A program made the translations under genes and the position numbers. This document shows, piece by piece, positions 1 to 64,000 of a stretch of 64,000 nucleotides of DNA. Source of the stretch: an uncultured Alphaproteobacteria bacterium (lineage in GTDB: Bacteria; Pseudomonadota; Alphaproteobacteria; RF32; CAG-239); contig CAKQDU010000003.1 in assembly GCA_934229625.1 (NCBI GenBank), positions 64,426 through 128,425 on the forward strand. The letters run 5' to 3'. The first letter of the stretch is position 1; each line of letters opens with the position of its first letter. The notes beneath the pieces are model-generated. The model was not told the origin of the DNA, searched no databases, and worked only from the letters and a program-made list of their open reading frames with translations.

Positions 1-31
1 GGCAGTAATCAAATTTTATAAAGGAACTGTT

Positions 32-1282
32 ATGAAAAAAATATCCGTAGCTGCTGCTGTGGCATTATTGGCAAGCGCTGGTAACGCTAATGCCGCTGGC
101 TATCAATTAAATGAATTTTCCGTAACCAATTTGGGGCGTTCTTTCGCCGGAATCGGTGTCGCCGGAGATGATTATTCGGCTTTGGGGTACAATCCTGCCG
201 GTATGACTTTAATGAAACGTTCGGGTATGCAAGCCGGTTTGACAATGACCGAGGTTGCTTCTAAAATCCGCGGTGTTGGTAATACGGCCGGTAAAAAAAC
301 AGATATGGATTTTATGATTCCGCTGCCAAGTATGTTTGGACAATATAATGTAAACGATAAATTGTTTTTAGGCGCCGGTATCTATGTTCCGTTTGGTTTG
401 GCTACACGCTATAGCCACGACAGCTTTGTGGCTGATGACAAAAACGGTGTTCGCCGTTCCGAATTAGAAGTTGTTGACGGCAATATTTCTGCCGCCTACA
501 AAGTTGATAATCATTTGTCATTGGGCGTGAGCGGTATTCTGCGCCATATTAAAGGTAAATTAACTTCTAATGTGAATAAAACTCTTCCTGTATATGGATA
601 TAGTAATTTAGCTTATAGTGATTTTAAGGTTTCCGGTTGGTCAACAACAATGAACTTAGGAGCTATGTATGAGTTTGATGAAGATACACGCGTTGGCTTG
701 TCTTATCGCTTTAAGAGTACTCAACGTACCACAGGTCACCATACCGTAACCGTTAATCCGCAATTTGCGTCGATGGCTCCAACGTTGAATAACCGTTTTG
801 ATTCTGTTTCTGACCCGGAACTTCCGGCAAGCTGGATTTTATCCGGTTATCATAAGTTTGGCGAAAAATGGGGTACAACCGCAACTGTTAAATATACGCA
901 ATGGCATCGTTTTTCTGTGTTCCCGGCTTATTCTTCCGGCAGCGGAAATCTGGATGTGCAATATCGTTGGAAAGACGCTTGGAACTTTGCTTTGGGACAA
1001 GATTATTATCTGAATGAAAATTGGACATTGCGCGCCGGCTTGGCTTGGGACCAATCTCCTGTTCCAAACAGCACATACCGCACGAATCGTATTCCTGACA
1101 CCGACCGTTTATGGACTTCTTTCGGTGTAAGTTATGCCACTGGAAACCATCAGTTTGACTTTGGTTATGCTCACTTGTTTATGATGCATGGTAAAGTTTG
1201 GAACTCTGCCGAAAACGATACCAATGCAAAATACAAGAGCTATAGCAATATGTATGCGTTGCAATATCAATATCGATTCTGA
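32..1282 (+). CDS. fadL: FadL/OmpP1-family outer-membrane long-chain fatty-acid / hydrophobic compound transporter
   Basis: Signal peptide MKKISVAAAVALLASAGNANA, then the FadL-type N-terminal hatch motif AAGYQLNEFSVTNLGRSFAG. C-terminal beta-barrel signature ending in ...YQYRF (terminal Phe). Shine-Dalgarno 'aggaact' upstream. Confidence 0.85.
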   Translation: MKKISVAAAVALLASAGNANAAGYQLNEFSVTNLGRSFAGIGVAGDDYSALGYNPAGMTLMKRSGMQAGLTMTEVASKIRGVGNTAGKKTDMDFMIPLPSMFGQYNVNDKLFLGAGIYVPFGLATRYSHDSFVADDKNGVRRSELEVVDGNISAAYKVDNHLSLGVSGILRHIKGKLTSNVNKTLPVYGYSNLAYSDFKVSGWSTTMNLGAMYEFDEDTRVGLSYRFKSTQRTTGHHTVTVNPQFASMAPTLNNRFDSVSDPELPASWILSGYHKFGEKWGTTATVKYTQWHRFSVFPAYSSGSGNLDVQYRWKDAWNFALGQDYYLNENWTLRAGLAWDQSPVPNSTYRTNRIPDTDRLWTSFGVSYATGNHQFDFGYAHLFMMHGKVWNSAENDTNAKYKSYSNMYALQYQYRF

Positions 1283-1308
1283 TATGAACTAATTATAATA
1301 TAAATTAT

Positions 1309-1346
1309 ATACCGGTTTCCAAAATGAGAAACCGGTATATTTTTGT
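1309..1346 (+). terminator. Rho-independent terminator after fadL
   Basis: Hairpin ataccggtttc-caaaatgag-aaaccggtat followed by atttttgtttg. Confidence 0.6.
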
Positions 1347-1406
1347 TTGTCATCAAAAAACATAAATATCAAGTGCGTTTATAAAATCGGTTTGCATTGA
1401 TATATT

Positions 1407-4271
1407 TTAGTGATGTTGTTTTGCATAGTCTGCCGCGGTTTTTCCATATTGGTCCTTTGTTTGGGCATCTATACCCAGCTCGGTCAGTATTTTCAGTAAT
1501 TCTGTATAATACGGAACTTTTATTTTAGCCGCATAGATTAAAACTGTTTCACCATTTCCATTTTGAGTATTGATGTCTACTCCGAATTGCAGCAGTTTTT
1601 GCGCCATGAGTTTAAGTGATGATAAGAGTTTATCTTGTTTCATCTCCTGATTATTTTTCAGGGCTTCGGCAATATAAAACAGGGCAATATTGCCGTTTTT
1701 ATCTCTTATTTCCATATCAACGCCATTTTGCAGTAAATGTTCGGCCAAGACAATGTTCAGATTTTGTACGGCAATCATCAGCAATGTTCTGCCGTCTGGC
1801 GCCATGTACGAGGTATCGGCTCCTTTGTCTAAAAGAAGTTTTGTTATAGCTGCTTTATCGGCTTTTAGTTCTGATAAATAATTGTGTTGCGGTAAATCGG
1901 CGCTGACACCATGTTCCAATAGATTTTTAACCAGTTCCGGATTGTTGTCATCAATGGCGTATTGTAATAATGTTTTTCCGGATGCGTCTTTTATATTTAA
2001 ATCAGGATTGAGCTTTTCTAATGTTTCCAGCCAAATAATATTGTCTTTGTTTTTTATTATCTGCAATGCCGGTTCTTCGCCATTTTTATTTTTAACATTG
2101 GGATTAAAACCTATTGATACCAATTTTTGAAATAATTGTAAATTTTTAGCTGCCATAACTTGCTGCCAATATTCGGGATGCTCGTTTAACCATTGCGAAG
2201 TTATATATGATAAGATGATGCCGGCAATTTTAGAATTTTCTATGTCTTGGAGATTGATTAAAGTCTGAAGCGGAACAATCCCTTGAGCATCTGGTTTATC
2301 CGCTCCTCCGGTTTTGTCAAACAAGCGTTTCAGCAAGTCATATCGTTCTGTTTCCGCCGCCAGCCGCCATAAAGTTTTATGCTGCTTACCGAATAGGCGA
2401 GAGGTGTCTATTTTTTTTGCCATGATTTTTTTGAAAATTTTGGGAGGAACCGGATTTTCTAAGACAAACGATACGGCGCTTTCATTATTATTGTCTGTTA
2501 AATTGATGTCGGCTTTGAGATTTAATAATTTTTCCGTGAGTTCATAGTTTTGTGTTTTTAGGGCGTTCAGCAACAAAAAGTTACCGGCTGCGTCTGGTTT
2601 GTTGATATCCAAACCGGCGTCAATCAGCATGTTTATAATATTTTCATCGCAATGCAAATCAACGGCGTAAAATAATAAATTTTTACCATCTGGCAATAAA
2701 ATATTGAAATCGGCATGATATTTTTGCAGTAGCTTCAATAGTTGCAAATTGTTGTTGCGAATGCTCCATATTACAGGATTTTCTCCGTTTTTATCGGTAA
2801 AATTTATATCCGCACCTGCTTTTAAGAGTTCTTCCAAAATTTCTGGAGCAACGTCATCTTTAATAGATTTGAAAAATATATTTTTTTCGGATTGGATATC
2901 TGCTTTGTGCAGTAGCAAAAATTTAACCATTTCAGGATTATTTAAGCGTATTGCTTCTTGCAACGCTGTACCGCCTCGCGGATTTTCCGCGTTTATTTGC
3001 TGAGGAGCCGCAAATTTTTGCAAGATTTCAAGCGGCGCAGACAAATCAACGGCATAACTCAATGGTGTAAGTCCAAAAAATAAGCGGCGGTTGTAGTCGG
3101 CATATTTTGCCTTGCTTTCACGTTTATATACGGATATATCTTCCAAAGATGCTCCGTACATTTTCATATCTTTTTCCAAATTTTGCAGAATGTTCATATC
3201 TTCGCTGTTCAATCCCAGCCATAAAACCGGATACCAGTAGGATTTTTTTGAAGTGTATTTGCTGATTTGTCCCAAACGATTGGCTGCGGCTATATCGCGG
3301 AGTTCGGTGTCTTGCTCAATATTTATAACGGCAAGCTCAATACCATCAACATAATAGCTGACACTTTTAAGCTCTCCGCCTTGTTTATAAGAACGGCTGA
3401 TACCTTCTAATTTATCATTTTTATAAGTTTCGGCTTGCTGACGTTTACCGTTTTTATAATATTTTAAGCTCATTCCGTTTTTGGCATTGTTTCTATATTC
3501 TGCCTTGTTGGCAATTTTTTTATCAGGATAATAAGCTATTCCCGTGCCGTTTTTCATATCATCAGAGTAGGGGATTTCTATAACGCTTCCGTCGTTGATA
3601 AAATGTCTGGAAATACCATTTTTTTTGCCGTCAACATAATGAATTTCATCGGTTTGATATTCTTTATTATATATTTTTGTTATTCCGTTCAAAACTCCGT
3701 TCACATAATTGTTTTCTTCAGCCAAAGAATTGCCGGAAATAATATGTTCAACACCGTTTTTGACATCGTCTTTAAAATGTTCAATTTTAGTTCTGTTGCC
3801 GTTTTCATCAAAATGAGTTGTTTCGCCATTTTTTTTGCCATTTAGATAATGATTTTGAATTTTTGGTTTTCCATTTTCATAAAATATTGTTTCTTCGCCG
3901 TTTAATATGTTTTCTTTATATGTTTTTTTGTGTTTTGGATTACCGTTTTCATAAAAATATATTTCTTCACCATCTTTTTTGCCTTTGCGATAGGTGATTT
4001 CAAATTCTAGTTTTCCGTCTTCATATTTTGAAGTGATAACACCATTTCGCAGGCCGTTACGATAAAAATATGTTATATTGCGCCCTTCGTCATCTTTTTT
4101 GCGGACGGCGCCTGAAAATAGATTTCCGTCTTTGTCATGCACAATTTCCAGATTATCTTTATCCGAAAAAGAAAGTTCGCCGGCGTCAGTCAAAAGAATT
4201 TCATTGTCTTCGGCGCGCGCAGGTTGAACAATAGATATAATCATCGGCAAAATAAAATAACAAAATTTCAT
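1407..4271 (-). CDS. Secreted MORN_2 (YwqK-like) repeat plus ankyrin-repeat protein, 954 aa
   Basis: N-terminal signal peptide MKFCYFILPMIISIVQPARA. Repeated ~23-aa units (YFYRNGLRNGVITSKYEDGKLEFEITYRKGKKDGEEIYFYENGNPK...) are typical of MORN variant 2. The C-terminal half has many ankyrin repeats (…DINxxDxxGxTLLxxAxxxxNxxxVxxLLxxGAD…). Confidence 0.8.
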   Translation of the reverse strand: MKFCYFILPMIISIVQPARAEDNEILLTDAGELSFSDKDNLEIVHDKDGNLFSGAVRKKDDEGRNITYFYRNGLRNGVITSKYEDGKLEFEITYRKGKKDGEEIYFYENGNPKHKKTYKENILNGEETIFYENGKPKIQNHYLNGKKNGETTHFDENGNRTKIEHFKDDVKNGVEHIISGNSLAEENNYVNGVLNGITKIYNKEYQTDEIHYVDGKKNGISRHFINDGSVIEIPYSDDMKNGTGIAYYPDKKIANKAEYRNNAKNGMSLKYYKNGKRQQAETYKNDKLEGISRSYKQGGELKSVSYYVDGIELAVINIEQDTELRDIAAANRLGQISKYTSKKSYWYPVLWLGLNSEDMNILQNLEKDMKMYGASLEDISVYKRESKAKYADYNRRLFFGLTPLSYAVDLSAPLEILQKFAAPQQINAENPRGGTALQEAIRLNNPEMVKFLLLHKADIQSEKNIFFKSIKDDVAPEILEELLKAGADINFTDKNGENPVIWSIRNNNLQLLKLLQKYHADFNILLPDGKNLLFYAVDLHCDENIINMLIDAGLDINKPDAAGNFLLLNALKTQNYELTEKLLNLKADINLTDNNNESAVSFVLENPVPPKIFKKIMAKKIDTSRLFGKQHKTLWRLAAETERYDLLKRLFDKTGGADKPDAQGIVPLQTLINLQDIENSKIAGIILSYITSQWLNEHPEYWQQVMAAKNLQLFQKLVSIGFNPNVKNKNGEEPALQIIKNKDNIIWLETLEKLNPDLNIKDASGKTLLQYAIDDNNPELVKNLLEHGVSADLPQHNYLSELKADKAAITKLLLDKGADTSYMAPDGRTLLMIAVQNLNIVLAEHLLQNGVDMEIRDKNGNIALFYIAEALKNNQEMKQDKLLSSLKLMAQKLLQFGVDINTQNGNGETVLIYAAKIKVPYYTELLKILTELGIDAQTKDQYGKTAADYAKQHH

Positions 4272-4420
4272 AAACAGCTCCTAAACAGCATTATCTCGTT
4301 GAAACAGTAACATCTTGAAGTCTAAAAATCAACGGAAAAAGCAATTTTCGTAAAACAAAAAAACTTCCGGCATTTGAAAGCGGGAAGTTTTGTATCTTGA
4401 AGATAATTTAATTAAAAATT

Positions 4421-4700
4421 TCTGTCGTGTTTCACAACAAAACAGAAATACCTAAATGCAAAACAAAAATGAGTTTTATTTTAAGATATGTCTGGACTGT
4501 GTTTCACAACAAATCCTAAACTCAGATTTTAAAATTAAAAAATAAGTTTAATTAAATTTATCTGTAGAATTTCATTTAGCAACCATACCGCGTTTCACAA
4601 CGAAGTATGGTCAAAACATGGAACTTACCAATTTTGCTTAAAAGCATATATACAACAAATTGGTAATTGCGAATTATCATGACTTCATTTCACAATGTAG
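4421..4700. repeat. Array of four degenerate 70-95-bp units, each carrying a GTTTCACAAC core
   Basis: Cores at 4431, 4501, 4593 and 4688: tctgtcgtgtttcacaacaa, tctggactgtgtttcacaacaa, ccataccgcgtttcacaacgaagtatgg (core flanked by a ccatac/gtatgg inverted repeat), cattcacaatg. The array lies in the intergenic region upstream of the MORN/ankyrin gene and downstream of cspA. Confidence 0.55.
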
Positions 4701-4744
4701 TGATGAACAACAGATTCATTAAACAAAATAAATAAATAAAAATT

Positions 4745-4777
4745 AAAAAGCGGTTTATATGTAGCATGCCGCTTTTT
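4745..4777 (-). terminator. Bidirectional rho-independent terminator downstream of cspA
   Basis: aaaaagcgg-tttatatgtagcat-gccgcttttt. A/T tracts on both sides. Confidence 0.55.
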
Positions 4778-4799
4778 AATTGTCAAGTTTTTTTATTTT

Positions 4800-5006
4800 T
4801 TAGCTTAATATTTCGATATTTCCGGCGGCAATTCTTCCTCGGTCATCATATAATTTATAGCCGACTTTTTGACCTTCGTATAAGCGGCGCATTCCGATTT
4901 CTTCTAATTTTGTGATATGTACAAAAACATCTTTTCCTCCAACAGAAGGTTGAATAAAACCATAACCTTTGCGAGTGTTAAACCATTTTACAGTTCCGGT
5001 AGACAT
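4800..5006 (-). CDS. cspA: Cold-shock protein, CspA family
   Basis: MSTGTVKWFNTRKGYGFIQP...: canonical cold-shock domain with RNP1/RNP2 motifs. 68 aa. Confidence 0.92.
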   Translation of the reverse strand: MSTGTVKWFNTRKGYGFIQPSVGGKDVFVHITKLEEIGMRRLYEGQKVGYKLYDDRGRIAAGNIEILS

Positions 5007-5102
5007 ATTTACTCCTTAATATTTTTTGTTAAATTTTGTAAATTTATTTACGGAAATGTAGTTAATCACTTTTTGCGGTTATTCAAGGTGCGAAAAATAC
5101 AT

Positions 5103-5561
5103 TTATGCCGGAAAGTAGATATTTTTTTCAATAAGTTGCATTTGTTCGTTTAAAAAGGCCATATCTTCAGCTTTGCGATTTGCGGTTTTGGCGTATTGCT
5201 GCATAATTTTGAAAATTGGTTCAGCATATTTGCTTTCATTTTCGGCAATGCGCCGCAAATAAAAAACAGCGGCCGTAAAAATTTCGGTTTTTTCGGAAAA
5301 AAGCTGACGAGCCACATCAATATACGGAGGATAATCGGTAATCTGAGGTGCTGATTTTTGATTTTCTAAATAGTTTTTTTGTAAAATTTCAGCTTGCGAA
5401 GCGGAAATACGATGTTGTTTATTTTTTTCATTATCACCGACAATAATATTCCAGACACTTTGTAAAAAAGATTTTTTCACCATAATTTTTCTCCTTAACT
5501 TGTAATGTAGCATAGATTTTATAAAAGTGAAGACTTTTTTAACAAAAGATGGGGTCAACAT
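5103..5561 (-). CDS. Hypothetical protein
   Basis: The ORF-track start at 5573 is a TTG. The nearest ATG gives MLTPSFVKKVF.... No recognisable domain. Confidence 0.4.
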   Translation of the reverse strand: MLTPSFVKKVFTFIKSMLHYKLRRKIMVKKSFLQSVWNIIVGDNEKNKQHRISASQAEILQKNYLENQKSAPQITDYPPYIDVARQLFSEKTEIFTAAVFYLRRIAENESKYAEPIFKIMQQYAKTANRKAEDMAFLNEQMQLIEKNIYFPA

Positions 5562-5571
5562 ATATGTTGAC
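5554..5571. promoter_or_regulatory. Perfect 18-bp palindrome GTCAACATATATGTTGAC (operator-like)
   Basis: Read directly. It lies in the divergent intergenic region, overlaps the 5' end of ORF 5103..5561 (-), and contains a TTGACA hexamer. Confidence 0.4.
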
Positions 5572-5704
5572 AAATTATCTTAATTATGTCAAAATACTTG
5601 TAAATCTATCTTAATTTGTGCGGAGTAACGGTCATGAGTGATGAATTTAAAATGAAAAAAGCTGAAGCATATGAAATAAACAGCCTCCAAAAAAACCGGA
5701 TGAG

Positions 5705-6874
5705 ATGAAAAGATGGATACAACATACACCTCAAGAAATAAAAAAACAACTTACTGAAAAAGGTGATTTGTTTACAACCCTTTCAAGTTATGCCTATAGC
5801 GCAACTCAAAAACATGTAGATCCAGAAAGTGAGATGAATCCGGCAAATTATGCTTCTTTTATGATTGCAAAATTGCTTAAAGATTATCGAAATCCTGAAA
5901 ATAAAGCCAAAATGGAAGAAGCCGGTATTGATGATAAATTTATTAAAACTCTAATCCAAGAAGTTGGCTACTCTAATCTGGATAATAGCAACAATCCTAT
6001 TGCAACACACGGCGTTATTGCTGCGGCACTCAAGAATCAGATACACGAAGTCGAAAATTATTTTGAAAAAGAAAAAATACGTGAAAATAACTTAAAAACT
6101 GCAGCTACCATAAGTGAAGAACTTGGTAAAACAGCAGAAAAACGATGGACATGTGGGTATGCAAAACCGCTGGTAGAAATTGAAGAAATAGCAAATAAAT
6201 ATGGTATCATGCCACGTGAAATAGGCGAACATATTGATTGTGCCGTGTCTGGAAAGGATTTTAAACCTTATCAAAATAAACCTGATGAGCTTAATAAAGC
6301 GTTTAAGGAATTATATTCTTGTGGTAAAGATCAATTGAATGCTATGGATTATTTTAACCGTGAACGTAAGTTTAACGCCACATTCAAAGAAACAATGGAT
6401 AATTATAATTCCGGACTTGATAGTTATAGGGATGAGCTTCTACAAAAATTAAAACACTTAGGCATCTCTCCTGATGAAGCAAAGATGGCTCTCTACGCGC
6501 AAAAAGACAAAGAAAGAGAAGCCATGATGGCTGCCGAAAAACAAAAAGAAATTAATAGAAAAGCAGTTATTGAAGCCAAAGAAAAACAGGCACAAGCCGA
6601 GAAAAAAGCTGAACAAGAGCGTTCGGCCGCCGTACAAATTGGCGATTTAATAGTAATATACGACCCTAATAATAAAAATGAAGAAGGACGTTATAATAAT
6701 TTTCGCTATTATGCTCGCAATGACGACGGCTCTTTACATTCTGCGTCATTGGACGAAGCTTGCAAACTTGCCAAAACACCAATTCCTTATAAACACGAGG
6801 CAATTAAAACCGGAGAAAAAATTGACAACGTTGCTCTCTTAAAATCACAAATCAATAAAGGTGCAGAACGTTAA
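5705..6874 (+). CDS. Hypothetical protein, K/E-rich (coiled-coil-like), 389 aa
   Basis: Long ORF with no recognisable catalytic motif. Charged repetitive stretch KEREAMMAAEKQKEINRKAVIEAKEKQAQAEKKAEQER. Confidence 0.45.
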   Translation: MKRWIQHTPQEIKKQLTEKGDLFTTLSSYAYSATQKHVDPESEMNPANYASFMIAKLLKDYRNPENKAKMEEAGIDDKFIKTLIQEVGYSNLDNSNNPIATHGVIAAALKNQIHEVENYFEKEKIRENNLKTAATISEELGKTAEKRWTCGYAKPLVEIEEIANKYGIMPREIGEHIDCAVSGKDFKPYQNKPDELNKAFKELYSCGKDQLNAMDYFNRERKFNATFKETMDNYNSGLDSYRDELLQKLKHLGISPDEAKMALYAQKDKEREAMMAAEKQKEINRKAVIEAKEKQAQAEKKAEQERSAAVQIGDLIVIYDPNNKNEEGRYNNFRYYARNDDGSLHSASLDEACKLAKTPIPYKHEAIKTGEKIDNVALLKSQINKGAER

Positions 6875-7386
6875 TGAACATTCAAGACAAATTAAATGAG
6901 TTGCGCAAAATCGTGGGACGGAAAACATCTGCTGAAAATAATGCTAATGCAGATTTATCGAAGGTGCGTCAAGAGGATAAAACTGAAAGTGATGCCTCAA
7001 ACAATGTAATTAAGCCTATAGAAATCCCTTGCAAAAATTATACTGATGAAAATGGACATTTTGCATATATTGATGTCCAAACAGATAAGGTTGTGCATGT
7101 GAACTTGGAAAGCGAAAAAATTTATACTGAAGATGAAGTTAATCAATTAAGCTTAAAACAAATTACAGACACTTTATCGGATGATTATAAAGAACTGACA
7201 TGGCAAGATGTTGTAAATATTGATACTTTGTATGATAAATTTAACAGACCTGCATTTACATTGCAAGAAGTTGAAGATGCCTTAAAGAAAAAAAATAATC
7301 GTACAAATACAAATGATGAAACTACAAACAGTGGGGACACAACAACCGAAGAAAAACTTATTAGTCAATGGGGACTGCCTTTATAA
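6874..7386 (+). CDS. Hypothetical protein, 170 aa
   Basis: ORF translationally coupled to the previous one (ATGA overlap). No recognisable domain. Confidence 0.4.
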   Translation: MNIQDKLNELRKIVGRKTSAENNANADLSKVRQEDKTESDASNNVIKPIEIPCKNYTDENGHFAYIDVQTDKVVHVNLESEKIYTEDEVNQLSLKQITDTLSDDYKELTWQDVVNIDTLYDKFNRPAFTLQEVEDALKKKNNRTNTNDETTNSGDTTTEEKLISQWGLPL

Positions 7387-7475
7387 AGTTGATAAATTTG
7401 TGACGAATCTTTTTTGTTATAAACATCAATTTTATGCTTTTATTTTACAATGACGTAATTTTTTAACAAAAGTAT

Positions 7476-7504
7476 TTGACAAGCAAAAAAAATTGTCTTA
7501 TTAC
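7476..7504 (+). promoter_or_regulatory. Sigma70-like promoter for tRNA-Gln (TTGACA-17-TATTAC)
   Basis: ttgaca agcaaaaaaaattgtct tattac, ending 23 nt before the tRNA 5' end. Confidence 0.5.
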
Positions 7505-7527
7505 TAGCGTGTGTTTTTGAAGACGAT

Positions 7528-7601
7528 TGCTTCATCGTCTAATGGTAGGACAGCGGATTCTGACTCCGTCAATCTTGGTTCGAGTCCAGGTGAAGCAGCC
7601 A
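7528..7601 (+). tRNA. tRNA-Gln (anticodon CUG)
   Basis: Cloverleaf folded by hand. The U1:A72-type acceptor (tgcttca / tgaagca) matches the E. coli tRNA-Gln pattern. Anticodon loop ttCTGac, T-loop cttgg-ttcgagt-ccagg, discriminator G, encoded CCA. Confidence 0.85.
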
Positions 7602-7650
7602 ATTTGATAATATCTCCCTGATTTTTGGGAGATTTTTTTTGTAATTTTTC
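7585..7650 (+). repeat. attL: direct repeat covering the tRNA-Gln 3' end plus downstream sequence
   Basis: A 66-bp segment (the last 17 nt of tRNA-Gln plus its terminator region) recurs at 18646..18710. The only differences are 2 mismatches/indels in the T-runs. Confidence 0.85.
7613..7640 (+). terminator. Rho-independent terminator after tRNA-Gln
   Basis: tctccc-tgattttt-gggaga followed by T8. Confidence 0.65.
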
Positions 7651-7773
7651 TAAAAAACAGCAAAAAAACGGCTGATACACTATAGTGATACACCAAAGGA
7701 ATTTTCAGCACTTCCCCCTGTTTTATGTTTTTATGAATCACCGCAATACTTATCCACAGAAAAGGATTGCATT

Positions 7774-9543
7774 TTGAACGGTCATTCGGGATTATATTTA
7801 AGAGGCTCAAACTATTATTTCAGAGGCAAGATTCCAACATATCTGCATTATCTTGCTCCTACAAAATATATCTTACATTCTCTAAAAACTAACAATTACC
7901 GGAAAGCAGTGATTGAATGTCGCAAAGAAAGTTATAAACTGGGCATAGAAATAGAACTTTTAGGGAATATTGATATGCTTATCAAAAGTGGACGAATTGT
8001 TTTAGATAAGTCGGACATAGACAATATAATCATTTATAAACTGAATCAACTTACCGAAGATTTAGAAAACAATTATGATGATATTATGCTAAAACAATAT
8101 GATAAGAATAAAACGCTCGTTTTCAAAGATATTAAAGATGATGAACTAACGCAAAATAAAAAAGACGCGCAAAATATTGAAGGTGTCTTTAAAGAATATA
8201 TTACAGACTTAAAGGACAGACCTGGTACCCACCATAATGTTATTAAGCAAATCAATAAGATACTTAAAGACAATATATCTCTGATGAACGATATTTCCGA
8301 AATAAAAAGTACGCAAAAAGAATTATATAGTGCTATGCGTGGTGTCGACAAATACATCAATGATATGTTTAACTGTATGGAAAATGATGCCAATCAAAAC
8401 ACTTGGACACATCCGCGCGTAAAAGATTGTATTGCCATTATGAATGCGCAAAAAAGTGAACAATGCAAAAATAACGCCTTTAAAACACCTTGGAAAGATG
8501 TGTTTGCCGAATATTTACTGACAAAAAAGCGGCAATCAATCAAACAATTAAATGAGAAAAGCCTGAAGAAAGAAGAAACTTGCATTGATACTTGTTTTAA
8601 ACTTGTAAAGAAAAGTTATGTTGAAGACTTGAATTACAAAGATTGCAAAAAGGTTTCCAGAGACATTTTTAATCTTCCGAAAAAATGGGAAGAAAAGAGC
8701 CTCAAAAAAGGCATATCATTAGAGGAGATGTTAGCACAAGAAAATGAAGACCACATTTCATATTCCACCGCCAAAGGATACTTAATAATATTCCGAAACT
8801 TTTTAATTTATTGCAAGAAAAATCACTATATTGATACAGTATTATATGAAGAAGTTGATATTCCAAAGCCTAAAGATAAGCATTGCAGAGCCGGATTTAG
8901 CGAAAATGAACTAATTAAAATATTTAACCCTAAAACATATCCGAAAAGGATTAGTATTGATAGGTTCCATAATTTCTACATTCCGTTAATAGCCCTTTAT
9001 TCCGGTATGAGATTGGGAGAAATCTGTCAACTCTATGTTTCTGATGTGGTAAAATACGGCAAAAATCTATACTATTTTAATATTACAGATGAAAGAAAAG
9101 ACCAACATTTAAAAACAAAGCAATCAAAACGAATCGTTCCAGTACATCCGATGCTTTTGAGTATGGGATTTTTAGATTTAATAAAACAAGCCAAAGAAAA
9201 GCAAGAAGAACGGATATTCTATAAACTGAAATACTCTGTCAAGAATCACTATGTCAATGCTGTCAGCAACTGGTTTCAATATTATAGCAAGAAGATTGGA
9301 ATTGATGACCCTGACAAAGTATTTCACAGTTTTAGGCATACGGCAAAACAACATTTAAGGGATTGTGGCGTTCCGCAGGAATATCAAAATGCCCTTTGCG
9401 GGTGGAAAGGTACCGACACCGGAGAAACCTCATACGGTGGAAATGTCCCGTTTGAAAAACTATATGAGTATATTTCTATGCTACAATATCCATTTTTAGA
9501 AAAGACACTAAAGAAATTAAAGAAACAGAATAAAATCAAATAA
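7774..9543 (+). CDS. int: Tyrosine recombinase / phage-type integrase
   Basis: N-terminal arm-binding-type motif GLYLRGSNYYFRGKIP. C-terminal catalytic region with R...HSFRHT...Y (RHRY tetrad). Confidence 0.85.
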   Translation: MNGHSGLYLRGSNYYFRGKIPTYLHYLAPTKYILHSLKTNNYRKAVIECRKESYKLGIEIELLGNIDMLIKSGRIVLDKSDIDNIIIYKLNQLTEDLENNYDDIMLKQYDKNKTLVFKDIKDDELTQNKKDAQNIEGVFKEYITDLKDRPGTHHNVIKQINKILKDNISLMNDISEIKSTQKELYSAMRGVDKYINDMFNCMENDANQNTWTHPRVKDCIAIMNAQKSEQCKNNAFKTPWKDVFAEYLLTKKRQSIKQLNEKSLKKEETCIDTCFKLVKKSYVEDLNYKDCKKVSRDIFNLPKKWEEKSLKKGISLEEMLAQENEDHISYSTAKGYLIIFRNFLIYCKKNHYIDTVLYEEVDIPKPKDKHCRAGFSENELIKIFNPKTYPKRISIDRFHNFYIPLIALYSGMRLGEICQLYVSDVVKYGKNLYYFNITDERKDQHLKTKQSKRIVPVHPMLLSMGFLDLIKQAKEKQEERIFYKLKYSVKNHYVNAVSNWFQYYSKKIGIDDPDKVFHSFRHTAKQHLRDCGVPQEYQNALCGWKGTDTGETSYGGNVPFEKLYEYISMLQYPFLEKTLKKLKKQNKIK

Positions 9544-9598
9544 TAATTTATTGATTGTTCAGGATTAAAATTCTTTAAGGAAGAAATTTTCCCAAATA

Positions 9599-11923
9599 TC
9601 ATTTTTTAATTTCAAAAGAATATATGGCATTTTGTTCATATATAATATCTAAAAAAGATGACATTGTTATAGATATTTCTTTATTTGTTGTATATTCAGG
9701 ATTAAATAAATCATCAAATTTTTTATCACCCTTTAACTCTATTTCTTTTACTTTCATATCTTTTACACCTGTTTTGCATAAACTAACTTTACTTTTATCA
9801 ATAAATAAAATTGTATTTTTTTTAGCAAAATTTTTATGAAATAAATAATCATCTTTACTAACGTTTATTGTTCCATTTCCAATTTTTATTTTCTCCGCTC
9901 CTATCGGTGCATCATTCATAATTATTCGTTCTATTGGAAAGGCTTTTAATAAAATAGCCTTAGCAGCACTAAAGTTGGTTATAATACAATAATCCGATAA
10001 ATTTTGTGCTGTAATTTCATCAACTGATGAAATTTTTTTTGATATACTTCGTAATTTTTGAAAAAGTTGCCCATACATTTTTTCTTCTAACATACGATAT
10101 ATTTGTTGTTCAAAATCATCATATACTATCAAACGCCCTTTTTCTTTAGTTATTGTAATATTTCCTAAAGCCATTTTGAGAGCAATTGCAGGTATTTCTT
10201 TTTTAACTCCAAATATCCTATTTATAACATTGTCTGGCACTAAAGCATCATACAAATCTTGTTTCAACTCTTTAATTTCAGATATTTGTTTTTGAGATAA
10301 TTTTGAGTTCAAAATATTTTTTCTTCTCATATCCATTTTTTGATGTAATAAGATGATTTGGCCTATTATATAATTTTTATAACTATCATTTATTTGAAAT
10401 GTACTTACAAGTTCTTCATTAGAAAAGAAATCATCCAGAATTTTTTTTATTTTTTCTATATTATTTAAATAGTTAAAAAATAACTCTTCATTAGTTAAAT
10501 GATTAACAAAATCTTGAGAACTATTAGAATATCTACTTATTTCAGTTTGTATATATTGTTGTCTAAAATCATTAACATTCAATTGTTTTAATTTATCCAT
10601 TTTATCTTTTGCATTACACAAAAAAATGAATAGTGTATAAAATATATATCTTTCCGATTGTTGATTTTTACTAAATACCTGATTCTGAGAAAATGAAGAA
10701 TCTTTGCATAAATAACAATTAAATATTTCATCAATATAACGAGGCATTTGCGGGAAACTATATTCGGAATGATTTTCTTTAGGTGTTTCATAATACATAT
10801 AATCGTATGCTTCCTTATACTTACCTTTATATATTAAATATGAAATTATTTGAGTATTCAACTTCAACATCTGTATTTTATCTATTTCGTCAGAATGTAT
10901 ATAATTCTTTATAATATCTTGCCACAATGTTAGTAAACTAAACGGAAAATTATCGTCAATTAGTACTGTAATTACTTGAAAAACTATCACATTTGGGTGC
11001 ATAAGTTTTCTATTTACATTATCTATAATATTAGGAAAAACATTTTTGTAATATTTATTCAGAATATAATAAAAATCAAATAATGATATTATATCATCAT
11101 GTGAAATATTACATTTATCTAATTTATACATAAATTTTTGTACACAACTTTTTATAATTGCGTCTTCAACATAAAATGAATTTGTATGCTTCCACTTTAA
11201 TAACGCGTTATCTAATAATTCATATTGCATAGTAAAAATAATATTTGCAATTTCTTGTTTAGATAAATTAACCCCACGTTGAAAAATATAAGTCATAATT
11301 TCCAATGGTCTAAAGAGATATTCATTTTCTCTATTTAAGCATACAAAATTATGCTCAAATTTATGCTCATTCCAACTAATATTGTTTTTAAATATATCGT
11401 ATATATATGTAGTAGCGGTCGTAAACAAACTTAAATCGTCTTGATATTGTATTGAGTGAATAGCAATCATTTGTAATAATTCTAAATCTTCATTTTTTGC
11501 ATCAGGTGTTAATACAATATTTTTCACTTTGAAGATTTCTTCAGGATTATTGTAATATTGATATAAGATTCTAAAAGAATAATAACTGAAACATATACTA
11601 AATATAGAAAATATAAAGTTTGGTATCAGTATCAATATATAATATTCACTATCCAATAAAGGCAATAATATTATAGAAAATAAATTTATAATTAAAGTAG
11701 ATGTAATAAACTGAAAGTAATAATGTATATAAAATTTTTTATCTAATTTTGTTATAAAAATTTGCGATATATCTTTAAGACTTTTTGTCGTTTCAAATAT
11801 TTTAGGATAAACAAAAGCAACTAACCCAATATTGATAGTTAATAAGGCTGTTAATATAGTTAAAATATCATCTAAAGAAATCACAGATTGATTTTCATAA
11901 AATAGTTGAATTGACATTTGCAA
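9599..11923 (-). CDS. Large hypothetical protein (774 aa): N-terminal multi-pass membrane region plus a large soluble domain
   Basis: Hydrophobic helices in the first ~130 aa (ILTILTALLTINIGLVAFVY..., LIINLFSIILLPLL..., ILILIPNFIFSIFSICF). No Walker or other catalytic motif recognised. Very AT-rich. It lies directly downstream of the MTase-nuclease pair on the same strand. Confidence 0.5.
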   Translation of the reverse strand: MQMSIQLFYENQSVISLDDILTILTALLTINIGLVAFVYPKIFETTKSLKDISQIFITKLDKKFYIHYYFQFITSTLIINLFSIILLPLLDSEYYILILIPNFIFSIFSICFSYYSFRILYQYYNNPEEIFKVKNIVLTPDAKNEDLELLQMIAIHSIQYQDDLSLFTTATTYIYDIFKNNISWNEHKFEHNFVCLNRENEYLFRPLEIMTYIFQRGVNLSKQEIANIIFTMQYELLDNALLKWKHTNSFYVEDAIIKSCVQKFMYKLDKCNISHDDIISLFDFYYILNKYYKNVFPNIIDNVNRKLMHPNVIVFQVITVLIDDNFPFSLLTLWQDIIKNYIHSDEIDKIQMLKLNTQIISYLIYKGKYKEAYDYMYYETPKENHSEYSFPQMPRYIDEIFNCYLCKDSSFSQNQVFSKNQQSERYIFYTLFIFLCNAKDKMDKLKQLNVNDFRQQYIQTEISRYSNSSQDFVNHLTNEELFFNYLNNIEKIKKILDDFFSNEELVSTFQINDSYKNYIIGQIILLHQKMDMRRKNILNSKLSQKQISEIKELKQDLYDALVPDNVINRIFGVKKEIPAIALKMALGNITITKEKGRLIVYDDFEQQIYRMLEEKMYGQLFQKLRSISKKISSVDEITAQNLSDYCIITNFSAAKAILLKAFPIERIIMNDAPIGAEKIKIGNGTINVSKDDYLFHKNFAKKNTILFIDKSKVSLCKTGVKDMKVKEIELKGDKKFDDLFNPEYTTNKEISITMSSFLDIIYEQNAIYSFEIKK

Positions 11924-12026
11924 ACCTGTATTATTATTTAATCCTATTACATAATATAAAAAAACACCACCTATACAAGCAACAGGTAATGTTTTTTAAC
12001 AAATATCTTTTTATTTTACTTAAATT

Positions 12027-13127
12027 CTACACATCACTTTTGCGTCGGTTGCAGTCTCGGCATAACATTTGGCAATTATCTATTGTTGTATGTCCACCTT
12101 TTGCGTACGGCGTAATGTGGTCTGCTTCCATTTCTGAAATATCAAAATGCTTGCCGCACTTTTTACAATTTCCGTTTTGCCTTTCATAGACAGTTCTTTT
12201 TTCACTATCCTTAAATGCTCTAATACTTAAACATTTTTCATCGCCCGACAGCACATATTCATATATACCCTTTTTAGAAGTTATCTCATCAAATTCATCT
12301 TTCATAAGTGTAGAAATCTGTTCTTCAATTTTTTTAGGGTCTAAATCTGCATCTTTATACTTGTTATATAACAGTCCCCACTTTTGACCTTTCATCTCTT
12401 TTCGGTATTTAGTGAAGATTGTTTCTATCCAATTTATTACTGATTGATAATATTCTTTAAGTTCTCTGGCTGTATGCTCTTGTTGGTGTATTCCCATATA
12501 ATCATCAATAGATTTAATGCCGTCTCTTTGCCTTATCCAATCTAAAACAGTTTCCAGATAGTCTTGCCTTATTGGTGTGCCGGTCATATATTTTTCACCA
12601 ATTTTATACGCTATGCAATTAGACTTACTAAAATATTTTTTAGCATCACTTAACCATTCACCGGTAAAGATAGCGTTTCTTAATTCTTGGTCAGTTAATT
12701 CTATTCCGGCAATATTGATTATTTTAAACCAATCCAATTTTTCACTATCCTTTCCCTCGCAAATATAAACCATCAATTCATAGTCCAATATTTTATCTTG
12801 TTCATCATTTTGCAGAGTATAGAAAAATTTACCATCTACAGAGAAATTACCTTCTAAATATTCGCAAATACTTATTGTTCGCTGCTGACCGTCAAGGAGT
12901 TCATAAGTACCATCTTCATTTAGACACCAATACATAACATTTAGAGGGAAACCTTTTTTGACAGTATTGATTACTTCTATCTTATTTTTATCGCCATAAA
13001 TATATTCTCTTTGGTATTTTGGTCTGATATTTAATTTGCCGCTATAACCGACAACCCCTTCTTCATCATTGTTTATATAACCGTCATAAACATCTCTGAT
13101 TTTGATTCTGTGTAATTCAATCTTCAT
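12027..13127 (-). CDS. DUF262 (ParB/GmrSD-like N-terminal domain) plus C-terminal HNH nuclease
   Basis: N-terminal IRPKYQREYIY and LLDGQQRTISI motifs are typical of DUF262. The C-terminal region CKKCGKHFDISEMEADHITPYAKGGHTTIDNCQMLCRDCNRRKSD is a canonical HNH (His-Me) motif. Confidence 0.7.
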   Translation of the reverse strand: MKIELHRIKIRDVYDGYINNDEEGVVGYSGKLNIRPKYQREYIYGDKNKIEVINTVKKGFPLNVMYWCLNEDGTYELLDGQQRTISICEYLEGNFSVDGKFFYTLQNDEQDKILDYELMVYICEGKDSEKLDWFKIINIAGIELTDQELRNAIFTGEWLSDAKKYFSKSNCIAYKIGEKYMTGTPIRQDYLETVLDWIRQRDGIKSIDDYMGIHQQEHTARELKEYYQSVINWIETIFTKYRKEMKGQKWGLLYNKYKDADLDPKKIEEQISTLMKDEFDEITSKKGIYEYVLSGDEKCLSIRAFKDSEKRTVYERQNGNCKKCGKHFDISEMEADHITPYAKGGHTTIDNCQMLCRDCNRRKSDV

Positions 13128-13128
13128 A

Positions 13129-14217
13129 TTATTTTTTCCTTCTAATTAAAACTCTGGCGTAAATGCTTGAATATAATTCCCCTGTTTCTACATCTTTAAA
13201 TGCTGGCGTTTTATCTTTAATTTGATTAAATTTTCTATAAAGAGTACCTTTCGCATTATATGTGAATTTTCCTGTCCCATTTCCATTTTTATCTAATATT
13301 TCCATCTTTTTATTATTAGTAAATTCGCAACTTCCAACTATTCCTAAATCAACAATTTCAAATTGGTCAGGACTATACTTATCTAAAAATGTAATAGGTA
13401 CCCCCATCACTCCATCATAATCCATAGGTATATCACTTGTTTTATCTACATTGATAGCATTATAATTTTCGTAATGAGGATATTCTTCCGGTGTATATTT
13501 TTTATATAAATCTAAATCTTCGTGTCTTTTTGTTGTTTCAATATTTGTATACCATACAACACCTGAAACACGAATCATTCCTTCTTTATGGTCTCCGGCT
13601 GTTGCATAATCTTCATAATATGGATTGATAAAATGTCCTGCACCACCTTTAAAGCCATATCCTAACCATATCTTGTTTTCTTTTATAAGTTTGAATATTT
13701 CCCTATATGTAATAGCATTTTGATGTCCTATAATTAAAAATTTTTTATTATATTTAATCAACTGTTCTACATACTCTCTAAACAATGAAAATGGTGGATT
13801 TGTAATAACAACATCTGCTTCTTTTAATAATTCAATACATTCATCACTTCTAAAATCACCATCACCCTTTAGAGACTTAACGCCAATTTCTTCTATATCA
13901 GGTACCCTGTTGCTATTTTTATCACCATAATATTCCAAATATACCGCTTGTTCGCTGTCATTTTGAGAAAATAAATCCATATTTTTGTTTTTATAACAAG
14001 TAGTAATCAGTTTTTTCAAACCTAAATGTTCAAAAGAATAACTGAAATAATGAAAAAAATTACTAACCCGCGGGTCATCACAATTACATAAAACAGTCTT
14101 GCCTTTTAAAAATGATTTGTAATGTTTCAGTTCATTTTCAATATCACAAAGTTGAGTATAAAACTCATCTTTTTTATTTCTTTTCGCTTGTTTTAAATTG
14201 TCATTTGCCATCTTCAT
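13129..14217 (-). CDS. N6-adenine DNA methyltransferase, EcoRI-methylase family
   Basis: From memory, the N-terminus (KQAKRNKKDEFYTQLCDIENELKHY...CDDPRVSNFF) and the motif IV VVITNPPFSLFREYVEQLIKYNKKFLII match M.EcoRI-type methylases. The stop is 1 nt from the start of the nuclease gene, so the two form an operon. Confidence 0.65.
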   Translation of the reverse strand: MKMANDNLKQAKRNKKDEFYTQLCDIENELKHYKSFLKGKTVLCNCDDPRVSNFFHYFSYSFEHLGLKKLITTCYKNKNMDLFSQNDSEQAVYLEYYGDKNSNRVPDIEEIGVKSLKGDGDFRSDECIELLKEADVVITNPPFSLFREYVEQLIKYNKKFLIIGHQNAITYREIFKLIKENKIWLGYGFKGGAGHFINPYYEDYATAGDHKEGMIRVSGVVWYTNIETTKRHEDLDLYKKYTPEEYPHYENYNAINVDKTSDIPMDYDGVMGVPITFLDKYSPDQFEIVDLGIVGSCEFTNNKKMEILDKNGNGTGKFTYNAKGTLYRKFNQIKDKTPAFKDVETGELYSSIYARVLIRRKK

Positions 14218-14236
14218 AAATGTCCGTTTATGAAGA
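14211..14236. promoter_or_regulatory. 26-bp hix-like palindrome overlapping the MTase start codon
   Basis: TCTTCATAAATG-TC-CGTTTATGAAGA: 11/12 matching half-sites around a 2-bp core. The MTase ATG (14215-14217, minus strand) lies inside it. Confidence 0.4.
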
Positions 14237-14311
14237 CATTCAAATAAGTATTTTTAATATCTTTATTTGAATCTTTGGAACAGCACGGATTTCCTCAGAT
14301 TTATTTTATTC

Positions 14312-14339
14312 TTGCAACTAAATTGCTATGTGTTATTAT
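14312..14339 (+). promoter_or_regulatory. Sigma70-like promoter (TTGCAA-16-TATTAT) inside a segment bracketed by an 11-bp inverted repeat
   Basis: ttgcaa ctaaattgctatgtgt tattat. It lies between the 11-bp inverted repeats at 14220-14230 and 14360-14370, and points toward the recombinase gene at 14425. Confidence 0.35.
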
Positions 14340-14424
14340 GCTAAAAAATTTATATCAACTAAACGGACATCTATTTTATATAGTCTTTTGATAAATACTT
14401 ATGTAATATCAAAGGATTATTAAA

Positions 14425-15021
14425 ATGATTTATTCTTACATTAGAGTCAGTTCAGACCAGCAAAATTGCGCCAATCAAAAATATGAGGTGGAATGTTATG
14501 CCGCTAAAAATAACATAACCATTAATGAGTACATTGAAGAAACAATATCTTCCAGAAAACCGCTTAAAGACAGAAAATTAGGCAAATTATTAAATAAACT
14601 TTCAAAAGGAGATATTGTTATCAGTACCGAAATATCCAGACTTGGGCGAAATATGTTAGAGGTTATGGGAATTTTACAAACTTGTTTAGAAAAAGATTGT
14701 GAGATAATAACCATAAAAGAAAACTATCATCTTGGGGCGGATATTCAGTCCAAAGTTTTGGCGTTTGCATTTTCTCTTGCCGCTGAAATTGAGCGTCAAC
14801 TTATTTCTCAACGCACAAAGGAATGCCTTAAACGCTTAAAAAATGAGGGTAAACATCTTGGCAGACCTTATGGTTTTACATACAAAAAACTAAAAAAGAA
14901 ACACAATAAGATAATTGATTTACTTAATAAAAAAGTATCCAAAGCGGAAATTGCTCGGCTGATGGGGTGTTCGTGGGCAACATTGCATAGATACATTAAA
15001 GAATGCTGTATAATCTCTTAG
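14425..15021 (+). CDS. Serine recombinase (resolvase/invertase family)
   Basis: N-terminal catalytic motif YIRVSSDQQ. Resolvase core ...LGRNMLEVMGIL.... C-terminal HTH (AEIARLMGCSWATLHRYIK). Confidence 0.8.
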   Translation: MIYSYIRVSSDQQNCANQKYEVECYAAKNNITINEYIEETISSRKPLKDRKLGKLLNKLSKGDIVISTEISRLGRNMLEVMGILQTCLEKDCEIITIKENYHLGADIQSKVLAFAFSLAAEIERQLISQRTKECLKRLKNEGKHLGRPYGFTYKKLKKKHNKIIDLLNKKVSKAEIARLMGCSWATLHRYIKECCIIS

Positions 15022-15575
15022 TGTGCTTGTTTATTCAAATATCCATAAACAGTCGGGCGTGTAATGTTAAATTGTCGGGCAATTTGGGCTATCGGTAAAC
15101 CTTGGTCGGCAAGTTTATTCAATTCTGCAACTTGCGCATCTGACAGTTTATTTTTACCGCCTTTGTATTTACCTTTTGCTTTAGCAATAGCCACGCCTTC
15201 TCTTACACGTTGATTGATGAGTTCTCGTTCCAACTGTGCTACCGCGCCAAGCATTGTCATCATCAGTTGTTGGTACGGGTCTTTTTTATCTGGAGAAAAA
15301 GTCAAATTCTCCTTATGAAAAATAACAGTCGCTCCGAGTTTGTTAATTTCTTCCACCAGATTCAACAAATCACGCGTGTTTCGTGCTAATCTATCCATTG
15401 AATGCACATTTACAATGTCGCCTTGTCTTAAATTGCTCATCATTGCCTGCAATTCCGGTCTATCGGTATTCTTACCCGATAATTTGTCTTCATATTCTCT
15501 ATCGCACGCAACGCCGGCTAATTGTCTTTCCGTATTTTGCACAACAGTTGAAACTCTTTTATAATTAAAAATCAT
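15018..15575 (-). CDS. Serine recombinase, Hin/Gin/Pin-like DNA invertase
   Basis: YKRVSTVVQNTERQ catalytic region, DRLARNTRDLLNLV, C-terminal HTH IAQIARQFNITRPTVYGYL. 185 aa. Overall similarity to the Gin/Hin family. Confidence 0.8.
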   Translation of the reverse strand: MIFNYKRVSTVVQNTERQLAGVACDREYEDKLSGKNTDRPELQAMMSNLRQGDIVNVHSMDRLARNTRDLLNLVEEINKLGATVIFHKENLTFSPDKKDPYQQLMMTMLGAVAQLERELINQRVREGVAIAKAKGKYKGGKNKLSDAQVAELNKLADQGLPIAQIARQFNITRPTVYGYLNKQAH

Positions 15576-15790
15576 AGTAAAGTCCTTTTATGTAAAATCA
15601 TCATTTATAATGCTATTTTACATTACTCAAAAAGTGTAAAATTGTCAAGCATTTTAGTTTACATTTTACACTTTTATAAATGTATATTCTGACTACTGTC
15701 TGATTTTCCATTTTTCTAATAATGATTCATTATATTTTAAAAAGAATCGCGTATTATGCTACTAATTAAAAATATCAAAAGGCTTATACA

Positions 15791-16780
15791 ATGGAACAAC
15801 AAGGCGAAATCATTATTTACCAGTCGGCTGACGGCAAAAATAAACTGGATGTAAAATTAGAAAATGAAACTGTTTGGCTTTCTCAATCTCAATTAGTTGA
15901 CTTATACCAAACCAGCAAATCAAACATCAGCGAGCATATAAAAAATATTTTTAATGAGGGTGAACTATCGGCCGATTCAGTTGTTCGGAAATTCCGAACA
16001 ACTGCCGCAGACGGTAAAAATTATTCAACGCAATTTTACAATCTTGATATGATTATTTCCTTAGGGTACCGCATAAAGTCTTCTATTGCCACCCAGTTCC
16101 GCATTTGGGCAACCGAACGCATAAAGGAATATATCATCAAAGGATTTACCATTGATGACGAACGTTTAAAACAAAACGGCGGCGGAAATTATTGGAAAGA
16201 ATTGTTAGACCGCATCAGAGATATCCGCTCCTCTGAAAAAGTTTTATACCGTCAGGTTTTGGATTTATACGCCACAAGTTATGATTATAATGCCAAAGCA
16301 CCGGAAACTATTGAATTTTTTAAAGTTGTCCAAAATAAATTACATTTTGCCGCGCACGGTCATACAGCATCAGAAGTTATATATGAACGTGCAAATGCCG
16401 ATAAGCCTTTTATGGGATTAACCACATTTTCCGGCGACCTGCCAACTAAAGCCGAAGCCAAAATTGCTAAAAATTATTTAAGCGAAAAAGAATTAAAGGT
16501 GCTGAACAATCTTGTTTCCGGATATTTTGACTTTGCAGAAATCTATGCCGTTCGTCACGAACATTTATATATGAAAGATTATCTTAAACAGTTAGACAAC
16601 ATTTTATCGGCAACCGGAGAAAACGTCTTACAAGGCGCAGGTAAAATCAGTCATCAAAAAGCAATGGAAAAAGTTGAGGCTGAATATAAAAAATATCAGG
16701 AAAAGACCTTAACTCCGATAGAACAAGCATATTTGGAAAACTTGAAAAGTTTGGAAAAAAAGATAGAAGACAAAAAATAA
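15791..16780 (+). CDS. rhuM: RhuM-family protein (virulence-associated / Fic-neighbourhood DNA-binding protein)
   Basis: N-terminal IIYQSADGKNKLDVKLENETVWLSQSQLVDLYQTSKSNISEHIKNIF...YNLDMIISLGYRIKSSIATQFRIWATE. Characteristic RhuM-family block. Confidence 0.7.
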   Translation: MEQQGEIIIYQSADGKNKLDVKLENETVWLSQSQLVDLYQTSKSNISEHIKNIFNEGELSADSVVRKFRTTAADGKNYSTQFYNLDMIISLGYRIKSSIATQFRIWATERIKEYIIKGFTIDDERLKQNGGGNYWKELLDRIRDIRSSEKVLYRQVLDLYATSYDYNAKAPETIEFFKVVQNKLHFAAHGHTASEVIYERANADKPFMGLTTFSGDLPTKAEAKIAKNYLSEKELKVLNNLVSGYFDFAEIYAVRHEHLYMKDYLKQLDNILSATGENVLQGAGKISHQKAMEKVEAEYKKYQEKTLTPIEQAYLENLKSLEKKIEDKK

Positions 16781-16825
16781 ACGCTTTTTTTTGATTTTCA
16801 GAGAATGTTTATCCATTACCAAAAA

Positions 16826-16875
16826 TCTAAAAAGCGGGGTTTGCGGAAAATAAAAGTAGGAAATAACAAAAAACA
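16826..16875. repeat. 50-bp direct repeat, copy 1 (copy 2 at 18748..18797)
   Basis: atctaaaaagcggggtttgcggaaaataaaagtaggaaataacaaaa compared with atctaaaaagcggtgttggcgtaaaataaaagtaggaaataacaaaa. Each copy is followed by a different hairpin. Confidence 0.6.
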
Positions 16876-16940
16876 GCACATTTCTGCGCTGTTTCATACA
16901 ACATTTGTAAAAGACTTCAATTTGTTTTTCACATAAGTAT

Positions 16941-17504
16941 TTATCTTGCCGGATATAAAATTGCACCGCGGTCAATTAAATAATTCGCAATATCCAACTC
17001 CATTTTTGCCAAAGCCGTGGTTAGCGGTGTTTGTGCCTGAACATTTAGCCAATTTATGTCCGCTCCCTCATTTATCAAATATGCCACGCCATTCAATTTT
17101 TGTTCTTTCGTCATATTATCATTTAATATCAACAAAATAAGCGCATTATTTCCAAACACATCAGTACGATATACAGAGGCTCCGTTATTCACTAAAAACT
17201 CCGGAATTTCCATATCCGTACACATATAACATGCCATTAAAAATAGTGAAGCGTGGCGGGCATTTATGGAATCATCTATGTTAAAATCTGGATTTTCTTC
17301 CAACATATTTTTGATTTCATCCATATCGTTAATGTTAAAACACTCGTCAACTTCATCATTATAAGGACGATAAACCGGAACTGTCTTCAAGCGTTTTTCT
17401 AAAGCGTCTAATTTTTTACGAATAGCCGGAAGTTGTTCCACCGGCACATATTTAATATAAGTATTATCAAAATTTGCGTTCATATACTTCCCCTTTGCTT
17501 TCAA
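16941..17504 (-). CDS. Hypothetical protein with C-terminal ankyrin repeats
   Basis: ...NGASVYRTDVFGNNALILLI...VAYLINEGADINWLNVQAQTPLTTALAKMELDIANYLIDRGA: 2-3 ankyrin repeats. Confidence 0.55.
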   Translation of the reverse strand: MKAKGKYMNANFDNTYIKYVPVEQLPAIRKKLDALEKRLKTVPVYRPYNDEVDECFNINDMDEIKNMLEENPDFNIDDSINARHASLFLMACYMCTDMEIPEFLVNNGASVYRTDVFGNNALILLILNDNMTKEQKLNGVAYLINEGADINWLNVQAQTPLTTALAKMELDIANYLIDRGAILYPAR

Positions 17505-17632
17505 TTATATTTATTGGCAAAACCAACACCAGCCGCAAAATATAAAAAAGACACCGAATAAAATCCGATGCCTTATATAAAAGATAAAAGTTCTACGTCG
17601 AAAGCATATCAACGCATAACTATTTATCCTCT

Positions 17633-18199
17633 TTATACCGCCTTTTTGAATATTTTACTGTTTATATATGATGGTGTTTCAATCCTCTTTTTATTGAAAT
17701 GCATGTCTTTTTCACAATCGTTGGAATTTATATAATCCAAGCATTTATCAATATCATATATGGCTTCAAATTTGTGAGAGGCTTTCGGATAAATGTCTTT
17801 AAACAGCCTTTGAATAAAGCCTAAAAATATGGATAATTCAGTAATATCTAAACAATTGATGATAAAATGTATATGATTTGATTTACCCTTTTGTTTTTCA
17901 ATAATTCCGGTCCAGTTGAACTGCAAATGTTTTAACTTTATCCATTTGCTACCATATTTCCACCTGTAATATCTTGCTAATATATATTTGAAATCATCTT
18001 CTAACTTAACTTCATCTACACCACAGTTGGGCTGAAGAGTGATAAACCATCGTCCGTTATTTGTTGTCAATGTTTTTGGCTTGTCAACATTCATATCAAT
18101 ATAGGTTGATTTTAATTTTCTCATCATTGATAATGGTTCTTGTGTAATTCTGTTCTGAAAAATATTGTGTATCATTGTTTTACAATCCTCTAATGCCAA
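17633..18199 (-). CDS. HUH-superfamily endonuclease-like protein (rolling-circle Rep / TnpA-like), 188 aa
   Basis: Three motifs in order: WFITLQPN (Rep motif I, FLTLT-like), SNHIHFIIN (HUH motif II), and SYINSKIFKK (Y-x3-K motif III). It is the last gene inside the island, just before attR. Confidence 0.45.
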   Translation of the reverse strand: MALEDCKTMIHNIFQNRITQEPLSMMRKLKSTYIDMNVDKPKTLTTNNGRWFITLQPNCGVDEVKLEDDFKYILARYYRWKYGSKWIKLKHLQFNWTGIIEKQKGKSNHIHFIINCLDITELSIFLGFIQRLFKDIYPKASHKFEAIYDIDKCLDYINSNDCEKDMHFNKKRIETPSYINSKIFKKAV

Positions 18200-18645
18200 T
18201 AATAAAATAAGAAAATTTAGCCAAAGTTTTTAATTCACCATTATTTTTTAAGGGTGTCATATTTTCTCTATTTTTGAGGTCTTTGCTAATACAAAGTAGG
18301 CATCTGCCATTCAGCGTATTATGCTTAAAGCATCTCTAACATCGGGAAGATAATGTTTAAAGATGCCATCTTCCCTTTGATATTTATTATGCCATATTAC
18401 ACTTTTTTATTGCAAAAATAAAATTAGTATTAGTGGTTAAAAATAATATTGACAAATAGAAATTTTTAAATACGGCAATACATCTGAAAAAAACATCAAT
18501 TCATAAAAATCAAAAAAAGCCTTGACGACTTATTTATCCTATGTTATTTGATTAAAAGTACTTATACACTTATTGACAATGTATTGTTAAGATTTAATAA
18601 AAATATAAAGCAATATCAGAGTGATGTTTAATTTTTAACTGGTCT

Positions 18646-18710
18646 TCCAGGTGAAGCAGCCAATTTGATAATATCTCCCTGATTTTTTGGAGATTTTTTT
18701 GTAATTTTTC
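18646..18710 (+). repeat. attR: copy of the tRNA-Gln 3' end plus terminator region
   Basis: tccaggtgaagcagccaatttgataatatctccctgatttttt ggagattttttt gtaatttttc. See attL. Confidence 0.85.
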
Positions 18711-18747
18711 CAAATATTAAAATTGAGTTAGAAATAAATTACCAAGA

Positions 18748-18797
18748 ATCTAAAAAGCGGTGTTGGCGTAAAATAAAAGTAGGAAATAACAAAAGGA
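18748..18797. repeat. 50-bp direct repeat, copy 2
   Basis: See the feature at 16826..16875. This copy is immediately followed by the hairpin aaaggacc-tgaaaataata-ggtccttt. Confidence 0.6.
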
Positions 18798-18818
18798 CCT
18801 GAAAATAATAGGTCCTTT

Positions 18819-19094
18819 AAAATTATGTTGTTTACGTACCAATTCTGTAACAGCCTCACGCCATAAGTCAACCGCAAAATCAAAGCGTTATTATGATCGA
18901 AAGTGTGTAAAAAAAACGACCGTTTAAAATGGACAGTTTTTCGGCTGTTTTTTGCAGTATATCATAATTTATGAAAAATGCAATAACATTATAATTTTAC
19001 GCTATTTTTTATTGATTTTCAGATGTTTTTCCGCCTCCGATTCCGTTGTGTAAAAATAACGGTCGTTTTTTTTACACAATTGAGGAGGAATAAG
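18819..19094 (+). repeat. Conserved ~260-bp upstream cassette, copy 1 (copy 2 at 36148..36426)
   Basis: Module Y (aaattatgttgtttac...taacagcctcacgccataagtcaaccgcaaaatcaaag) plus module Z, ending in the Shine-Dalgarno site and ATG of the downstream gene. About 85% identical to copy 2 apart from a diverged central part. Confidence 0.8.
18904..19078. promoter_or_regulatory. Perfect 21-bp inverted repeats (TGTGTAAAAAAAACGACCGTT / AACGGTCGTTTTTTTTACACA) flanking a 133-bp segment
   Basis: Left arm at 18904-18924, right arm at 19058-19078. The identical arms recur at 36235-36255 / 36390-36410 around a 134-bp partially diverged spacer. Confidence 0.7.
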
Positions 19095-20480
19095 ATGTTT
19101 AACTATTTGAAAAAATATAACATATTCTGTAGTTTAAAGCTTTTTGTAGTTTTGTATGCAGTCAGTATGTTTTCTATTTCTGCGGAAGCCAAAATTTGTT
19201 TTTTACCGGACAGCAGCTGCGGCACCGGTAAAATAAGTTCCGTAAAGCCAAACCCGTCGCAATGTATTTATAGCAGCATGGCTCAAGCCCAAAATGGCAT
19301 ATCAAGCTGCGAAAAAGCGTATAAGCAAAATTTCTGCTTTTACAGACGCTGCAAAACCGAAGACAATAATATATTTGCAGACGAAGCAAGCTGCAAAAAG
19401 AAAGCCAAAGCTGATAATTTAATCTGCGTAAGCTGCGGCGGCTGCTATAAAGTTACGCCGAAAACATGCCCGAGTGGGTACACGGCAGGCTTAACCACCT
19501 GTGCGGAAAAAGCCGGCTATACTGCAAGTTATTCAAGCAACGGCTATGCCGGATATAGTGTCTGCGGCAAGTGCAAATATACCATAAAACCGTGTGAAAG
19601 CGGCTATACGGTAGGTTTGGCCAGCTGTCCGGAAAAACAAGGTTATACTTCGAACTATTCCCGAAACGGAGTTTCCGGCGAGCAGGTTTGCGGCAAGTGC
19701 GACTACACGGCAAAAGGCTGCGCCAGCGGTTATACGGCTGGTTTGACAAGCTGCAGCGAACGGCGCGGCTATAATGCAAGTTATGCCAGCAATGGGTATG
19801 CCGGGGAGTTGGCTTGCGGCAAGTGCGACTACACGGCAAAAGGCTGCGCCGGCGGTTATACAGCAGGTCTGACAAGCTGCAGCGAACGGCGCGGATATAA
19901 TGCAAGCTATGCCAGCAACGGGTATTCCGGCGAGAAAATTTGCGGAAAATGCGACTACACGGCAAGAACTTGTCCAGATGGATATTCTACAAAATATAGC
20001 AGCGTCAGCGCCTGCGGAGAAACAGGAAGCAACGGCTGGAATTATGCTAGCAACGGCTATTCTGGGGAAGCTGTGTGCGGAAAATGTACAAAGAAACCAT
20101 GTCCTAGTGGGTATTATTATTGGTTATATAGTGAAAATATTAAAGATATGTTTAAAAGACCTTGCAATACAAGTACAAGATGTCCGGCAGATAGCGGATA
20201 TTATGAATATTATGAATCTCCAGGGTTTGGTGTCTATTATAATATGTGTAAAAATTATGGCTTTTGGGGGAGAGTTGCCGGTCGTAGCGGAGATGGTATT
20301 TGTTTTAAGACGGGCGATCGTCCTTGTCCTAGTGGTACAATAGGAGGTGGTGCTTCTAAGGCAAGTGAATATTGTGAAAAGACTTATGGTAAAAAATACA
20401 GATATAGATATAGAGAGGTAAAAAATCCAGATGGTAGTGATATGTGTACAGGTTATGAGCATTGTTGGAAATGTTATTGA
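19095..20480 (+). CDS. Secreted cysteine-rich tandem-repeat protein (461 aa from the ATG at 19095)
   Basis: Strong Shine-Dalgarno site gaggagga before ATG 19095 (the ORF-track start at 19023 is a non-ATG start upstream). Signal peptide MFNYLKKYNIFCSLKLFVVLYAVSMFSISAEA. At least 6 copies of a ~40-aa unit: CGKCDYTAKGCASGYTAGLTSCSERRGYNASYASNGYAGE. Confidence 0.75.
   Translation: MFNYLKKYNIFCSLKLFVVLYAVSMFSISAEAKICFLPDSSCGTGKISSVKPNPSQCIYSSMAQAQNGISSCEKAYKQNFCFYRRCKTEDNNIFADEASCKKKAKADNLICVSCGGCYKVTPKTCPSGYTAGLTTCAEKAGYTASYSSNGYAGYSVCGKCKYTIKPCESGYTVGLASCPEKQGYTSNYSRNGVSGEQVCGKCDYTAKGCASGYTAGLTSCSERRGYNASYASNGYAGELACGKCDYTAKGCAGGYTAGLTSCSERRGYNASYASNGYSGEKICGKCDYTARTCPDGYSTKYSSVSACGETGSNGWNYASNGYSGEAVCGKCTKKPCPSGYYYWLYSENIKDMFKRPCNTSTRCPADSGYYEYYESPGFGVYYNMCKNYGFWGRVAGRSGDGICFKTGDRPCPSGTIGGGASKASEYCEKTYGKKYRYRYREVKNPDGSDMCTGYEHCWKCY
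19690..19930. repeat. Two near-identical tandem 120-bp DNA repeats inside the Cys-rich gene
   Basis: The run gcggcaagtgcgactacacggcaaaaggctgcgcc...gcaagttatgccagcaatgggtatgccgg is repeated with about 6 substitutions. Confidence 0.8.
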
Positions 20481-20544
20481 TAACAAATCTTTATAAGGAG
20501 GTGATGAAAGACTTAAAATAAATAACAAATCCTAATTATATCTG

Positions 20545-20580
20545 CACTCTGCCGCACCCCAATGCGGCAGAGTGTTTTCT
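20545..20580 (+). terminator. Rho-independent terminator after the Cys-rich gene
   Basis: cactctgccgca-ccccaa-tgcggcagagtg followed by ttttct. Confidence 0.75.
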
Positions 20581-20642
20581 GAAGACAAAAAAAGATTACT
20601 GTTGTTTTTTGAACAGTAATCTTAAAAATTTGTGATTAAGCG

Positions 20643-20840
20643 TTATTTCAGCTCTGGGTAATTATTATACTGAATCGCTTTTGCCGAAATGGCTATAACT
20701 CCAAAAATTCCGGCAACGGTCAAACTCCAAGCCGAAACATTAAGTTTGTCCATAAAACCGGCAATCCAAAATACAATAATACCGATAGCTGCAATGCTAA
20801 CGCTAATCCACCATATTTTCTCAGATTTTCTCATAAACAT
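20643..20840 (-). CDS. Small membrane protein (2 TM helices), 65 aa
   Basis: KIWWISVSIAAIGIIVFWIAGF...LTVAGIFGVIAISAKAI. No known family recognised. Confidence 0.45.
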   Translation of the reverse strand: MFMRKSEKIWWISVSIAAIGIIVFWIAGFMDKLNVSAWSLTVAGIFGVIAISAKAIQYNNYPELK

Positions 20841-21108
20841 TTGCGGGTTTCTTTAAAGAGAGGATGTCCTGTAACATATCCCGCGCTCTCTGTGCTGTTA
20901 AAAATTAAATAATTAAAACAAATGGAAATTGCGAGTACAAAACATCTTCAACTATAAAACCGTAAATAAAGATAAATCATACACACTAATAACCATAATA
21001 CTTGAAAAACGTAAGCATTATGTCACAAAAATGTGTAAAATACAAGATTAAAATTGGCCTAAATTGAAAAAAAAGCCTCATTGACAAACAATGAAGCTTT
21101 TCTTTTGT

Positions 21109-21185
21109 TGGCGGGAGCGACGAGGCTCGAACTCGCGACCTCATGCGTGACAGGCATGCATTCTAACCAACTGAACTACGCCCCC
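21109..21185 (-). tRNA. tRNA-Asp (anticodon GUC)
   Basis: Reverse complement: GGGGGCGTAGTTCAGTTGGTTAGAATGCATGCCTGTCACGCATGAGGTCGCGAGTTCGAGCCTCGTCGCTCCCGCCA. Anticodon loop ctGTCac, canonical D- and T-loops, encoded CCA. Confidence 0.9.
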
Positions 21186-21361
21186 AACGACAAGAACCCT
21201 TATATATGATAAAAATTTATAATGCAAGAACTTTTTTTATTTTTTTGAAAAAAATTTTTATCTTGTGGAAAAATATGGCTTTTGATTGTATAACTCTATT
21301 ATCTGCTTGCAATAAAATTTAAAATATATCATCATTCGTTCATTGTTGAATTGGAATTGTG

Positions 21362-23200
21362 ATGCCTGGGTTTACGAATTTAAGAAAAAAAGTGCGCCGT
21401 CGCCGTATAGAGACTATTCTGCTTGCCGGATATGCCGTGGCTGTGACGTGTGCGTTGTTTGTATCTATGTTGAATAAAAATGACGCAACCACGGTTGAAA
21501 AAAAGTATGCCGAGGATAACTATGATTTTAATAATGATGTTATGACACCGGCTTATAATGATGTGAAAGATAATCCGTTTGAATTGCTTTACGCTCAGGT
21601 AAACAGCATAAAGCTTTTGAATGAGGATAATGTACTGACGGCAAAATATCGTATAAATCAAAATGGACAATCTGCCGTTGTGATGCCGATTCAGCCAAAG
21701 CCGAAAATGTTTGAGCAGGCCGGAAGTTTTGACGGTATTTATCAAAAAGAGCGCCGAGTTATTATTGTTTCGCCAGGAGACAACTTTATTGGTATTCTTA
21801 CCAACTTGGGAATGGAAAATAAAAGTGCCACAAATGCCTATAACACTTTGAAAAAAGTATATGATGCCCGCAATCTTAAAGCAGGTCAGCACATTGAGCT
21901 GACAGCGACTTTTGATGTCCAGTCCAAATCGCTGGAAGCTTTGGATACGTTGGTTATAGAACCTGTGCGCGGAACACGCTATATTTTGCAGATTAACGAA
22001 TATGACCAGTTTGAGGCAAGAGTTGAGCAAGAAGAATTTGCCTATGAAATTAAAAATATAAAGGGGGCAATTGCCGGAAATGTTAGCGCTTCGCTGAAGC
22101 AGGCCGGTGTTCCTTATAAACTTTGCGGCAAAATAACTCAGATGTTTACTCATTTGATAGATTTTAAGCGAGATGTTAAAAAAGGTGATACGTTTGATGT
22201 CAAATATGAAGTTAACAAGACTTCTGACGGCGAAGTAGTGAGTGTCGGAGACGTTATTTTTGCTTCATTCACAGTCAGCGGACATACATATAAACTATAT
22301 CGCTATAAACCACGCGGCGGCTCAGCTGATTATTATGATGAAAAAGGCGGAGCTAAAAAGACCGGTTTGGATAAAAAGCCTTTAGCTATGCGCAATGCCC
22401 GTATTTCTTCATTGTTTGGTTATCGCCGTCACCCAATTTATAAAACGACAAAATTCCATAGCGGTGTCGATTACGCAGCTCCGCGCGGAACAGCTATATA
22501 TGCCAGCGGCGCCGGAACTATAGAAATGGCTCGCTATGTCAATGGATATGGTAATTTTATTAAGATTCGCCATAATTCTGAATATGAAACAGCTTACGGA
22601 CACATGCATAAATTTGCTTCCGGAATGAAACCGGGAACACGGGTTAAAAAAGGTCAAATTATTGGCTATGTCGGTAGTACAGGGCGTTCTACCGGACCTC
22701 ATCTGCACTTTGAAATTTTGCGTAAAGGACAAAGAATCGACCCTCTGAAAGCAAAAGTTGCAACAGGTAACGATTTGAGCGGCAATCAATTGGCAGAATT
22801 TAAGAGAATCGTTAAAAAAGTGGATGCTATCAAAGTTGATGAACTTGTTTCTGTCGAAAAGAAAAAAGAAGATGCTGAAGTAAAAAAAAAGGCTGCCGCC
22901 GAAAATGCTTTATTAAAACAAAAAGAAGTTTCCGCAGCGCCGGTTGAAAAAATTGCTGACAAAGAAAAAACGGAAACTGAAGCTGCGAAAGCGGTGATAA
23001 CAATTCCGCAGAAAAAAGATTTACTTGCTTCGGCAATAAAAAACGAAAAAAATGAAGAACAGCCAGAAAATACGAATGGACTAAATAAAAAAACGGTATA
23101 TCCGTCCAAAACTCCGGCTCGAAAAAAGAAAAATATGGAAGCAATGAATGCTGATTCCTTAAAAATAGTCCGTTCTATTTCTCATAAGCCGAAAAGATAA
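21362..23200 (+). CDS. M23-family metallopeptidase (NlpD/OapA-like), N-terminal membrane anchor and K/E-rich C-terminal tail
   Basis: HSGVDYAAPRGT (HxxxD) and GPHLHFEIL (HxH) motifs. TM helix ILLAGYAVAVTCALFV. The ATG at 21362 immediately follows the ORF-track GTG. Confidence 0.8.
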   Translation: MPGFTNLRKKVRRRRIETILLAGYAVAVTCALFVSMLNKNDATTVEKKYAEDNYDFNNDVMTPAYNDVKDNPFELLYAQVNSIKLLNEDNVLTAKYRINQNGQSAVVMPIQPKPKMFEQAGSFDGIYQKERRVIIVSPGDNFIGILTNLGMENKSATNAYNTLKKVYDARNLKAGQHIELTATFDVQSKSLEALDTLVIEPVRGTRYILQINEYDQFEARVEQEEFAYEIKNIKGAIAGNVSASLKQAGVPYKLCGKITQMFTHLIDFKRDVKKGDTFDVKYEVNKTSDGEVVSVGDVIFASFTVSGHTYKLYRYKPRGGSADYYDEKGGAKKTGLDKKPLAMRNARISSLFGYRRHPIYKTTKFHSGVDYAAPRGTAIYASGAGTIEMARYVNGYGNFIKIRHNSEYETAYGHMHKFASGMKPGTRVKKGQIIGYVGSTGRSTGPHLHFEILRKGQRIDPLKAKVATGNDLSGNQLAEFKRIVKKVDAIKVDELVSVEKKKEDAEVKKKAAAENALLKQKEVSAAPVEKIADKEKTETEAAKAVITIPQKKDLLASAIKNEKNEEQPENTNGLNKKTVYPSKTPARKKKNMEAMNADSLKIVRSISHKPKR

Positions 23201-23263
23201 GATTGCTCTGTGGTAAAATTTTAAGTGAGACTTGATATTTTTGATAATAAATCCTAGATTTAT

Positions 23264-23740
23264 ATGGTAAATAGGAGAGGTTTTAGTATGGATAATTTGC
23301 CCGAATTAAGAGATATTCATCTTCCGCTGAATGATGTTTCGCTATGGCCTTTGGCCGCTGGCTGGTGGTATTTGCTGTCCGCGGTTATTTTATTTGCAAT
23401 TATAATTAAATTATATCTGTGGCTCAGAAGAAAAAGTAAAAAAATCTACGCATGTTATTTGCTTAATAAAAAATCTGCTGATAATACAGCGGCTTCTGCG
23501 GTTCAAATGTCTGAACTTTTGCGGAGAATATGTGTCAGCAGATATCCCGATGCCGTATCTTATTCAGGTCAACAATGGATTGATTTCTTGAATGAGCATT
23601 CAAAAGAAAAATTAGATGTTCAGACTTCGGAATTGCTTGTGTCTGCTCCGTATGCGCCTGAAGACAGCAGACTGTTTTCAGTTGAAAATATTAAAAATCT
23701 GAGAAATTTTTGCCGCAATTGGATAGGAGCCAATCTATGA
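23264..23740 (+). CDS. DUF4381-like membrane protein preceding the Bat operon
   Basis: LRDIHLP...WPLAAGWWYLLSAVILFAIII pattern. The alternative start is MDNLPEL at 23288. Confidence 0.55.
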   Translation: MVNRRGFSMDNLPELRDIHLPLNDVSLWPLAAGWWYLLSAVILFAIIIKLYLWLRRKSKKIYACYLLNKKSADNTAASAVQMSELLRRICVSRYPDAVSYSGQQWIDFLNEHSKEKLDVQTSELLVSAPYAPEDSRLFSVENIKNLRNFCRNWIGANL

Positions 23741-24741
23741 CTAATCATTTTGCTTGTCCTGAAGCAGCGTGGTTGCTGTTATTGCCTTTTATAATATATT
23801 TTTTGTTGCCGACAGTTAAAAAGTCTTGCGGCGAAGCATTGAAAGTTCCGTTTTTGGCGGATATACGGCAAATTAAGACAATGAGCGGACGAGGATTTGC
23901 CTTAAAAACTCAAATTGTATCGTTTTTACGTTTGGCAATTTTGGCTTTGTTATGGTGTTTTTTGGTGTTGGCTTTATGCCGTCCGCAATGGGTCGGAAAA
24001 CCGATTCCTATTAAGAACGAGGGACGAGACATTTTATTGGTTGTGGATATTTCTAACTCTATGAGTGAAGAAGATTTTGAATATAAAAAAAGAATGTACA
24101 GCCGTTTGACAGCCGTTAAAAATGTGGTAGATGACTTTATAGATAAGCGGGCCGCAGATAAAATGGGACTTGTTTTGTTTGGCACAAGAGCATATTTGCA
24201 GACGCCTCTTACCTATGATAAGCAATCTCTCAAAGAAATGCTATGGTCAGCCGATGCCGGAATGGCCGGAAACTCTACATCTATTGGCGATGCAGTCGGA
24301 GTCGCACTCAAAACTTTATCGGAATCTGCCGGAAAACCTGAAAATAAAGTCATCATTTTGTTAACAGATGGTGAAAATAATGACGGCAGTTTATCTTTAC
24401 CGGAAGCAATTTATTTGGCAAAAGAGGAAAAGGTAAAGATTTATACAATCGGTGCCGGCAGCGATAAAGAGGTCTTTTTCGGCGGTTTGTTCAGTATTCC
24501 GGTCGATAAAGGGCTAGATGAAAAAAGTTTAAAGGCCTTAGCCAAAGAAACAAAAGGCAACTATTTTAGGGCAAAGGATGTGGCGTCATTACAAGAAGTT
24601 TATGATAAAATAGACAAGCTGGAGCCAAGAATTTCGGAAGGGCGGTATGTTCAGGAAGTTAAGGAGCTGTATCCTTATCCGGCAGCGGCTGTATTAGTCT
24701 TGTTTTTGTTATTGCTGATAATGTCAGGAAAGGTAAAATAA
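23737..24741 (+). CDS. batA: BatA-like von Willebrand factor type A (vWA) protein
   Basis: ATGA overlap with the upstream gene. N-terminal TM segments. vWA MIDAS motif LLVVDISNSM. Bat-operon context. Confidence 0.75.
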   Translation: MTNHFACPEAAWLLLLPFIIYFLLPTVKKSCGEALKVPFLADIRQIKTMSGRGFALKTQIVSFLRLAILALLWCFLVLALCRPQWVGKPIPIKNEGRDILLVVDISNSMSEEDFEYKKRMYSRLTAVKNVVDDFIDKRAADKMGLVLFGTRAYLQTPLTYDKQSLKEMLWSADAGMAGNSTSIGDAVGVALKTLSESAGKPENKVIILLTDGENNDGSLSLPEAIYLAKEEKVKIYTIGAGSDKEVFFGGLFSIPVDKGLDEKSLKALAKETKGNYFRAKDVASLQEVYDKIDKLEPRISEGRYVQEVKELYPYPAAAVLVLFLLLLIMSGKVK

Positions 24742-24743
24742 AA

Positions 24744-26639
24744 ATGAGTTGGTGGCATGATTTTCATTTTTTACGTCCGTGGTGGTTGCTGGGACTGATT
24801 ATTCCGTGTTTGATTTATGTTTTTTCATATAGACGAGCAGCAGCTCGTTCAGCATGGTATAAGGTATGCGATGAAAACCTGCTTAATTTTTTATTGGTAA
24901 AAAATGATGGCGAGAAAAATTCGGCTTCTTCTGTGGCCGAGGCTTTGGCTGCTTTATTTTTGGTTTTTGCGCTGGCCGGACCGAGTTGGATAAAAAAAGA
25001 AAATCCGGCTTTGAGTGTTGAAAATCCGGTAATGATATTGTTGAATATGTCCGGAGATATGTGGAATAAAGATGTGTCGCCAAGTCGGATAGAACGTGCC
25101 AAATATGTAATAAAAGATTTGACGAAAGAGCTTAAAAACACAGAAAGCGGTCTTATTGTTTATAGCAAAGAGCCGTTTATGATTACTCCGCTGTCAGAAG
25201 ATTTTTCCATTATAGATAATATGATGCCGGCGCTGTTGCCGAATATTATGCCTCAAGACGGAGACAGGCTTGACAGAGCTATAGATTTGGCGGTGGAGCG
25301 GATGACAGGAGCCGGTTTGCAAAACGGCAGCATTATTGTGATTTCTTCGGATGTCGGAGAACGGTTTGATGCGGCTTTATCAAGTGCTGCCGCTGCGTAT
25401 GACAAAGGTTTTGGCGTAAATGTAATCAATGTAAGCTCTAAAATCGGCGATAAACTGAAAATGGTTGCCGACAAGGGTAATGGACTATACTTGAATTATA
25501 ATCAAAACATGGAAAATTTGGTGGATAAGATAAACGATATTACCGCTAAGGAAATTAAGCAAAGCCAAAATATGCAGACGGTATGGGAGGATGGCGGATG
25601 GTATTTGCTGTGGATACCTGCGTTGTTTATTTTATTCTTTTTTCGGCGCGGATTTTTAGCTGCTTTGTTTATTTGTTTTGCGTTGACCTCGACAGCTCAG
25701 GCTGATTGGTTTTTGAATGACAATCAAAGTGCATTGCGTAAATTTAAGCGGCAGGAATATGCCGAAGCGGCAAAACAATTTAAAGATTTTCAATGGAAAG
25801 CTGCCGCAGAATATAAAAATGGCGATTATTTATCTGCTTATGAAAATTTTTCTAAAAAAGACGATGCTGTTTCTTTATATAATCAGGGAAATGCTTTGGC
25901 AAAAGGCGGAAAAATTGCCGAAGCTATAAAAAAATATGAGGAAGCTTTGCAAAAACAGCCTGATTTTGAAGATGCCGAGTTTAATTTGGAATATCTGAAA
26001 AAACAGCAGCAACAACAAAATCAACAGCAACAGAATAAAAATAATAAAAAACAAAATGAGTCGCAAAAACAGCAAAACAAATCTCAATCACAGTCGGAAA
26101 ACAGTCAAAATAAACCGGAGAATGACAAGCAGTCTGAGAGCAATGCTGAAAATGAGCGGCAGAATAATAAACAAAGTGCTGAAAATTCGCAGTCTCAGAA
26201 AGGTTCTGAACAATCTCAAGACGCGGATAAACAAGCGTCTCAACAACAAAATGAGCAACGTGGAAAAAATGATGAAGCGCAAAATCAGCAAAATGAAATG
26301 TCGGCTGAAAACGCGGCGCAACAGCAATCGTCCGAAAACAGACAAAATCAAACAGACAGCAAAAATATCGCTTCTGAGCCGGAAAATAATAAGGCAAATG
26401 ATGCCCCAATGCCTGACGAGCAAAACATAGATGAAACCCGGTTTAAATCGGCAGAAAACGGCGAAGAAGAACAACAGGGAATGTCTGTTGGAACAGATGA
26501 TGAAAAATCTGCTGAGGAACAAGAAAAAATTAGGGCAAGAATGCAAAAATTCCGTCAAATTCCAGAAGATAAAGGCGGTTTATTGCGAGCGATGATTTAT
26601 AAAGAATACGCAAAAAAAAGATATAATGATTCAAAGTGA
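24744..26639 (+). CDS. batB: BatB-like vWA protein fused to a BatC-like TPR domain, with a long Q/N/S-rich low-complexity tail
   Basis: N-terminal TM segments. vWA region (ILLNMSGDMW). Second TM. TPR-like block YAEAAKQFKDF...LYNQGNALAKGGKIAEAIKKYEEALQKQPDFEDAEFNLEY. Then ~180 aa of QQQNQQQQNKNNKKQNESQKQQNKSQSQSEN... Confidence 0.7.
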   Translation: MSWWHDFHFLRPWWLLGLIIPCLIYVFSYRRAAARSAWYKVCDENLLNFLLVKNDGEKNSASSVAEALAALFLVFALAGPSWIKKENPALSVENPVMILLNMSGDMWNKDVSPSRIERAKYVIKDLTKELKNTESGLIVYSKEPFMITPLSEDFSIIDNMMPALLPNIMPQDGDRLDRAIDLAVERMTGAGLQNGSIIVISSDVGERFDAALSSAAAAYDKGFGVNVINVSSKIGDKLKMVADKGNGLYLNYNQNMENLVDKINDITAKEIKQSQNMQTVWEDGGWYLLWIPALFILFFFRRGFLAALFICFALTSTAQADWFLNDNQSALRKFKRQEYAEAAKQFKDFQWKAAAEYKNGDYLSAYENFSKKDDAVSLYNQGNALAKGGKIAEAIKKYEEALQKQPDFEDAEFNLEYLKKQQQQQNQQQQNKNNKKQNESQKQQNKSQSQSENSQNKPENDKQSESNAENERQNNKQSAENSQSQKGSEQSQDADKQASQQQNEQRGKNDEAQNQQNEMSAENAAQQQSSENRQNQTDSKNIASEPENNKANDAPMPDEQNIDETRFKSAENGEEEQQGMSVGTDDEKSAEEQEKIRARMQKFRQIPEDKGGLLRAMIYKEYAKKRYNDSK

Positions 26640-26646
26640 GGAAATT

Positions 26647-28407
26647 ATGAAGAAAATAGCATTTATAACTCTGGTGTCATTTTTAAAAGTTTCGGCTTTG
26701 TCTGCTGAAACGTTAACGGCAAGCGTTGATTCTTCCGAGGTTCCGATGGGAGAGGTCTTTAATTTAAATTTGTCGTATGATGGCAAAAACGGGGCTTTGC
26801 TGCAGCCTGACTTGAGTGTGCTGCAAAATGATTTTAATATTTATTCAACATCTAGTTCCTCGCAAATCAGTTATATAAACGGTCAAAGTTCCGAGCAACG
26901 TGATTGGGATATAGGTTTATTGCCTAAGCATGAGGGAAATGTGACAATTCCGGCCATAAGCGTCGGTAAATATAAAAGCCGCCCGTTGAATATCAAAATT
27001 TTACCGCAGGGAACAACTGTTTCTTCAAAAGGCACAGAAAAAGTGCAGAATGACAATCAGCTTGCGGAAGCAAACAAATTTTCGGTCGATTTGTCGGTGA
27101 ATATGCAGCAGCCGTATGTCCAGCAGGAAGTTAATGCCGTGCTGACAATCAAAGACAGGGTTGGTTTGCAGCTGACTTCCGAACCGCAGTTTGCCAATGC
27201 TGAAAATTGGATTATAAAACCATTGCAAAAGCCGGAAATAAAACAGCAAAATGCAGAAACTGAAATCAAATTCCATTATGCCATGTTTCCGCAAAAAAGC
27301 GGCGAACAGGATTTGCCTATAGTAAAAATAAACGGTTTTTATACAGAATTTGAAAAAGTGGCAAAACATCCGTTGCTGCATCAGGGAGTCAATAGTTTGT
27401 TTCAGTTGATGAATGTCGATTTTGATGAGATGTTCGGCATACAAAAACCGGTTGAGTTATACACCAAAACAAAGAGTATAAAAGTTTTGCCGGCTGCCGC
27501 CGAATATGGCACAAAATGGTGGCTTCCGTCGGATGAGGTAAAAGTCAAAGCTATATGGAATGAAAAGAAGCCTTTGTTCAAAGTCGGTGAAACCGTGGCG
27601 CGTAAAATTATTATATTAGCTTCCGGCGTGGCCGAAACTCAGCTTCCTGAAATAAATTTTCAGGAAAATGAAAATTTTAAGATATATCCTGAAAATCCAG
27701 AATTGGATTCTAAAGTTTTTGACAATCGGGTTATTGCTCAATCAATAACCGGAGTTGTGTATATTCCGCAAAAAAGCGGCGAGCAAATTTTGCCGGAAAT
27801 TAAAGTTCCGTGGTATGATATAAAAAACAAAAAAGTTGAGATTGCCGTGATTCCGGCAGAAAAAGTTTTTGTTGAAAAAGGTTCCGGCGCCGAAGAAATT
27901 ACTGCTGAAAAAAATATAAAAACTTTAGAAACGGAAAATCCGTTTGATGTATCGCAGCAAAATCAGGAAAAGACATTGCAGAAGATGGAAAAAAACAAAA
28001 ATACGGTTAATATTTTGTGGGTCGCTGCGGCATTTGTCGCCGGATTACTTATAAGTCTGCTGCTGCGTCGCCGGTCGCCGTCCGGAGACACATGCAAAAC
28101 AGGTTATAATTGGTGTGCTGCAATACGAAAAAATTTAGCGGAGAAAGATTATCGTCTATTGCGTGATAATTTAATTTTGTGGGGAAGCAAAACTTTTTAC
28201 GACCAAAATATTGCAAATCTTGAAGATTTATCCGGAATTATAAATAATGAGGATTTCAGCAGTCAGCTGCGTAAGCTTAATCAAAATTTATACGCCGGTG
28301 CTTCCGAAAAAATTGACGAGGGTATAATCATGTCTGTTATAAAAGATTGTAAAAATCATAAATCGGTTCAAGCCGAAAATGAACCTTTGCCAAAACTTTA
28401 TAAATAA
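26647..28407 (+). CDS. batD: BatD-like (oxygen-tolerance) protein
   Basis: Signal peptide MKKIAFITLVSFLKVSALSA. Large periplasmic region, C-terminal TM (ILWVAAAFVAGLLISLLL) and cytoplasmic tail, as in BatD. Follows batA/batB. Confidence 0.65.
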   Translation: MKKIAFITLVSFLKVSALSAETLTASVDSSEVPMGEVFNLNLSYDGKNGALLQPDLSVLQNDFNIYSTSSSSQISYINGQSSEQRDWDIGLLPKHEGNVTIPAISVGKYKSRPLNIKILPQGTTVSSKGTEKVQNDNQLAEANKFSVDLSVNMQQPYVQQEVNAVLTIKDRVGLQLTSEPQFANAENWIIKPLQKPEIKQQNAETEIKFHYAMFPQKSGEQDLPIVKINGFYTEFEKVAKHPLLHQGVNSLFQLMNVDFDEMFGIQKPVELYTKTKSIKVLPAAAEYGTKWWLPSDEVKVKAIWNEKKPLFKVGETVARKIIILASGVAETQLPEINFQENENFKIYPENPELDSKVFDNRVIAQSITGVVYIPQKSGEQILPEIKVPWYDIKNKKVEIAVIPAEKVFVEKGSGAEEITAEKNIKTLETENPFDVSQQNQEKTLQKMEKNKNTVNILWVAAAFVAGLLISLLLRRRSPSGDTCKTGYNWCAAIRKNLAEKDYRLLRDNLILWGSKTFYDQNIANLEDLSGIINNEDFSSQLRKLNQNLYAGASEKIDEGIIMSVIKDCKNHKSVQAENEPLPKLYK

Positions 28408-28467
28408 CTTGCACAAGCAAAAAAATTATGTTCTAATAAGCGAAAATAACAAATCAGAGGTTGACCG

Positions 28468-29406
28468 ATGTTTTTTTTGAAAAAAGTATTTTTATGGGGG
28501 TTATTTGCTGTCCTGATGTATTTTGGCGGTGCCGGAACCCAAAGCGACAGCACTTCGCTTCAGGGAATGGGCTTTATGGGCGTTGTTATCGCATTTGTCA
28601 TTCTATATATATTGTTTAAGTTAATGTGGTCGACCGTAAGTTTTTTATTTACTTTTTTTGTTATAGGCGCTGTTGTGGTTTTTATTTTATATTGCTTGGG
28701 TATAGTTGGCGGCGCAGGTTCTTCGCAGAGTGTCGGCAAACAATTGCTTAGCGAAGGTGAAACTTCTGCAGGATATGCTCAAAACAGCAGCGGTTCTGGC
28801 GGATTGGAGGCGGTTTACACCGGTAATGAACAAAAAAACGAGGAAGAAGGTAATTTTTTTGATAAATTGTCAGAAGTATTCGGTAAAGAGACTGAGCCTG
28901 CTCAAATAAGCGGTTTTAATCCGCTTGATTATCCCGAAATTCACGGAGTTCCTAAGGTTGTGACCGGAAGTATTTTGCGCCTTAACGGTTTGAATATAAA
29001 ATTGCTGGGAGCCGATGCGCCGAATCTTGAACAAAATTGTTCAAATTCTCGCGGACAAGCCTATGATTGCGGTCATAAGTCTGCAAGCTGGCTGCAAAAT
29101 TGGATAAACGGTCAAGAAGTTAAATGTCATATTTTGGGGAATGTTATAAAACATCGGGCAACCGGTGTTTGTTTTTTGGGCGAATATGATGTGGCTGCGG
29201 CGGTTGTAGAAGCCGGATGGGCCGTGGCTTATACAAAAAATACGGATGTTTATGTTCCTTATGAAAAACAAGCGCGCAAAGAACTTAAAGGATTGTGGAG
29301 CGGCCGTTTCTATCGTCCGTCCGATTGGCGAAAGATGCAAGCTCAGCGTGCTAAAATCAGTAATGAAAAAAAATCGGATTGGTTTAATTTTGACGGGTGG
29401 TTCTAA
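28468..29406 (+). CDS. Membrane-anchored thermonuclease (SNase-like) domain protein
   Basis: Two N-terminal TM helices. C-terminal ...ILRLNGLNIKLLGADAPNLEQNC...GQEVKC...DRYGRTVG-like block ...VCFLGEYDVAAAVVEAGWAVAY is typical of the staphylococcal-nuclease fold. Confidence 0.6.
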   Translation: MFFLKKVFLWGLFAVLMYFGGAGTQSDSTSLQGMGFMGVVIAFVILYILFKLMWSTVSFLFTFFVIGAVVVFILYCLGIVGGAGSSQSVGKQLLSEGETSAGYAQNSSGSGGLEAVYTGNEQKNEEEGNFFDKLSEVFGKETEPAQISGFNPLDYPEIHGVPKVVTGSILRLNGLNIKLLGADAPNLEQNCSNSRGQAYDCGHKSASWLQNWINGQEVKCHILGNVIKHRATGVCFLGEYDVAAAVVEAGWAVAYTKNTDVYVPYEKQARKELKGLWSGRFYRPSDWRKMQAQRAKISNEKKSDWFNFDGWF

Positions 29407-29855
29407 TGGAAAAAGTTTTTATATCTGATAGTGAAGCGGATACCGGCGCTTTGGCCGAAAAATTGGCGGCAATCAGCGTGCAGGGAGATGTTTGGGCCTT
29501 AAACGGCACATTGGGAGTCGGCAAGAGTGTTTTTGCCAGAGCGTTTATTCAAAAACTTACCGGAGCCAGAGAAGTTCCAAGTCCGACTTTTACGCTTTTG
29601 CAAACCTACAGCGCCGAGGCCTTTGATATTTATCACTATGATTTGTACCGTTTGGAAAAACCGGCGGAAATATTTGAGCTCGGGGTGGAAGAAGCCTTTT
29701 ATTCGGGAGTGAGCTTGGTCGAATGGCCTGAAAGAATGGGAGCGTTTTCGCCGCGCAATATGTGGAATGTGAATATAGAAATGAATGGTAGCGGACGCAA
29801 AATCACCATTTCTACCGAAGATGTAAATAAACAAAAGCGGCTTGCCAATGTCTGA
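29406..29855 (+). CDS. tsaE: tRNA threonylcarbamoyladenosine biosynthesis ATPase TsaE (YjeE)
   Basis: ALNGTLGVGKSVFARAF (P-loop), ...YHYDLYRL...EL..EEAF...GVSLVEWPE. The stop/ATG overlap (taATGg) shows the ORF-track GTG start is too early. Confidence 0.8.
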   Translation: MEKVFISDSEADTGALAEKLAAISVQGDVWALNGTLGVGKSVFARAFIQKLTGAREVPSPTFTLLQTYSAEAFDIYHYDLYRLEKPAEIFELGVEEAFYSGVSLVEWPERMGAFSPRNMWNVNIEMNGSGRKITISTEDVNKQKRLANV

Positions 29856-30288
29856 GTTATGCACAATGCACGCTTCATTCGTTTTGTGGCGTAATAAGGG
29901 AATTTTGTTTAGGGGTAAATCCGGCAGCGGCAAATCTGAGCTGGCGCTGAAGTTTATAGAAAACAAAGGCGCTGTGTTGGTAGCTGATGACGTCGTTGTT
30001 TTTAAAATGCGGCAAAATCGGCTGATTGGCGAGGCTCCGCAGAATATAAAAGGTTTGTTGGAAATAAGAAATGTCGGTATTTCTCGTTATGATTTTGTCA
30101 ACGAAGCCGAAGTTGGTTTGTTGGTAAATTTGGTTTCGTCAAAAGAAAATCTTGAGCGTCTGCCAAAAAATAAAACAGAAAACATTTTAGGTGTTGAAAT
30201 TCCGGCAATAGATTTGTATGCTGAGGACACGACAATTTTGGAAAAGATTATTGTCAAGCTGCGCGATAATCTTTTGAAAACAGAATAG
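29842..30288 (+). CDS. hprK: HPr kinase/phosphorylase C-terminal-domain-only protein (truncated HprK)
   Basis: ILFRGKSGSGKSELAL P-loop plus LVADDVVV...LLEIRNVGI. The 148-aa size matches the N-terminally truncated HprK form known from alphaproteobacteria. Confidence 0.7.
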   Translation: MPMSELCTMHASFVLWRNKGILFRGKSGSGKSELALKFIENKGAVLVADDVVVFKMRQNRLIGEAPQNIKGLLEIRNVGISRYDFVNEAEVGLLVNLVSSKENLERLPKNKTENILGVEIPAIDLYAEDTTILEKIIVKLRDNLLKTE

Positions 30289-30293
30289 GAAAT

Positions 30294-31091
30294 TTGAATA
30301 TGCTAAAGAAAAACATTGAAGCGTTTTTACAGCTTTTGGGTAAGCCTCTGCTTTCTTTTGTGCTGGAGCTTGGAGCGTTTACGCGTTTTGTGGCAAAGTC
30401 GGTGTATAACTGTTTTGTGCCGCCGTTTTATATTAAGCTGTTTTTTAATCAGTTTTTGAATATGGGGTTTTATTCGCTGCCGGTTGTTGGTTTAACTACG
30501 CTGTTTGCCGGTATGGTGATTGCTATTCAGACCTATTCGGGTTTTTCTAAATTTGGTGCTGAAAGCGCTGTCGCGACGGTAGTTTTGATATCGGTTACGC
30601 GTGAACTCGCTCCGGTTTTGTCGGCTTTAATGGTTGCCGGACGTATTGGCGCGGCGATGGCAGCAGAAATAGGAACAATGCGCGTTACTGAGCAAATTGA
30701 CGCGTTGGTTACACTATCGGCAAATCCGTTTCGCTATTTAATGGCGCCGCGACTCTGGGCCGGTGTGGTGGTTATGCCGCTTTTGGTGCTGTTCGGCGAT
30801 ATTATCGGTATTTTCGGCGGTTATGTGGTCGGAGTTTATAAGCTTGATTTTAATCCGGCTAACTATATTAACGCCACCATGCAGAATCTGCAAGCGATTG
30901 ATGTGATTTCAGGTATGGTGAAAGCCGGTGTTTTTGGTTTTATAATTTCAATAATGGGGTGCTATCACGGCTATCGTTCCAAAGGAGGCGCTCAAGGCGT
31001 GGGCGAAGCTACAACTAATGCCGTGGTTTCGTCGTCCATCCTAATTTTAATCTTTAACTATTTAATTACAGAAATGTTCTTTTCTAAATAA
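30294..31091 (+). CDS. mlaE: Phospholipid ABC transporter permease MlaE
   Basis: 265-aa polytopic permease with MlaE-like conserved blocks (…LPVVGLTTLFAGMVIAIQ…AVATVVLISVTRELAPVLSALMVAGRIGAAMAAEIGTMRVTEQIDAL…). Followed by mlaF. Confidence 0.8.
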   Translation: MNMLKKNIEAFLQLLGKPLLSFVLELGAFTRFVAKSVYNCFVPPFYIKLFFNQFLNMGFYSLPVVGLTTLFAGMVIAIQTYSGFSKFGAESAVATVVLISVTRELAPVLSALMVAGRIGAAMAAEIGTMRVTEQIDALVTLSANPFRYLMAPRLWAGVVVMPLLVLFGDIIGIFGGYVVGVYKLDFNPANYINATMQNLQAIDVISGMVKAGVFGFIISIMGCYHGYRSKGGAQGVGEATTNAVVSSSILILIFNYLITEMFFSK

Positions 31092-31099
31092 GGTGCGCC

Positions 31100-31852
31100 A
31101 TGAGTGAAAATAAAATAGAAATTCGCAATTTATACAAAGCATTCGGTAAAAAGAAAGTGCTTGATGGTGTGGATTTAGATATTAAAAAAGGCGAATCCCT
31201 TGTGGTTATCGGCGGTTCCGGAACAGGTAAGTCTGTTTTGATTAAGTGTATTCAAGGTTTGTTAACGCCTGATTGCGGTTCAATCAAAATTGATGATGAA
31301 GAAACAGTCGGCAGCAAAAAAGATATTCATGAAAAAATGGGAATGCTGTTTCAGGGCGCGGCTTTGTTTGATAGTTTAAGCGTATGGGAAAATGTGGCGT
31401 TCCGGCTGCTGCAGAAAGGCGAAAAGTCACGCAAACAGGCTAAAGTTTCGGCTATCCGCGTGCTGCGTCAGGTTGGTTTGGCTCCGGATGTTGCCGATTT
31501 GTCTCCGGCAGAACTTTCCGGCGGCATGCAAAAGCGCGTCGGCTTGGCGCGGGCGATTATCAGCCGTCCTGAAATTATCTTTTTTGACGAGCCGACAACC
31601 GGTCTGGACCCAATTATGGCTGATGTGATTAACGATTTGATTATAGAATCCGCTCGCGGTTTGGGTGCAACAACTTTGACTATTACTCATGACATGGCTT
31701 CGGCGCGCAAAATTGCCGACCGTATCGCTATGCTGTATAAAGGAAAAATTATTTGGTCCGGTACGGTAAAAGAAATGGATAAGTCCGAGAATCCGTATTT
31801 ACAGCAATTTATTCACGGCTGTTCTCAGGGGCCAATAAAAATGGAAGTGTAG
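31100..31852 (+). CDS. mlaF: Phospholipid ABC transporter ATP-binding protein MlaF
   Basis: Walker A GGSGTGKS, signature LSGGMQKRVGLARA, Walker B IIFFDEPTTGLD, H-loop ITHD. Confidence 0.85.
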   Translation: MSENKIEIRNLYKAFGKKKVLDGVDLDIKKGESLVVIGGSGTGKSVLIKCIQGLLTPDCGSIKIDDEETVGSKKDIHEKMGMLFQGAALFDSLSVWENVAFRLLQKGEKSRKQAKVSAIRVLRQVGLAPDVADLSPAELSGGMQKRVGLARAIISRPEIIFFDEPTTGLDPIMADVINDLIIESARGLGATTLTITHDMASARKIADRIAMLYKGKIIWSGTVKEMDKSENPYLQQFIHGCSQGPIKMEV

Positions 31853-31855
31853 GCT

Positions 31856-33238
31856 ATGGCTAAGAAAAACGTCAGTTTATATGTTTGTCAAAACTGCGGC
31901 GCCGCTTATCCGCGCTGGCAGGGAAAGTGCGATTCTTGCGGTGAGTGGAATACAATTGTTGAAGAAGTGCAGAAAACTGATGGTTTTTCTAAAATAAATC
32001 CGCGTAAAGAGGGTAAAATTATTGATTTTGTACCGCTCAAAGGCGAGCAGAACACTTATGCGCGCCTGCAAACCGGCATTAAGGAAATTGACCGCGTGAC
32101 CGGCGGCGGATTGGTTCCCGGCTCGGTTATTTTAGTGGGCGGCGACCCCGGAATCGGAAAATCCACCTTGCTGCTACAGGTCTGCGCCGGTTTGGCGAAT
32201 AAAGAAGAACACTATCCATGCTATTATATTTCTGGAGAAGAAGCCATTGACCAGGTGCGTATCCGCGCTGGTCGATTGGGACTGGCTGAAAGTCCGGTCA
32301 ATTTGGCAAGTGCCACGGATGTTCGCAATATTATTACCACTCTGGAAAAAACAGATGCCGCGGTTGTGATTATTGACTCTATTCAGACGATGTATCTGGA
32401 TGAGGTAGAATCCACTCCGGGAAGTGTCGGACAGGTGCGTGCCTGTGCATACGAGTTGATAAAACTTGCAAAACGCAAAGGATTTGTGCTGTTTTTGGTC
32501 GGACATGTGACAAAACAAGGCGAAATCGCCGGTCCGCGTGTTTTGGAACACATGGTTGATACGGTGCTTTATTTTGAAGGGGAGCGCGGACATCATTTCA
32601 GAATTTTGCGTGCGGTCAAAAATCGCTATGGCGCGACTGATGAAATCGGCGTATTTGAAATGCAGGATAAAGGCTTGGTTGAGGTAGAAAATCCATCGGC
32701 TTTGTTTTTGGCAGAGCGGCAGGGCAATGTTTCCGGTTCTTGTGTGTTTGCCGGTATAGAAGGCTCTCGTCCGCTGTTGGTTGAAATTCAGGCTTTAGTC
32801 AGTCCGAGCGGCTACTCTACGCCAAAACGGGCGGTTGTCGGCTGGGATTCTAATCGCTTGTCTATGATTTTGGCTGTTTTGGAAGCTCGCTGCAGTATGA
32901 ATTTCAGTTCGCATGATGTCTATTTGAATATTGCTGGCGGCTTGAAAATTACTGAACCGGCGGCAGATTTAGCGGTTGCGATGGCGGTTATATCATCGCT
33001 GACAAACAAGCCTTTGCCGGCAGACATGGCTGTATTTGGAGAAATCGGACTATCTGGAGAAATCCGAGCGGTAAGTCAGCCGAATTTACGCATGAAAGAA
33101 GCTCATAAATTAGGCTTTGTAAGTGCTATTATACCGCCGTCGTTCGGTAAAGATAAAAAAGATAAAGGCGCAAAAAATTATGAACTTTCCTGTTATGAAA
33201 TCGGTAATGTTCATCGTTTAATCAATTGGTTTAATTAG
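31856..33238 (+). CDS. radA: DNA repair protein RadA (Sms)
   Basis: N-terminal C4 zinc finger CQNCGAAYPRWQGKCDSCGEW, RecA-like ATPase GDPGIGKSTLLLQ, KNRYG motif, Lon-protease-like C-terminal domain. Confidence 0.92.
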   Translation: MAKKNVSLYVCQNCGAAYPRWQGKCDSCGEWNTIVEEVQKTDGFSKINPRKEGKIIDFVPLKGEQNTYARLQTGIKEIDRVTGGGLVPGSVILVGGDPGIGKSTLLLQVCAGLANKEEHYPCYYISGEEAIDQVRIRAGRLGLAESPVNLASATDVRNIITTLEKTDAAVVIIDSIQTMYLDEVESTPGSVGQVRACAYELIKLAKRKGFVLFLVGHVTKQGEIAGPRVLEHMVDTVLYFEGERGHHFRILRAVKNRYGATDEIGVFEMQDKGLVEVENPSALFLAERQGNVSGSCVFAGIEGSRPLLVEIQALVSPSGYSTPKRAVVGWDSNRLSMILAVLEARCSMNFSSHDVYLNIAGGLKITEPAADLAVAMAVISSLTNKPLPADMAVFGEIGLSGEIRAVSQPNLRMKEAHKLGFVSAIIPPSFGKDKKDKGAKNYELSCYEIGNVHRLINWFN

Positions 33239-33248
33239 GAGCAAAACT

Positions 33249-34130
33249 ATGGAACAATTAAACAACTTGGATGTGGTGTTTTTGGTAATTGTCGGCGTTT
33301 CGGCGTTAGTTGCAATCGCCCGCGGTGTTACAAAAGAATTGCTGTCCATCACCGGATGGCTTTTAGCCGGTGTCTCGGTTTATTATTTATTGCCTGTTGT
33401 TGACCCAATTATGAAAAAATATATAGCCTCAGATGTGCTGTCCAACCTTGTTTCCGGTATGGTTATTTTAATTATGTTCTGTATTTTTTGGGTGTTGGCA
33501 GCCGACAAAATCAGTACGCAGATTCGTTTTAGCAAGCTTAGTTCGTTGGACCGTATCTTAGGCTTTATTTTTGGTATTTTCCGCGGCGTGATTATTGTAA
33601 TTTTGCTCCAGATTATGATTTCATCGTTGATTCCTGAAGAATCGCAAAAAGGTGTATTTGCAGAATCTCGCTATTTTAAACTTGCCGGAGATGCTTCCGG
33701 ACCGATTAAAGGTCTAATTCCGGAAAAATGGTTTGATGATTTGAAGGCAAAAGGAGAAAGTTTGGGTTTCGGTATTGTTAAAACAGAGGAAACTGAAGCT
33801 GATAAAGATAAAGAAAACACATCTAAGGCAGAAGATTCTAAGGATAAAACTCTTACTGAGGAAAATTCTTCCGACAATATTGGCAATGCGGCTGAGGTTG
33901 CCGGCGATGTTTTGAAGAAAAGCGGTGAGGAATTGTTTAATAAGCTTGCACAGCCAAAGCCTGAGGGAGAAAATAAATCTCAGGATGAAGGTTATAAAAA
34001 TGATGAAACATCGGATTTGGATAAACTCATGGATGAGTTGGAGGACAAGGTTGTGACAACCGATGAAAATTCGGCTCCGGTGAAAAATGACACTCCTAAA
34101 GAAATTAAAAAAATAGATGAAAAATTATAA
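33249..34130 (+). CDS. cvpA: CvpA-family membrane protein with an acidic/K-rich C-terminal extension
   Basis: LDVVFLVIVGVSALVAIARGVTKELLSITGWLLA...LDRILGFIFGIFRGVIIVILL matches CvpA (colicin V production protein). The radA-cvpA adjacency is a common conserved arrangement. Confidence 0.7.
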   Translation: MEQLNNLDVVFLVIVGVSALVAIARGVTKELLSITGWLLAGVSVYYLLPVVDPIMKKYIASDVLSNLVSGMVILIMFCIFWVLAADKISTQIRFSKLSSLDRILGFIFGIFRGVIIVILLQIMISSLIPEESQKGVFAESRYFKLAGDASGPIKGLIPEKWFDDLKAKGESLGFGIVKTEETEADKDKENTSKAEDSKDKTLTEENSSDNIGNAAEVAGDVLKKSGEELFNKLAQPKPEGENKSQDEGYKNDETSDLDKLMDELEDKVVTTDENSAPVKNDTPKEIKKIDEKL

Positions 34131-34197
34131 TTCCGGAATATTCATCAATAATTAAGGATAAGCCTCTGTTGTTTTTTGCATACAGAGGCTTATCAAT

Positions 34198-35028
34198 CTA
34201 AAATCCTACAGATATGTCGCAGTTTGTTTTTCCATCGCATACATCGCAGGCAGCTTTCATTTTAGCAAGAGTTGCATCACGTAAGCATTGAACATCAGGA
34301 GTGCAGAATTTATCGCCAGCAAAAATCTCGGTTGTCGGATTATGGTGCAGCCAAACTTTGTATGCTGCGGAATGCAGAGGATAGAATAAATCCTTAAATA
34401 GTGTCAGGCAGGTTTGTTTAGAAAAACCTTCCGAAACATTTTTTCCGTCGTCATTTTGGCGATATCCGCCGATGTTAACGCTAAATCCAAGTTCATTGTT
34501 GCGTGAAAATAAGGCTATTAAATTACCATTTGAATCCCATATACGAAATGTATCCATTTTTTCCCAGGTTGGCGGAATGAGGCCTGAAGCTTGTAAAACA
34601 TCCACAACTCCGACGGTTGATGAAGTCGGATTAAGATATTTCAAAGTATCAACATGTTCAAGCATACCATGCAAAAGAAAGGTATATTCATCTATCATCT
34701 TATCTATTTTCCACTTTTCCATCGCTTTGGAATATCCAGCGATACCGCCCACGCTTAGCACTCCAACAATGGCCAATACGCCGAGCATTTCAATCATTGA
34801 CCGACCGGCTGAAACCGCGTATAGCGGCGCATCTAAAGCGGTTTTACGCTGTCTCAAAAAATTCATGTACCTCCAATGTACACTAGGATTTTTCTCGCAG
34901 CTAGAAACCACTTTATCTACACCGCTCTCCGCAGTTTTGAAGATTTTTAAGGCGTATTGACGCACAACATCCAAACCCTTTAATGTGATGTTGTTTCCTT
35001 CGGCGTCATTGCGAGCAACGCGAAGCAA
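34198..35028 (-). CDS. Prepilin-like secreted protein, paralog 1 (start uncertain)
   Basis: Class-III (type IV prepilin-like) segment ...AVSAG|RSMIEMLGVLAIVGVLSVGGIAGYSKAM with Glu at +5. Conserved leader block GFGLLRVARND. Cys-framework C-terminal domain. The ORF-track start at 35028 is TTG. The in-frame region stays open upstream as far as the (AG)7 tract. Confidence 0.6.
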   Translation of the reverse strand: MLRVARNDAEGNNITLKGLDVVRQYALKIFKTAESGVDKVVSSCEKNPSVHWRYMNFLRQRKTALDAPLYAVSAGRSMIEMLGVLAIVGVLSVGGIAGYSKAMEKWKIDKMIDEYTFLLHGMLEHVDTLKYLNPTSSTVGVVDVLQASGLIPPTWEKMDTFRIWDSNGNLIALFSRNNELGFSVNIGGYRQNDDGKNVSEGFSKQTCLTLFKDLFYPLHSAAYKVWLHHNPTTEIFAGDKFCTPDVQCLRDATLAKMKAACDVCDGKTNCDISVGF

Positions 35029-35147
35029 TCCAAAACCTAGACCAGAAACGTCCGTCTGTTTCGTTCTGAACTTGTTATTTCCGAATGTGTGATTTTTTAC
35101 GCCGAACTCTGCAAAAACACGCTGAGCGGCAGAAAATACGCCTTTAA

Positions 35148-35204
35148 TCAGATGTTTAGGATTTGCAGAGAGAGAGAGAGACCTTTGAATAGCTTATTTT
35201 TCAT
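35148..35204 (-). other. 18-codon mini-ORF with a strong ribosome-binding site that runs through the (CT)7 tract and stops out of frame
   Basis: On the minus strand: tttagAGGAAAgaaagATGaaaaataagctattcaaaggt(ct)7gcaaatcctaaacatcTGA. Deleting one CT unit fuses this ATG in frame with the prepilin-like ORF. Confidence 0.6.
35167..35180. repeat. (AG)7 dinucleotide tract upstream of pilin-like 1 (identical tract at 36097..36110 upstream of pilin-like 2)
   Basis: Read directly. It is embedded in a ~120-bp module (…ctgcaaaaacacgctgagcggc…gatgtttaggatttgc(ag)7acctttgaatagcttatttttcatctttctttcctctaaa) that is conserved at both loci. Confidence 0.9.
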
Positions 35205-35304
35205 CTTTCTTTCCTCTAAAATTATATTGTTTACACTCTAATTCTATAACAGTCTTTTTTCATAAGTCAACCGGAAAAATCAAAGCGTTAGAATTGTGTT
35301 GCAT

Positions 35305-35970
35305 CTATTTTTTAAAACGAAATACAACATTGCATATATTGGTATTTCTTAGACACTCTTTACAGCTTTCGGTTATTTCAGGCATTGTAAGGTCTTTTAG
35401 GCATTTATACGTATCGTCATATTCTTCCATGTTTTGACATTCTGTAATAAAATGCGGAGCCGTTTTTCCTCCAGATGAATGAGAAGTGTTTTGTGGTGAA
35501 ATAAAATCTATACTACTATACATACCTTTAGCTAAATCTTTAATCAATGTAATGCAAAGTTCTTTTGAATAATCGGAAGATTTTTTATCATTGCTGAAGA
35601 TATTGATATCTACAATAAGAGTATTTTTTATGTTTATATATGGTGCCACTTTGTTTCCTAAAGTATCGGTTATATATATATTTGTAACTTCTTGCCATGT
35701 TTGAGGTACAAAGTTTAAGTCTTTTATAATTTGAGCTAAATACATAGGACGTTCTTTGTTATTTTTGATTAAATCATCTTTATACGATAATAAATCAGTA
35801 ATCATAAAACTATATTCTTCTATTGTTTTATTGACCTTAAATTTTTCCATAGCTTTGGAATATCCAGCGATACCGCCGACTGATAGAACGGCAATAATTG
35901 CCAGTACGCCGAGCATTTCTATCATAGAGCGTCCCACGCTGCAAACGTTATTGCGAGCAACGCGAAGCAA
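35305..35970 (-). CDS. Prepilin-like secreted protein, paralog 2 (start uncertain)
   Basis: ...SGLLRVARNNVCSVG|RSMIEMLGVLAIIAVLSVGGIAGYSKAM. C-terminal Cys framework (C...KCLKDLTMPEITESCKECL...CN). The ORF-track start is TTG. Confidence 0.6.
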   Translation of the reverse strand: MLRVARNNVCSVGRSMIEMLGVLAIIAVLSVGGIAGYSKAMEKFKVNKTIEEYSFMITDLLSYKDDLIKNNKERPMYLAQIIKDLNFVPQTWQEVTNIYITDTLGNKVAPYINIKNTLIVDINIFSNDKKSSDYSKELCITLIKDLAKGMYSSIDFISPQNTSHSSGGKTAPHFITECQNMEEYDDTYKCLKDLTMPEITESCKECLRNTNICNVVFRFKK

Positions 35971-36096
35971 TCCAGACCCCTTTATAGAGTTGCTACTGAA
36001 TGTGTTATTTTCGAATGTGTGATTTTTTGCGCCAAACTCTGCAAAAACACGCTGAGCGGCGAAAAATGCGCCTTTAATCAGATGTTTAGGATTTGC

Positions 36097-36110
36097 AGAG
36101 AGAGAGAGAG
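36097..36110. repeat. (AG)7 dinucleotide tract upstream of pilin-like 2
   Basis: Same module as 35167..35180. The same upstream mini-ORF and ATG (36132-36134 on the minus strand) are one repeat unit out of frame with the pilin-like 2 reading frame. Confidence 0.9.
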
Positions 36111-36147
36111 ACCTTTGAATAGCTTATTTTTCATCTTTCTTTCCTCT

Positions 36148-36426
36148 AAAATTATGTTGTTTACACTCCAATTCTATAACAGCCTCACGCCATAAGTCAA
36201 CCGCAAAAATCAAAGTGTTTTTTTAGGTTAAAAGTGTGTAAAAAAAACGACCGTTTAAAATGGACAGTTTTTAGGCTGTTTTTTATAGTCTAGCAAAGGT
36301 TGCCGGAATTTGCAATAACTTTTTATATTTGCGATGTTTTTTGCTGTTTTTACAACATTTTATTGCCGTCTGTTTCGCTGTGTAAAAATAACGGTCGTTT
36401 TTTTTACACAATTAAGGATAAATAAG
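36148..36426 (+). repeat. Conserved upstream cassette, copy 2, carrying the 21-bp inverted repeats (36235-36255 / 36390-36410)
   Basis: See copy 1 (18819..19094). It ends in the Shine-Dalgarno site aaggataaataag and the ATG of pilin-like 3. Confidence 0.8.
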
Positions 36427-37158
36427 ATGTTTAAGAGTATAGAATTTTTCAAAGGAAAGAGCAGGGGCGTGGGGTTTGGATTGCTTCGTCGTTACACTCC
36501 TCTCAATGACCTTTGCAGCGTGGGACGTTCCATGATAGAAATGCTCGGAGTTTTAGCCATTATCGGAGTGCTGAGCGTAGGCGGTATCGCCGGATATTCT
36601 AAAGCCATGATGAAATGGAAAATAAACAAAATGATAGAAGATTATACCATGCTGATGACTGGTTTAATGGAATATCAGGAAAGTTTATTTAAAACATATG
36701 CAGATTATGACAATAGATTTTTGGCTCAGTTTATTATAGACGCTAAACTGGTGCCGGAAACTTGGAAACAGGAAAATGAGTATTCGATAAATGATTCTCT
36801 TGGCAACAGAATTACACCATATGTTGATACAAAAGAAACAGGTGCTGCATTTACTGCTGATATATACATTGTGCCAAATGGAATAAATAAAGATTCGGAA
36901 TATGCTTATCAACTATGCGTAGCTTTAGCAAAAGATGTTGTTTATCCGCTAGCTGCAAATATGGGGTATGCATCATTATTTATTACAAATGATGCAATTA
37001 CTAACAGAAGTGGCTATATGGTTTATGCAAATAGTTGTTCCGATGCGGAAGTTAACAGGGTGAAATGTCTGTCGGAAATGACGTTGGCGGAAATTAGTAC
37101 AATCTGTAAATCCTGTGTAAAAAAAGCTCCTTGCAATGTTGGAATGAGTTGGAGATAA
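36427..37158 (+). CDS. Prepilin-like secreted protein, paralog 3
   Basis: ATG with Shine-Dalgarno site. MFKSIEFFKGKSRGVGFGLLRRYTPLNDLCSVG|RSMIEMLGVLAIIGVLSVGGIAGYSKAMMKWKINKMIEDY. C-terminal Cys framework ...C..L.KD....C...KCLSEMTLAEISTICKSCVKKAPCNV. Confidence 0.7.
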   Translation: MFKSIEFFKGKSRGVGFGLLRRYTPLNDLCSVGRSMIEMLGVLAIIGVLSVGGIAGYSKAMMKWKINKMIEDYTMLMTGLMEYQESLFKTYADYDNRFLAQFIIDAKLVPETWKQENEYSINDSLGNRITPYVDTKETGAAFTADIYIVPNGINKDSEYAYQLCVALAKDVVYPLAANMGYASLFITNDAITNRSGYMVYANSCSDAEVNRVKCLSEMTLAEISTICKSCVKKAPCNVGMSWR

Positions 37159-37265
37159 TGGCACATTTTTTGCCAGTCTGACTAATATTTGTTAAATAAA
37201 AAAACTTTCATTACAAATTGCTGTACACAATCTGTGATGAAAGTCTTTATTAAAGATACTTGGCG

Positions 37266-38114
37266 TTATTTGCCCATCAATTCTCTGTGGTCACAGCTGC
37301 GATAAATGAGCCATTTGTAAATGGACAGCATTTTCTCGTTTCCGGCAACAGCAAAATCCTCAGGATGCCATTGCACACACAAAATACCATCATCCATATT
37401 GCCCCAAGCTTCTGGAATGCAATCAGATGAAATCGCGTAAATATCCAAATCGCTGTTCTTGTCATCCGGTATAACTCCTTCACGATGGCGGGAATTTACT
37501 GTAATTTTCTTACCTAACCACGCGCGGAGCGGAGTAGCCGGATAAATAATAACCTGATGAGCATTGACTTCAGAAGTCTTGTGTTCAATAGACGAACGAG
37601 TTTCGTTCAGGTTACGGTACAGCTTCATGCCGTGAACACCTGCCACCATCTGAGCGCCTGCGCAAATACCTAAGATAGGAATTGCGTTTTCTTCGGCCAC
37701 GCGGATAGCTTCAATATACGCCTTAGAACGAAGACTCGGTTCTTCAGGACTGTTAACGCGGGTTGCGTAGAATTCATCCGGAGAAACAAACGCTCCGCCA
37801 GGCAGAACAAGTCCGTCAATTTCAGCCATTTGGGTTTCTACTTGAGTATAGGTTAAACCCATGATGCGTCCGCCGGCCATGCAGATTGCCTTAGCGTAGT
37901 TGTAGTCTATAGAATAGTGTCCTTTCTCGCGTCCCAGCAAAAAACCGATTGTCGGAGCATCTGCATCATAGTCAAGTCCTAGTTCTTGCATTTCATCCCA
38001 GGGAAACAGAATTACAGGAAAATCGCCTTGTGCAATAACCTGATTTACTTTTTCGTCTGAAATTACATACGCGTTAAACTGAGGCTCATAAGCCAAATAT
38101 AAAACCTTTTGCAT
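37266..38114 (-). CDS. Class-I glutamine amidotransferase-like hydrolase (peptidase C26 / gamma-glutamyl-GABA hydrolase PuuD-like), paralog A
   Basis: …LPGGAFVSP… and ILGICAGAQM (nucleophile Cys) and …WHPED (His) match the C26/PuuD family. 282 aa. It has a paralog at 46827..47684 with the same motifs. Confidence 0.7.
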   Translation of the reverse strand: MQKVLYLAYEPQFNAYVISDEKVNQVIAQGDFPVILFPWDEMQELGLDYDADAPTIGFLLGREKGHYSIDYNYAKAICMAGGRIMGLTYTQVETQMAEIDGLVLPGGAFVSPDEFYATRVNSPEEPSLRSKAYIEAIRVAEENAIPILGICAGAQMVAGVHGMKLYRNLNETRSSIEHKTSEVNAHQVIIYPATPLRAWLGKKITVNSRHREGVIPDDKNSDLDIYAISSDCIPEAWGNMDDGILCVQWHPEDFAVAGNEKMLSIYKWLIYRSCDHRELMGK

Positions 38115-38203
38115 AAAAATAATAATTTAAAAGTTAATAATAAAAAGAATACTGCTTATTATAAACAGTTGTTTAGTTTTGTCAAATTTTTTTGTATAAA
38201 AAC

Positions 38204-38884
38204 TTAAAGCTTGTCAATAATCGGATAGTCTTGCCAGCCTTTGAGATTGTAGTGCCACCACTCATGCGGAATGCTTTCAAAGCCGTGACTCTCCATTAAG
38301 GCTTTCAAAAACGCACGGTTTTTCAGCGCTTCGCTGTCTGCGTCCATGTAGTCATGACGGGCTTTTTGCAGATGTTTTTGAAATTCGGCAAATTGACCGG
38401 CAGCCACTTGTTGCTGAAATTCTTTTGTATAGGCGTCTACTTCGGTCGGAAAGGCAAGGTTGTTGCCGTTTTCGTCTGTCAGACATACGTCAACAGCAGT
38501 CCCGTGGCAATGATTTGAAGTTTTGTAATCTGCTTTAAAAAAGCCAGGAATAGGCACAGCTTCAAACAGCGCCTGATGAGCCTGAGGCAGACGATAAGCA
38601 TCGCGGATACGCATGCGGTAGTGATGCTTTGCCAGCTCCGGAATGACCGAGAGCAAGGCCTGATAGGCATTTTTGTGCAGATAAGCTTTATTTTGCTGCG
38701 GAAAAGACATATACACAGCTTTGCCCGACATGTTATCCGGAGTTGCGTACATCATATCCACAATAAAATAAGGATTATCAACCAAAACAAGATTGTTGTT
38801 CATATCAGTACCTTTCTTAACAGAATCCAAACTACTAAAGTCATAAGACTGTGACAAACAAGCTAAATTTGTACTTTTTTCCAT
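38204..38884 (-). CDS. ddpX: D-alanyl-D-alanine dipeptidase (VanX/DdpX, M15D family)
   Basis: SNHCHGTAVDV (Zn ligands) and HEWWHY motif. 226 aa. Confidence 0.75.
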   Translation of the reverse strand: MEKSTNLACLSQSYDFSSLDSVKKGTDMNNNLVLVDNPYFIVDMMYATPDNMSGKAVYMSFPQQNKAYLHKNAYQALLSVIPELAKHHYRMRIRDAYRLPQAHQALFEAVPIPGFFKADYKTSNHCHGTAVDVCLTDENGNNLAFPTEVDAYTKEFQQQVAAGQFAEFQKHLQKARHDYMDADSEALKNRAFLKALMESHGFESIPHEWWHYNLKGWQDYPIIDKL

Positions 38885-39416
38885 AATAAAAATTTTAGAA
38901 AATAAATAATAAAATTAACAAAGCAATTATATAAATTTAGAAGATTTTGTCAAGTTGTATCTTGCAATTTGTCATAGCAAAATATAAATGTTGCATTTTT
39001 ATTTTGCAGTTTTGTGTAACATTTCAATAGGGAGTATTATAGGCAATGCAAATATTGCAAAAAGTAGTGAACGTTATAAAGAAAATGCAAATTAAAAAGT
39101 GCAACTTTGTTTTATTTAGCTTGATTTTCCCAAACAATACTGTTATAAAATTTAACGTCCGGTGCTGATATCACTGGACGTTCTTTAATTCTGAAAGGGT
39201 TAAACCCTAGCTTTAACCATTTTCTAAGTTAAAGGTAACCTATTTTTGCTTTAAAGTCAAGACCTAAAGTCAAAACATAGCAAATTTAGGCGGGGTTTAT
39301 CCCTTTCGCAACTGCTCGGATGAGCTGAAAGGTGAAAGATGATAAACTTGAGCAAAGTTTTGAGCATTATTATATATTTGCTTAAAATCATCATTCTGTT
39401 AATGAAATAGTATGGT

Positions 39417-39451
39417 GAGGCGGAGTTTTCAAGCTCCGCCCTTTGTATTTT
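39417..39451 (+). terminator. Rho-independent terminator in an ORF-free region (orphan; candidate sRNA 3' end)
   Basis: gaggcggag-ttttcaag-ctccgccc followed by tttgtatttt. Confidence 0.5.
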
Positions 39452-39858
39452 AGAGCCAATCGGCAACAGTTTTAGATATGTAACCAGAATTAACAAATTG
39501 CCTGAATATGCTAAAAATAGGGGAAAATTTAACATATAAGTTAAAGTGATGTCTGAAAAAAGTCTGAAATCAGACTCTAAAAAAAGTCTGAAGAATTATG
39601 TTGAAATAGAGAAACAAAAAAAAGTCTTGCAAGCTATTGATTCGCAAGGCTTTTGTGATGGCAGGGCCGGAGAGCTTGTTATATTCCTACTCTTGCAAAC
39701 AAGTTTGCGGCGAGCAGTGCCTTTCGCGTCGCAGCGGCTCAACCGTCGCTGCAGCTCGGTTTTGCCGGCTATCCGCTTCGAACTCTCTTATCGAGTTCGC
39801 TTCTTTCGGCCTTAAAACAAAAAACACCCATTCTTGCGAATGAGTGTTTTTAATTTTA

Positions 39859-39945
39859 TGGTAGGGCCGGAGAGAATCGAACTCTCAAGACATTGCTGCC
39901 ACCAGATTTTGAGTCTGGCGCGTCTACCAATTCCGCCACAACCCC
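39859..39945 (-). tRNA. tRNA-Leu (anticodon CAA), class II with long variable arm
   Basis: Reverse complement: GGGGTTGTGGCGGAATTGGTAGACGCGCCAGACTCAAAATCTGGTGGCAGCAATGTCTTGAGAGTTCGATTCTCTCCGGCCCTACCA. Anticodon loop ctCAAaa, T-loop gagag-ttcgatt-ctctc. The acceptor stem needs 3 G·U pairs, which is unusual. Confidence 0.7.
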
Positions 39946-40084
39946 ATAAAAATTACACTACGTTAATATATCATATTTTTTCAAGTGTCAAGACTTTTTT
40001 TGCATTTTTTATAAATATTTTTGCTTTGCATTTGTTTGTAGCTGTGTTATACTCTTTGCCAGTTGATAAAAAATTGAGGTTACA

Positions 40085-41608
40085 GTGGAAAATTTAGAGC
40101 ATCAGGCTTCGGTTTTATTTGGCGAAAAAGAATATAAAAAAGCTTTGGAAATCTACCAACTTTTGTTGCAGGGAAGTCCAAAGACAGAAAAATATGCAAT
40201 CGCCTGCGGAAATTGCTTTGATGCACTTGGAAACAAAGAAAAAGCTATAGAACTGTATGGTTATGCCCTGAAACTTAATAAAAATTCTGAAGCATCACTC
40301 TTAAATCTTTCTACAATAAATTATGAAATCGGAGAATATGATAAATCGGCGGATTTTGCTCAGAAGGCTTTACAACAAAATCCTAAAAATATGACGGCAT
40401 GGCAAAATCTTGCCAATATTGCTTTTTGTCGCGGTAGTTATGAAACTGCTCTGACATATTATCAAAAAATGTATGAGCAGAATAATCATAGTTATATTGC
40501 AATGATTAACCTCGCTAATACTTATTATTCTTTAGGAAAATATGTTTTGGCTCTGGAATTTGCTAAAAAATCTTTAGAGCGGCATCCGTCAAGCGTGGTT
40601 GCAAATATGATTTCCGGCAATGCTTTGGTCGCAATGCAAAAATATGAAAAAGCCATAGATAAATATCTGCGTGCTTATGAATTAGATGAGCATAACCGCG
40701 AAGTTTTAAATGCTTTAAGCGAAACATATCATTCATTAAATGATTGGGAAAATTGTATTATGTTTGCTTGGAGATATGTTAAAACGGCGCCGGAGCAAAC
40801 TGATGACATAAATTTAAATTTTGGTTATTTATTATATGAATGCTTTTCTGAAAAAAGCGAAGACTTGGCTCGTAAATATGCTACAAAATGGCTGAATTTT
40901 TTCCCGAATAATAAAATTGTGCAGCATATGGCTTGCGCTCTGACTAACGGACACGCGCTTTTAAATTCGGACAGCCATTATATTAAAGCTACATTCGATG
41001 CGTTTGCGCAAGATTTTGATGAAACCTTAAAATCTTTAGACTATCAGGCGCCGTCTCTTATTGAATGTGAGGCAGCCAAACATCTTAGAACTTCGGTTTT
41101 TAAGGGATATCATATATTGGATTTGGGATGCGGTACCGGTTTATGCGGCGAAAAAATGAAAAAATTTGCTTCTCGCAAAGGGCTGATTGGCGTTGATTTG
41201 TCTGAAAAAATGCTGGAACAAGCTGAAACGAAAAAAATTTATGCGCAGTTGATTTGCGATGATATTTGTCATTATATGGAAACGACGGAGTATTATTTTC
41301 ATGTGATTGTAGCGTCTGATGTTTTGACTTATTTCGGTGATTTAACAAAAACATTTGTTCGTGTTTCTAAATCGTTGACCTCTGGAGGGATGTTCTTTTT
41401 TACTATATCTGAAAATCATTATAACGAAGATGATTTTTTTATGGCGCCAAGCGGACGTTTTCTGCATAATCCAAACTATGTGGAAAAGGTCTTAAAAAGC
41501 GCCGGTTTAAAAGTTTTGAATTGTGAACGTCATATTTTACGCAATGAAGCGGAAAGTCCGGTATATGGCTATGTGTTTGCCGCGGTTAAACCTGATTTGA
41601 ATAAATAG
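40085..41608 (+). CDS. TPR-repeat protein fused to a class-I SAM-dependent methyltransferase domain
   Basis: N-terminal TPR repeats (…AIELYGYALKLNKNSEASLLNLSTINYEIGEYDKSADFAQKALQQNP…). C-terminal motif I ILDLGCGTGLCGEKM plus motif II/III region VIVASDVLTYF. The ORF-track start at 40085 is a GTG. Confidence 0.7.
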   Translation: MENLEHQASVLFGEKEYKKALEIYQLLLQGSPKTEKYAIACGNCFDALGNKEKAIELYGYALKLNKNSEASLLNLSTINYEIGEYDKSADFAQKALQQNPKNMTAWQNLANIAFCRGSYETALTYYQKMYEQNNHSYIAMINLANTYYSLGKYVLALEFAKKSLERHPSSVVANMISGNALVAMQKYEKAIDKYLRAYELDEHNREVLNALSETYHSLNDWENCIMFAWRYVKTAPEQTDDINLNFGYLLYECFSEKSEDLARKYATKWLNFFPNNKIVQHMACALTNGHALLNSDSHYIKATFDAFAQDFDETLKSLDYQAPSLIECEAAKHLRTSVFKGYHILDLGCGTGLCGEKMKKFASRKGLIGVDLSEKMLEQAETKKIYAQLICDDICHYMETTEYYFHVIVASDVLTYFGDLTKTFVRVSKSLTSGGMFFFTISENHYNEDDFFMAPSGRFLHNPNYVEKVLKSAGLKVLNCERHILRNEAESPVYGYVFAAVKPDLNK

Positions 41609-41618
41609 AAATACGAAT

Positions 41619-42335
41619 ATGAAAAAAATTTGGCTGTGTCTGATTTTGGTGTTTTTTGCGGTGTCGCAGGTTTCGGCTAAAGAACCTCCGATTATCAGAC
41701 AAAACAAAATCAGACAACAGCAGATTCTGAACTATGTAACGCATGTTCCGTTGCCAGCAGTAAAAAATGCACGCTCTCTAGCTGTTTATTTAACTAAACC
41801 ATTTAATAATAAAATAGAAAAAATGCAGGCAATTGCTTATTGGATTGCCACGCATATAGCTTATGATAGCTATAAATTTAATGGTGTTCCTAATCTAAGA
41901 AATATGAAATATCATTATGATGTTTTTAAGGCTCGTACGGGAATATGCATCGATTTTGCAAAATTATTTCAGGAAATGTCGTTATATGCCGGCATACGCG
42001 GTGTGAATATTGTTTCAGGCTTTGTTGTTGATACAAAATATTTTAAGGATAAATACAATCCGAAACAGTTTGAAAATGCTCATGCTTGGAATACGGTGAA
42101 TATTAACGGCTATACTTATTACATAGATACAACATTTATGGCTACGCAAACTATTGCAGTAAAAAATCAGAGCGGTTTTAATCAATGGAGTCATAAACAG
42201 GAAATTATCAAGCGTTCTCGTACAAATAGTATTGTAAAATCAACTTCAGATATTCGTTATTACTATTTTTTATTCACGCCTCAGGATGAAGTGCGTAAAT
42301 TGAGAACACATCATTTTGTTGTGAATGCTGATTAA
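41619..42335 (+). CDS. Secreted transglutaminase-like cysteine protease family protein
   Basis: Signal peptide MKKIWLCLILVFFAVSQVSA. Cys-His-Asp arrangement GICIDFAKLF ... HAWNTV ... YYIDTTF is typical of the transglutaminase-like superfamily. Confidence 0.6.
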   Translation: MKKIWLCLILVFFAVSQVSAKEPPIIRQNKIRQQQILNYVTHVPLPAVKNARSLAVYLTKPFNNKIEKMQAIAYWIATHIAYDSYKFNGVPNLRNMKYHYDVFKARTGICIDFAKLFQEMSLYAGIRGVNIVSGFVVDTKYFKDKYNPKQFENAHAWNTVNINGYTYYIDTTFMATQTIAVKNQSGFNQWSHKQEIIKRSRTNSIVKSTSDIRYYYFLFTPQDEVRKLRTHHFVVNAD

Positions 42336-42775
42336 AGCAATTCTTTTATTTTAGCGCTTAAATCTGCGTCAATTCTAACCGGTCTTTTCAAAGCTAAACT
42401 CATATGAATCAGTTTGACTTCAATTTTAGTCAGCAGAGTGTCGCCGCGGTAAATTTCTTGCAGCACACGCAAACTGGCGCCGCCTACTTCTAAAATTTTA
42501 CAGGTAACGACCAACGTGTCATCTAAACGAGCCGAGGCGATATAGTCAATGTTACAAGAGCGAACGACAAATCCGGTCTGTCCGGCTTCCAGATTTTTTT
42601 CCTGATTAACTCCCAATGTGCGAATAAACTCTGTGCGAGCGCGTTCGGCAAACTTTAGGTAATTGGCATAATAAACAATTCCGCCGGCGTCGGTATCTTC
42701 ATAATAAACCCTCACAGGATAAGCAAAAATTTTGTTTTCTATTTGTCCAAAAGCAGGGATAGTTTTTTCAAACAT
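42332..42775 (-). CDS. ybgC: Tol-Pal-associated acyl-CoA thioesterase YbgC (4HBT fold)
   Basis: YPVRVYYEDTDAGGIVYYANYLKFAERARTEFIR: 4-hydroxybenzoyl-CoA thioesterase-like hot-dog motif. Sits immediately downstream of ruvB. Confidence 0.8.
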   Translation of the reverse strand: MFEKTIPAFGQIENKIFAYPVRVYYEDTDAGGIVYYANYLKFAERARTEFIRTLGVNQEKNLEAGQTGFVVRSCNIDYIASARLDDTLVVTCKILEVGGASLRVLQEIYRGDTLLTKIEVKLIHMSLALKRPVRIDADLSAKIKELL

Positions 42776-42777
42776 TG

Positions 42778-43833
42778 TTAATCCTCCAAAGTTTCCAAAA
42801 GTTCATATTGCTTGGTTTGTTTCGCCGGCATATTGACGCCTAAATAACGATATCCGAGCTGTGAGATAATACGCCCGCGCGGTGTGCGCTGTAAAAATCC
42901 GAGTTTCAGCAAAAACGGTTCCACAACTTCTTCAATAGTATCGCGTTCTTCCGAAAGAGCGGCCGCCAAAGTATCGGCGCCAACCGGACCTCCGCCGTAG
43001 TTTTTGACAATGCAATTCAAATAGCGGCGGTCAAAAGCGTCAAGCCCAAAATCATCAACATCCAAACGTTTAAGCGCTGTGTCTGATATATGCGAATCTA
43101 TGATTTTTTGTGAAGATACAGCGCCAAAGTCGCGTACGCGCCGCAATAATCGTCCGGCGATACGTGGTGTTCCGCGAGAACGTTTGGCAATTTCCATAGC
43201 TCCGTCTTCCGATATTTCTATGTTTAAAAGTTTTGCGTTACGCTGCACGATTTTCTTTAAGTCTTCATGCGAATAAAAATCCAAACGCAAAGGGATGCCA
43301 AAACGCTCACGCAAAGGAGTGGAAAGTAAGCCGGAACGAGTGGTGGCGCCAACCAATGTGAAAGGCTGTAGGTCTATGCGCACCGAGCGAGCGGAAGGCC
43401 CTTCGCCGATAATCAAATCCAGCTGAAAATCTTCCATCGCCGAATATAAAACTTCTTCAATAGCCGGATTTAAGCGGTGTATTTCATCAATAAACAACAC
43501 ATCGTTGCGTTCCAGATTAGTCAAAATCGCCGCTAAATCGCCGGATTTAGAAATCATTGGCGCCGAAGTAGCGCGGAAACCGACGCCCAGTTCTTTGGCT
43601 ACAATAGAAGAAAGCGTGGTTTTACCAAGTCCCGGAGGACCAAATAACAGCACATGGTCAAGCGCTTCTCCGCGTTGTTTGGCGGCGGCTATAAACACTT
43701 TTAAATTATCGCAGACATCACGCTGTCCCACAAAGTCGTCCAAACTTGTCGGACGCAGACTAACCGGATTGTTGCCGATTTGTTCGTCTTCTGCTTGGAC
43801 TTGCGGACTTACGATTCGCGTATCATCTTTCAT
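42778..43833 (-). CDS. ruvB: Holliday junction branch-migration ATPase RuvB
   Basis: [13 protein letters not shown] (Walker A), DEIHRL (Walker B), sensor and winged-helix domains. 351 aa. Confidence 0.95.
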
Positions 43834-43836
43834 GGT

Positions 43837-44484
43837 CTAAAATTCCTTTTGAACAAATTCTTTTAAGGCAAGGCGGATAAGCGTCGGCACATTGGCGTCC
43901 GGATTTTCTGCCATAGCTTTAGATACGGCGCGATAAGCCTCCAAACGTTGATAGCCAAGATTAACCAGAGCCGAAATAACATCTTCGCTTTTAGAATAAT
44001 CGGCATCTTTGGGCAAAACAACCTGAGCCGCCGGAGCGCCCTCTATAGCTTCATCAGCATTGGTGCCGGAAATTCCGACCGGAATTGTAACGATTTTATC
44101 TTTGAGTTCGGTAACTATGCGAGCGGCAAGTTTCGGCCCCACGCCGGAAGCGCGGCAAAATGATGTTTTATCTTGCGCGCTGATAGCTTGAGAAAGCTGC
44201 GCCGGAGTTAAAACTGACAAAATGCTCAAACAAACTTTAGCTCCCACGCCTTGCACTTTTGTAAGAGTTGTAAACCATTCTTTTTCCCAAGCATCGGCAA
44301 AGCCAAACAGCGAAAGGCTGTCTTCACGCACCACCATTTCTGTCAAAAGTGTGGCTTCCTGTCCTTGAACCAATTTGCCAAGAGTTTTAGACGAGGCAGA
44401 AACAAGATAGCCTACGCCGTTCACGTCTATAATACAATAATCATCGCCGATTGTGTCAATCAGCCCGCGTAATTTAGCAATCAT
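43837..44484 (-). CDS. ruvA: Holliday junction DNA helicase subunit RuvA
   Basis: MIAKLRGLIDTIGDDYCIIDVNGVGYLV..., HhH pairs (GVGAKV, GVGPKLAARI), C-terminal RuvB-interaction domain. Confidence 0.92.
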   Translation of the reverse strand: MIAKLRGLIDTIGDDYCIIDVNGVGYLVSASSKTLGKLVQGQEATLLTEMVVREDSLSLFGFADAWEKEWFTTLTKVQGVGAKVCLSILSVLTPAQLSQAISAQDKTSFCRASGVGPKLAARIVTELKDKIVTIPVGISGTNADEAIEGAPAAQVVLPKDADYSKSEDVISALVNLGYQRLEAYRAVSKAMAENPDANVPTLIRLALKEFVQKEF

Positions 44485-44597
44485 CTTTTTACAATCCTTT
44501 TGTTGGCATTAGACTAATGGAAATATGCGTGCAACGCAAGAGTTTTGTTGCTTTTCTGCAAAGCTTAATTTATAAAGGCGGTATTGGATGAAATATA

Positions 44598-45164
44598 ATG
44601 GATTTTTTAGAAATCATATGCCTCGGTTTGGCGTTGGCAGCAGATGTTTTCGGCATAGCGTTTGCCTATGGGTTGATTATTAAGCGTCATCGGTGGATTA
44701 TGGCATTGCGTTTGTCGGGAACTTGCGGTGTGATGCAGTTTGTTATGCCGTTGCTCGGTTTTGCCGGAACAGCTGTTATCAGCGCGTGGATTTCCCGTTT
44801 TGACTATATTTTGGTGTTTTTAGTTTTTACCGCATTGGGTATAAATGTGATTCGTGAGGCAATAGAAGAAAATGCTGAAGAAAATATTGTCAAAAAACGT
44901 AAACGTCTGAGCTGGAAAGTGGCTTTTACCATTGGAATTGCCACCAGTATTGACGCGTTGGTCAGCGGCACGATGCTCTATTTAACTAAAACACCATTGC
45001 TAAAGTCTTCGCTGATTATCGGCGTGGTGTCGTTTGTCATAGGTTTGCTTGGTTTTAATTTAAATTGCTGCTTTAAGAAAATACCGGAAAAATATTTGCA
45101 AATTATTGCCGGCTTGGTCTTAATCGGATTTGGACTGAAGAATCTCCTGTCGCATTTTATTTAA
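44598..45164 (+). CDS. mntP: Manganese efflux pump MntP (DUF204/YebN family)
   Basis: 6-TM protein with the duplicated ...ALAADVFGIAF... / ...TIGIATSIDALVSG... half-repeats characteristic of MntP. Confidence 0.7.
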   Translation: MDFLEIICLGLALAADVFGIAFAYGLIIKRHRWIMALRLSGTCGVMQFVMPLLGFAGTAVISAWISRFDYILVFLVFTALGINVIREAIEENAEENIVKKRKRLSWKVAFTIGIATSIDALVSGTMLYLTKTPLLKSSLIIGVVSFVIGLLGFNLNCCFKKIPEKYLQIIAGLVLIGFGLKNLLSHFI

Positions 45165-45193
45165 AAGATACTTAAAAGCGGTAGACTCAAAAG

Positions 45194-45460
45194 ATGTATG
45201 TTTTTAAACTCTTGCTTGTTAAAAGTTGGAGTTTTTTTATGATTCAAAAGCAAGTTGGTAAAAGAATAAAAGAAATCAGATTATCTCTAAATTTATCTCA
45301 AGAAGATTGTGCCTTAAATTCCGGCCTTAATAGAACATATTTTGGTAGTGTAGAACGTGGCGAGCGGAATATATCTGTAATAAATTTAAATAAAATATGT
45401 AAATCATTTAAAGTTTCATTAAAAGATTTTTTTAATTCAAAACTTTTTACCGGAGAATAA
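45194..45460 (+). CDS. R-M controller (C) protein, XRE-family HTH
   Basis: MIQKQVGKRIKEIRLSLNLSQEDCALNSGLNRTYFGSVERGERNISVINLNKICKSFKVSLKDFF: classic C-protein HTH. 4 nt upstream of the next ORF. Confidence 0.7.
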   Translation: MYVFKLLLVKSWSFFMIQKQVGKRIKEIRLSLNLSQEDCALNSGLNRTYFGSVERGERNISVINLNKICKSFKVSLKDFFNSKLFTGE

Positions 45461-45464
45461 TAGT

Positions 45465-46004
45465 ATGAATATTTCAGAATTTAGAGATGGTATTTTTGCC
45501 TTGAGAACCAGAAGATTTGGCAATGTTGCTGAAATAATGATAAAGAAAATCTATCAATTAGAAGATTCGCATACTTTAGAATATGACAAATTTGATAAAG
45601 AAAACAATAAAAGAATTGAAATTAAATTTTCAACAGTAATGAAAGCAAATGGTAGAAAAATTGATGAAAAAAGTGTTATAGACCAATGCTTAAAAGCCAA
45701 TTTAGCTAACCGTGCAATGAAATATGCAGACATTGAAACATATTCTTTTGACTGCAATATTCAGCAGATAAAATGTGCAGAATTTGACATATTATACTAT
45801 GGTTTGTTTTTTGCTGATAAAATTTTGGTTTTCAAAATGACCTCTGAAGAAGTTAAAAATTGTCAAGGATATAGTAACAAGCAACATCGTAATAATGAAG
45901 GTGAAGGTCAATTCCATATTAATAATGATACATTAAAATATCATTTGGAAAACTACTTCATAAAAGATTTGGATTATGAAAGGTTATATAACATTTTGAA
46001 ATAA
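45465..46004 (+). CDS. Candidate type II restriction endonuclease (unknown family), 179 aa
   Basis: Sits between the C-protein gene and a convergent, overlapping DNA MTase gene, the canonical position of the R gene in C-R/M systems. No family recognised by eye. Confidence 0.45.
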   Translation: MNISEFRDGIFALRTRRFGNVAEIMIKKIYQLEDSHTLEYDKFDKENNKRIEIKFSTVMKANGRKIDEKSVIDQCLKANLANRAMKYADIETYSFDCNIQQIKCAEFDILYYGLFFADKILVFKMTSEEVKNCQGYSNKQHRNNEGEGQFHINNDTLKYHLENYFIKDLDYERLYNILK

Positions 46005-46748
46005 ATCTGATTTTATGCAGTTATCTATACGTTCTTTAGCAATGTTAAAATAATTTTCATCCAACTCAATACCGATAAAATTTCTGTTCAAATTTTTACA
46101 AGCTACACCGGTGGTGCCGGAACCCATAGTAAAGTCTAAAACAGTATCTCCTTCGTTGGTATATGTTTTAATAAGCCATTCCATTAATGATACAGGTTTT
46201 TGTGTCGGGTGTAAGTTTGATGTTAAAATATCTCGTTTAAAATTGACAATTTGCAAAGGGTATCTGATGCCTTTGTCTTGATATTCATTAGGCTTGCGGT
46301 TTTGAGAATCTATTAAAACTCCAAGTTTACCGTTTTTAATTTTGTTAGTTCTTAAAGGACCATCATATTTAACCATTTGCGGATTATATGTACATTGTTT
46401 GTTATAAAAGACATTTATAGTTTCAATTACTTTTGCCGGTCTTTTTTTTAACTGAAAAATATTTGTGGCTCGTTCTTTTTGCCAATAAATATCATATTTA
46501 TATTCATCAATATTTGAAATTCGCAGATAACTGTTAAAAGGTTCGTTGCCAAATAACAGAATCGGACTGTTTTCTTTTCGGATTTCTTTTAGGCGCTTCC
46601 ACATTTTATCAAGCGGAATAATAGTATCCCATGAGCAAGCTGTTGTTCCATAAGGAGGGTCTGTTATGATTGCATCTACTTTTATACCTTTTTTAATTAG
46701 TTGGTTCATAACGTCCAAGCAATCACCGTGAAATAAATCTATACACAT
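45984..46748 (-). CDS. DNA methyltransferase, N4/N6 class (beta group, DPPY motif)
   Basis: Motif IV IITDPPYGTT near the N-terminus. Motif I ...GDTVLDFTMGSGTTGVACKNLNRNFIGIE near the C-terminus (beta-class order). Convergent 21-bp overlap with the putative R gene. Confidence 0.8.
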   Translation of the reverse strand: MCIDLFHGDCLDVMNQLIKKGIKVDAIITDPPYGTTACSWDTIIPLDKMWKRLKEIRKENSPILLFGNEPFNSYLRISNIDEYKYDIYWQKERATNIFQLKKRPAKVIETINVFYNKQCTYNPQMVKYDGPLRTNKIKNGKLGVLIDSQNRKPNEYQDKGIRYPLQIVNFKRDILTSNLHPTQKPVSLMEWLIKTYTNEGDTVLDFTMGSGTTGVACKNLNRNFIGIELDENYFNIAKERIDNCIKSDLFQNVI

Positions 46749-46826
46749 ATCACAACCCTAAAAGAACTTAACAAGAATGACCGTATTATATAAAATATGG
46801 CAGGTTGTGTCAATAAGTTCATTGTG

Positions 46827-47684
46827 CTATGACAGTTTTATTTTGTGGCTTTGCGCTTTTTGCGCCAACCAATTATAAATGCGCTGCATTGATATATCTC
46901 CGTTGGCGGCAAAGTCTTCGGGATGCCATTGAATGCACAGGATATTTTTTTCGGCGTTTCCCCAAGATTCCGGAATATTGTCTTCAGTTCGGGCATAAAT
47001 CGTTAGTTTGCTGTCAGAAGCATAAGGCAGCATGGATTCCGTATGGCGGGAATTTGTTTCAATTTCTTCTGTCTGCAAAATGTCATACAGCGGTGATGGA
47101 TTTTTAATTAAAACTTTGTGCGCGTCTAAAATCTTGGTTTTATGTTCAATATCTGTATTTGTATATTGTTTGGTGTTGCGGTACATTTTCATACCCAGCA
47201 CGCCGCCAATCATTTGCGCACCGGCACAAATGCCCAGCATTGGCAGATGTTCTTTCAAGGCAGTGGCAATACAATTCAAATATGCGGCGGCTCGCGGTTC
47301 GTATTTTGTCGAGGCATTTGGTGCGGCGTCGCAATAAAATTGCTCAGGGGATGGAAATCTGCCGCCCGGCAAAATCAAGCCGTGAATTCCGTTCATTTGC
47401 TCGGCGCAGGAGGAGTAGGTCAAAAAACGGATGTTTACGCCGGATTGTAAAATAGCGCGGGCGTAGTTGTAGTCAATAGTATAGTAATTTTCATCGCGTC
47501 CCAGCAAAAAAGCAACAGTCGGTTTGTTATCTTTAGGTGTGTCGGCAAGCTGCTCAATATCCTGAGGAGCTAAAGAAATTAAAGGAATTATGTTTTGTTT
47601 TTCAAATACGTTTATTTTTTCATCGCTGATGCCGTAAGCTTCATATTGCGGCAGATATTCTAAAGTAACAGATTGTGTGTGCAT
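46827..47684 (-). CDS. Class-I glutamine amidotransferase-like hydrolase (C26/PuuD-like), paralog B
   Basis: LPGGRFPSP, LGICAGAQM, WHPED. About 45-50% identical by eye to the 37266..38114 product. Confidence 0.7.
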   Translation of the reverse strand: MHTQSVTLEYLPQYEAYGISDEKINVFEKQNIIPLISLAPQDIEQLADTPKDNKPTVAFLLGRDENYYTIDYNYARAILQSGVNIRFLTYSSCAEQMNGIHGLILPGGRFPSPEQFYCDAAPNASTKYEPRAAAYLNCIATALKEHLPMLGICAGAQMIGGVLGMKMYRNTKQYTNTDIEHKTKILDAHKVLIKNPSPLYDILQTEEIETNSRHTESMLPYASDSKLTIYARTEDNIPESWGNAEKNILCIQWHPEDFAANGDISMQRIYNWLAQKAQSHKIKLS

Positions 47685-47810
47685 TGCTTTTCCTTTTTTG
47701 TTTTATGCTAATGATTTTTACGAAAATAAATTTTTTGTGTCAAGAGTACATGAAATATAAAATTAAATTTTTTCAATAGAAAAAGTGTAAAATATTTATG
47801 TTGTAAAGCA

Positions 47811-47839
47811 AAAAGCCTCACTTTGCAGCGAGGCTTTTT
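47811..47839 (-). terminator. Rho-independent terminator for the 47846..48622 gene
   Basis: aaaagcctc-actttgcagc-gaggctttt (reads as stem plus U-run on the minus strand). Confidence 0.65.
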
Positions 47840-47845
47840 AGGTGT

Positions 47846-48622
47846 CTATTTAAGTTTATAGACAGTTATCTGACGAACTTTGAAACGCTCAACAATCATA
47901 CCGGGTTTGGCATTTTCCCATGCAGGTTTATTGTACCATTTTGGGTCTTCATAGGTCTGAAGTTTTACTTTTTGACCATTTGTAAATGTCACTTCTATGA
48001 CAGATATTTTTTTCTTTTCTTGAAAAACAACATCTGTTGCATTGTGCTTACCTTGTTTGTATTCTGTTGCCCAAGTTAAAGATTGTTCTGGTATCCAATG
48101 ATAGATGTTTGCCATAAACTGAGCGTTAGTCCAATTTGTGCCTAGTGTTACTTTTTGAGAATTATATTCAGAGCATAACTTTATTGATTTAATTTTCAAA
48201 AGCAGTCTGTACTGCTTGCTAATCATTTCAACAGTTGCGCCGTCAGAGTATAGTAATTGCCCTTTTGTATATGATCCATATGCCAGTGCAGCATTATAAG
48301 GAGTATATGTTTGCATATATTCCATCGGAGGATTGGTGCATTTTGTCACTATACTTATTTTTTCTAAATATCCATCTCGTTTATAGTCTGCATCAATATA
48401 GGTTAAAGAACCGGAGGAACATAAATACTTTCCTTTATAGCTATGATTTTCTGTTTTAGGAAGAAGCAACATACTCTTTCCCATATAAACAATCTTGGTT
48501 CCTGTTGTCTCGTACGCCCTATCTTTAATTTGTATATTATCCAGACTATAGAATCTGATTTGAGCCGAAGCGTTAAAGTTAAACACAAAAGTCATCAAGA
48601 TAACTAAAAATAATCTCATCAT
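47846..48622 (-). CDS. Secreted hypothetical protein, 258 aa
   Basis: Signal peptide MMRLFLVILMTFVFNFNASA. No recognisable domain. Confidence 0.45.
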   Translation of the reverse strand: MMRLFLVILMTFVFNFNASAQIRFYSLDNIQIKDRAYETTGTKIVYMGKSMLLLPKTENHSYKGKYLCSSGSLTYIDADYKRDGYLEKISIVTKCTNPPMEYMQTYTPYNAALAYGSYTKGQLLYSDGATVEMISKQYRLLLKIKSIKLCSEYNSQKVTLGTNWTNAQFMANIYHWIPEQSLTWATEYKQGKHNATDVVFQEKKKISVIEVTFTNGQKVKLQTYEDPKWYNKPAWENAKPGMIVERFKVRQITVYKLK

Positions 48623-48805
48623 AATAAAACCGGAATGTTTAAAGAGTCTTTGTTTGACCGGATACTCTGTATATAATAATAAATTGATAGACGTAATATA
48701 AAATATTTGAAAATTTTTGTCAATATTGTTTGGTAAAAACGGATAAATTTTTTATTGCTATAATTTTTAAATAAGCCTATACTCATTTTCAACCTAGGAT
48801 ACAAA

Positions 48806-49747
48806 ATGAATAACGCATTAATTTTAAATGAAGACTATTTAGAGTTTCATGCAAAGCCAATTCTAAAGTGGGCTGGTGGTAAGGGTATGCTTTTGCCGCA
48901 AATCGCGGATTATTTACCGGCTAAATTGAAATTCGGTGCAATAAAACGCTATATCGAGCCGTTTGTTGGTGGCGGGGCTGTTTTCTTTGAACTGACAAAT
49001 AACTATAATTTGGAGGATGCTTATTTATTTGATGTTAATCCAGAACTGATTATACTTTATAATGTGGTTAAAAATAACGTTGAAGATTTGATTGCTGAAT
49101 TGTCAGTTTTACAACAAGCCCATAATGATGCTCAGGATAGAACGGTCTTCTATTATACTATTCGTGATGAGTATAATCAATTTGATAAAAATATGGATGC
49201 CAATAAATATACAACCGATTTCATTAGGCGTGCGGCTTTAACTGTTTGTTTAAATCGGACTTGCTTCAATGGTTTGTTTAGGGTTAATTCAAATGGGATG
49301 TTTAATGTTCCTATTGGAAAATATAAAAATCCGCGGATTTTGGATGAGAGTAATCTAAGGGAAGTTTCAAAAGCTTTGCAATGCGCAACAATTTTGCAAA
49401 CTGATTTTGCTTCTGCATTGGACTATGTAACTTCGGATACCTTCATTTATTATGACCCACCATATCGACCGATTAACGATAGTTCATTTAATTCTTATGC
49501 GGTAGGTGATTTTGATGATAATGAACAAAGACGTTTAAAAGATGTTTTTGCTAAAGCTAATGAATCGGGAGCTTTGCAAATGCTGAGTAATTCTGATCCG
49601 ACTAATTACAATCCTAAAGATATGTTTTTTGATAGTTTATATCGTGATTACAAGATTCATAGAATTTGGGCAAAAAGAATGATTAACTCCAATCCTGATG
49701 GCCGCGGAGGGGTAAGGGAACTTTTAATTACAAACTATGGAAAATGA
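48806..49747 (+). CDS. Dam-family (DpnM-like) N6-adenine DNA methyltransferase, probable GATC specificity
   Basis: PILKWAGGKGMLLPQI (SAM-binding motif of the D12 class) and YYDPPYRP (motif IV). First gene of a DpnII-type cluster. Confidence 0.85.
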   Translation: MNNALILNEDYLEFHAKPILKWAGGKGMLLPQIADYLPAKLKFGAIKRYIEPFVGGGAVFFELTNNYNLEDAYLFDVNPELIILYNVVKNNVEDLIAELSVLQQAHNDAQDRTVFYYTIRDEYNQFDKNMDANKYTTDFIRRAALTVCLNRTCFNGLFRVNSNGMFNVPIGKYKNPRILDESNLREVSKALQCATILQTDFASALDYVTSDTFIYYDPPYRPINDSSFNSYAVGDFDDNEQRRLKDVFAKANESGALQMLSNSDPTNYNPKDMFFDSLYRDYKIHRIWAKRMINSNPDGRGGVRELLITNYGK

Positions 49748-50529
49748 AAGAAATTTATAATTTATATTGTGCAGACTGTATTGAAAAATTAAAAGATTTT
49801 CCGGAAAATACTTTTGATATGATTTTTGCGGATCCGCCTTATATGCTTTCAAACGGCGGTATAAGCTGTCATAATGGACGTGTTGTTTCCGTTAATAAAG
49901 GCGATTGGGATGAAAGCAAAGGTTTAAAAGAAGATTTTGAGTTTCATAAAAAATGGCTGGAGGCTTGCAGGCGGGTATTAAAGCAAAATGGTACGTTGTG
50001 GGTATCAGGAACATATCATAGCATTTATCAATGTGGCTTTGCTATGCAAGTATTGGGCTATCATATTTTAAACGATATTTCGTGGTTTAAGCCAAATGCA
50101 AGCCCAAATATGTCATGCCGATATTTTACTGCTAGTCACGAAACTTTGATTTGGGCAAGAAAAGATAAGGCATATCGTCACTATTTTAATTATGATTTAA
50201 TGAAAAATGGCGATTATCCAAAAGATTTTATCAAAAAGCCTAATGCACAAATGCGTAGTGTGTGGGCTATCGGAACTCCAACACCAAAAGAAAAAGTGTT
50301 TGGCAAACATCCTACACAGAAACCGGTAGAATTGCTGGAAAGGATTATTTTAGCTTCAACAAAAGAAAATGATTTGATTCTAGACCCGTTTATGGGAAGC
50401 GGTACAACCGGAGTAGTTGCAATGAAACTAGGCCGTCAATTTGTAGGAATTGAAAAAAATCCGAAATTTATTGCATTGGCAGACAGAAGAATTTTTGATG
50501 CATATCAACACAAGGAGAATAAAGAATGA
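49744..50529 (+). CDS. Second DNA methyltransferase of the DpnII-type system (DpnA-like, N4/N6 DPPY class)
   Basis: IFADPPYMLSNGG near the N-terminus. PFMGSGTTGVVAMKLGRQFVGIE near the C-terminus. Start overlaps the upstream stop (ATGA). Confidence 0.8.
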   Translation: MKEIYNLYCADCIEKLKDFPENTFDMIFADPPYMLSNGGISCHNGRVVSVNKGDWDESKGLKEDFEFHKKWLEACRRVLKQNGTLWVSGTYHSIYQCGFAMQVLGYHILNDISWFKPNASPNMSCRYFTASHETLIWARKDKAYRHYFNYDLMKNGDYPKDFIKKPNAQMRSVWAIGTPTPKEKVFGKHPTQKPVELLERIILASTKENDLILDPFMGSGTTGVVAMKLGRQFVGIEKNPKFIALADRRIFDAYQHKENKE

Positions 50530-51869
50530 ATGAAATTGAAAACTTTGTGGACCAATTATTATCATTTGCGCAACGTGATACAAATGGTAAATTGACAATA
50601 TCTACCATTCAAAACATTATAAAAGAAATGAATAGTTTTTTATATACAAAATCTGGTAAGATTGGAAAAACTAATATTTTGGGTGAGAGTTTTGAATATT
50701 TGTCCGATTTTCATAAATTCTGGGAAGAAAACCATAAAGTTATCCTAAATGCTAAAATCAGCGAAGAACAATGTATAAAAGTTGCGAATTCATTACATGA
50801 TGTATTTATACGTACTAAAGGACAAGTCTTCTCTCAATTATGGTCAACAGGCAATGTATCAAATGAAAATATCTGTAAAATTAGATTTCTTACAGCTAAT
50901 CAGGATTTTAAAGGTTCTCGTAATTTTCAGAAATTTTTAGATATTTTTAACACAGATAACTCCATATTTGATGTAAGAAAAATAAATGAAGCTCCTGATG
51001 ATTTTGTTAAATCTATCAAAATTTCTAACTTATCTCAGAATGATAAAAGAATTAGTTATGCTTTAAAGGCTGCACAATTTATTATGAAAAATGAATGTAA
51101 ACCTATTGAACTTGCCAAGAAATTTAATAATGATGCAGACCTACTACGCAAAGCTTTAATAAATGAACAAGGAATGGGATATGGAAACAAAAAGGCTGAT
51201 ATGTTTATACGAGATATGTTTGTGTTGAAAATATGGCCGGATCTTATAAATTTTGATAAGATAGATGTTGCTAGTGATATAAATACAGTAAAAATAGCGT
51301 TGAGAACGGGAATATTAAAAACAGCAATACCTCTACTTTCAAGCTTTTTAGATATTTTTTGTTATCAGTATGGATATATTGATGAAATGTCAGCGAATGC
51401 TTGGAGATGTGTTTGGAAAATATGGAATGATACATATCCTACTGAAACTGTAGCAAGTCCTGCATTATTAGATTTTTTTATATATAATGTAGTAGGTAAG
51501 CAGTTTTGTAAGGATAATTTATATATTTTTGAAGGTGATAAATGTCATCATACATTTAAATGGCATTCAGCTCGTAACAAAACATGCCAAGAGTGTTATA
51601 GAATTGGTAAACTTAATTCGAAAGCTCATAAAATTAATCAAGTTTTACCATGCACAGATCCCAATGGTGATATTGCAATATGCCAAACAGAATTTGTAAA
51701 ATCAGAAATAGCTAATCCTAATTATACTAATTGCCCTTTTAAGGATATTTGTATCGCTAATGGTACTACTAGATTACAACCTCCGAAATCTATAAGTATT
51801 AAGGGGCAAACAGGTTGGATATCAGCATATGCTGATAAAGATAGTGGTGGCGGAGGTTTAATGGCGTAA
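50526..51869 (+). CDS. Hypothetical 447-aa protein inserted between the methylases and the endonuclease of the DpnII-type operon
   Basis: Translationally coupled on both sides (overlapping stop/start). Contains a Gly-rich loop GMGYGNKKADMFIRDM that may be helix-hairpin-helix-like, and a C-terminal cluster of 8+ Cys (CHHTFKWHSARNKTCQECY...PCTDPNGDIAICQTEF...CPFKDIC). No confident family assignment. Confidence 0.4.
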   Translation: MNEIENFVDQLLSFAQRDTNGKLTISTIQNIIKEMNSFLYTKSGKIGKTNILGESFEYLSDFHKFWEENHKVILNAKISEEQCIKVANSLHDVFIRTKGQVFSQLWSTGNVSNENICKIRFLTANQDFKGSRNFQKFLDIFNTDNSIFDVRKINEAPDDFVKSIKISNLSQNDKRISYALKAAQFIMKNECKPIELAKKFNNDADLLRKALINEQGMGYGNKKADMFIRDMFVLKIWPDLINFDKIDVASDINTVKIALRTGILKTAIPLLSSFLDIFCYQYGYIDEMSANAWRCVWKIWNDTYPTETVASPALLDFFIYNVVGKQFCKDNLYIFEGDKCHHTFKWHSARNKTCQECYRIGKLNSKAHKINQVLPCTDPNGDIAICQTEFVKSEIANPNYTNCPFKDICIANGTTRLQPPKSISIKGQTGWISAYADKDSGGGGLMA

Positions 51870-51878
51870 GGAGAATAA

Positions 51879-52778
51879 ATGATGAAAAATAATTCTGCTT
51901 TTAAAAATATTTTAAATTGTAATAATGATGATGAAGTATTTTCGTATCTGATTAGTACTCTAAAAGAGACAATCAAATCGTGGGACTATTTTGTAAATTG
52001 GAAAAAAGTTATTCATAATTACCGCGAAGTTGAACGCTCATTAAATTTATTAAATACTTTGGTTGGTAAAGAAAATATTGAAGAGGAAGCTTTATCACTG
52101 CTTACAGACTATCCTCAAATTATAGGTGTAGTTCCTGCATTATTGGCGGAAAGAGAAAAGAAAATCAGTTTATTGGTTACTCCTAATAATTTTGAGGTCA
52201 GAAGATTTGACTTTTCAAAACCAATGTTGGCAAAAGATGGTGTTTTGTTTTTAAAAGAAAGCGGATTTTTAAAACTTATTTCAGACCGCAATATTAAATC
52301 TATTCCGGATTATTTTATAGGTGTAGAGGTTGGTCTTGATTCAAACGGCCGTAAAAACCGCAGCGGAATATCTATGGAAAATTTGGTTGAATTCTTTGTA
52401 AAAGATATTTGCGGGAGAAATAATTATGAATATATTGCCCAAGCTACTGCAGATAAAATTAAAGCAAAATGGAATAAAAATATTACAGTTACGAAGTCAT
52501 CTAAAAGAATTGATTTTGCAATTAACACGCCTCACAAACTTTATTTAATTGAAACAAACTTTTATGGCGGAGGCGGTTCAAAATTGAAATCTACAGCTGG
52601 AGAATATGCCGATATTTACCATCAATGGACAAATGATGGACACCAATTTATTTGGATAACTGACGGTTATGGCTGGAAAACAACACAACGCCCATTGCGT
52701 GACACATTTAACACGACCGATTATATCATCAATCTTGATATGATACAAAAAGGTGTATTAGAGGAATTGTTGAAATAG
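51879..52778 (+). CDS. DpnII/MboI-family type II restriction endonuclease (GATC)
   Basis: From memory, the blocks IGVEVGLDSNGRKNRSGISMENLVE, YLIETNFYGGGGSKLKSTAGEY and WITDGYGWK match R.DpnII. Ribosome-binding site aaggag. 299 aa. Confidence 0.75.
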   Translation: MMKNNSAFKNILNCNNDDEVFSYLISTLKETIKSWDYFVNWKKVIHNYREVERSLNLLNTLVGKENIEEEALSLLTDYPQIIGVVPALLAEREKKISLLVTPNNFEVRRFDFSKPMLAKDGVLFLKESGFLKLISDRNIKSIPDYFIGVEVGLDSNGRKNRSGISMENLVEFFVKDICGRNNYEYIAQATADKIKAKWNKNITVTKSSKRIDFAINTPHKLYLIETNFYGGGGSKLKSTAGEYADIYHQWTNDGHQFIWITDGYGWKTTQRPLRDTFNTTDYIINLDMIQKGVLEELLK

Positions 52779-52924
52779 TTTAGATATAGATGTTTGGATT
52801 AAATTTAAAAAACACTTGAATTTAAAATTTATTTGCGGTATAAAGCTTTTTGTCTGAGTTGTTCGGGCGAATTGGCATGCCTGACAGCTTGTTGTTTAAT
52901 TCCAGTTTATTGAAAGGGAATAAA

Positions 52925-53119
52925 ATGCCTAAATTGAAAACTAAAAAAGCCGCTGCTAAACGTTTCAGCGTTACAGGCACCGGCAAATTGAAAAGAAACC
53001 ATTCGTTCAAGAGACACCTTCTCTTCAACAAACCGACAAAGCAAAAAAGACAAGCTCGCGGCTCTATGATTATTGCAGCAGCCAACAAGTTTGTTAAAAA
53101 GTTTTTACCGTTTATTTAG
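52925..53119 (+). CDS. rpmI: 50S ribosomal protein L35
   Basis: [31 protein letters not shown].... 64 aa. The ORF-track start at 52850 is an upstream in-frame extension. Confidence 0.92.
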
Positions 53120-53132
53120 GGGAGGATAGGAT

Positions 53133-53492
53133 ATGTCTCGTGTTAAAAGAGGTTTAACGGCTCACGCTCGCCATAAAAAAATTTTGGATATGGCTAAAGG
53201 CTATAGAGGTCGTAATAAAAATGTATTCAGAGTTGCTGTTGAAAAAGTTGAAAAAGGTTTGCAATATGCTTACCGCGACAGAAAAGCAAAGAAAAGAAGT
53301 TTCCGCTCTTTGTGGATTCAACGTATCAACGCTGCTACACGTATCCATGATATGACTTATTCTCGATTTATCAGCGGGCTGATTAAAGCCGGTGTTGAAC
53401 TTGACCGTAAAGTTCTTGCTGATATCGCTTTGAAGGAGCCCCAAGCATTTGCTAAGTTGGTAGAAACTGCCAAAGCGGCTCTTAAGAAATAA
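53133..53492 (+). CDS. rplT: 50S ribosomal protein L20
   Basis: [35 protein letters not shown]...QRINAATR. 119 aa. Shine-Dalgarno site ggggagg. Confidence 0.95.
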
Positions 53493-53515
53493 AATAGATA
53501 CAAAGTAAAAAGAAT

Positions 53516-53560
53516 AAAAAAGAGTTGGCTAAAGGGCAGTCCCGAGGCGGACTCTTTTTT
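53516..53560 (+). terminator. Terminator/attenuator-like hairpin between rplT and pheS
   Basis: aaaaagagt-tggctaaagggcagtcccgaggcgg-actctttttt. No pheM-like leader peptide was seen. Confidence 0.45.
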
Positions 53561-53589
53561 ATGTTTTAAAAAAACTAAGGTTGCAAATA

Positions 53590-54699
53590 ATGGAAAATTT
53601 AGAAGAATTAAAAAACGATACCCTGACAAAAATCAGGGCGGCCGCAAATTTGAAAGAATTAGATGAAATCCGCGTGGCCGTTTTGGGTAAAAAAGGTAAG
53701 CTGACCGAACAAATGAAAGGATTGGGCGCTTTGCCGCTGGAAGAAAAAATTGCCGCCGGTAAGGCTTTGAACGTTATCAAAAACGAAATTGACTCTGCGA
53801 TTACCGAACAAAAATCCGTGTTGGAAGAAAAAGCCTTGAATGAAAAATTGGCAAGCGAAACCATTGATGTCACTTTGCCTGTTCGTCCCGAAACTCAAGG
53901 ACGCATTCACCCTGTATCAAAAATTTATGAAGAAGTTGTCGCTATTTTTGGCGAAATGGGTTTTGAAGTGGCAAACGGTCCGGATATTGAAGACCAATTC
54001 CATAACTTTAACGCTTTGAATATGCCGGCAAACCATCCGGCACGCCAAATGCAGGATACATTCTACCTCAGCAGCAACCCTGAGGAACCGTTTGATATGG
54101 ACACCGCATACGTTATCCGTACTCACACATCGGGAATGCAAATCCGCACTATGGAAAAACAGCAGCCGCCAATCCGCATTATTGCTCCGGGGCGCACATA
54201 TCGCTCGGACTATGACGCCACTCACACTCCGATGTTTCATCAGGTTGAGGGTTTGGTGATTGATAAAAACATCACAATGGCGCATCTTAAAGGCTGCTTG
54301 TATGACTTTATGAAAGCCTTTTTTGAACTGGACGATTTGCCGGTGTGCTATCGTCCGTCATATTTTCCGTTTACCGAACCTTCGGCAGAAATGGATATTG
54401 GCTGTCTGAAAACTAAAAACGAGCTGAAAATTGGCGCAGGGACAGATTGGCTCGAAGTTTTGGGCTGCGGTATGGTACACCCGAATGTTTTGAAAGCCGG
54501 CGGAATTGACCCTAACGAATATCAGGGTTTTGCTTTTGGCTTGGGAATTGACCGTTTGGCTATGCTGAAATATGGTATTCCTGATTTGCGCACATTCTTT
54601 GAATCTGATGTTCGTTGGCTCAAACACTATGGTTTTACGCCGCTTGATTTTTCTTCTATGACCGGCGGTTTAAGCAATAACGGAGGACTTACACGATGA
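53590..54699 (+). CDS. pheS: Phenylalanine--tRNA ligase alpha subunit
   Basis: MENLEELKNDTLTKI.... Class II motifs (…HPARQMQDTFY…, …RTHTS…, …FPFTEPSAE…, …GCGMVHPNVL…GFAFGLGIDRLAML). The ORF-track start at 53581 is a TTG. Confidence 0.92.
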   Translation: MENLEELKNDTLTKIRAAANLKELDEIRVAVLGKKGKLTEQMKGLGALPLEEKIAAGKALNVIKNEIDSAITEQKSVLEEKALNEKLASETIDVTLPVRPETQGRIHPVSKIYEEVVAIFGEMGFEVANGPDIEDQFHNFNALNMPANHPARQMQDTFYLSSNPEEPFDMDTAYVIRTHTSGMQIRTMEKQQPPIRIIAPGRTYRSDYDATHTPMFHQVEGLVIDKNITMAHLKGCLYDFMKAFFELDDLPVCYRPSYFPFTEPSAEMDIGCLKTKNELKIGAGTDWLEVLGCGMVHPNVLKAGGIDPNEYQGFAFGLGIDRLAMLKYGIPDLRTFFESDVRWLKHYGFTPLDFSSMTGGLSNNGGLTR

Positions 54700-57080
54700 A
54701 ATTTACTTTATCTTGGCTCAAAGAACATTTAGACACAACAGCTTCTTTGGAAGAAATCAGCGAAACATTAACCCGTATAGGTTTGGAAGTTGAAGAAGTT
54801 TATAATCCGGCCGCTAATTTAGACGGTTTTATCACCGCTCGTTTGGATAGCGTAGAAAATCATCCGGATTCTGACCATTTGCACGTTTTGTGCGTGAACG
54901 ACGGAACCAATAAATATCAAGTTGTTTGCGGCGCGCCGAATGTTTTTACCGGTTTAATCGGAATTTTCGCTCCGTCCGGAACACTGATTCCTTTGTTTAA
55001 CGAACGTTTGAAACCAACAAAAATCCGTGGTGTTGAAAGCTGCGGTATGATGTGCGCTTTTGATGAATTGGGGATTGGTTCGGACCATAATGCCATTATT
55101 GAATTGCCGGCAGACACGCAACTTGGCAAACCGGCGGCAGAAGTTTTGGCTATTGACCCGGTGATAGAAGTTTCTATTACTCCTAACCGCGCCGAATGTT
55201 TGGGCGTGCGCGGTATTGCTCGCGATTTGGCGGCGGCAGGATTGGGTAAATTAAAACCGCTGAATATTGTTAAAACTCCGGCTAAATTTGCTAATCCGCT
55301 AAAAGTTACGGTGGAATGTCCGGAGGAATGTCCGACTTACATCGCGCGCTATATTCGCAACGTAAATAATAAAGCCGAAACGCCGAAGTGGATGAAAGAC
55401 CGTTTGGAGGCAATAGGTTTGCATTCTATTTCTCCGCTTGTTGATATCACCAATTACATAAACTATGATTTAGCTCGTCCGTTGCATGTTTTTGACGCGG
55501 ATAAGCTAAGTGGTGATATTGTTGTCCGTATGGCAAAAGACGGCGAAAAATTTACCGCGCTGAATGAAAAAGAATATATCTTAAATGATAAGGCCTTAGG
55601 CATTTGTGATGCTGAAGGTGTGCAATGTCTGGGCGGTATTATGGGCGGTTTGGCTAAAGGCTGCTCAGCTGAAACAAGCAATGTTTTGCTGGAATGTGCT
55701 TTGTTTAAGCCGGAATGTATTGCCTGCACCGGCCGTCATCTGCAAATAGATTCGGATTCTCGCTATCGTTATGAACGCTGGGTTGACCCTAAATCAAATA
55801 TCAGCGGTTCGGACTATGCTACGGCAATGATTTTAAGCATTTGCGGCGGCGAGGCGTCGGAATTGACCGTGGTTGGTTCGGAAGAATGCGAACCGCAAGT
55901 GGCTTATTTGCGTCCGGAACGCTTGGAAACTTTAATCGGTTTGCCTGTAAGCGCCGAAAAATCTATGGAAATTTTGAACAAACTCGGTTTTGAAACTTCT
56001 TTGGAAAACGGCAAAATTAAGGCGGTTTCACCAAGTTGGCGCGGCGATATTGAAGGCGAGCATGATTTGGTTGAAGAAGTTGTGCGTATGATTGGTCTTG
56101 ATGAAATTCCGGCTGTGTCTTTACCGCATGATAAATTCCCGAAAGAAACTTTGTCGCCGGCACAGCACAATGCCGTGATTGTAAAACATGAGCTGGCTTC
56201 ACGCGGTATGTATGAAACCGTAACTTGGAGTTTTGCCGACAGCGATTTGGCGCAATATTTCCGTAAAAAACATGAAGCAATCATCTTGGCTAATCCGATT
56301 GCCAAAGAGCTGAATGAAATGCGTCCGTCAATTTTGCCGAATTTGCTTACTGCCGTTAAAAATAATATTGCCCGCGGTTATGCCAATGTTTCTTTGTTTG
56401 AAGTTGGTCCGGAATTTTACGGCCGCAATCCGCAAGAGCAAAATATGGCGGCAAGCGGTGTTCGCTGTGGTCAAACGTCTAAAAAAGATTGGACGCACAG
56501 CAACCGCGATTATGATGTTTTTGACGCTAAAGCCGATGCTTTGGCTGTGATTGCCGCGGCTAAAGGGCCGTTTGAAAATCCGCAGATTACTTTGGATGCG
56601 CCGTTGTATTATCATCCGGGGCGCTCAGGAACTTTGCGTTTGGGTAAAAATGTGTTGGCCTACTTTGGCGAGATTCATCCGGCAGTATTAAAAGCCTTTG
56701 AGATTAAAACCCGTGTTGTTGCTTTTGAGGTGATTTTGGATAATATTCCGTTGCCGCGCAACACTCAAGGCAAGGCTCGTAAAAAACTGGAATTATCGCA
56801 ATTCCAGCCTGTGGATAAGGATTTGGCCTTTGTGGTAGACAAGTCGGTTAGCGCCGCTGCGATTATTGCCGCTGCCAAAAACGCCGACCGCAATCACATT
56901 ACCGATGTGCGCGTGTTTGACGTCTATGAGGGCGAAAATATGCCGGAAGGTAAAAAATCCGTGGCGATTGCTTTGACATTCCAGCCGGTGGAACAAACCT
57001 TTACCGATAAAGATATTGAAAATTTGATGAATAAAGTTATAGCGGAAGTCGGTAAAAAGACCGGCGGCGAATTGAGATAG
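54696..57080 (+). CDS. pheT: Phenylalanine--tRNA ligase beta subunit
   Basis: MKFTLSWLKEHLDT.... tRNA-binding (EMF) domain, B3/B4, B5 and FDX-ACB domains. 794 aa. ATGA overlap with pheS. Confidence 0.95.
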   Translation: MKFTLSWLKEHLDTTASLEEISETLTRIGLEVEEVYNPAANLDGFITARLDSVENHPDSDHLHVLCVNDGTNKYQVVCGAPNVFTGLIGIFAPSGTLIPLFNERLKPTKIRGVESCGMMCAFDELGIGSDHNAIIELPADTQLGKPAAEVLAIDPVIEVSITPNRAECLGVRGIARDLAAAGLGKLKPLNIVKTPAKFANPLKVTVECPEECPTYIARYIRNVNNKAETPKWMKDRLEAIGLHSISPLVDITNYINYDLARPLHVFDADKLSGDIVVRMAKDGEKFTALNEKEYILNDKALGICDAEGVQCLGGIMGGLAKGCSAETSNVLLECALFKPECIACTGRHLQIDSDSRYRYERWVDPKSNISGSDYATAMILSICGGEASELTVVGSEECEPQVAYLRPERLETLIGLPVSAEKSMEILNKLGFETSLENGKIKAVSPSWRGDIEGEHDLVEEVVRMIGLDEIPAVSLPHDKFPKETLSPAQHNAVIVKHELASRGMYETVTWSFADSDLAQYFRKKHEAIILANPIAKELNEMRPSILPNLLTAVKNNIARGYANVSLFEVGPEFYGRNPQEQNMAASGVRCGQTSKKDWTHSNRDYDVFDAKADALAVIAAAKGPFENPQITLDAPLYYHPGRSGTLRLGKNVLAYFGEIHPAVLKAFEIKTRVVAFEVILDNIPLPRNTQGKARKKLELSQFQPVDKDLAFVVDKSVSAAAIIAAAKNADRNHITDVRVFDVYEGENMPEGKKSVAIALTFQPVEQTFTDKDIENLMNKVIAEVGKKTGGELR

Positions 57081-57091
57081 GGAGAAAATAA

Positions 57092-58609
57092 ATGGCTTTG
57101 AAAAACAGTCGTAAACAAAATTATCCGGAATGGTATCAAAGTGTGGTTGCCGAAGCCGATATGGCAGAAAACTCAGTTTCTCCGGGGTGTATGGTTATAA
57201 AATCCTGGGGCTACGGAATTTGGGAACGTATCCAGCACGAAATGGATTATCGTTTTAAGGAAACAGGCCACGAAAACTACTATTTTCCGCTGTTTATTCC
57301 GCTTTCATTCTTTCAAAAAGAAGCCGACCACGTTGAGGGATTTGCCAAAGAAATGGCTGTGGTTACGCACTCTCGTTTGGTTAATGAAGACGGTAAGCTG
57401 AAACCGGCTTCTGAGTTGGACGAGCCTTTGATTGTGCGTCCGACCAGCGAAACCATTATCGCCGACTCATTTTCTAAATGGGTGAAATCTTATCGTGATT
57501 TGCCGATTTTGCTGAACCAATGGGCAAACGTTGTGCGTTGGGAAATGCGTCCGCGTTTGTTTTTGCGCACGCGTGAATTTTTGTGGCAAGAGGGACATAC
57601 CGTACACGCCACGGCTAAAGAAGCTGAAGCCGAGACAACTAAAATGTTGAATGTGTATAAAGAAGTTTCCGAAGATGTTTTGGCTATGCCGGTGATTGCT
57701 GGACGCAAGCCGGAACACGAAAAATTCCCTGGGGCGGTAGATACATATTGTATTGAAGCCATGATGCAGGACGGTAAAGCTCTGCAAGCCGGAACCTCTC
57801 ACTTCTTGGGGCAAAATTTTGCTAAATCGGCAGATATTAAATTTGTTAATCAAAACAATGAGCAAGAATACGCTTACACCACTTCTTGGGGCGTTTCCAC
57901 CCGCTTAATCGGCGGTGTGATTATGTCGCACGCTGATGACGAGGGAATGGTTGTTCCTCCAAGAATTGCACCGTATCAGATTATCTTTATTCCGTTGATT
58001 AAAAAGAATGATGATGCCGCAAAAATTATGGAGTATATTGAAAACATTCAAGCTCAGCTGAAAAATAAAACCGCGTTTGGCGAAAGACTGCGCACCAAAA
58101 TTGATTCTCGCGACAAATCCAGCGTGGATAAAGTTTGGGAGTGGGTTCGCAAAGGCGCGCCTATGGTTTGCGAAATCGGCGCCCGTGATATTGAAAACGG
58201 CGGTTTGATGGTTAAAGAGCGTATTTTCTTTGGTCAGCCGGAAGGCAAAAAAATTCTGAAAACAGAAGAATTTGCGGCTACTGTCAGCGAACGTTTGGAA
58301 TTTTTGCAACATGAGATGTTTAAGCGCGCAAAAGAGCGTTTGGAACAAAATATCCGCACAGATATTAAAACTCCGGAAGAATTTGCCGCTTATTTTGCCA
58401 GCGGCAATGAATGGATTGAAGATGGTAAACAAGGCAAAGTTGCGTTTGTGCGCGGTAAATGGTGCGCAGAACCGGCAACCGAAGAATTGCTCAAAGCTAT
58501 GAAAATCACCATTCGCTGCATTCCGTTTGACCAAAGCGGCACAACAGGCAAATGTCTGCTGACCGGTAAAGATGCGACTTTAGATGTGATTTATGCACGC
58601 AGTTATTAG
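57092..58609 (+). CDS. proS: Proline--tRNA ligase, archaeal/eukaryote-like type (no INS editing domain, C-terminal zinc-binding domain ending in Tyr)
   Basis: PEWYQSVVAEADMAE...GCMVIKSWGYGIWERIQ, ...RPTSETIIADSFSKWVKSYRDLP, ...FLRTREFLWQEGHT. C-terminal ...KWCAEPATEE...IRCIPFDQ...GKCLLTGKDATLDVIYARSY. Confidence 0.9.
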   Translation: MALKNSRKQNYPEWYQSVVAEADMAENSVSPGCMVIKSWGYGIWERIQHEMDYRFKETGHENYYFPLFIPLSFFQKEADHVEGFAKEMAVVTHSRLVNEDGKLKPASELDEPLIVRPTSETIIADSFSKWVKSYRDLPILLNQWANVVRWEMRPRLFLRTREFLWQEGHTVHATAKEAEAETTKMLNVYKEVSEDVLAMPVIAGRKPEHEKFPGAVDTYCIEAMMQDGKALQAGTSHFLGQNFAKSADIKFVNQNNEQEYAYTTSWGVSTRLIGGVIMSHADDEGMVVPPRIAPYQIIFIPLIKKNDDAAKIMEYIENIQAQLKNKTAFGERLRTKIDSRDKSSVDKVWEWVRKGAPMVCEIGARDIENGGLMVKERIFFGQPEGKKILKTEEFAATVSERLEFLQHEMFKRAKERLEQNIRTDIKTPEEFAAYFASGNEWIEDGKQGKVAFVRGKWCAEPATEELLKAMKITIRCIPFDQSGTTGKCLLTGKDATLDVIYARSY

Positions 58610-58627
58610 TTTTTGAAAGGTAATATA

Positions 58628-58963
58628 ATGTCAAAACAAACTTGTTTTATGATTTTTATTGCGGCTTTGGTGGTGATTATGGCGTCATTTATTTTTGGTT
58701 TTGGCGCTGTAACCGCTCCGGTTTCGGAAACATTCGGCGCAATGAAAGGGTTATATTTAGCTATATCCGCCTTAGTAATTTCTTTGCTGCTCTTGAAGCA
58801 AAAATATTATTGGCTGCTGATTTTGGGCTGCGCGGTTATTGCGGCTGTTTTAATCCAGCTTTTAATTGTCGGCGGTTCGGTTATGAGCATTGCCGTGCTT
58901 TATAAAATTGCCGCATTTGCGGTGTATGCTTATCTGGTGCAGCTTGTCCGCTTTATGCTGTGA
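58628..58963 (+). CDS. Small membrane protein (3-4 TM), 111 aa
   Basis: MSKQTCFMIFIAALVVIMASFIFGF...LLILGCAVIAAVLIQLLIVGG.... ATG at 58628 (the ORF-track start at 58613 is a TTG). Confidence 0.5.
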   Translation: MSKQTCFMIFIAALVVIMASFIFGFGAVTAPVSETFGAMKGLYLAISALVISLLLLKQKYYWLLILGCAVIAAVLIQLLIVGGSVMSIAVLYKIAAFAVYAYLVQLVRFML

Positions 58964-59066
58964 TTTTATTTGTCAAGCGGTACGCGTTTTTTATGCGTAC
59001 TGCCTGACAAAATGCAGAGTATCCATACTTATTTTATAAAACGTTTGGCAACATAATGAATAACTG

Positions 59067-59094
59067 TTGACAAAAAAATAAAGATGATTATACT
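59067..59094 (+). promoter_or_regulatory. Sigma70-like promoter TTGACA-16-TATACT for paralog A
   Basis: ttgaca aaaaaataaagatgat tatact. The same hexamers and spacing recur at 59867..59894. Confidence 0.55.
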
Positions 59095-59136
59095 TATCGG
59101 AAGATTTTAATTATTAACTTTTAAATATTTTTGTGT

Positions 59137-59817
59137 ATGAGGTTTTTAAAAAGAATGTATTTGCTGCACATGGCAAAGAAAGGTATTATTTCTGTCGGTG
59201 TGTTAGAAAATTTGTGTGAAATGTATGAGTATGAAACACATATCGGCAAATCATGGGGCGGAGAAATTGCTTGGAGTTTGAAGTGGAAAGAGAAAAACGG
59301 CAAAACAACCGACCGTGAACTTCGCGGAATTTTGAGCGTTTTCTTTCTGAATCATACTTTTGTAAGCAATAAGATTTGCGCTTATGTTTTGGCTAACCGC
59401 AAACGTGTTTTACCATTGTTTATGGCATGTCTCAAAAAGCGTCAATATTCGCTGACCAAAGCCGAAAGTGAGGTTATTGCCGGCTTGCCGCAAGAAGATT
59501 TTGAACTTTTGCGAAAGCCGTTGCATCCGTGGATTGAAAAAGAGCTTTTGTCCGGTGGTAATGTTGCAAAAATTAAATGGTATTGCCATAAGTTTGAACT
59601 TTCTTCAGATGCGGAAATGCATTTTGTGCTTTTAGCTTCGCAGTTGGGAGCTAGATTACCGATAAATAAAAATCTGGATTATCAGGGATTGTTGCTTGAC
59701 TATGTAAAAACTCAGACATCTGCATTTGATAACGAATATTCATATGATTTTTTGCGTAAGCAAAGCGGACTTTCTGATGTGGTAGATGTGGTTTTAAGCC
59801 GCCGTGCCGATAAATAA
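59137..59817 (+). CDS. Hypothetical protein, paralog A (226 aa from ATG 59137)
   Basis: Shares the block ...KIKWYCHKFELSSDAEMHFVLLASQ... with the next gene (KIEWYIKHFALSFETLLQLIKQ). The ORF-track start is a TTG. Confidence 0.5.
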   Translation: MRFLKRMYLLHMAKKGIISVGVLENLCEMYEYETHIGKSWGGEIAWSLKWKEKNGKTTDRELRGILSVFFLNHTFVSNKICAYVLANRKRVLPLFMACLKKRQYSLTKAESEVIAGLPQEDFELLRKPLHPWIEKELLSGGNVAKIKWYCHKFELSSDAEMHFVLLASQLGARLPINKNLDYQGLLLDYVKTQTSAFDNEYSYDFLRKQSGLSDVVDVVLSRRADK

Positions 59818-59830
59818 GAAAACAAATAAA

Positions 59831-59869
59831 AAAACAGCGCTTTTTAGAAAAGTGCTGTTTTTTTATTTG
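59831..59869 (+). terminator. Rho-independent terminator between the paralogs
   Basis: aaaaacagc-gctttttagaaaagt-gctgttttttt. Confidence 0.55.
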
Positions 59870-59894
59870 ACAAACTTTGAGATTTGTCTATACT
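59867..59894 (+). promoter_or_regulatory. Sigma70-like promoter TTGACA-16-TATACT for paralog B
   Basis: ttgaca aactttgagatttgtc tatact. Followed by the shared ttttaattattaact motif. Confidence 0.55.
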
Positions 59895-59931
59895 CAGATA
59901 AATTTTAATTATTAACTAAATTTATATTTTT

Positions 59932-61023
59932 ATGGTGAAATTAGATTATTTTAAATTACTTGCAAAAGCATGTTTGGGACAACTTGATGAAATATCGGTG
60001 GATGGTTTGTGTCAAGAATATTGCCGTGAAGGTATAGATAAGATTGGATATTTGCTTTCTCAGCAGTTTAAAAAAATGTCAAACGATGAAATAGCCAAGT
60101 TTTTGAAGGTTTATGGAATTAAGCTTTGGAAACTCTATTTTAAGACAACAGGCGCAAAGCCATATAGTCTTGAAATTGAAAAAATGCTTATTTACAGCGC
60201 TCCGCAAGAAACTTTTGAGCTGATTGAACATTGTTTCAGCGTGGATGGCGAAAAGCTTTTGATTGAAATGCAAAAGCTTAATGAAACGCCGGAAGACAGC
60301 TTTATTAAGCCTAAAATTGAGTGGTATATAAAGCATTTTGCGCTTTCGTTTGAAACTTTATTGCAGCTGATAAAGCAAACAGCCAAACAAAAAGATGAAA
60401 AGGACTATTGCCGGTTGTTAGAAATGGCGGTGCAGAAATTAGCCGAAAGTCCTAAGCCAAACGCTCTTGCCAGTATTGAAACTCAACTCAAATTGCTGGA
60501 ATTTACGCAAGATGATGCGATAATTATCAATTTACTGCACTATTTTGATATGGAAAATCTTCCGGATGCTAAAGTTGTGCAAAGATTGATAGATATAGGC
60601 TGTGAAACATATTTCAGAGAGTTGTTGGCGCACAGTAGTGTCCGCGAGCAAAAAAATGCTGTGTTTAAGGCGTTTCCAAAATTGAAAGCAGAGCTTCTGC
60701 TTTCTGAATTGGGGTATGCCGCTTATAAGCAAAATCGAGCAGAGCAGCAATACTTTAATAGCGATGCTTATCGCAAAAGTGTGGAAGGATACCGTGTTAA
60801 GCGGGTTGAAAAACAAAATCCTTTGTATAACAATGAATGTATTCATTTGCTGCAAATTTGTATGGAGTTGTATATCAATGAAATAAGTACGCAGGCCGCG
60901 CGTTGCGAATGGATTAAAAAAGCTATTGCATATTGCGCTCACAATCCGGCGATTGCCGATTTGGTTCAGTCAGTTCCATTGTTGGAAAAATTATTAGAGG
61001 AAGAACAGCGTAAGTTGGTCTGA
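59932..61023 (+). CDS. Hypothetical protein, paralog B (363 aa)
   Basis: ORF. Distant paralog of the 59137..59817 product. Confidence 0.5.
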   Translation: MVKLDYFKLLAKACLGQLDEISVDGLCQEYCREGIDKIGYLLSQQFKKMSNDEIAKFLKVYGIKLWKLYFKTTGAKPYSLEIEKMLIYSAPQETFELIEHCFSVDGEKLLIEMQKLNETPEDSFIKPKIEWYIKHFALSFETLLQLIKQTAKQKDEKDYCRLLEMAVQKLAESPKPNALASIETQLKLLEFTQDDAIIINLLHYFDMENLPDAKVVQRLIDIGCETYFRELLAHSSVREQKNAVFKAFPKLKAELLLSELGYAAYKQNRAEQQYFNSDAYRKSVEGYRVKRVEKQNPLYNNECIHLLQICMELYINEISTQAARCEWIKKAIAYCAHNPAIADLVQSVPLLEKLLEEEQRKLV

Positions 61024-61219
61024 AAAACGAGAAAAGAGTGTTCTTAAATGAATGCTCTTTTTTTGTTTTTTTATATTCTAATCAGTTGATTAGACAAACT
61101 CCAAGACTTTATCGGCTTTTTTCAATAGAGTACAAAGATTCTGTAAAATTAACAGATTATTAGGTAATATCCTGTATATATAAATATATTTATATAATAT
61201 CGGTGAGGATATGTAAATT

Positions 61220-63103
61220 ATGTTGCCGAAAATATCTGTTGTTATTCCGGTTTATAATGCCGGTCAGTATATATCACGCTGTTTGGACAGTATACTTGTT
61301 CAGAAATATGCCGGTGAGTTGGAGATAATATGTGTTGATGATGGTTCTACAGACAATTCATCGCAAATAATTAGAGAATATGCCAATCATAATTCTAATA
61401 TAAGAATTATATCTCAGTCTAACAAAGGTGCTGCTGCGGCTCGCAATGCCGGAATGGATGCGGCAAGAGGAAAATATATTTCATTTATTGATGCCGATGA
61501 CTATATTTTAGATGGCTTATATTCAGAATTTTCCAGAGTTATAAGTAATGGCGACATTGATATATATATGTTTAATGGTTTGGTGGAAAATGGTGTATAT
61601 AACACTCAGTCAACATTTTTTACGTCTAACATATTTAAGCTTGGCGTTACGGAAAATGATTGTTTCAATTACAGCAAAATTGCCGATTTTTTTTATGGCA
61701 ATCAGGGAATATGGAATAAAATTTATCGTGCCGATTTTTTGAAGCGGCATAACTTTCGGCTATTGGAAGGATGTATTTTTGAGGATACGCTTTTCAATTT
61801 TGTTACAATAATAAATGCTGAAAAAATTCGCTTTACTTATAAAAAATTTTATAAATATATGATAAATCCGCGTTCAGTTACAAATTCAATCGGCAAAAAT
61901 TCGTTGGATTTGTTCAAAATTTTTGAGGCAATGGAGTGTGAGGCAAAAAAAATAAATTTAGAATATTTTTTCAGTTATGCTCTGTTTCAGCTTGAATATG
62001 AAAAAATTATAGAAACATTGGGGCTAACTAAGCCTGAATTTCGCCAAGAGTTATTTAATAAAGCACAAGAATTTTTGAAAAATAGAATAACCAGACTTAA
62101 TCCGCAGATTTATCTCAAATTGATAAATATTAACTTCGGTTTGGCATTGCTTAATTATACTTATGAGCAGTTCTGCAATACGTTGCTGCTTTCTAAAGAT
62201 ACATTTCATTTTAGTCAAATAAAACCAAAAAATCCGATGTTTTCGATTATTGTTCCGGTTTATAATGTACAGCGTTTTTTGCCGTTGTGTATCAAGAGTT
62301 TGACTAATCAAAGCTATGATAATTTTGAAATCATCTGTATAAACGATGGTTCAACCGATAATAGTAAAGAATTATTGGAGCAATATGCTAAAGCTGATGC
62401 TCGAATTACTGTGATAAATCAAAAAAATAAAGGCTTGGGAGGAGCCAGAAATACAGGCGTGCGCGCGGCGAAGGGCGAATATTTGCTTTTTGTGGATAGT
62501 GACGATTGGTTGGCGTTAGATGCTTTGCAAAAGCTAAATGAAAGCGTAAATCAAAATAAGGCGGATGTGTATATGTTTGGACTTTTGGAGTTTATGGACC
62601 GGACTATGAAAATCCGACCAAGTGAATATATGGAACACTTTTCCGGTTTTTCAACATGTAACATAAATGATATCGCTGATAAAATGTATATTGCTCCCGG
62701 CGCATGGAACAAATTGTATAGACGAGAATATTTTATACAAAATGATTTGTTCTTTGAGGAAAAAGTTTATTTTGAAGATGTGCTGATTCATACTAAATCG
62801 TTGATTTGTGCTGAAAAAATAGCTTTTTGTTGCCATAATTTATACTATTATCGCATTCGTGCCGGCAGTATAATAAATTCTGGTTACAGCGATAAAAAAA
62901 TTGATGACTTGATTCATGCTTTTGTCAGCACAATAAATTGGCTCAAGCAAAAAGGTATATATGCTGAATATAGGCAAAAACTGTCTGATTTTGCCTATAT
63001 CAGTTTTAATATGCAGCTACGCATATTAGGAAAACAATTTGCTGAAATTGTTCAAAATAAAATCAAAAACAGTCTGGAATTATCAGAGCTGATGGAGAAG
63101 TAA
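61220..63103 (+). CDS. Tandem two-domain family-2 glycosyltransferase
   Basis: Two GT-A/GT2 N-terminal signatures: ISVVIPVYNAGQYISRCLDSILVQKY...ICVDDGSTDNS...IDADD, and FSIIVPVYNVQRFLPLCIKSLTNQSY...ICINDGSTDNS...VDSDD. Confidence 0.8.
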   Translation: MLPKISVVIPVYNAGQYISRCLDSILVQKYAGELEIICVDDGSTDNSSQIIREYANHNSNIRIISQSNKGAAAARNAGMDAARGKYISFIDADDYILDGLYSEFSRVISNGDIDIYMFNGLVENGVYNTQSTFFTSNIFKLGVTENDCFNYSKIADFFYGNQGIWNKIYRADFLKRHNFRLLEGCIFEDTLFNFVTIINAEKIRFTYKKFYKYMINPRSVTNSIGKNSLDLFKIFEAMECEAKKINLEYFFSYALFQLEYEKIIETLGLTKPEFRQELFNKAQEFLKNRITRLNPQIYLKLININFGLALLNYTYEQFCNTLLLSKDTFHFSQIKPKNPMFSIIVPVYNVQRFLPLCIKSLTNQSYDNFEIICINDGSTDNSKELLEQYAKADARITVINQKNKGLGGARNTGVRAAKGEYLLFVDSDDWLALDALQKLNESVNQNKADVYMFGLLEFMDRTMKIRPSEYMEHFSGFSTCNINDIADKMYIAPGAWNKLYRREYFIQNDLFFEEKVYFEDVLIHTKSLICAEKIAFCCHNLYYYRIRAGSIINSGYSDKKIDDLIHAFVSTINWLKQKGIYAEYRQKLSDFAYISFNMQLRILGKQFAEIVQNKIKNSLELSELMEK

Positions 63104-63231
63104 ATACATGAATAAGGTGAAAATAAATTTTGCTTGCAATTAAAAAGATGTATGTTATGCTGCTAGTTATATCATATATCAATTTGATTTATTTAAATTT
63201 ACATAATTATTTTATATAAGGGGATAGAATA

Positions 63232-64000
63232 TGAGATATACACGCACCGCACTTGGACTTTTGAATGCGCAATATCGTAGTGTTTTGAAAAAATGCTTTT
63301 TGATTAACATGGGGTTGTTTGCTTGCGGAGCGGCGGCGTCGGCAGCCGATGCCGCAGTGACTTTGTCGCCTACATTGGATGGGTTAAAGACTGAAGCGCA
63401 AAAAACCGGTGCGGTTTCGAGCGAAGTATATACCCTAACTAAGCTGAATGATGGCGGAATAGTGCCTGAAGGCAAAGCTACTGTTAGAATCGGTGGTAGT
63501 GTTTACTATTTTTCACCAAAAGCCGGCGAAAACGCAAAGTTGCTTTCTATTTTAGCCGGTACACCGGTGGCAAGCGTTGATAATGCGGCAAATCCGAATG
63601 AAATAAAGTTTGATGTGGCAAATATATCTACAAAATTCCCGAGTAGTGTGTTTAAATATGACGAAAAAGGTACAGAAAACGACCATAACTTTGTGGTTCA
63701 GGAAGCCAACCAAGACGGCAATATTACAAAAAAATATTACAAAATTTTTTTGAAGACGGATAATATGCACACCTCGCCAAACATCAGCTGGGAAAAGGTT
63801 GGTGCAGATAAAAAAGATGAATCCAGAGTAATTGCCGTAAAACTTCCAAACGGACAGACGGAATATTATAAATATAATAATCAACCTTCAGGCAAAAGGG
63901 TATATTCTACAAGACAAAACGATTTATCTGGTGATATAAATGCAGATTTTATAAATAGTTCAGTCGATAGTACATCTGCTATCGCTCAAGGCGGCGTGAT
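63232..64000 (+). CDS. Secreted repetitive surface protein, possibly an autotransporter/adhesin passenger domain. 5' partial, runs off the window.
   Basis: The open frame from ATG 63232 is not in the ORF track because it has no stop in the window. MRYTRTALGLLNAQYRSVLKKCFLINMGLFACGAAASAADA (long signal peptide). The T/S/N/G-rich beta-rich sequence ends ...ADFINSSVDSTSAIAQGGV. The opposite-strand ORFs here are antisense artefacts. Confidence 0.55.

Follow-up and report, generated by a model that had tools for sequence, protein, structure and literature searches.

A recently mobile 11-kb island inserted at tRNA-Gln in an uncultured human-gut alphaproteobacterium carries an orphan Rep-like HUH protein

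Closest described systems

The small rolling-circle plasmid pMV158 is initiated by RepB, a short HUH protein with a single catalytic tyrosine and no helicase, and its origin adjoins the rep gene and contains a hairpin and 11-bp iterons. RepL, the Rep-like protein of the island described here, resembles RepB-type initiators in size (~180-210 aa), in its HUH domain, in its single tyrosine and in the lack of a helicase, and islands related to ours carry, like pMV158, 11-nt repeats upstream of RepL. In contrast, RepL shows no detectable sequence similarity to RepB and had no relatives among PLSDB plasmids; its gene is part of an integrase-bearing element inserted in the chromosome. Integrative mobilizable elements with Rep-type relaxases likewise pair an integrase with one HUH protein, carry cargo and lack a transfer apparatus, but no oriT, coupling protein or relaxase-family match was found in our island, for which no helper element is known. 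Phage-inducible chromosomal islands and other phage satellites are also small, have an integrase and a replication function and can carry anti-phage cargo; unlike them, the island lacks a terminase small subunit, a capsid-remodelling gene and a recognisable repressor module, and no relatives of RepL were found among the 2.9 million viral contigs of IMG/VR.

Tycheposons of marine cyanobacteria have primases, helicases and polymerases as their hallmark replication genes (Hackl et al., bioRxiv 10.1101/2020.12.28.424599). [quoted passage not shown] The island differs from them in its 180-aa HUH Rep-like protein, ankyrin protein and small serine invertase, and in its gut Alphaproteobacteria hosts.

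Integration site and movement between lineages

The window, a stretch of 64 kb, contains a tRNA-Gln(CTG) gene at 7528..7601 (+) as predicted by ARAGORN, which is the integration target and is also present at an empty site (metagenome contig L018) and at the occupied locus of a second lineage (lineage B, L027). A sequence-only reading had proposed an integrative island at this tRNA, bounded by attL and attR in a 65/66-bp repeat that includes the last 17 nt of tRNA-Gln and its terminator. Such a direct repeat was found and measures 69 nt (7585-7653 and 18646-18714); it begins inside the tRNA gene, 17 nt from its end. Its copies are 90% identical without gaps and 95.7% identical with one 1-nt gap, and their first 42 nt are the same. 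This 42-mer occurs twice in the window, whereas 0 copies were expected from 100 shuffles, and therefore it is not a common duplicated terminator within the window. A hairpin followed by a T-run, CTCCC-TGATTTTT-GGGAG-T8, was read directly inside the repeat as a terminator.

The attL site (7585..7653) joins the 3'-terminal 17 nt of the tRNA to a terminator of the island type and is identical to attL of lineage B, while attR (18646..18714) consists of an 18-nt core and the native chromosomal terminator. In lineage B, where attL also has the island-type terminator, the only match between attL and attR is this 18-nt core, TCCAGGTGAAGCAGCCAA. As the repeat of lineage B is thus only 18 nt long, the crossover was placed at 7585..7602, and the comparison shows that strand exchange takes place within the core. 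The tRNA-Gln is kept intact after insertion because the element itself supplies a tRNA 3' end and a terminator; the terminator beside the tRNA at attL is island-borne and the native copy now lies at attR. From attL to attR the island is 11.06 kb long, with island-specific DNA at ~7654-18645. Its GC content is 29.9% versus 38.1% for the rest of the window, in line with the earlier claim that the cargo is more AT-rich than the flanks, and is extreme only in the gene for a 774-aa protein (22.8%) and in the spacer between the RepL gene and attR (25.5%). A further 57-nt repeat, D2, has one copy inside the island (16815..16871), which was carried with it into lineage B, and one on the chromosome just outside attR (18738-18794), which occurs in lineage A only, including the empty site.

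Empty and occupied sites coexist in nature. In L018, which has SNPs of its own, window position 7654 is joined directly to 18646, so that the comparison with related DNA proposed by the sequence-only reading did yield a site free of the insert. In lineage B the island is 96.5% identical over 11.2 kb, whereas the left flank is 68-74% identical to that of the window and the right flank is unrelated. These identities show that the element moved between lineages whose chromosomes are ~70% identical, and the 11-kb island in the tRNA-Gln of this uncultured human-gut alphaproteobacterium is real and recently mobile. Between the lineages the gene for the 774-aa protein is 92.5% identical at the nucleotide level compared with 97-100% for the other island genes.

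Next to the tRNA lies an inward-facing gene for a tyrosine integrase of 589 aa (7774..9543 (+)), with an N-terminal DUF6538 domain (PF20172, 1.2e-8) and a C-terminal catalytic domain (PF00589, 1.1e-10; phrog_1 integrase, 3.5e-21) in which the R (GMRLGE) and HxxR (HSFRH) motifs and the C-terminal Tyr were found. The integrase had been called P4-like; a tyrosine integrase does adjoin the tRNA, but its architecture (DUF6538 plus Phage_integrase, without Arm-DNA-bind_3/DUF4102) is not that of P4. No excisionase was recognised in the island by domain and PHROGs searches, and no attP junction or circular contig of the island was found among the loci examined.

Backbone and cargo

Backbone synteny was observed in 50 related loci, in which the neighbours of a RepL gene are a tRNA gene and an integrase gene. 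The integrase differs between islands of the family (DUF6538-type tyrosine, P4-type tyrosine or large serine recombinase), as do the target tRNA and the cargo. The genes are ordered RepL, ankyrin, Mpi-like invertase and variable defence cargo, with the invertase at most 3.5 kb from RepL in 37 of 42 loci and the tRNA at most 4 kb upstream of RepL in 24 of 25. Since RepL, the ankyrin protein and the Mpi-like invertase recur in 50 loci, they belong to the backbone and not to the cargo. The comparison shows that the backbone consists of RepL, usually a DUF6626 protein (absent in the window island), an ankyrin protein and a small serine recombinase. A 4.8-kb contig (L020) extends from a tRNA fragment to a tRNA, contains the backbone only and has kept RepL, and truncated RepL remnants are present in some loci (L071-L075). 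The combination of an orphan Rep-like protein, an ankyrin protein and an invertase is a previously undescribed backbone, which recurs in islands with different integrases.

The paired invertases and the ankyrin protein had been listed among the genes that the island carries. Two serine recombinases and the ankyrin protein are indeed present, but together with RepL an invertase and the ankyrin protein form the backbone of many related islands and are not miscellaneous cargo. The backbone invertase inv1 (14425..15021 (+); PF00239, 3.3e-33) is a small serine recombinase similar to the Mpi family of master DNA invertases and matches the family model end to end with 265.9 bits, just under the cut-off of 272. 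It resembles Mpi of Bacteroides fragilis (NCBIfam NF009949; PMC10403206) in this match and differs from it in scoring below the cut-off and in being encoded on a mobile island in an alphaproteobacterium. As a separate observation, the host chromosome contains at least two promoter-type invertons with identical inverted repeats. The second recombinase, inv2 (15018..15575 (-); PF00239, 1.9e-36; HTH_7, 7.3e-11), is Hin/resolvase-like, is convergent with inv1 with a 4-nt overlap and shares 48% identity with the sole serine recombinase encoded in the minimal element L020. The gene for the ankyrin-repeat protein (16941..17504 (-); 187 aa, 180 aa by gene callers; PF12796, 1.9e-7) holds the same place after the RepL gene in related islands.

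The cargo includes a type II restriction endonuclease (12027..13127 (-)) with a DUF262/GmrSD_N domain (PF03235, 7.5e-18) and a C-terminal HNH domain (PF01844, 5e-15), which matches PADLOC REase_II (PDLC03418, 2.3e-137) over its full length, and its partner, an N6-adenine DNA methyltransferase of the EcoRI-methylase family (13129..14217 (-); PF13651, 1.6e-135; PADLOC MTase_II, 1.1e-114). A RhuM-family protein (15791..16780 (+); PF13310, 4.7e-105) belongs to the candidate defence family PDC-S05 of PADLOC (1.6e-160), and the segment with inv2 and RhuM (15022-16795) is missing from a related backbone (L030). The defence genes and RhuM named by the sequence-only reading were thereby recovered in Pfam and PADLOC, and all nine genes that it had named exist as ORFs with the domains given for them.

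The 774-aa protein (9599..11923 (-); 772 aa by gene callers) is encoded by a candidate defence gene, which has the lowest GC content and evolves fastest among the island genes. Searches of Pfam, PADLOC, PHROGs and NCBIfam gave no family match, and eleven homologues were obtained. Homologues are encoded immediately behind BrxL in the BREX loci L022 and L023 and next to Mrr in L024 and L025. Its AF2 model (pLDDT 76.9) comprises an alpha-helical solenoid and a C-terminal alpha/beta domain without a significant fold match in the PDB, and the long N-terminal helices were read as putative transmembrane helices. The restriction-modification pair, RhuM and the 774-aa protein would protect the host from phage, and the same cargo would make the element addictive.

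RepL, its leader and the proposed mechanism

Gene callers start RepL (17633..18175 (-)) at an ATG that gives it 180 aa. It is a member of a very small orphan family, which accounts for 42 of 1.84 billion representatives. Within the family G75, H101, H103 and Y148 are invariant and P49 and E93 near-invariant, and both histidines (codons at 17867-17875) and the tyrosine (codon at 17732-17734) are retained down to ~21% identity. Of the Rep motifs I, II and III claimed earlier for this gene, I and II (FITLQPN and HIHFI, the latter with the HxH of HUH proteins) are conserved, but the tyrosine assigned to motif III is Y140 (Y-D-I-D-K), which is not conserved, the invariant one being Y148. The only family matched by RepL relatives is Pfam PF23343 (REP_ORF2-G2P), which comprises replication proteins of plectroviruses and inoviruses. 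The gpII-type initiators are typically much longer than RepL. Eight of 21 family members match PF23343; RepL of the window scores 16.9 bits, below the Pfam cut-off of 27.8, whereas member P0043 scores 30.0 bits over the whole domain and aligns to the RepL profile with 96.6% hhalign probability. The family is linked to this rolling-circle Rep family transitively through P0043, which is also weakly linked to a CDS of a 3.6-kb circular plasmid (E = 8e-3). The low-confidence AF2 model of RepL (pLDDT 58.6) is built around a beta-alpha-beta-beta-alpha-beta core, and its best match in the PDB, although weak (E = 0.012), is the HUH nuclease domain of PCV2 Rep bound to ssDNA; a profile search of PDB sequences returned nothing. 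No relatives were found among PLSDB plasmids, and the one match in INPHARED ('Bacteriophage sp.') was rejected, as this record holds host genes and represents a piece of chromosome.

The RepL leader is structured (DNA fold of 18230-18420, z = -2.66). At 18296..18313 (-), 121-138 nt upstream of RepL, it contains a conserved noncoding motif, TGAAT-GGCAGATGCC-TAC, with a 10-nt mini-hairpin, which is a candidate nick site or operator. The motif is present in seven loci (the window, L027, L030, L020, L066, L068 and L069) upstream of RepL only and was found nowhere else on either strand of the loci scanned; its stems vary and still pair (GGCA/TGCC, AGCA/TGCT, GCC/GGC). A second hairpin at 18344..18375 (-) has an 8-bp stem, GGGAAGAT...ATCTTCCC, and is interleaved with the inverted repeat GCATCT/AGATGC; comparable interleaved inverted repeats lie upstream of RepL in L066, L020 and L031. 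Islands in tRNA-Leu carry four 11-nt iteron-like repeats at this place, and no clear iterons were seen in the leader of the window.

Taken together, the island is probably, though with moderate confidence, an integrase-inserted mobile element whose RepL replicates the excised circle by a rolling-circle mechanism and whose cargo defends the host. The integrase would excise the element, and on the circle the RepL gene and its structured leader would adjoin attP and the integrase gene. RepL would then nick one strand at the leader origin by means of Tyr148 and an HxH-bound metal and thereby start rolling-circle replication, for which it would draw on the helicase and polymerase of the host in the manner of small plasmid Reps that lack a helicase. 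Replication would prevent loss of the excised circle or yield single-stranded copies for transfer, and the small serine recombinase would resolve multimers. We infer rolling-circle replication or mobilisation of the circle.

It is rather unlikely that the island is an integrative mobilizable element in which RepL, as a relaxase, would nick an oriT in the leader and pilot one strand out through the conjugation pore that a co-resident conjugative element provides. Many streptococcal mobilizable elements, and also the Tn916/ICESt3 family, use Rep-type HUH proteins as relaxases; relaxases and Reps have the HUH and Tyr signature in common, a conserved hairpin motif precedes RepL and the island crossed between lineages without conjugation genes of its own. 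However, PF23343, the only family link, is a phage and plasmid replication family and not a relaxase family, the 11-nt iterons of related islands are typical of Rep-binding origins and neither the window island nor the related loci contain a coupling protein or T4SS gene.

Retained catalysis, to which the invariant H101, H103 and Y148 point, makes it improbable that RepL is inactive or repurposed (e.g. as a DNA-binding regulator) and that a non-replicating circle, inserted by the integrase, spreads by occasional transduction or transformation. Such an island would agree with the failure to see a circular form, the score of RepL below family thresholds, the truncated remnants and the absence of the family from PLSDB and IMG/VR, but the 4.8-kb minimal element keeps RepL and RepL is linked to every integrase type.

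It is very improbable that the element derives from a filamentous (inovirus or plectrovirus-like) phage, as its satellite or remnant, with RepL as gpII/ORF2-type initiator and packaging by a helper phage. The RS1 satellite of the CTX phage keeps its Rep without morphogenesis genes, the backbone is small and PF23343 is the ORF2/G2P family of such phages; against this, genes for morphogenesis, coat or packaging are missing, PHROGs matches are limited to the integrase and invertase and neither IMG/VR nor the rejected 'Bacteriophage sp.' record provides a viral relative. That the repeat is merely a duplicated terminator and the 11 kb fixed ancestral DNA, as its presence in 21 of 23 contigs read of this lineage might suggest, is refuted by the empty site, by the near-identical island between diverged or unrelated flanks in lineage B, by the two copies of the repeat in the window and by the 18-nt core exactly at the tRNA 3' end.

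Attachment site, empty site and a second host lineage

An integrative island at tRNA-Gln with a bracketing repeat, proposed in the sequence-only reading, was recovered at the same position by ARAGORN, a repeat finder, BLAST and GC content. The target gene, tRNA-Gln(ctg), lies at 7528-7601 on the forward strand. A single 69-nt direct repeat flanks the insert as attL (7585-7653) and attR (18646-18714), the two copies being 95.7% identical with one gap. Its initial 42 nt are identical in both copies, and this 42-mer occurs twice in the window and in none of 100 shuffles. The repeat takes in the final 17 nt of the tRNA and runs on through a hairpin and T-run terminator. The integrase start is located 172 nt past the end of tRNA-Gln, so that a site-specific recombinase gene adjoins the tRNA. 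The bracketed DNA has a GC content of 29.9% compared to 38.1% in the remaining window, which agrees with the AT-rich cargo noted earlier.

Identical copies of the island were found on many human-gut metagenome contigs, and the att pattern matches one species-representative genome, a Hadza-gut MAG. Of the 23 contigs read that contain the gene on the left flank, 21 have the island, one ends inside attL and one (L018) represents an empty site. The unoccupied site that had been suggested as a check in relatives is thus at hand: L018 tracks the window to 7654, resumes at 18646 and has a single att copy, the attB region being at L018 6387-6560. Since it has its own SNPs in att and a right flank that is 96% identical, L018 is a different haplotype rather than the product of assembly collapse. 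An island contig (L005) comes from the same sample, and the island is naturally present or absent at this site. Island-positive samples include ERZ27286942, ERZ27287287 and ERR7745419.

A second lineage (lineage B; L019 and L026-L029) carries an island that is 96.5% identical over 11.2 kb to that of the window's lineage (lineage A). The left flank of lineage B is only 68-74% identical, and its right flank is unrelated and contains rpsD and tRNA-Lys. Between the lineages, the restriction-modification pair is 99-100% identical, most other genes 96-98% and the gene of a 774-aa protein 92.5%. More conserved than its flanks and of atypical composition, the island has been transferred horizontally and has spread across lineages. 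All island copies aligned to the window were collinear with it, without inversions within the island.

The direct repeat including the tRNA 3' end, which is 69 nt long in the window's lineage, is 18 nt long in lineage B, where attL and attR have only TCCAGGTGAAGCAGCCAA in common. There, the attL terminator is the same as that of the window's attL, while attR retains the native terminator. Strand exchange must therefore occur within 7585-7602, and site-specific insertion at the tRNA-Gln 3' end can be assigned precisely to an attachment core of 18 nt. The long repeat in the window arises because the attP arm of the element is homologous to this lineage's own region downstream of tRNA-Gln. The predicted attP junction reads AATTTTTAACTGGTCT, TCCAGGTGAAGCAGCCAA and TTTGATAATATCTCCCTGATTTTTGGGAGATTTTTTTTGTAATTTTTCTAAAAAACAGC in succession. 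As the attachment site sits between the integrase and the gene of the Rep-like protein at the far end of the island (RepL), the two genes would be neighbours only in an excised circle.

Gene content of the island

The island opens with a tyrosine integrase of 589 aa (7774-9543, forward strand) that contains an N-terminal DUF6538 and a C-terminal Phage_integrase domain as well as the R, HxxR and Tyr motifs. It had been described as P4-like, a label that does not hold: these two domains are its only Pfam matches, and it is devoid of Arm-DNA-bind_3 (DUF4102), which is present in the integrase of the related element L020. On the reverse strand follow the gene of the 774-aa protein (9599-11923), which has no family match, and two genes that match type II families and are separated by 1 nt, forming a type II restriction-modification pair. 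These encode an endonuclease with DUF262/GmrSD_N and HNH domains (12027-13127; PADLOC REase_II, 2.3e-137) and a methyltransferase of the EcoRI-methylase family (13129-14217; PF13651, 1.6e-135; PADLOC MTase_II, 1.1e-114). Two small serine recombinases are encoded convergently with a 4-nt overlap, inv1 (14425-15021, forward) and inv2 (15018-15575, reverse). The model of the Mpi-family master DNA invertase (NF009949) covers residues 1-194 of the 198 aa of inv1 with 265.9 bits, narrowly under the cut-off of 272. RhuM (15791-16780, forward; PDC-S05, 1.6e-160), an ankyrin protein (16941-17504, reverse; PF12796, 1.9e-7) and RepL (17633-18175, reverse) complete the island. For RepL, a 188-aa version with a TTG start is not on record; the 180-aa ATG start used by gene callers was adopted. 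Neither a DUF6626 gene nor another small ORF of the backbone described below was found in the island of the window.

Eleven homologues of the 774-aa protein were obtained, with no Pfam family. Homologues of about 50% identity are encoded immediately behind BrxL in BREX clusters of type 1 (L022, 10001-12358; L023, 3455-5812), and homologues of 26% identity are located next to an Mrr-family endonuclease (L024, 2857-5202; L025). The predicted model (pLDDT 76.9) comprises long N-terminal helices, which are read as putatively membrane-spanning, then a solenoid of helices and, at the C-terminus, an alpha/beta domain; Foldseek returned no significant PDB match. Resemblance to the HK97 capsid fold was dismissed, with weak partial matches and TM below 0.36. 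The family is uncharacterised and associated with defence loci. Its gene context, low GC and fast divergence fit a role in defence or counter-defence, and this sharply delimited gene is a candidate for encoding a new type of defence.

GATC occurs at 9 sites in the window versus about 165 expected, with zero in the island, and GGCC, CATG, TCGA and CTAG are also depleted in the window. The scarcity of GATC suggests long exposure to GATC-cutting restriction enzymes. Palindrome avoidance was considered as a guide to the specificity of the island's restriction-modification pair; GATC avoidance is strong, yet cannot be tied to that pair.

RepL and the DNA upstream of it

RepL carries the NCBI label 'hypothetical protein' and belongs to a very small family, for which a word-indexed search returned 10 proteins and exhaustive HMMER 42 representatives out of 1.84 billion. 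Across 21 aligned sequences, with identities down to 21%, G75, H101, H103 and Y148 are invariant and P49 and E93 nearly so. Of the Rep motifs read earlier, motifs I (FITLQPN) and II (HIHFI) are conserved and stand; the tyrosine of the Y-x3-K motif (Y140) is not conserved, and Y148 is invariant instead.

The sole Pfam match of RepL is PF23343 (REP_ORF2-G2P) with E = 0.008 and 16.9 bits, under the gathering threshold of 27.8; eight of the 21 family members do match this model. P0043, a distant member of the family, scores 30.0 bits over the full domain; its alignment to the RepL profile spans 94 columns with 39% identity and an hhalign probability of 96.6%. This makes RepL a distant relative and not a scored member of PF23343, and its tie to a known family, as judged by these profile comparisons, is transitive, through P0043. 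P0043 weakly matches a CDS on pRGF00092, a circular plasmid of 3.6 kb (E = 8e-3), a match that was not relied on, and a search of PDB sequences with the RepL-family profile gave only noise.

In the AlphaFold model of RepL, pLDDT averages 58.6; the core is better, the means of 10-residue blocks being 64-86 at about residues 41-80 and 91-140. The model follows a beta-alpha-beta-beta-alpha-beta order, in which H101-I-H103 forms part of strand 100-107 and Y148 falls in the subsequent helix 142-149, a segment with pLDDT below 50. The best PDB match found by Foldseek was the PCV2 Rep nuclease domain with ssDNA (6wdz), at a weak E of 0.012 and amid many generic ferredoxin-like folds. Structural support for the fold is thus weak but consistent. 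RepL has the HUH motif, two His around a hydrophobic residue on a strand, as well as a conserved Tyr C-terminal to it on a helix. We conclude that RepL is a putative divergent HUH endonuclease related to rolling-circle initiators, with predicted nicking activity.

Upstream of RepL, a motif TGAAT-GGCAGATGCC-TAC, with a 10-nt mini-hairpin between the outer parts, is located at 18296-18313 on the reverse strand. The motif, which starts about 110-140 nt ahead of the RepL start, is shared by the window, L027, L030, L020, L066, L068 and L069, and the stems differ yet pair. No other occurrence was detected on either strand of the loci scanned. Folding of the RepL leader is stronger than that of shuffled sequence (z = -2.66), and the leader contains interleaved inverted repeats, comparable to those of other family members. 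In islands at tRNA-Leu (L035, 2101-2145; also L031 and L042-L064), 4.1 tandem copies of the 11-nt unit AGACAAGCATT and nested or interleaved inverted repeats lie 110-250 nt upstream of RepL. These units, of which none is present in the window's RepL leader, resemble the Rep-binding iterons of rolling-circle origins.

Related islands, a proposed life cycle and neighbouring invertons

A metagenome scan with the RepL alignment yielded 50 loci, nearly all from human-gut assemblies; the wide alignment A4 was too divergent for this search and the narrow A3 was used. ORFs of the 50 loci were clustered and cluster representatives annotated. A conserved backbone recurs in the order tRNA, integrase, small ORF, RepL, DUF6626 protein, ankyrin protein of about 221 aa and Mpi-like invertase on the opposite strand, followed by variable cargo, such as a Type ISP restriction enzyme together with a PIF1 helicase, Abi_2, an AAA ATPase, a radical-SAM protein and further ankyrin proteins. 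The invertase lies at most 3.5 kb from RepL in 37 of the 42 loci that extend far enough downstream, and a tRNA at most 4 kb away in 24 of the 25 that extend far enough upstream. In most loci the integrase is a large serine recombinase at tRNA-Leu(cag). Tyrosine integrases of the DUF6538 type occur in L069, at tRNA-Ser, and in L066, and one of the P4 type in L020. The constant part of the family is RepL, the ankyrin protein and the small serine invertase, and not the integrase.

L020 (1-4784, a 4.8-kb contig) extends from a tRNA 3' fragment to a tRNA T-arm and holds backbone genes only: serine recombinase, 62-aa ORF, small ankyrin protein, RepL, 160-aa ORF, DUF6626 and P4-type integrase. This contig has the look of a minimal element without cargo. 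In L030, RepL and the ankyrin protein are 98% identical to those of the window and are directly followed by the Mpi-like invertase, hence 15022-16795, with inv2 and RhuM, is an insertion relative to the L030 backbone. Homology to L030 stops at 16796, beside one copy of a 57-nt direct repeat (93% identical) found within the island, where it separates RhuM from the ankyrin gene (16815-16871), and in the chromosome 24 nt past attR (18738-18794). The island copy was carried along into lineage B, and the chromosomal copy is confined to lineage A, the empty site included. This repeat may be left over from an older island or from an earlier exchange of the island with the chromosome. At several tRNA-Leu loci (L071-L075), RepL ends after about residue 102 (about 107-113 aa) and unrelated DNA follows; these look like decayed island remnants.

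A life cycle can be proposed. The island would excise to a circle, RepL may nick in its own leader and thereby start rolling-circle replication or single-strand transfer, a serine recombinase may resolve multimers, and the cargo would confer protection and addiction. Several negative results count against these steps. None of the contigs and loci analysed has a terminal overlap or an attP junction; L020 ends instead in the two tRNA-derived repeats. No excisionase is recognisable in the island, where small ORFs in 18200-18650 are all at most 39 aa. RepL relatives were found neither among IMG/VR viral contigs nor in PLSDB plasmids. MT837677 ('Bacteriophage sp.'), the sole INPHARED match, was rejected as a packaged form, being a chromosomal fragment with host genes, tRNA-Leu, a serine integrase and the start of RepL.

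PICI-type satellites have a phage-sensing repressor along with genes for packaging or capsid redirection. The island has none of these by PHROGs and Pfam, nor relatives in IMG/VR, and because packaging and sensing genes are lacking it is not a satellite of this type. Comparable in layout are the tycheposons (Hackl et al., bioRxiv 10.1101/2020.12.28.424599), tRNA-inserted elements that likewise have an inward-facing site-specific integrase at one end, a replication module beside it or at the opposite end and cargo between, an arrangement that fits the island if RepL is the replication module. However, their replication genes encode a primase or helicase where the island has an HUH protein, and the rest of the backbone differs as well. 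Should RepL prove to be a functional initiator or relaxase, the family would be the gut equivalent of tycheposons and phage-inducible islands, with another chemistry of replication, and would serve to carry restriction systems, genes adjacent to BREX and abortive-infection genes from one uncultured gut alphaproteobacterium to another. The island itself is ordinary, as tRNA-inserted defence islands are common; the backbone family appears to be undescribed, and full-text literature searches returned no papers on DUF6626 or DUF6538.

Two promoter-type invertible segments were observed at 18901-19081 and 36232-36413, with identical 24-nt inverted repeats (AAGTGTGTAAAAAAAACGACCGTT and AACGGTCGTTTTTTTTACACAATT) around 133-134 nt. 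At about 190 nt from attR, outside the island, the first segment directly precedes the ribosome binding site of a secreted Cys-rich repeat protein (19095-20480), and is also present in the empty-site strain. The window encodes no serine invertases other than inv1 and inv2, and no recombinase was found near the second segment. The inverted repeat occurs neither in the island nor in any related island, and no direct link to the island invertases could be drawn. A far-reaching proposal would combine these elements: that the RepL/DUF6626/ankyrin/invertase backbone defines a new family of small integrative replicative elements of human-gut Alphaproteobacteria, from 4.8 to more than 11 kb, which exchange integrases and tRNA targets, carry defence cargo from species to species and use an orphan HUH initiator for rolling-circle replication, and whose Mpi-like invertase acts in trans on the chromosomal invertons at 18901-19081 and 36232-36413. 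We consider this proposal as a whole improbable; were it true, phase variation of host surface proteins would be controlled by a mobile element.

On contig L008, the inverton at 18901-19081 is in the opposite orientation. L008 departs from the window after 21257, and its positions 1-6900, where the Cys-rich protein gene and the right end of the island are joined to Clostridia-type genes (SCIFF peptide, radical SAM maturase, SecDF and RecJ), are probably a chimeric assembly. A repeat family of 82-92% identity surrounds the invertons (18813-19102, 35066-35289 and 35996-36434; L007, 1-390). Contig L001/L007 tracks the window to 18880 and then runs into sequence resembling 35827-36210, which suggests recombination between paralogous inverton loci in some strains. 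The gene of the Cys-rich secreted protein contains tandem 126-nt repeats of 74-88% identity (19514-19965).

Follow-up and report, generated by a model that had tools for sequence, protein, structure and literature searches.

An EcoRI-family methylase and a DUF262-HNH nuclease on a tRNA-Gln island belong to a catalogued and widespread family of Type II restriction-modification systems

Outside the family considered here, the DUF262 domain is known from the modification-sensing enzymes GmrSD, BrxU and SspE. GmrSD enzymes act alone and on modified DNA (PMC4619093, PMC12707154) and, in SspE, this domain links the sensing of a host modification to NTPase/nickase switching (PMC9646914, PMC12065111). 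ParB-like (COG1479) domains frequently occur as fusions with HNH nucleases and have been linked to restriction-modification (R-M) systems (PMC3632139); COG1479 itself has been described as widely transferred and uncharacterised (PMC6287321), and REBASE includes Type II restriction endonucleases (REases) that are annotated in genomes as 'DUF262 domain-containing protein' (PMC13091528). A literature search for biochemistry or other characterisation of the DUF262-HNH nuclease family found none. On the side of the modifying enzymes, an EcoRI_methylase subgroup is named in a preprint on the REBASE gold-standard methylases, and conjugative plasmids also carry orphan EcoRI-family methylases.

The DNA analysed here (the window) is a stretch of 64,000 nt from an uncultured Alphaproteobacteria bacterium (CAKQDU010000003.1:64426-128425), in which an EcoRI-family methylase gene adjoins a gene for a DUF262-HNH nuclease. 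Genes resembling FadL, MepM and LapB point to a Gram-negative host. A preliminary description of the locus, made from the sequence alone, had presented the arrangement as unusual and non-canonical, and this claim of novelty fails because database searches put the pair in a catalogued Type II R-M family. The pair is a member of a very widespread, already catalogued family, and its arrangement is ordinary.

The methylase and nuclease genes and their products

Both genes are on the minus strand. The first of the bicistron, the protective (M) gene (13129..14217), codes for a 362 aa N6-adenine DNA methyltransferase of the EcoRI_methylase family, and its TAA stop codon is followed by a single base and then by the ATG of the gene for the 366 aa restriction endonuclease (12027..13127); the two open reading frames and their 1-nt spacing are exactly as first reported. 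In a Pfam domain search, PF13651 (EcoRI_methylase) matched the methylase over the full profile and the full length of the protein (E=1.6e-135), and the PADLOC model MTase_II (PDLC03297) matched it at E=1.1e-114. The translation carries the motif IV block TNPPFS at aa 138-143, which bears out the original assignment to an EcoRI-methylase-type enzyme with an NPPF motif. In an alignment of 68 methylase family members, the DEFYT, CDDP, GDGDF, TNPPFSLFR and GVPITF blocks are conserved and, as in an orthodox Type II system, the methyltransferase of the window pair is specified by a separate gene with intact catalytic motifs. In members of the family, a variable insert (around aa 291-350) follows a conserved core of some 290 aa, and among complete pairs the methylases range from 303 to 559 aa, whereas the nucleases are steady at 359-384 aa. 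A sequence search of the PDB returned no relatives of the methylase.

The nuclease consists of an N-terminal DUF262/ParB-Srx domain (approximately aa 1-135), a helical middle (approximately aa 146-300) and a C-terminal zinc-ribbon HNH (approximately aa 305-366), with Pfam matches to GmrSD_N (DUF262; E=7.5e-18) and HNH (E=5e-15). The motifs NIRPKYQREYIY (aa 33-44) and LDGQQRT (aa 78-84) are present in the translation, and the C-terminus forms a CxxC...DH...N...CxxCN HNH finger. The protein is, as had been proposed, a DUF262 nuclease with a C-terminal HNH and not an EcoRI-like PD-(D/E)xK enzyme. Alignment with 28 sampled homologues showed the RPxxQRE and DGQQRT motifs to be invariant, and D336, H337, N351, N360 and the four Cys zinc ligands to be invariant or nearly so; the second component expected of an orthodox Type II system, an adjoining and separate endonuclease gene with an intact HNH active site, is likewise in place. 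An AF2 model (pLDDT 85.7) displays a ParB/Srx-like N-terminal domain, a helical middle domain and the HNH finger. When the PDB was searched by sequence, using both the single nuclease and a family profile, only HNH modules were matched, the rest of the protein being without a related solved structure.

Among the PADLOC models, the nuclease matched REase_II (PDLC03418) from end to end (E=2.3e-137, 456 bits), with aa 1-365 aligned to positions 1-371 of the 372 in the profile. The runner-up, NsnA, scored 87 bits, leaving REase_II ahead by about 370 bits, and the matches to NsnA, PD-T4-2_A, Cas9 HNH and mREase_IV were all partial and hundreds of bits below it. Each of the 28 sampled homologues, which were chosen to be diverse, also matched PDLC03418. 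We take the PADLOC R-M models, including PDLC03418, to derive from REBASE reference enzymes; its match to this profile makes the nuclease a homologue of recognised Type II REases.

These matches bear directly on whether the nuclease could instead be a modification-dependent Type IV enzyme of the GmrSD type, directed at targets such as hmC or glucosyl-hmC, with the methylase an unrelated gene serving a separate role. Its N-terminal domain does belong to Pfam GmrSD_N, the solved fold closest to its model is that of the Type IV enzyme BrxU, with SspE next, and there are weak PADLOC mREase_IV matches through the HNH part. Against this, the top profile is that of a Type II REase, by the margin given above, the C-terminal domain is a PF01844 HNH and not the DUF1524 that defines GmrSD, and the protein, at 366 aa, is well short of the roughly 560-580 aa of BrxU and SspE. 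An unrelated neighbour would, in addition, be expected to decouple from the nuclease, yet an EcoRI-family methylase is found at every informative locus (see the next section), usually overlapping the nuclease gene or a few nt away, and co-diverging with it. Taken as a whole, this makes a Type IV enzyme very improbable.

Just past the nuclease stop codon, a terminator scan matched a hairpin followed by a T-run (11959..11997, minus strand). Its RNA fold of -17.6 kcal/mol (z=-3.4 compared with shuffled sequences) suggests that it forms the end of the M-R transcription unit. The promoter of the two genes is presumed to lie within the region 5' of the methylase gene (14218..14424, minus strand), an intergenic region common to a divergent resolvase gene. 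A promoter consensus scan of the minus strand of this region gave no convincing site, and a search for a C-protein ORF was likewise negative, as no ORF contained within it reaches 60 aa.

Pairing of the two genes across relatives

The nuclease family is large, with more than 8000 database clusters among the matches listed, and a full scan at E<=1e-30 gave 469 nuclease clusters at 50% identity. Gene neighborhoods were compared at 160 loci, 80 of them from species-representative genomes (Bacillota, Bacteroidota, Pseudomonadota, Actinomycetota, CPR/Patescibacteria, Spirochaetota, Chloroflexota and archaea) and 80 from viral contigs. The sampled nucleases, which come from bacterial phyla, archaea, plasmids and viral contigs, are 51-71% identical to the nuclease of the window.

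An EcoRI-family methylase accompanies the nuclease at all loci that have enough flanking sequence (156/156). In the genome set, the methylase gene is upstream on the same strand at 76 of the 80 loci, immediately so at 75 and approximately 3.7 kb away at the other (L071), and at the remaining four the contig ends 30-470 nt from the start of the nuclease gene. All 80 viral-contig loci carry the methylase gene within about 1.5 kb of the nuclease gene, with 72 having it immediately upstream. In the 61 complete pairs, the gap between the two genes is in most cases -11, -4 or -1 to +24 nt, and the pairwise divergences of methylase and nuclease are correlated (Mantel r=0.44; 0 of 2000 permutations were as high). 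As in orthodox Type II systems, the M and R genes stay together across relatives, and since their linkage is obligate and they co-diverge, it is unlikely that the methylase is an unrelated, chance neighbour.

The pair also travels on plasmids, where it is found in many genera across phyla under the annotations 'adenine-specific methyltransferase EcoRI family protein' and 'DUF262 domain-containing protein'. Some of these plasmids are small and carry a replication gene, the methylase-nuclease pair and little else (for example, L002), and on a 7.5-kb Ligilactobacillus plasmid the pair is accompanied by just rep and a MerR regulator. One protein of 688 aa (P0293) contains EcoRI_methylase, GmrSD_N and HNH in a single chain, and may be either a genuine fusion or an artefact of a frameshift. 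By this distribution, the pair is among the more promiscuous of R-M cassettes. With an end-to-end match to PDLC03418 that is shared by 28/28 homologues, 469 clusters in the family and a methylase at 156/156 loci, the suggestion that the arrangement is unusual is not upheld; the pair falls essentially within an already named R-M subtype (PADLOC REase_II with MTase_II), an outcome that the preliminary description had itself listed as counting against its proposal.

The tRNA-Gln island and the neighbouring membrane protein gene

The pair lies on an integrative island at a tRNA-Gln gene (7528-7601), as originally proposed. A 69-nt direct repeat (family D2) bounds an island of about 11.06 kb; one copy, attL, is made up of the 3' end of tRNA-Gln plus 52 nt (7585..7653, plus strand), the second, attR, is at 18646..18714 (plus strand), and the two are 90% identical. 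Close to attL is the gene for a tyrosine integrase of 589 aa (7774..9543, plus strand; Phage_integrase E=1.1e-10, DUF6538 E=1.2e-08), which is context for the pair and stands outside the R-M mechanism. Along with the integrase, the cargo comprises the R-M pair, a gene for a 772 aa protein, two serine recombinases, a RhuM/PDC-S05 protein, an ankyrin protein and a 188 aa protein.

A second copy of the island was found at another locus (L098). Over positions 7441-18663 the two are 96.5% identical, whereas the chromosomal flanks of L098 are only 68-74% identical to those of the window, and from this difference it follows that the island has moved recently between distinct lineages. The R-M pair is here defence cargo on a recently transferred tRNA-Gln integrative island. 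Proteins of the island are 98-100% identical between the two copies, with the exception of the 772 aa protein (88.8%), which is the sole fast-diverging gene product of the element.

This protein is specified by the next gene on the same strand (9599..11923, minus strand), and has 774 aa if read from a TTG codon, or 772 aa from the ATG at 11917, the start preferred by gene callers. It has three N-terminal hydrophobic segments (approximately residues 15-40, 67-90 and 91-113), in agreement with its earlier description as membrane-anchored. Searches of Pfam, PADLOC, NCBIfam and PHROGs gave no family assignment, and an AF2 model (pLDDT 74) had no informative fold match. The family is rare, with 11 homologous clusters, whose members are found after an Eco57I-type methylase and a ResIII helicase, beside an Mrr Type IV enzyme, or at a locus that has an integrase fragment and no methylase-nuclease pair.

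The position of the gene had led to the suggestion that its product is a third component of the system, and a three-gene system that requires the membrane protein would fit with its location on the same strand, approximately 105 nt downstream of the pair, and with its constant presence beside the pair in this island lineage. The comparative evidence points the other way. None of the 160 related M-R loci carries a homologue, the terminator-like hairpin separates the nuclease gene from the 774-aa gene, all 11 clusters belong to the other contexts listed above, and the protein has diverged on its own course, at 88.8% identity where the other island proteins have 98-100%. We regard a three-gene system as extremely unlikely, and because of its absence from 160/160 loci, the intervening hairpin and the placement of its homologues elsewhere, beside unrelated restriction systems, the 774 aa protein is considered not to be part of the R-M system. 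The 772-aa gene is found next to three different restriction systems, and this repeated association with restriction genes makes it a candidate for an independent defence gene.

Predicted mechanism and comparison with known systems

The pair is likely to be an orthodox two-gene Type II R-M module, in which HNH cleavage is blocked by methylation. The EcoRI-family methylase would mark adenine at N6 within a specific site of the host DNA, and the 366 aa nuclease would cleave that site in its unmethylated state through the beta-beta-alpha-metal active site of its C-terminal zinc-ribbon HNH, while the cognate m6A mark would block cleavage. With the M gene placed first and only 1 nt between the genes, the methylase could be synthesised before or alongside the nuclease. 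Sequence specificity would probably reside in the helical middle domain of the nuclease and, by analogy with GmrSD, BrxU and SspE, the ParB/Srx-like pocket with its DGQQR motif may bind nucleotide or DNA and so gate the nuclease; the same analogy suggests that the DUF262 domain may have a role in sensing methylation.

As to the recognition site, an AATT-like core, as in EcoRI, can be offered as a weak guess drawn from the family membership of the methylase. Palindrome avoidance gave no signal for either AATT (O/E 0.90-0.97) or GAATTC, which was unexceptional. The most depleted palindromes in the host flanks are GATC and GGCC and, as the comparison includes no control set lacking the system, their depletion is not attributable to it. 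HpyAXII (GTAC) was considered as a prototype and rejected, given that R.HpyAXII is reported to belong to the PabI/HALFPIPE glycosylase family.

The strict conservation of the DGQQR/QRE nucleotide-binding motifs, together with the obligate pairing of methylase and nuclease, would also be expected if the nuclease worked in the manner of SspE, with DUF262 sensing the m6A placed on host DNA by the partner methylase as a sign that 'self' is present and licensing the HNH to nick or cut unmarked invader DNA; methylation would then activate the nuclease and not just block it. The nuclease family is, however, filed among the Type II REases in REBASE-derived profiles, and the simple Type II explanation is already enough to show why the genes are paired, why M precedes R and why plasmids carry them, which leaves SspE-like licensing improbable. 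A bolder proposal joins an NTP-dependent 'inverse GmrSD', in which a ParB/Srx switch gates the HNH on unmethylated sites, with the separate idea that the 772-aa gene is a new stand-alone defence gene; we hold this to be possible but doubtful. Were an 'inverse GmrSD' to be correct, it would represent a mechanistically undescribed, methylation-sensitive restriction enzyme that is Type II by gene organisation only, and a ParB-like pocket that requires NTP would lie outside the strict textbook definition of Type II enzymes (Mg2+ only). In terms of enzymology, the interest of the orthodox Type II module lies in the role of a strictly conserved ParB/Srx nucleotide-binding motif in a nuclease that is protected against by a methylase.

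Among described systems with a DUF262 domain, the defence system Menshen (NsnABC) and PD-T4-2 share just this region with the window nuclease, through partial PADLOC matches to NsnA (E=3.2e-25) and PD-T4-2_A (E=3.5e-12). Neither of the partners of NsnA, NsnB and NsnC, was detected beside the pair in a PADLOC scan of four flanking gene products (the 774 aa, RhuM, ankyrin and 188 aa proteins). SspE (DUF262-DUF1524) belongs to the SspABCD pathway of four genes and phosphorothioate modification, in contrast to the predicted m6A and single methylase of the window pair, and it differs from the window nuclease in both nuclease subfamily and protein size. GmrSD and BrxU share the N-terminal DUF262 with the window nuclease but carry a C-terminal DUF1524, for which the nuclease gave no match at E<=0.01; its own C-terminus is a PF01844/PF14279 HNH with a Cys4 zinc ribbon, and the protein is about 200 residues shorter. 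A further difference is that GmrSD has no methylase and the family of the window nuclease is always encoded with a cognate one.

The relationship to EcoRI is close for the methylase and absent for the nuclease. The window methylase is in the same Pfam family as M.EcoRI, is about 52% identical to the plasmid-encoded M.EcoRI over aa 4-299, and is 52-59% identical over the conserved core to the methylases of genuine EcoRI loci. R.EcoRI, on the other hand, has a PD-(D/E)XK fold, unlike the ParB-Srx and HNH of the window nuclease, and the EcoRI loci (L093 and L095, from plasmids of E. coli and Leuconostoc) have the order R then M, the reverse of the window pair. In a neighbour-joining tree, the EcoRI-paired methylases form a separate clade, outside those paired with DUF262 nucleases. 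Since the EcoRI loci pair their methylase with an EcoRI-type endonuclease, EcoRI-family methylases have at least two unrelated nuclease partners.

The closest match is the family represented by the PADLOC profiles REase_II (PDLC03418) and MTase_II (PDLC03297), which has the same two-gene architecture, and from which the window pair shows no detectable difference at the sequence level. For annotation, this means that where a 'DUF262 domain-containing protein' adjoins an 'EcoRI family methyltransferase', the two should be taken together as a full Type II R-M module; neither a Type IV enzyme nor a novel defence system is the appropriate label.

Island transfer and the diverging membrane protein

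The whole tRNA-Gln island that carries the M-R pair (the EcoRI-family methylase and its DUF262/HNH nuclease partner) is 96.5% identical between positions 7441-18663 of the window and 2256-13427 of L098, the locus with the second copy of the island, whereas the chromosomal flanks share only 68–74% identity. This difference implies a recent horizontal transfer of the island between distinct lineages. Only one of the island proteins diverges between the two copies, the 772/774-aa membrane-anchored protein encoded 3' of the nuclease gene (9599-11923, minus strand), at 88.8% identity versus 98–100% for the others. Homologues are found at loci L089, L090, L091 and L092, and the family is rare (11 clusters) and gave no profile match. 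Its members adjoin three kinds of restriction context, namely the M-R pair, an Eco57I-MTase with ResIII, and Mrr, and the gene is a candidate for a stand-alone defence gene.

Directly upstream of the methylase gene are two convergent serine recombinase (resolvase/invertase) genes (14425-15021, plus strand, and 15018-15575, minus strand), which overlap by 4 nt and whose products are only about 25% identical; they may serve in cassette mobility or in inversion. They are followed by a gene for a RhuM-family protein (15791-16780, plus strand), a full-length match (E=1.6e-160) to PDC-S05, a candidate defence family of PADLOC, which adds another defence candidate to the island's cargo. Right after the RhuM gene lies one copy of a 57-nt direct repeat (16815-16871), and the second copy (18738-18794; 93% identity) is in the chromosomal flank right beyond attR. 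With one copy inside the island and the other outside attR, the segment comprising the ankyrin gene and that for a 188-aa protein may have had a composite or a tandem origin. Just outside the island, a 485-aa, Cys-rich protein (19023-20480, plus strand) consists of roughly five 126-nt (42-aa) repeats, with a recurring SNGY(A/S)GE..CGKC motif.

Palindrome depletion

GATC is nearly absent from the window (1-64000), with nine sites observed against 166 expected (O/E 0.05), at 5819, 6329, 18895, 20316, 48273, 49595, 49831, 51240 and 51657, and the 11-kb island has none. GGCC, CTAG, TCGA and CATG are also less frequent than expected in the window (O/E 0.36–0.52). The pattern suggests long-term, GATC-specific restriction pressure on the host lineage, a pressure with no established tie to the M-R pair.

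Variation among methylases and their pairings

Between their core and a C-terminal tail, both conserved, methylases of the family carry a hypervariable insert (aa ~291-350 of the island methylase, window ~13168-13347), which may set specificity. The shortest methylase has 303 aa and the longest 559 aa, and the lengths of the partner nucleases are nearly constant. In P0293, a 688-aa database protein from the scan of the nuclease family, EcoRI_methylase, GmrSD_N and HNH domains are present in one polypeptide; the two genes may be fused in nature, or the protein may be an artefact of frameshift or gene calling in an overlapping pair. On the Chryseobacterium taklimakanense plasmid NZ_CP034172.1 (plasmid search matches H5 and H33), an intact nuclease gene stands beside a methylase that matches in two pieces and is missing from the gene table; this methylase may be a pseudogene or reflect a sequencing error. 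Two conjugative plasmids, of Vibrio harveyi (L094) and Campylobacter coli (L096), encode EcoRI-family methylases without an adjacent nuclease. These lone methylase genes are adjoined by toxin-antitoxin genes, and their products are possibly orphan or anti-restriction methylases.

Follow-up and report, generated by a model that had tools for sequence, protein, structure and literature searches.

Two copies of a short cassette, A and B, precede the gene of a Cys-rich repeat secreted protein and a prepilin-like gene in the 64,000-nucleotide stretch of alphaproteobacterial DNA analyzed here (the window). With a probability of about 0.8, each cassette is an invertible promoter module (inverton) that is flipped by a serine recombinase of the Mpi family. 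The cassettes are bounded by paired dyad sites, they belong to a family found in related gut genomes, and precise inversion is seen at locus A and at three other loci. The first-pass annotation, made from the sequence alone, had proposed a recombinase-driven invertible switch, and the exact flipped allele of locus A, found in a gut metagenome, supports that proposal.

Paired crossover sites and their inverted alleles

The arms TGTGTAAAAAAAACGACCGTT and AACGGTCGTTTTTTTTACACA form perfect 21-bp inverted repeats at 18904-18924 and 19058-19078 in cassette A and at 36235-36255 and 36390-36410 in cassette B. These coordinates, and the enclosed lengths of 133 bp (A) and 134 bp (B), agree with the first-pass annotation. 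The window contains six matches to the 21-bp arm with at most three mismatches, against 0.02 expected from shuffles, and none of the shuffles of the window reached six. Each arm is part of a 32-bp dyad site, in which an asymmetric AC or GT center separates two half-sites of 15 bp. The gene-side site, S2, is TGTGTAAAAATAACG-GT-CGTTTTTTTTACACA and the far site, S1, is TGTGTAAAAAAAACG-AC-CGTTTAAAATGGACA. Their central dinucleotides are inverted relative to each other, and the site centers are 143 bp (A) and 144 bp (B) apart. Such a dyad pair has the anatomy of serine-invertase crossover sites. The local hairpin noticed earlier at the right arm arises because S2 is a near-palindromic 32-bp dyad. 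The parts of the two cassettes are as follows.

18904..18935, no strand: cassette A far site S1; center AC at 18919-18920; outer half perfect, inner half 'M-type'
18921..19061, no strand: cassette A invertible core, between the two central dinucleotides; its reverse complement reproduces the flipped allele L198
18925..18955, no strand: cassette A 'M1' stretch, TAAAATGGACAGTTTTTCGGCTGTTTTTTGC, just inside S1; 80-100% column conservation
19047..19078, no strand: cassette A gene-side site S2; center GT at 19062-19063; near-perfect palindrome
36235..36266, no strand: cassette B far site S1; center AC at 36250-36251; identical to S1 of A
36252..36393, no strand: cassette B core, predicted to be invertible; its sites match those of flipping loci exactly
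36379..36410, no strand: cassette B gene-side site S2; center GT at 36394-36395

Block by block, both 32-bp sites are 100% identical between A and B, the upstream block is 86% identical, the 20 bp just inside the far site 85%, the middle 66%, and the stretch from the ribosome binding site (RBS) to ATGTTTAA 88%, which bears out the earlier remark that the arms stay perfect around a diverged interior. The cassette had also been described as a 260-bp unit. A shared copy does precede both genes, yet it is a composite. The leftmost portion of its upstream block, as far as ...GTCAACCGCAAAAAT, is an independent repeat and runs into other sequence in the loci L197 and L203. The invertible module proper begins ~20-25 nt outside S1. 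An Rfam search of the window returned three tRNAs only, with no RNA family at the cassettes.

The same cassette is found repeatedly in related genomes. At least 25 complete cassettes and nine further sites are present in the human-gut 'Alphaproteobacteria' MAG CAKQRZ, 10 cassettes are present in MAG CAKQUG, and the total over all loci analyzed is ~100. Most switches in these genomes stand before pilin-like surface-protein genes. Among 74 unique cassettes, the 32-bp sites are at least 97% invariant and a part of the interior is variable. The outer halves are invariant, AC...GT centers are present in essentially every site pair, and 86 of 93 unique cassettes have their site centers 143/144 bp apart. 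The distance from the cassette end to the start codon is a fixed 16 nt in ~80 copies, where the gene is prepilin-like or Cys-rich, and a cassette lies between two opposed pilin-like genes in 24 of 55 family cases. Some cassettes have 'GT...AC' centers (L013, L033, L058, L111, L182); the idea that they are recombination products was dropped, and these cassettes are taken to be the ordinary module with the polarity of both sites reversed.

Terminal inverted repeats, small size and many copies per genome are also features of a MITE, which might have spread to many promoters and left its two orientations as independent insertions. This reading has next to no credibility. The flanks are without a target-site duplication (...CGAAAG / ATTGAGG... 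at A and ...TAAAAG / ATTAAGG... at B), the start codon keeps its 16-nt distance, conservation reaches beyond the repeats, and alleles of the same locus differ by inversion of the interior alone, with arms and flanks base-identical.

The first-pass annotation had suggested looking for 18925-19057 and 36256-36389 in the flipped orientation. The former was found as an assembled allele. Locus A of the window is present in the flipped state on L198, a contig of 66.6 kb from a different sample (ERZ27286957), and the window with 18921-19061 reverse-complemented equals this contig with 0 mismatches over the cassette and both flanks. The diagnostic junction of locus A is TGTGTAAAAATAACGGTCGTTTTTTTTACACAATTGAGG in the window state and TGTCCATTTTAAACGGTCGTTTTTTTTACACAATTGAGG in the flipped state. 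Cassette B was found only in the window orientation among the assemblies read (L003-L007 and L202-L206). Sample ERZ27286957 has cassette A flipped and cassette B unflipped, and the states of A and B are independent in this one sample.

Besides locus A, three further family loci are known in both orientations. L108 and L190 differ by 2 of 356 positions after in silico inversion, with half-site types swapped exactly as predicted. L057 matches L095/L101 in one genome at 109 of 111 positions as reverse complement, and L050/L014 and L035 likewise have opposite orientations. L207 and L211, beside an SR1-type gene described below, are the remaining pair. Opposite-orientation alleles come from different samples or from paralogs, in assembled contigs. 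The assembled consensus is strongly one-sided, with 82 vs 7 cassettes in a count of the motif toward the gene. The flipped junction with the prepilin RBS flank had 0 matches in a metagenome collection that holds 90 family stretches, which points to a strong bias in the assembled consensus. Several contigs start or end exactly at an arm boundary. Such breaks were dropped as evidence of flipping because they are spread over 0-90 nt around the cassettes, as expected of any multi-copy repeat.

The inverted alleles also bear on the suggestion that the repeats are mainly an RNA or operator element (a long-range 5'-UTR stem, an attenuator or paired sites for a dimeric transcription factor) and that inversion is incidental. 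A transcript with both arms would fold into a 21-bp stem (z = -3.1), and a hairpin formed by S2 would stand immediately ahead of the RBS. We consider this suggestion very improbable, since the precise inversion alleles at four loci are unpredicted by it and contradict it as the sole explanation. Additionally, the fold recovers only the trivial arm-arm stem that is due to the repeat itself, the arms never vary and so offer no covariation to test, and a transcript from either candidate promoter would not contain both arms.

Promoter polarity and the adjoining genes

The genes of the host have Shine-Dalgarno sites and TTGACA/TATAAT-type promoters. The genes and putative signals beside the two cassettes are listed below.

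19079..20480, plus: Cys-rich repeat secreted protein gene with RBS (GAGGAGG); ATG at 19095, 16 nt past S2
36427..37158, plus: prepilin-like paralog 3; 33-aa leader, G/RSMIEMLGVLAI; 16 nt past S2
35305..35970, minus: prepilin-like paralog 2, divergent from paralog 3; start 264 nt beyond S1 of B
18956..18983, minus: cassette A candidate promoter; -35 TTGCAT (18983-18978), 16-nt spacer, -10 TATACT (18961-18956)
36287..36315, minus: cassette B candidate promoter; -35 TTGCAA (36315-36310), 17-nt spacer, -10 TAGACT (36292-36287)
18792..18818, minus: hairpin AAAGGACCT...AGGTCCTTT with a 9-nt loop, then TTTTGTTATTT; read directly from the sequence

The Cys-rich protein has no match in Pfam or NCBIfam, and related genes of the CFLPD type follow cassettes at other loci. 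Pfam found nothing in the pilin-like paralogs. TIGR02532 scored 10.8-12.6 bits against the three paralogs (12.6 for paralog 3), below the cut-off of 16.3, and the prepilin motif G/RSMIEMLGVLAIIGVLS is present in the pilin-like proteins. A prepilin cleavage/methylation domain is marked by G at -1, E at +5 and a hydrophobic helix. Paralog 2 is a possible alternative output of the cassette B switch. The -35 hexamer TTGCAA is palindromic, a point against a firm assignment of strand.

The direction of the promoter was judged by likeness to four tRNA promoters. On the minus strand, the invariant core block of the cassettes resembles the tRNA promoters of the organism (AAAGTTN-TTGCAW-17-TAT...). In the window state, the minus-strand candidate of cassette A leads away from the Cys-rich gene, and that of cassette B, which is preceded by ATATAAAAAGTTA, is directed toward paralog 2. 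Because the best match to the tRNA promoters is on the strand leading away from the Cys-rich gene and paralog 3, the window orientation is probably OFF for both. The hairpin at 18792..18818 is likely a terminator of leftward transcription leaving cassette A. M1 is probably either the leader of the flipped-state transcript or a site for an accessory protein; its CGTTTAnnnnGGA(G/C)A half is also present in a second inverton, described below.

The same module could have the opposite polarity. A plus-strand promoter of the form TTGC(C/T)G-18-TATAWT would make the window ON for both genes and L198 OFF. A scan finds the sigma-70-like TTGCCG-18-TATATT at 36300-36329 in cassette B, a perfect plus-strand TATAAT is present in PP-type cassettes and in copy A (TTTATG-16-TATAAT, 18968-18995), and the motif faces the gene starting 16 nt past the site in 82 of 89 classifiable cassettes. 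We hold this polarity to be possible though on the unlikely side. In copy A and in other subfamilies its -35 is either weak or missing. It also offers no explanation for TGCAATAAC, which is invariant, for the A-rich block or for M1; the minus-strand reading accounts for these three as -35, UP-like element and leader in a fit to the tRNA promoters. The plus-strand reading further implies that the majority state has 25 or more variable surface genes switched ON together, and the likely minus-strand terminator stands to the left of cassette A.

From sequence, we infer a serine enzyme of the Mpi type, the paralog that acts, a promoter with the way it points, and what inversion does to expression. 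In the favored scheme, which takes the minus-strand promoter, a small serine recombinase of the Mpi family would bind both 32-bp sites and cut at the central dinucleotides. Strand exchange and rejoining would then flip the ~141-bp core and leave the flanks unchanged. The core would hold one promoter. In the window state, the promoter of cassette A would face the terminator, away from the Cys-rich gene, and that of cassette B would face the divergent paralog 2, away from paralog 3. In the flipped state, transcription would pass from the promoter through the M1 leader and the gene-side site to the RBS 16 nt downstream. Because the same sites are found at 25 or more loci per genome, one enzyme could set many pilin-like and Cys-rich surface-protein genes independently, and the result would be combinatorial variation of the surface.

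Recombinases and the tRNA-Gln island

The first-pass annotation had pointed to two serine recombinases 3.5 kb upstream of cassette A as candidate invertases, and to a tyrosine recombinase besides. The serine recombinase genes, here SR1 and SR2, lie in the following context.

7585..18662, no strand: integrated island, ~11 kb; 17-bp direct repeat TCCAGGTGAAGCAGCCA at 7585-7601 and 18646-18662
14208..14382, no strand: second, diverged inverton, between an EcoRI-type methylase gene and SR1; centers 143 bp apart
14425..15021, plus: SR1, small serine recombinase, probably Mpi family (master DNA invertase); Pfam Resolvase and HTH
15018..15575, minus: SR2, Gin/Hin-like serine recombinase; PDB Gin 4m6f, E = 1.8e-29

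SR1 matches the Mpi model of NCBIfam (NF009949) over its full length with 265.9 bits, where the equivalog cut-off is 272, and its homolog L026 from a related MAG passes that cut-off with 293.6 bits. SR1 matches Gin at E = 1e-10, and its N-terminal YxRVS motif aligns with Gin. More than 100 clusters of SR1 homologs with 71-100% identity are found in Alphaproteobacteria MAGs, and the alphaproteobacterial homolog P0089 is named as Mpi family by NCBI. Genes of the SR1 type lie next to sites built like those of the cassettes, both in the window and in L146, L176 and L207-L217. These matches make SR1 a candidate invertase for the cassettes. Against it stand its place among the cargo of the island, a score a little short of the Mpi cut-off and the different half-sites of its own inverton, and the real enzyme may be a chromosomal paralog such as the L026 type. 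SR2 scored only 56.6 bits against the Mpi model, and none of its homologs lies near any other cassette; it is the less likely candidate. A search for repeat pairs in the regions preceding SR2 and the L026-type Mpi gene found none.

The sites of the second inverton are S1' = CCATCTTCATAAATG-TC-CGTTTATGAAGACAT (14208-14239) and S2' = TATATCAACTAAACG-GA-CATCTATTTTATATA (14351-14382). The half-sites of this inverton differ in sequence from those of the cassettes, and invertons beside SR1-type genes have TC/GA and CC/GG centers. Both orientations are seen at the P0030 locus, where L207 inverted equals L211 beside an SR1-type gene (0 of 170 mismatches); the copy in the window is a predicted inverton. 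A distal 'remnant site' upstream of SR1 had been put down to chance. That explanation was dropped, as homologous loci show it to be an arm of a separate inverton.

The left repeat of the island (7585-7601) is the 3' end of a tRNA-Gln gene. The cargo includes a tyrosine integrase (7774-9543), a GmrSD/HNH gene, the EcoRI-type methylase, SR1, SR2, RhuM and ankyrin genes. The GC content is 0.23-0.34 within the island vs 0.37-0.42 beyond 18 kb. Since SR1, SR2 and the tyrosine recombinase are all island cargo, their position 3.5 kb from cassette A is incidental. Of the earlier candidates, SR1 is retained as a probable Mpi-family enzyme, and SR2 is Gin-like and not Mpi-like. The tyrosine recombinase looks like the integrase of the island, because it lies beside tRNA-Gln inside the direct repeats.

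This location matters for the view that the inversions are real and are brought about by homologous recombination, by replication template-switching between the 21-32-bp repeats or by a tyrosine recombinase. Perfect inverted repeats can recombine occasionally, and a tyrosine recombinase is encoded in the window. Such a route is improbable. The AC...GT dyads, the strict 143/144-bp spacing and the near-invariance of 32 bp in ~100 copies argue for recognition by a protein, Mpi-family genes directly adjoin sites of the same design, and the tyrosine recombinase is probably the integrase of the repeat-bounded island.

A more far-reaching and rather doubtful proposal is that the Mpi invertase of the mobile island, its expression set by an inverton shared with a restriction-modification gene, acts in trans on at least 25 chromosomal switches, ~40% of them two-gene toggles. 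If true, these toggles would be a choice between two opposed pilin-like genes and not simple ON/OFF switches, and an element gained by horizontal transfer could change the repertoire of surface proteins in an uncultured alphaproteobacterium of the gut. An invertase linked on a mobile island to a switch of its own and to restriction-modification genes offers a lead on how such a regulon spreads.

Comparison with known invertible systems

With a large family of pilin-like and Cys-rich proteins under such switches, surface filaments or adhesins are expected to undergo extensive phase and combinatorial variation in these organisms, which are known from metagenomes only. The exact sites, junctions and orientation-diagnostic strings can be counted in existing read sets. 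A practical issue is that switches of this kind fragment assemblies.

Short invertible segments that act as ON/OFF switches 5' of surface-protein genes are also known as cwpV and flgB in Clostridioides difficile and fimS in Escherichia coli. These are driven by tyrosine recombinases (RecV, FimB/FimE), and the cwpV and flgB switches work at a step that follows transcription initiation, from promoters that lie outside the segment that inverts. In contrast, the sites and gene associations described here point to a serine recombinase and an internal promoter. The likeness to cwpV and flg drawn by the first-pass annotation holds for the position of an invertible segment 5' of a surface gene; it is the poorer analogy with regard to the tyrosine recombinase.

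The Hin/Gin/Cin/Pin systems (hix/gix) share with the cassettes dyad sites with A-tract half-sites and a 2-bp asymmetric core in inverted orientation. Similarly, they have a ~190-aa serine recombinase with a C-terminal HTH, whose gene adjoins a site. The segments inverted by Hin/Gin-type systems are ~1-4 kb long, and a Fis-bound enhancer is needed in cis. The core described here is ~141 bp, leaves no room for the enhancer geometry and has many targets, and its sites are 32 bp whereas theirs are 26 bp.

Cassettes A and B belong to the same class of element as the gut invertons catalogued by PhaseFinder, PhaseFinderDC and DeepInverton, which are repeat-flanked promoter segments by surface-associated genes; the catalogues sort them by repeat motif and connect them with invertases in the vicinity (PMC11892184, PMC11602134). 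The emphasis of these catalogues is on Bacteroidota, Akkermansia and Firmicutes, whereas the present cassettes are alphaproteobacterial. A literature search in a limited library, which is not proof of novelty, found no account of the alphaproteobacterial cassette family or of its pilin-like targets.

[quoted passage not shown] The earlier comparison with the fin/Mpi promoters is apt, since SR1 is a full-length match to the Mpi family and many dispersed targets share one site. Both systems have a small serine recombinase, here a probable member of the same NCBIfam family, and many dispersed segments of <250 bp with a shared inverted-repeat site and a known or, here, putative promoter, and in both the switches are set independently and have surface structures as targets. 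The Bacteroides Mpi sites may have an ARACGTWCGT-like core in common. The systems differ in that the host here is an uncultured gut alphaproteobacterial lineage and not a member of the Bacteroidales, and in that prepilin-like and Cys-rich secreted proteins take the place of capsule operons as targets. The targets number 25 or more per genome, with strict 143/144-bp spacing, the far site is asymmetric with an M-type half, and many modules stand between two opposed genes. Additionally, the only Mpi-family gene of the window is island-borne and has its own inverton. The evidence supports cassettes A and B as Mpi-type invertons outside the Bacteroidales, and it would carry the design of one master serine invertase with many promoter switches from Bacteroides capsules to uncultured human-gut Alphaproteobacteria.

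Site anatomy and the cassette family

The segments that precede the Cys-rich repeat protein gene (cassette A, ATG at 19095) and prepilin-like paralogue 3 (cassette B, ATG at 36427) belong to a real family of invertons, which was validated from public assemblies. The 21-bp inverted-repeat arms reported in the first-pass annotation are correctly placed in both copies, and matches to them with at most 3 mismatches occur 6 times in the window against 0.02 expected. Its contrast between constant arms and a diverged interior also holds, as the sites of A and B are 100% identical and the middle of the enclosed segment 66%. Read from the sequence, every arm makes up half of a dyad site 32 bp long. S2, the site on the gene side, has the sequence TGTGTAAAAATAACG-GT-CGTTTTTTTTACACA; this near-perfect palindrome accounts for the local hairpin described earlier. 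S1, the far site, reads TGTGTAAAAAAAACG-AC-CGTTTAAAATGGACA. At their centres S1 and S2 have asymmetric, mutually inverted dinucleotides, which lie 143 bp apart in A and 144 bp apart in B. Upstream of the cassettes, the conserved block 'U' has a left part that is a separate repeat. In contigs L197 and L203 from other samples, compared at window positions 18880 and 36214, this part is joined not to a cassette but to an unrelated sequence, the 3' end of a different gene. Such junctions are therefore rearrangements, or paralogues arranged differently, whose end-points lie in U and not in the recombination sites. U also carries a minus-strand promoter-like TTGACT-18-(T/C)AGAAT.

Species-representative genomes scanned with a degenerate half-site yielded at least 98 stretches, and a second scan, of metagenome contigs, added 90. 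Hosts of the former are nearly all human-gut MAGs titled 'uncultured Alphaproteobacteria', with a few bins evidently mislabelled. The record titles of bins CAVKTH, CAVEOB, CAVGVF and CAVIDY (among L008-L105) give Bacteroidaceae, [Ruminococcus] gnavus or Eubacteriales; these labels are probably wrong or the bins mixed, because the cassettes and genes are common to Alphaproteobacteria MAGs. MAG CAKQRZ alone holds at least 25 complete cassettes and 9 further sites. Outer half-sites are invariant across the family. Inner half-sites fall into two types: the gene side carries 'P' (TGTGTAAAAATAACG), and the far side carries 'M' (TGTCCMTTTTAAACG). Of 93 unique cassettes, 86 have their sites 143/144 bp apart. 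The end of S2 lies 16 nt from the start codon in about 80 copies, and the gene that follows is either prepilin-like (MLKSIEFLRGKSRG...G|RSMIEMLGVLAI) or Cys-rich 'CFLPD'. Over 74 unique cassettes, conservation of at least 97% covers both sites, a 30-bp 'M1' inside S1 and the central block TGCAATAACTTTTTATAT, while the segment adjoining S2 varies freely.

All paired cassettes have an AC-centred and then a GT-centred site, except for a few of mirror polarity (L013, L033, L058, L111, L182). The L013 cassette (3348-3534, GT...AC) stands between two divergent Cys-rich CFLPD genes, whose starts are each 32-33 nt from a site. In L010 (1455-1660) the inverted repeat is lengthened to 37 nt and takes in the RBS region on both sides (CTTACGGAGGAACAAT). 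A 404-aa gene is present on its M side and no more than a decayed start (ATA) on its P side, and the cassette resembles what is left of a two-gene toggle.

Inversion alleles

The flipped orientation proposed for cassette A was found. Contigs carrying its upstream neighbour (17633-18175, minus strand) were looked up and led to L198, a 66.6-kb contig of sample ERZ27286957, whose flanks agree with the window (99.7-100%) in one orientation and whose 178-bp core matches in the opposite one. When window 18921-19061 is reverse-complemented, the cassette and both flanks are identical to L198 (0 mismatches); the only differences, 6 in number, lie deeper in the coding region. Cassette B in the same sample (L206) keeps the window orientation, so A and B are set independently of each other. 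At a tRNA/acyltransferase-like locus, L190 differs from L108, L065, L140, L185 and L008 by core inversion alone (2/356 mismatches after in-silico inversion), and its half-site types exchange sides exactly as strand exchange at the centres predicts. Within CAVGVF, the L057 core matches those of its paralogues L095 and L101 as reverse complement (109/111) with flanks unaltered, and the same is true in CAVEOB of L050 and L014 against L035. The segment flips, as seen in alleles from different samples or paralogues.

These alleles are not predicted if the repeats are an RNA or operator element. The reading of the cassette as a MITE fails, since target duplications are absent, the 16-nt position is fixed and allele flanks are base-identical. 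Inversion without a recombinase does not fit easily with dyad sites that are invariant and have asymmetric centres, nor with the strict spacing.

Orientation in consensus assemblies is strongly one-sided (82 vs 7). The flipped junction joined to the prepilin RBS flank had no match in the metagenome collection, where the family is present in 90 stretches. Clustering of contig breaks at cassettes was dropped as evidence of flipping; breaks spread over 0-90 nt, as with any repeat.

Candidate invertases

Small serine invertases such as Hin and Gin act at inverted pairs of sites, each made of two half-sites with A-tracts around a 2-bp asymmetric centre. The cassette sites are of this design. The first-pass annotation had pointed to recombinases 3.5 kb upstream of cassette A. 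Proximity fails as an argument, as the small serine recombinases SR1 (14425-15021) and SR2 (15018-15575, minus strand) and the tyrosine integrase (7774-9543) are cargo of an island. The 3' 17 nt of tRNA-Gln form a direct repeat, TCCAGGTGAAGCAGCCA, that recurs at 18646-18662, and GC is lower in between; the interval 7602-18662 is therefore an integrated island of about 11 kb.

7585-18662: low-GC island at tRNA-Gln, bounded by the 17-bp direct repeats TCCAGGTGAAGCAGCCA
14208-14382: second, diverged inverton beside SR1; centres TC/GA in the window, CC/GG at the SR1-homologue locus P0030

The island encodes the 589-aa tyrosine integrase, an unannotated 774-aa ORF, a GmrSD/HNH gene, an EcoRI-type methylase, SR1, SR2, RhuM and two ankyrin proteins. 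Cassette A starts about 240 bp past its right end. SR1-type genes elsewhere are also island cargo, in the order restriction gene, about 215 bp, SR1-type gene, ankyrin gene and large serine integrase.

Against NCBIfam NF009949, 'master DNA invertase Mpi family', SR1 gives a full-length match of 265.9 bits, narrowly below the cut-off of 272, which its homologue L026 in MAG CAKQRZ exceeds (293.6 bits). SR2 is Gin-like and scores 56.6 bits. The alignment of SR1 with Gin starts at residue 1 and takes in the RVS motif with the catalytic serine. At 71-100% identity, homologues of SR1 form more than 100 clusters in alphaproteobacterial MAGs, and one of these has the NCBI name Mpi family.

The intergenic region of about 215 bp between the restriction-modification gene and the SR1-type gene contains a separate pair of inverted repeats, spaced 143/144 bp. 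Its far site is asymmetric in the same manner as in the cassettes (...NC-CGTTTAnnnnGGAGA) and its centres are inverted; its half-site sequences differ from those of the pilin cassettes. At the P0030 locus, L207 (2284-2500) and L211 (1-110) show 0/170 mismatches after in-silico inversion, so this inverton also flips there. The invertase, the restriction-modification gene or both may be phase-variable. In L146 a canonical S1 is paired, at a distance of exactly 144 bp, with an SR1-type proximal site before an SR1-type gene, and L176 has a full site 26 nt ahead of one. These sites and the SR1-type inverton tie the SR1 clade to this architecture. The SR1-type gene behind the L146 hybrid (5707-5853) has an internal stop after 48 codons, which marks it as a pseudogene or as misassembled. 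A search for repeat pairs upstream of the L026-type chromosomal homologue found no switch of its own; this homologue is as good a candidate as SR1 for the invertase of the pilin cassettes.

Promoter direction, gene pairs and known systems

TTGCAA in the invariant block reads the same on both strands, and a promoter is therefore possible on either. On the window minus strand the block reads ATATAAAAAGTTA-TTGCAA-17-TAGA(T/C)T, which fits the pattern of this organism's tRNA promoters.

tRNA-Asp promoter: AAAAAAGTTC-TTGCAT-17-TATAAG
tRNA-Leu promoter: AAAAAAAGTC-TTGACA-17-TATTAA
tRNA-Gln promoter: TTGACA-17-TATTAC
18792-18818, minus strand: terminator-like hairpin left of cassette A
35305-35970, minus strand: paralogue 2, 264 nt from cassette B

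Family conservation within the block sits on TAnAnT, and a minus-strand promoter explains both the conservation of M1 (leader) and the free variation near S2 (upstream of the promoter). We put the probability of the minus-strand reading at roughly two in three. The alternative is the opposite polarity, with a plus-strand promoter TTGCCG-18-TATATT. If the promoter is on the minus strand, both window switches would be turned from the genes they precede (the Cys-rich gene for A, paralogue 3 for B), and in L198 the Cys-rich gene would be ON.

Of the 55 cassettes with sufficient flank, 24 have a divergent prepilin-like gene that starts about 300 nt past S1 and has a leader of the short, classical form (MKQNQFG|RSMIEML...); paralogue 2 is the window instance. 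Judging by geometry, two-gene modules may pick between opposed genes and not act as a simple on/off switch. The near-side prepilin-like genes have long leaders with a recurring ...GLLR(R/S/F)(Y/A)..ND... (window 36470-36510 and 35950-35975, and many family genes in L009-L100). The DNA coding for this stretch is palindromic and repeat-like (ATTGCTTCG...CGCAATGAC / ATTGCGAGCAACGCGAAGCAAT), and looks like a hairpin-forming repeat inside coding sequence. The stretch from paralogue 2 to cassette B includes a (GA)n microsatellite, GAGAGAGAGAGAGAGA, at 36097-36112, possibly a slipped-strand site; L003 has the same tract. The Cys-rich protein (19095-20480) comprises about five tandem repeats of about 42 aa (C..GYTAGLTSC.E..GY..SY.SNGY.GE..CGKCDYTAKG) and has no match in Pfam or NCBIfam.

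The cassette family was not found described in the inverton catalogues PMC11892184 and PMC11602134, as far as these are searchable. The closest known system, and one of the same kind, is the Mpi regulon of B. fragilis, where a single serine recombinase acts on 13 invertible regions that include 7 capsule promoters (PMC4747536). The family described here differs in phylum, in targets and in target number. Its own features are the strict module length, the asymmetric far site and the frequent two-gene geometry, and here the candidate invertase SR1 is island-borne and may itself be under switch control.
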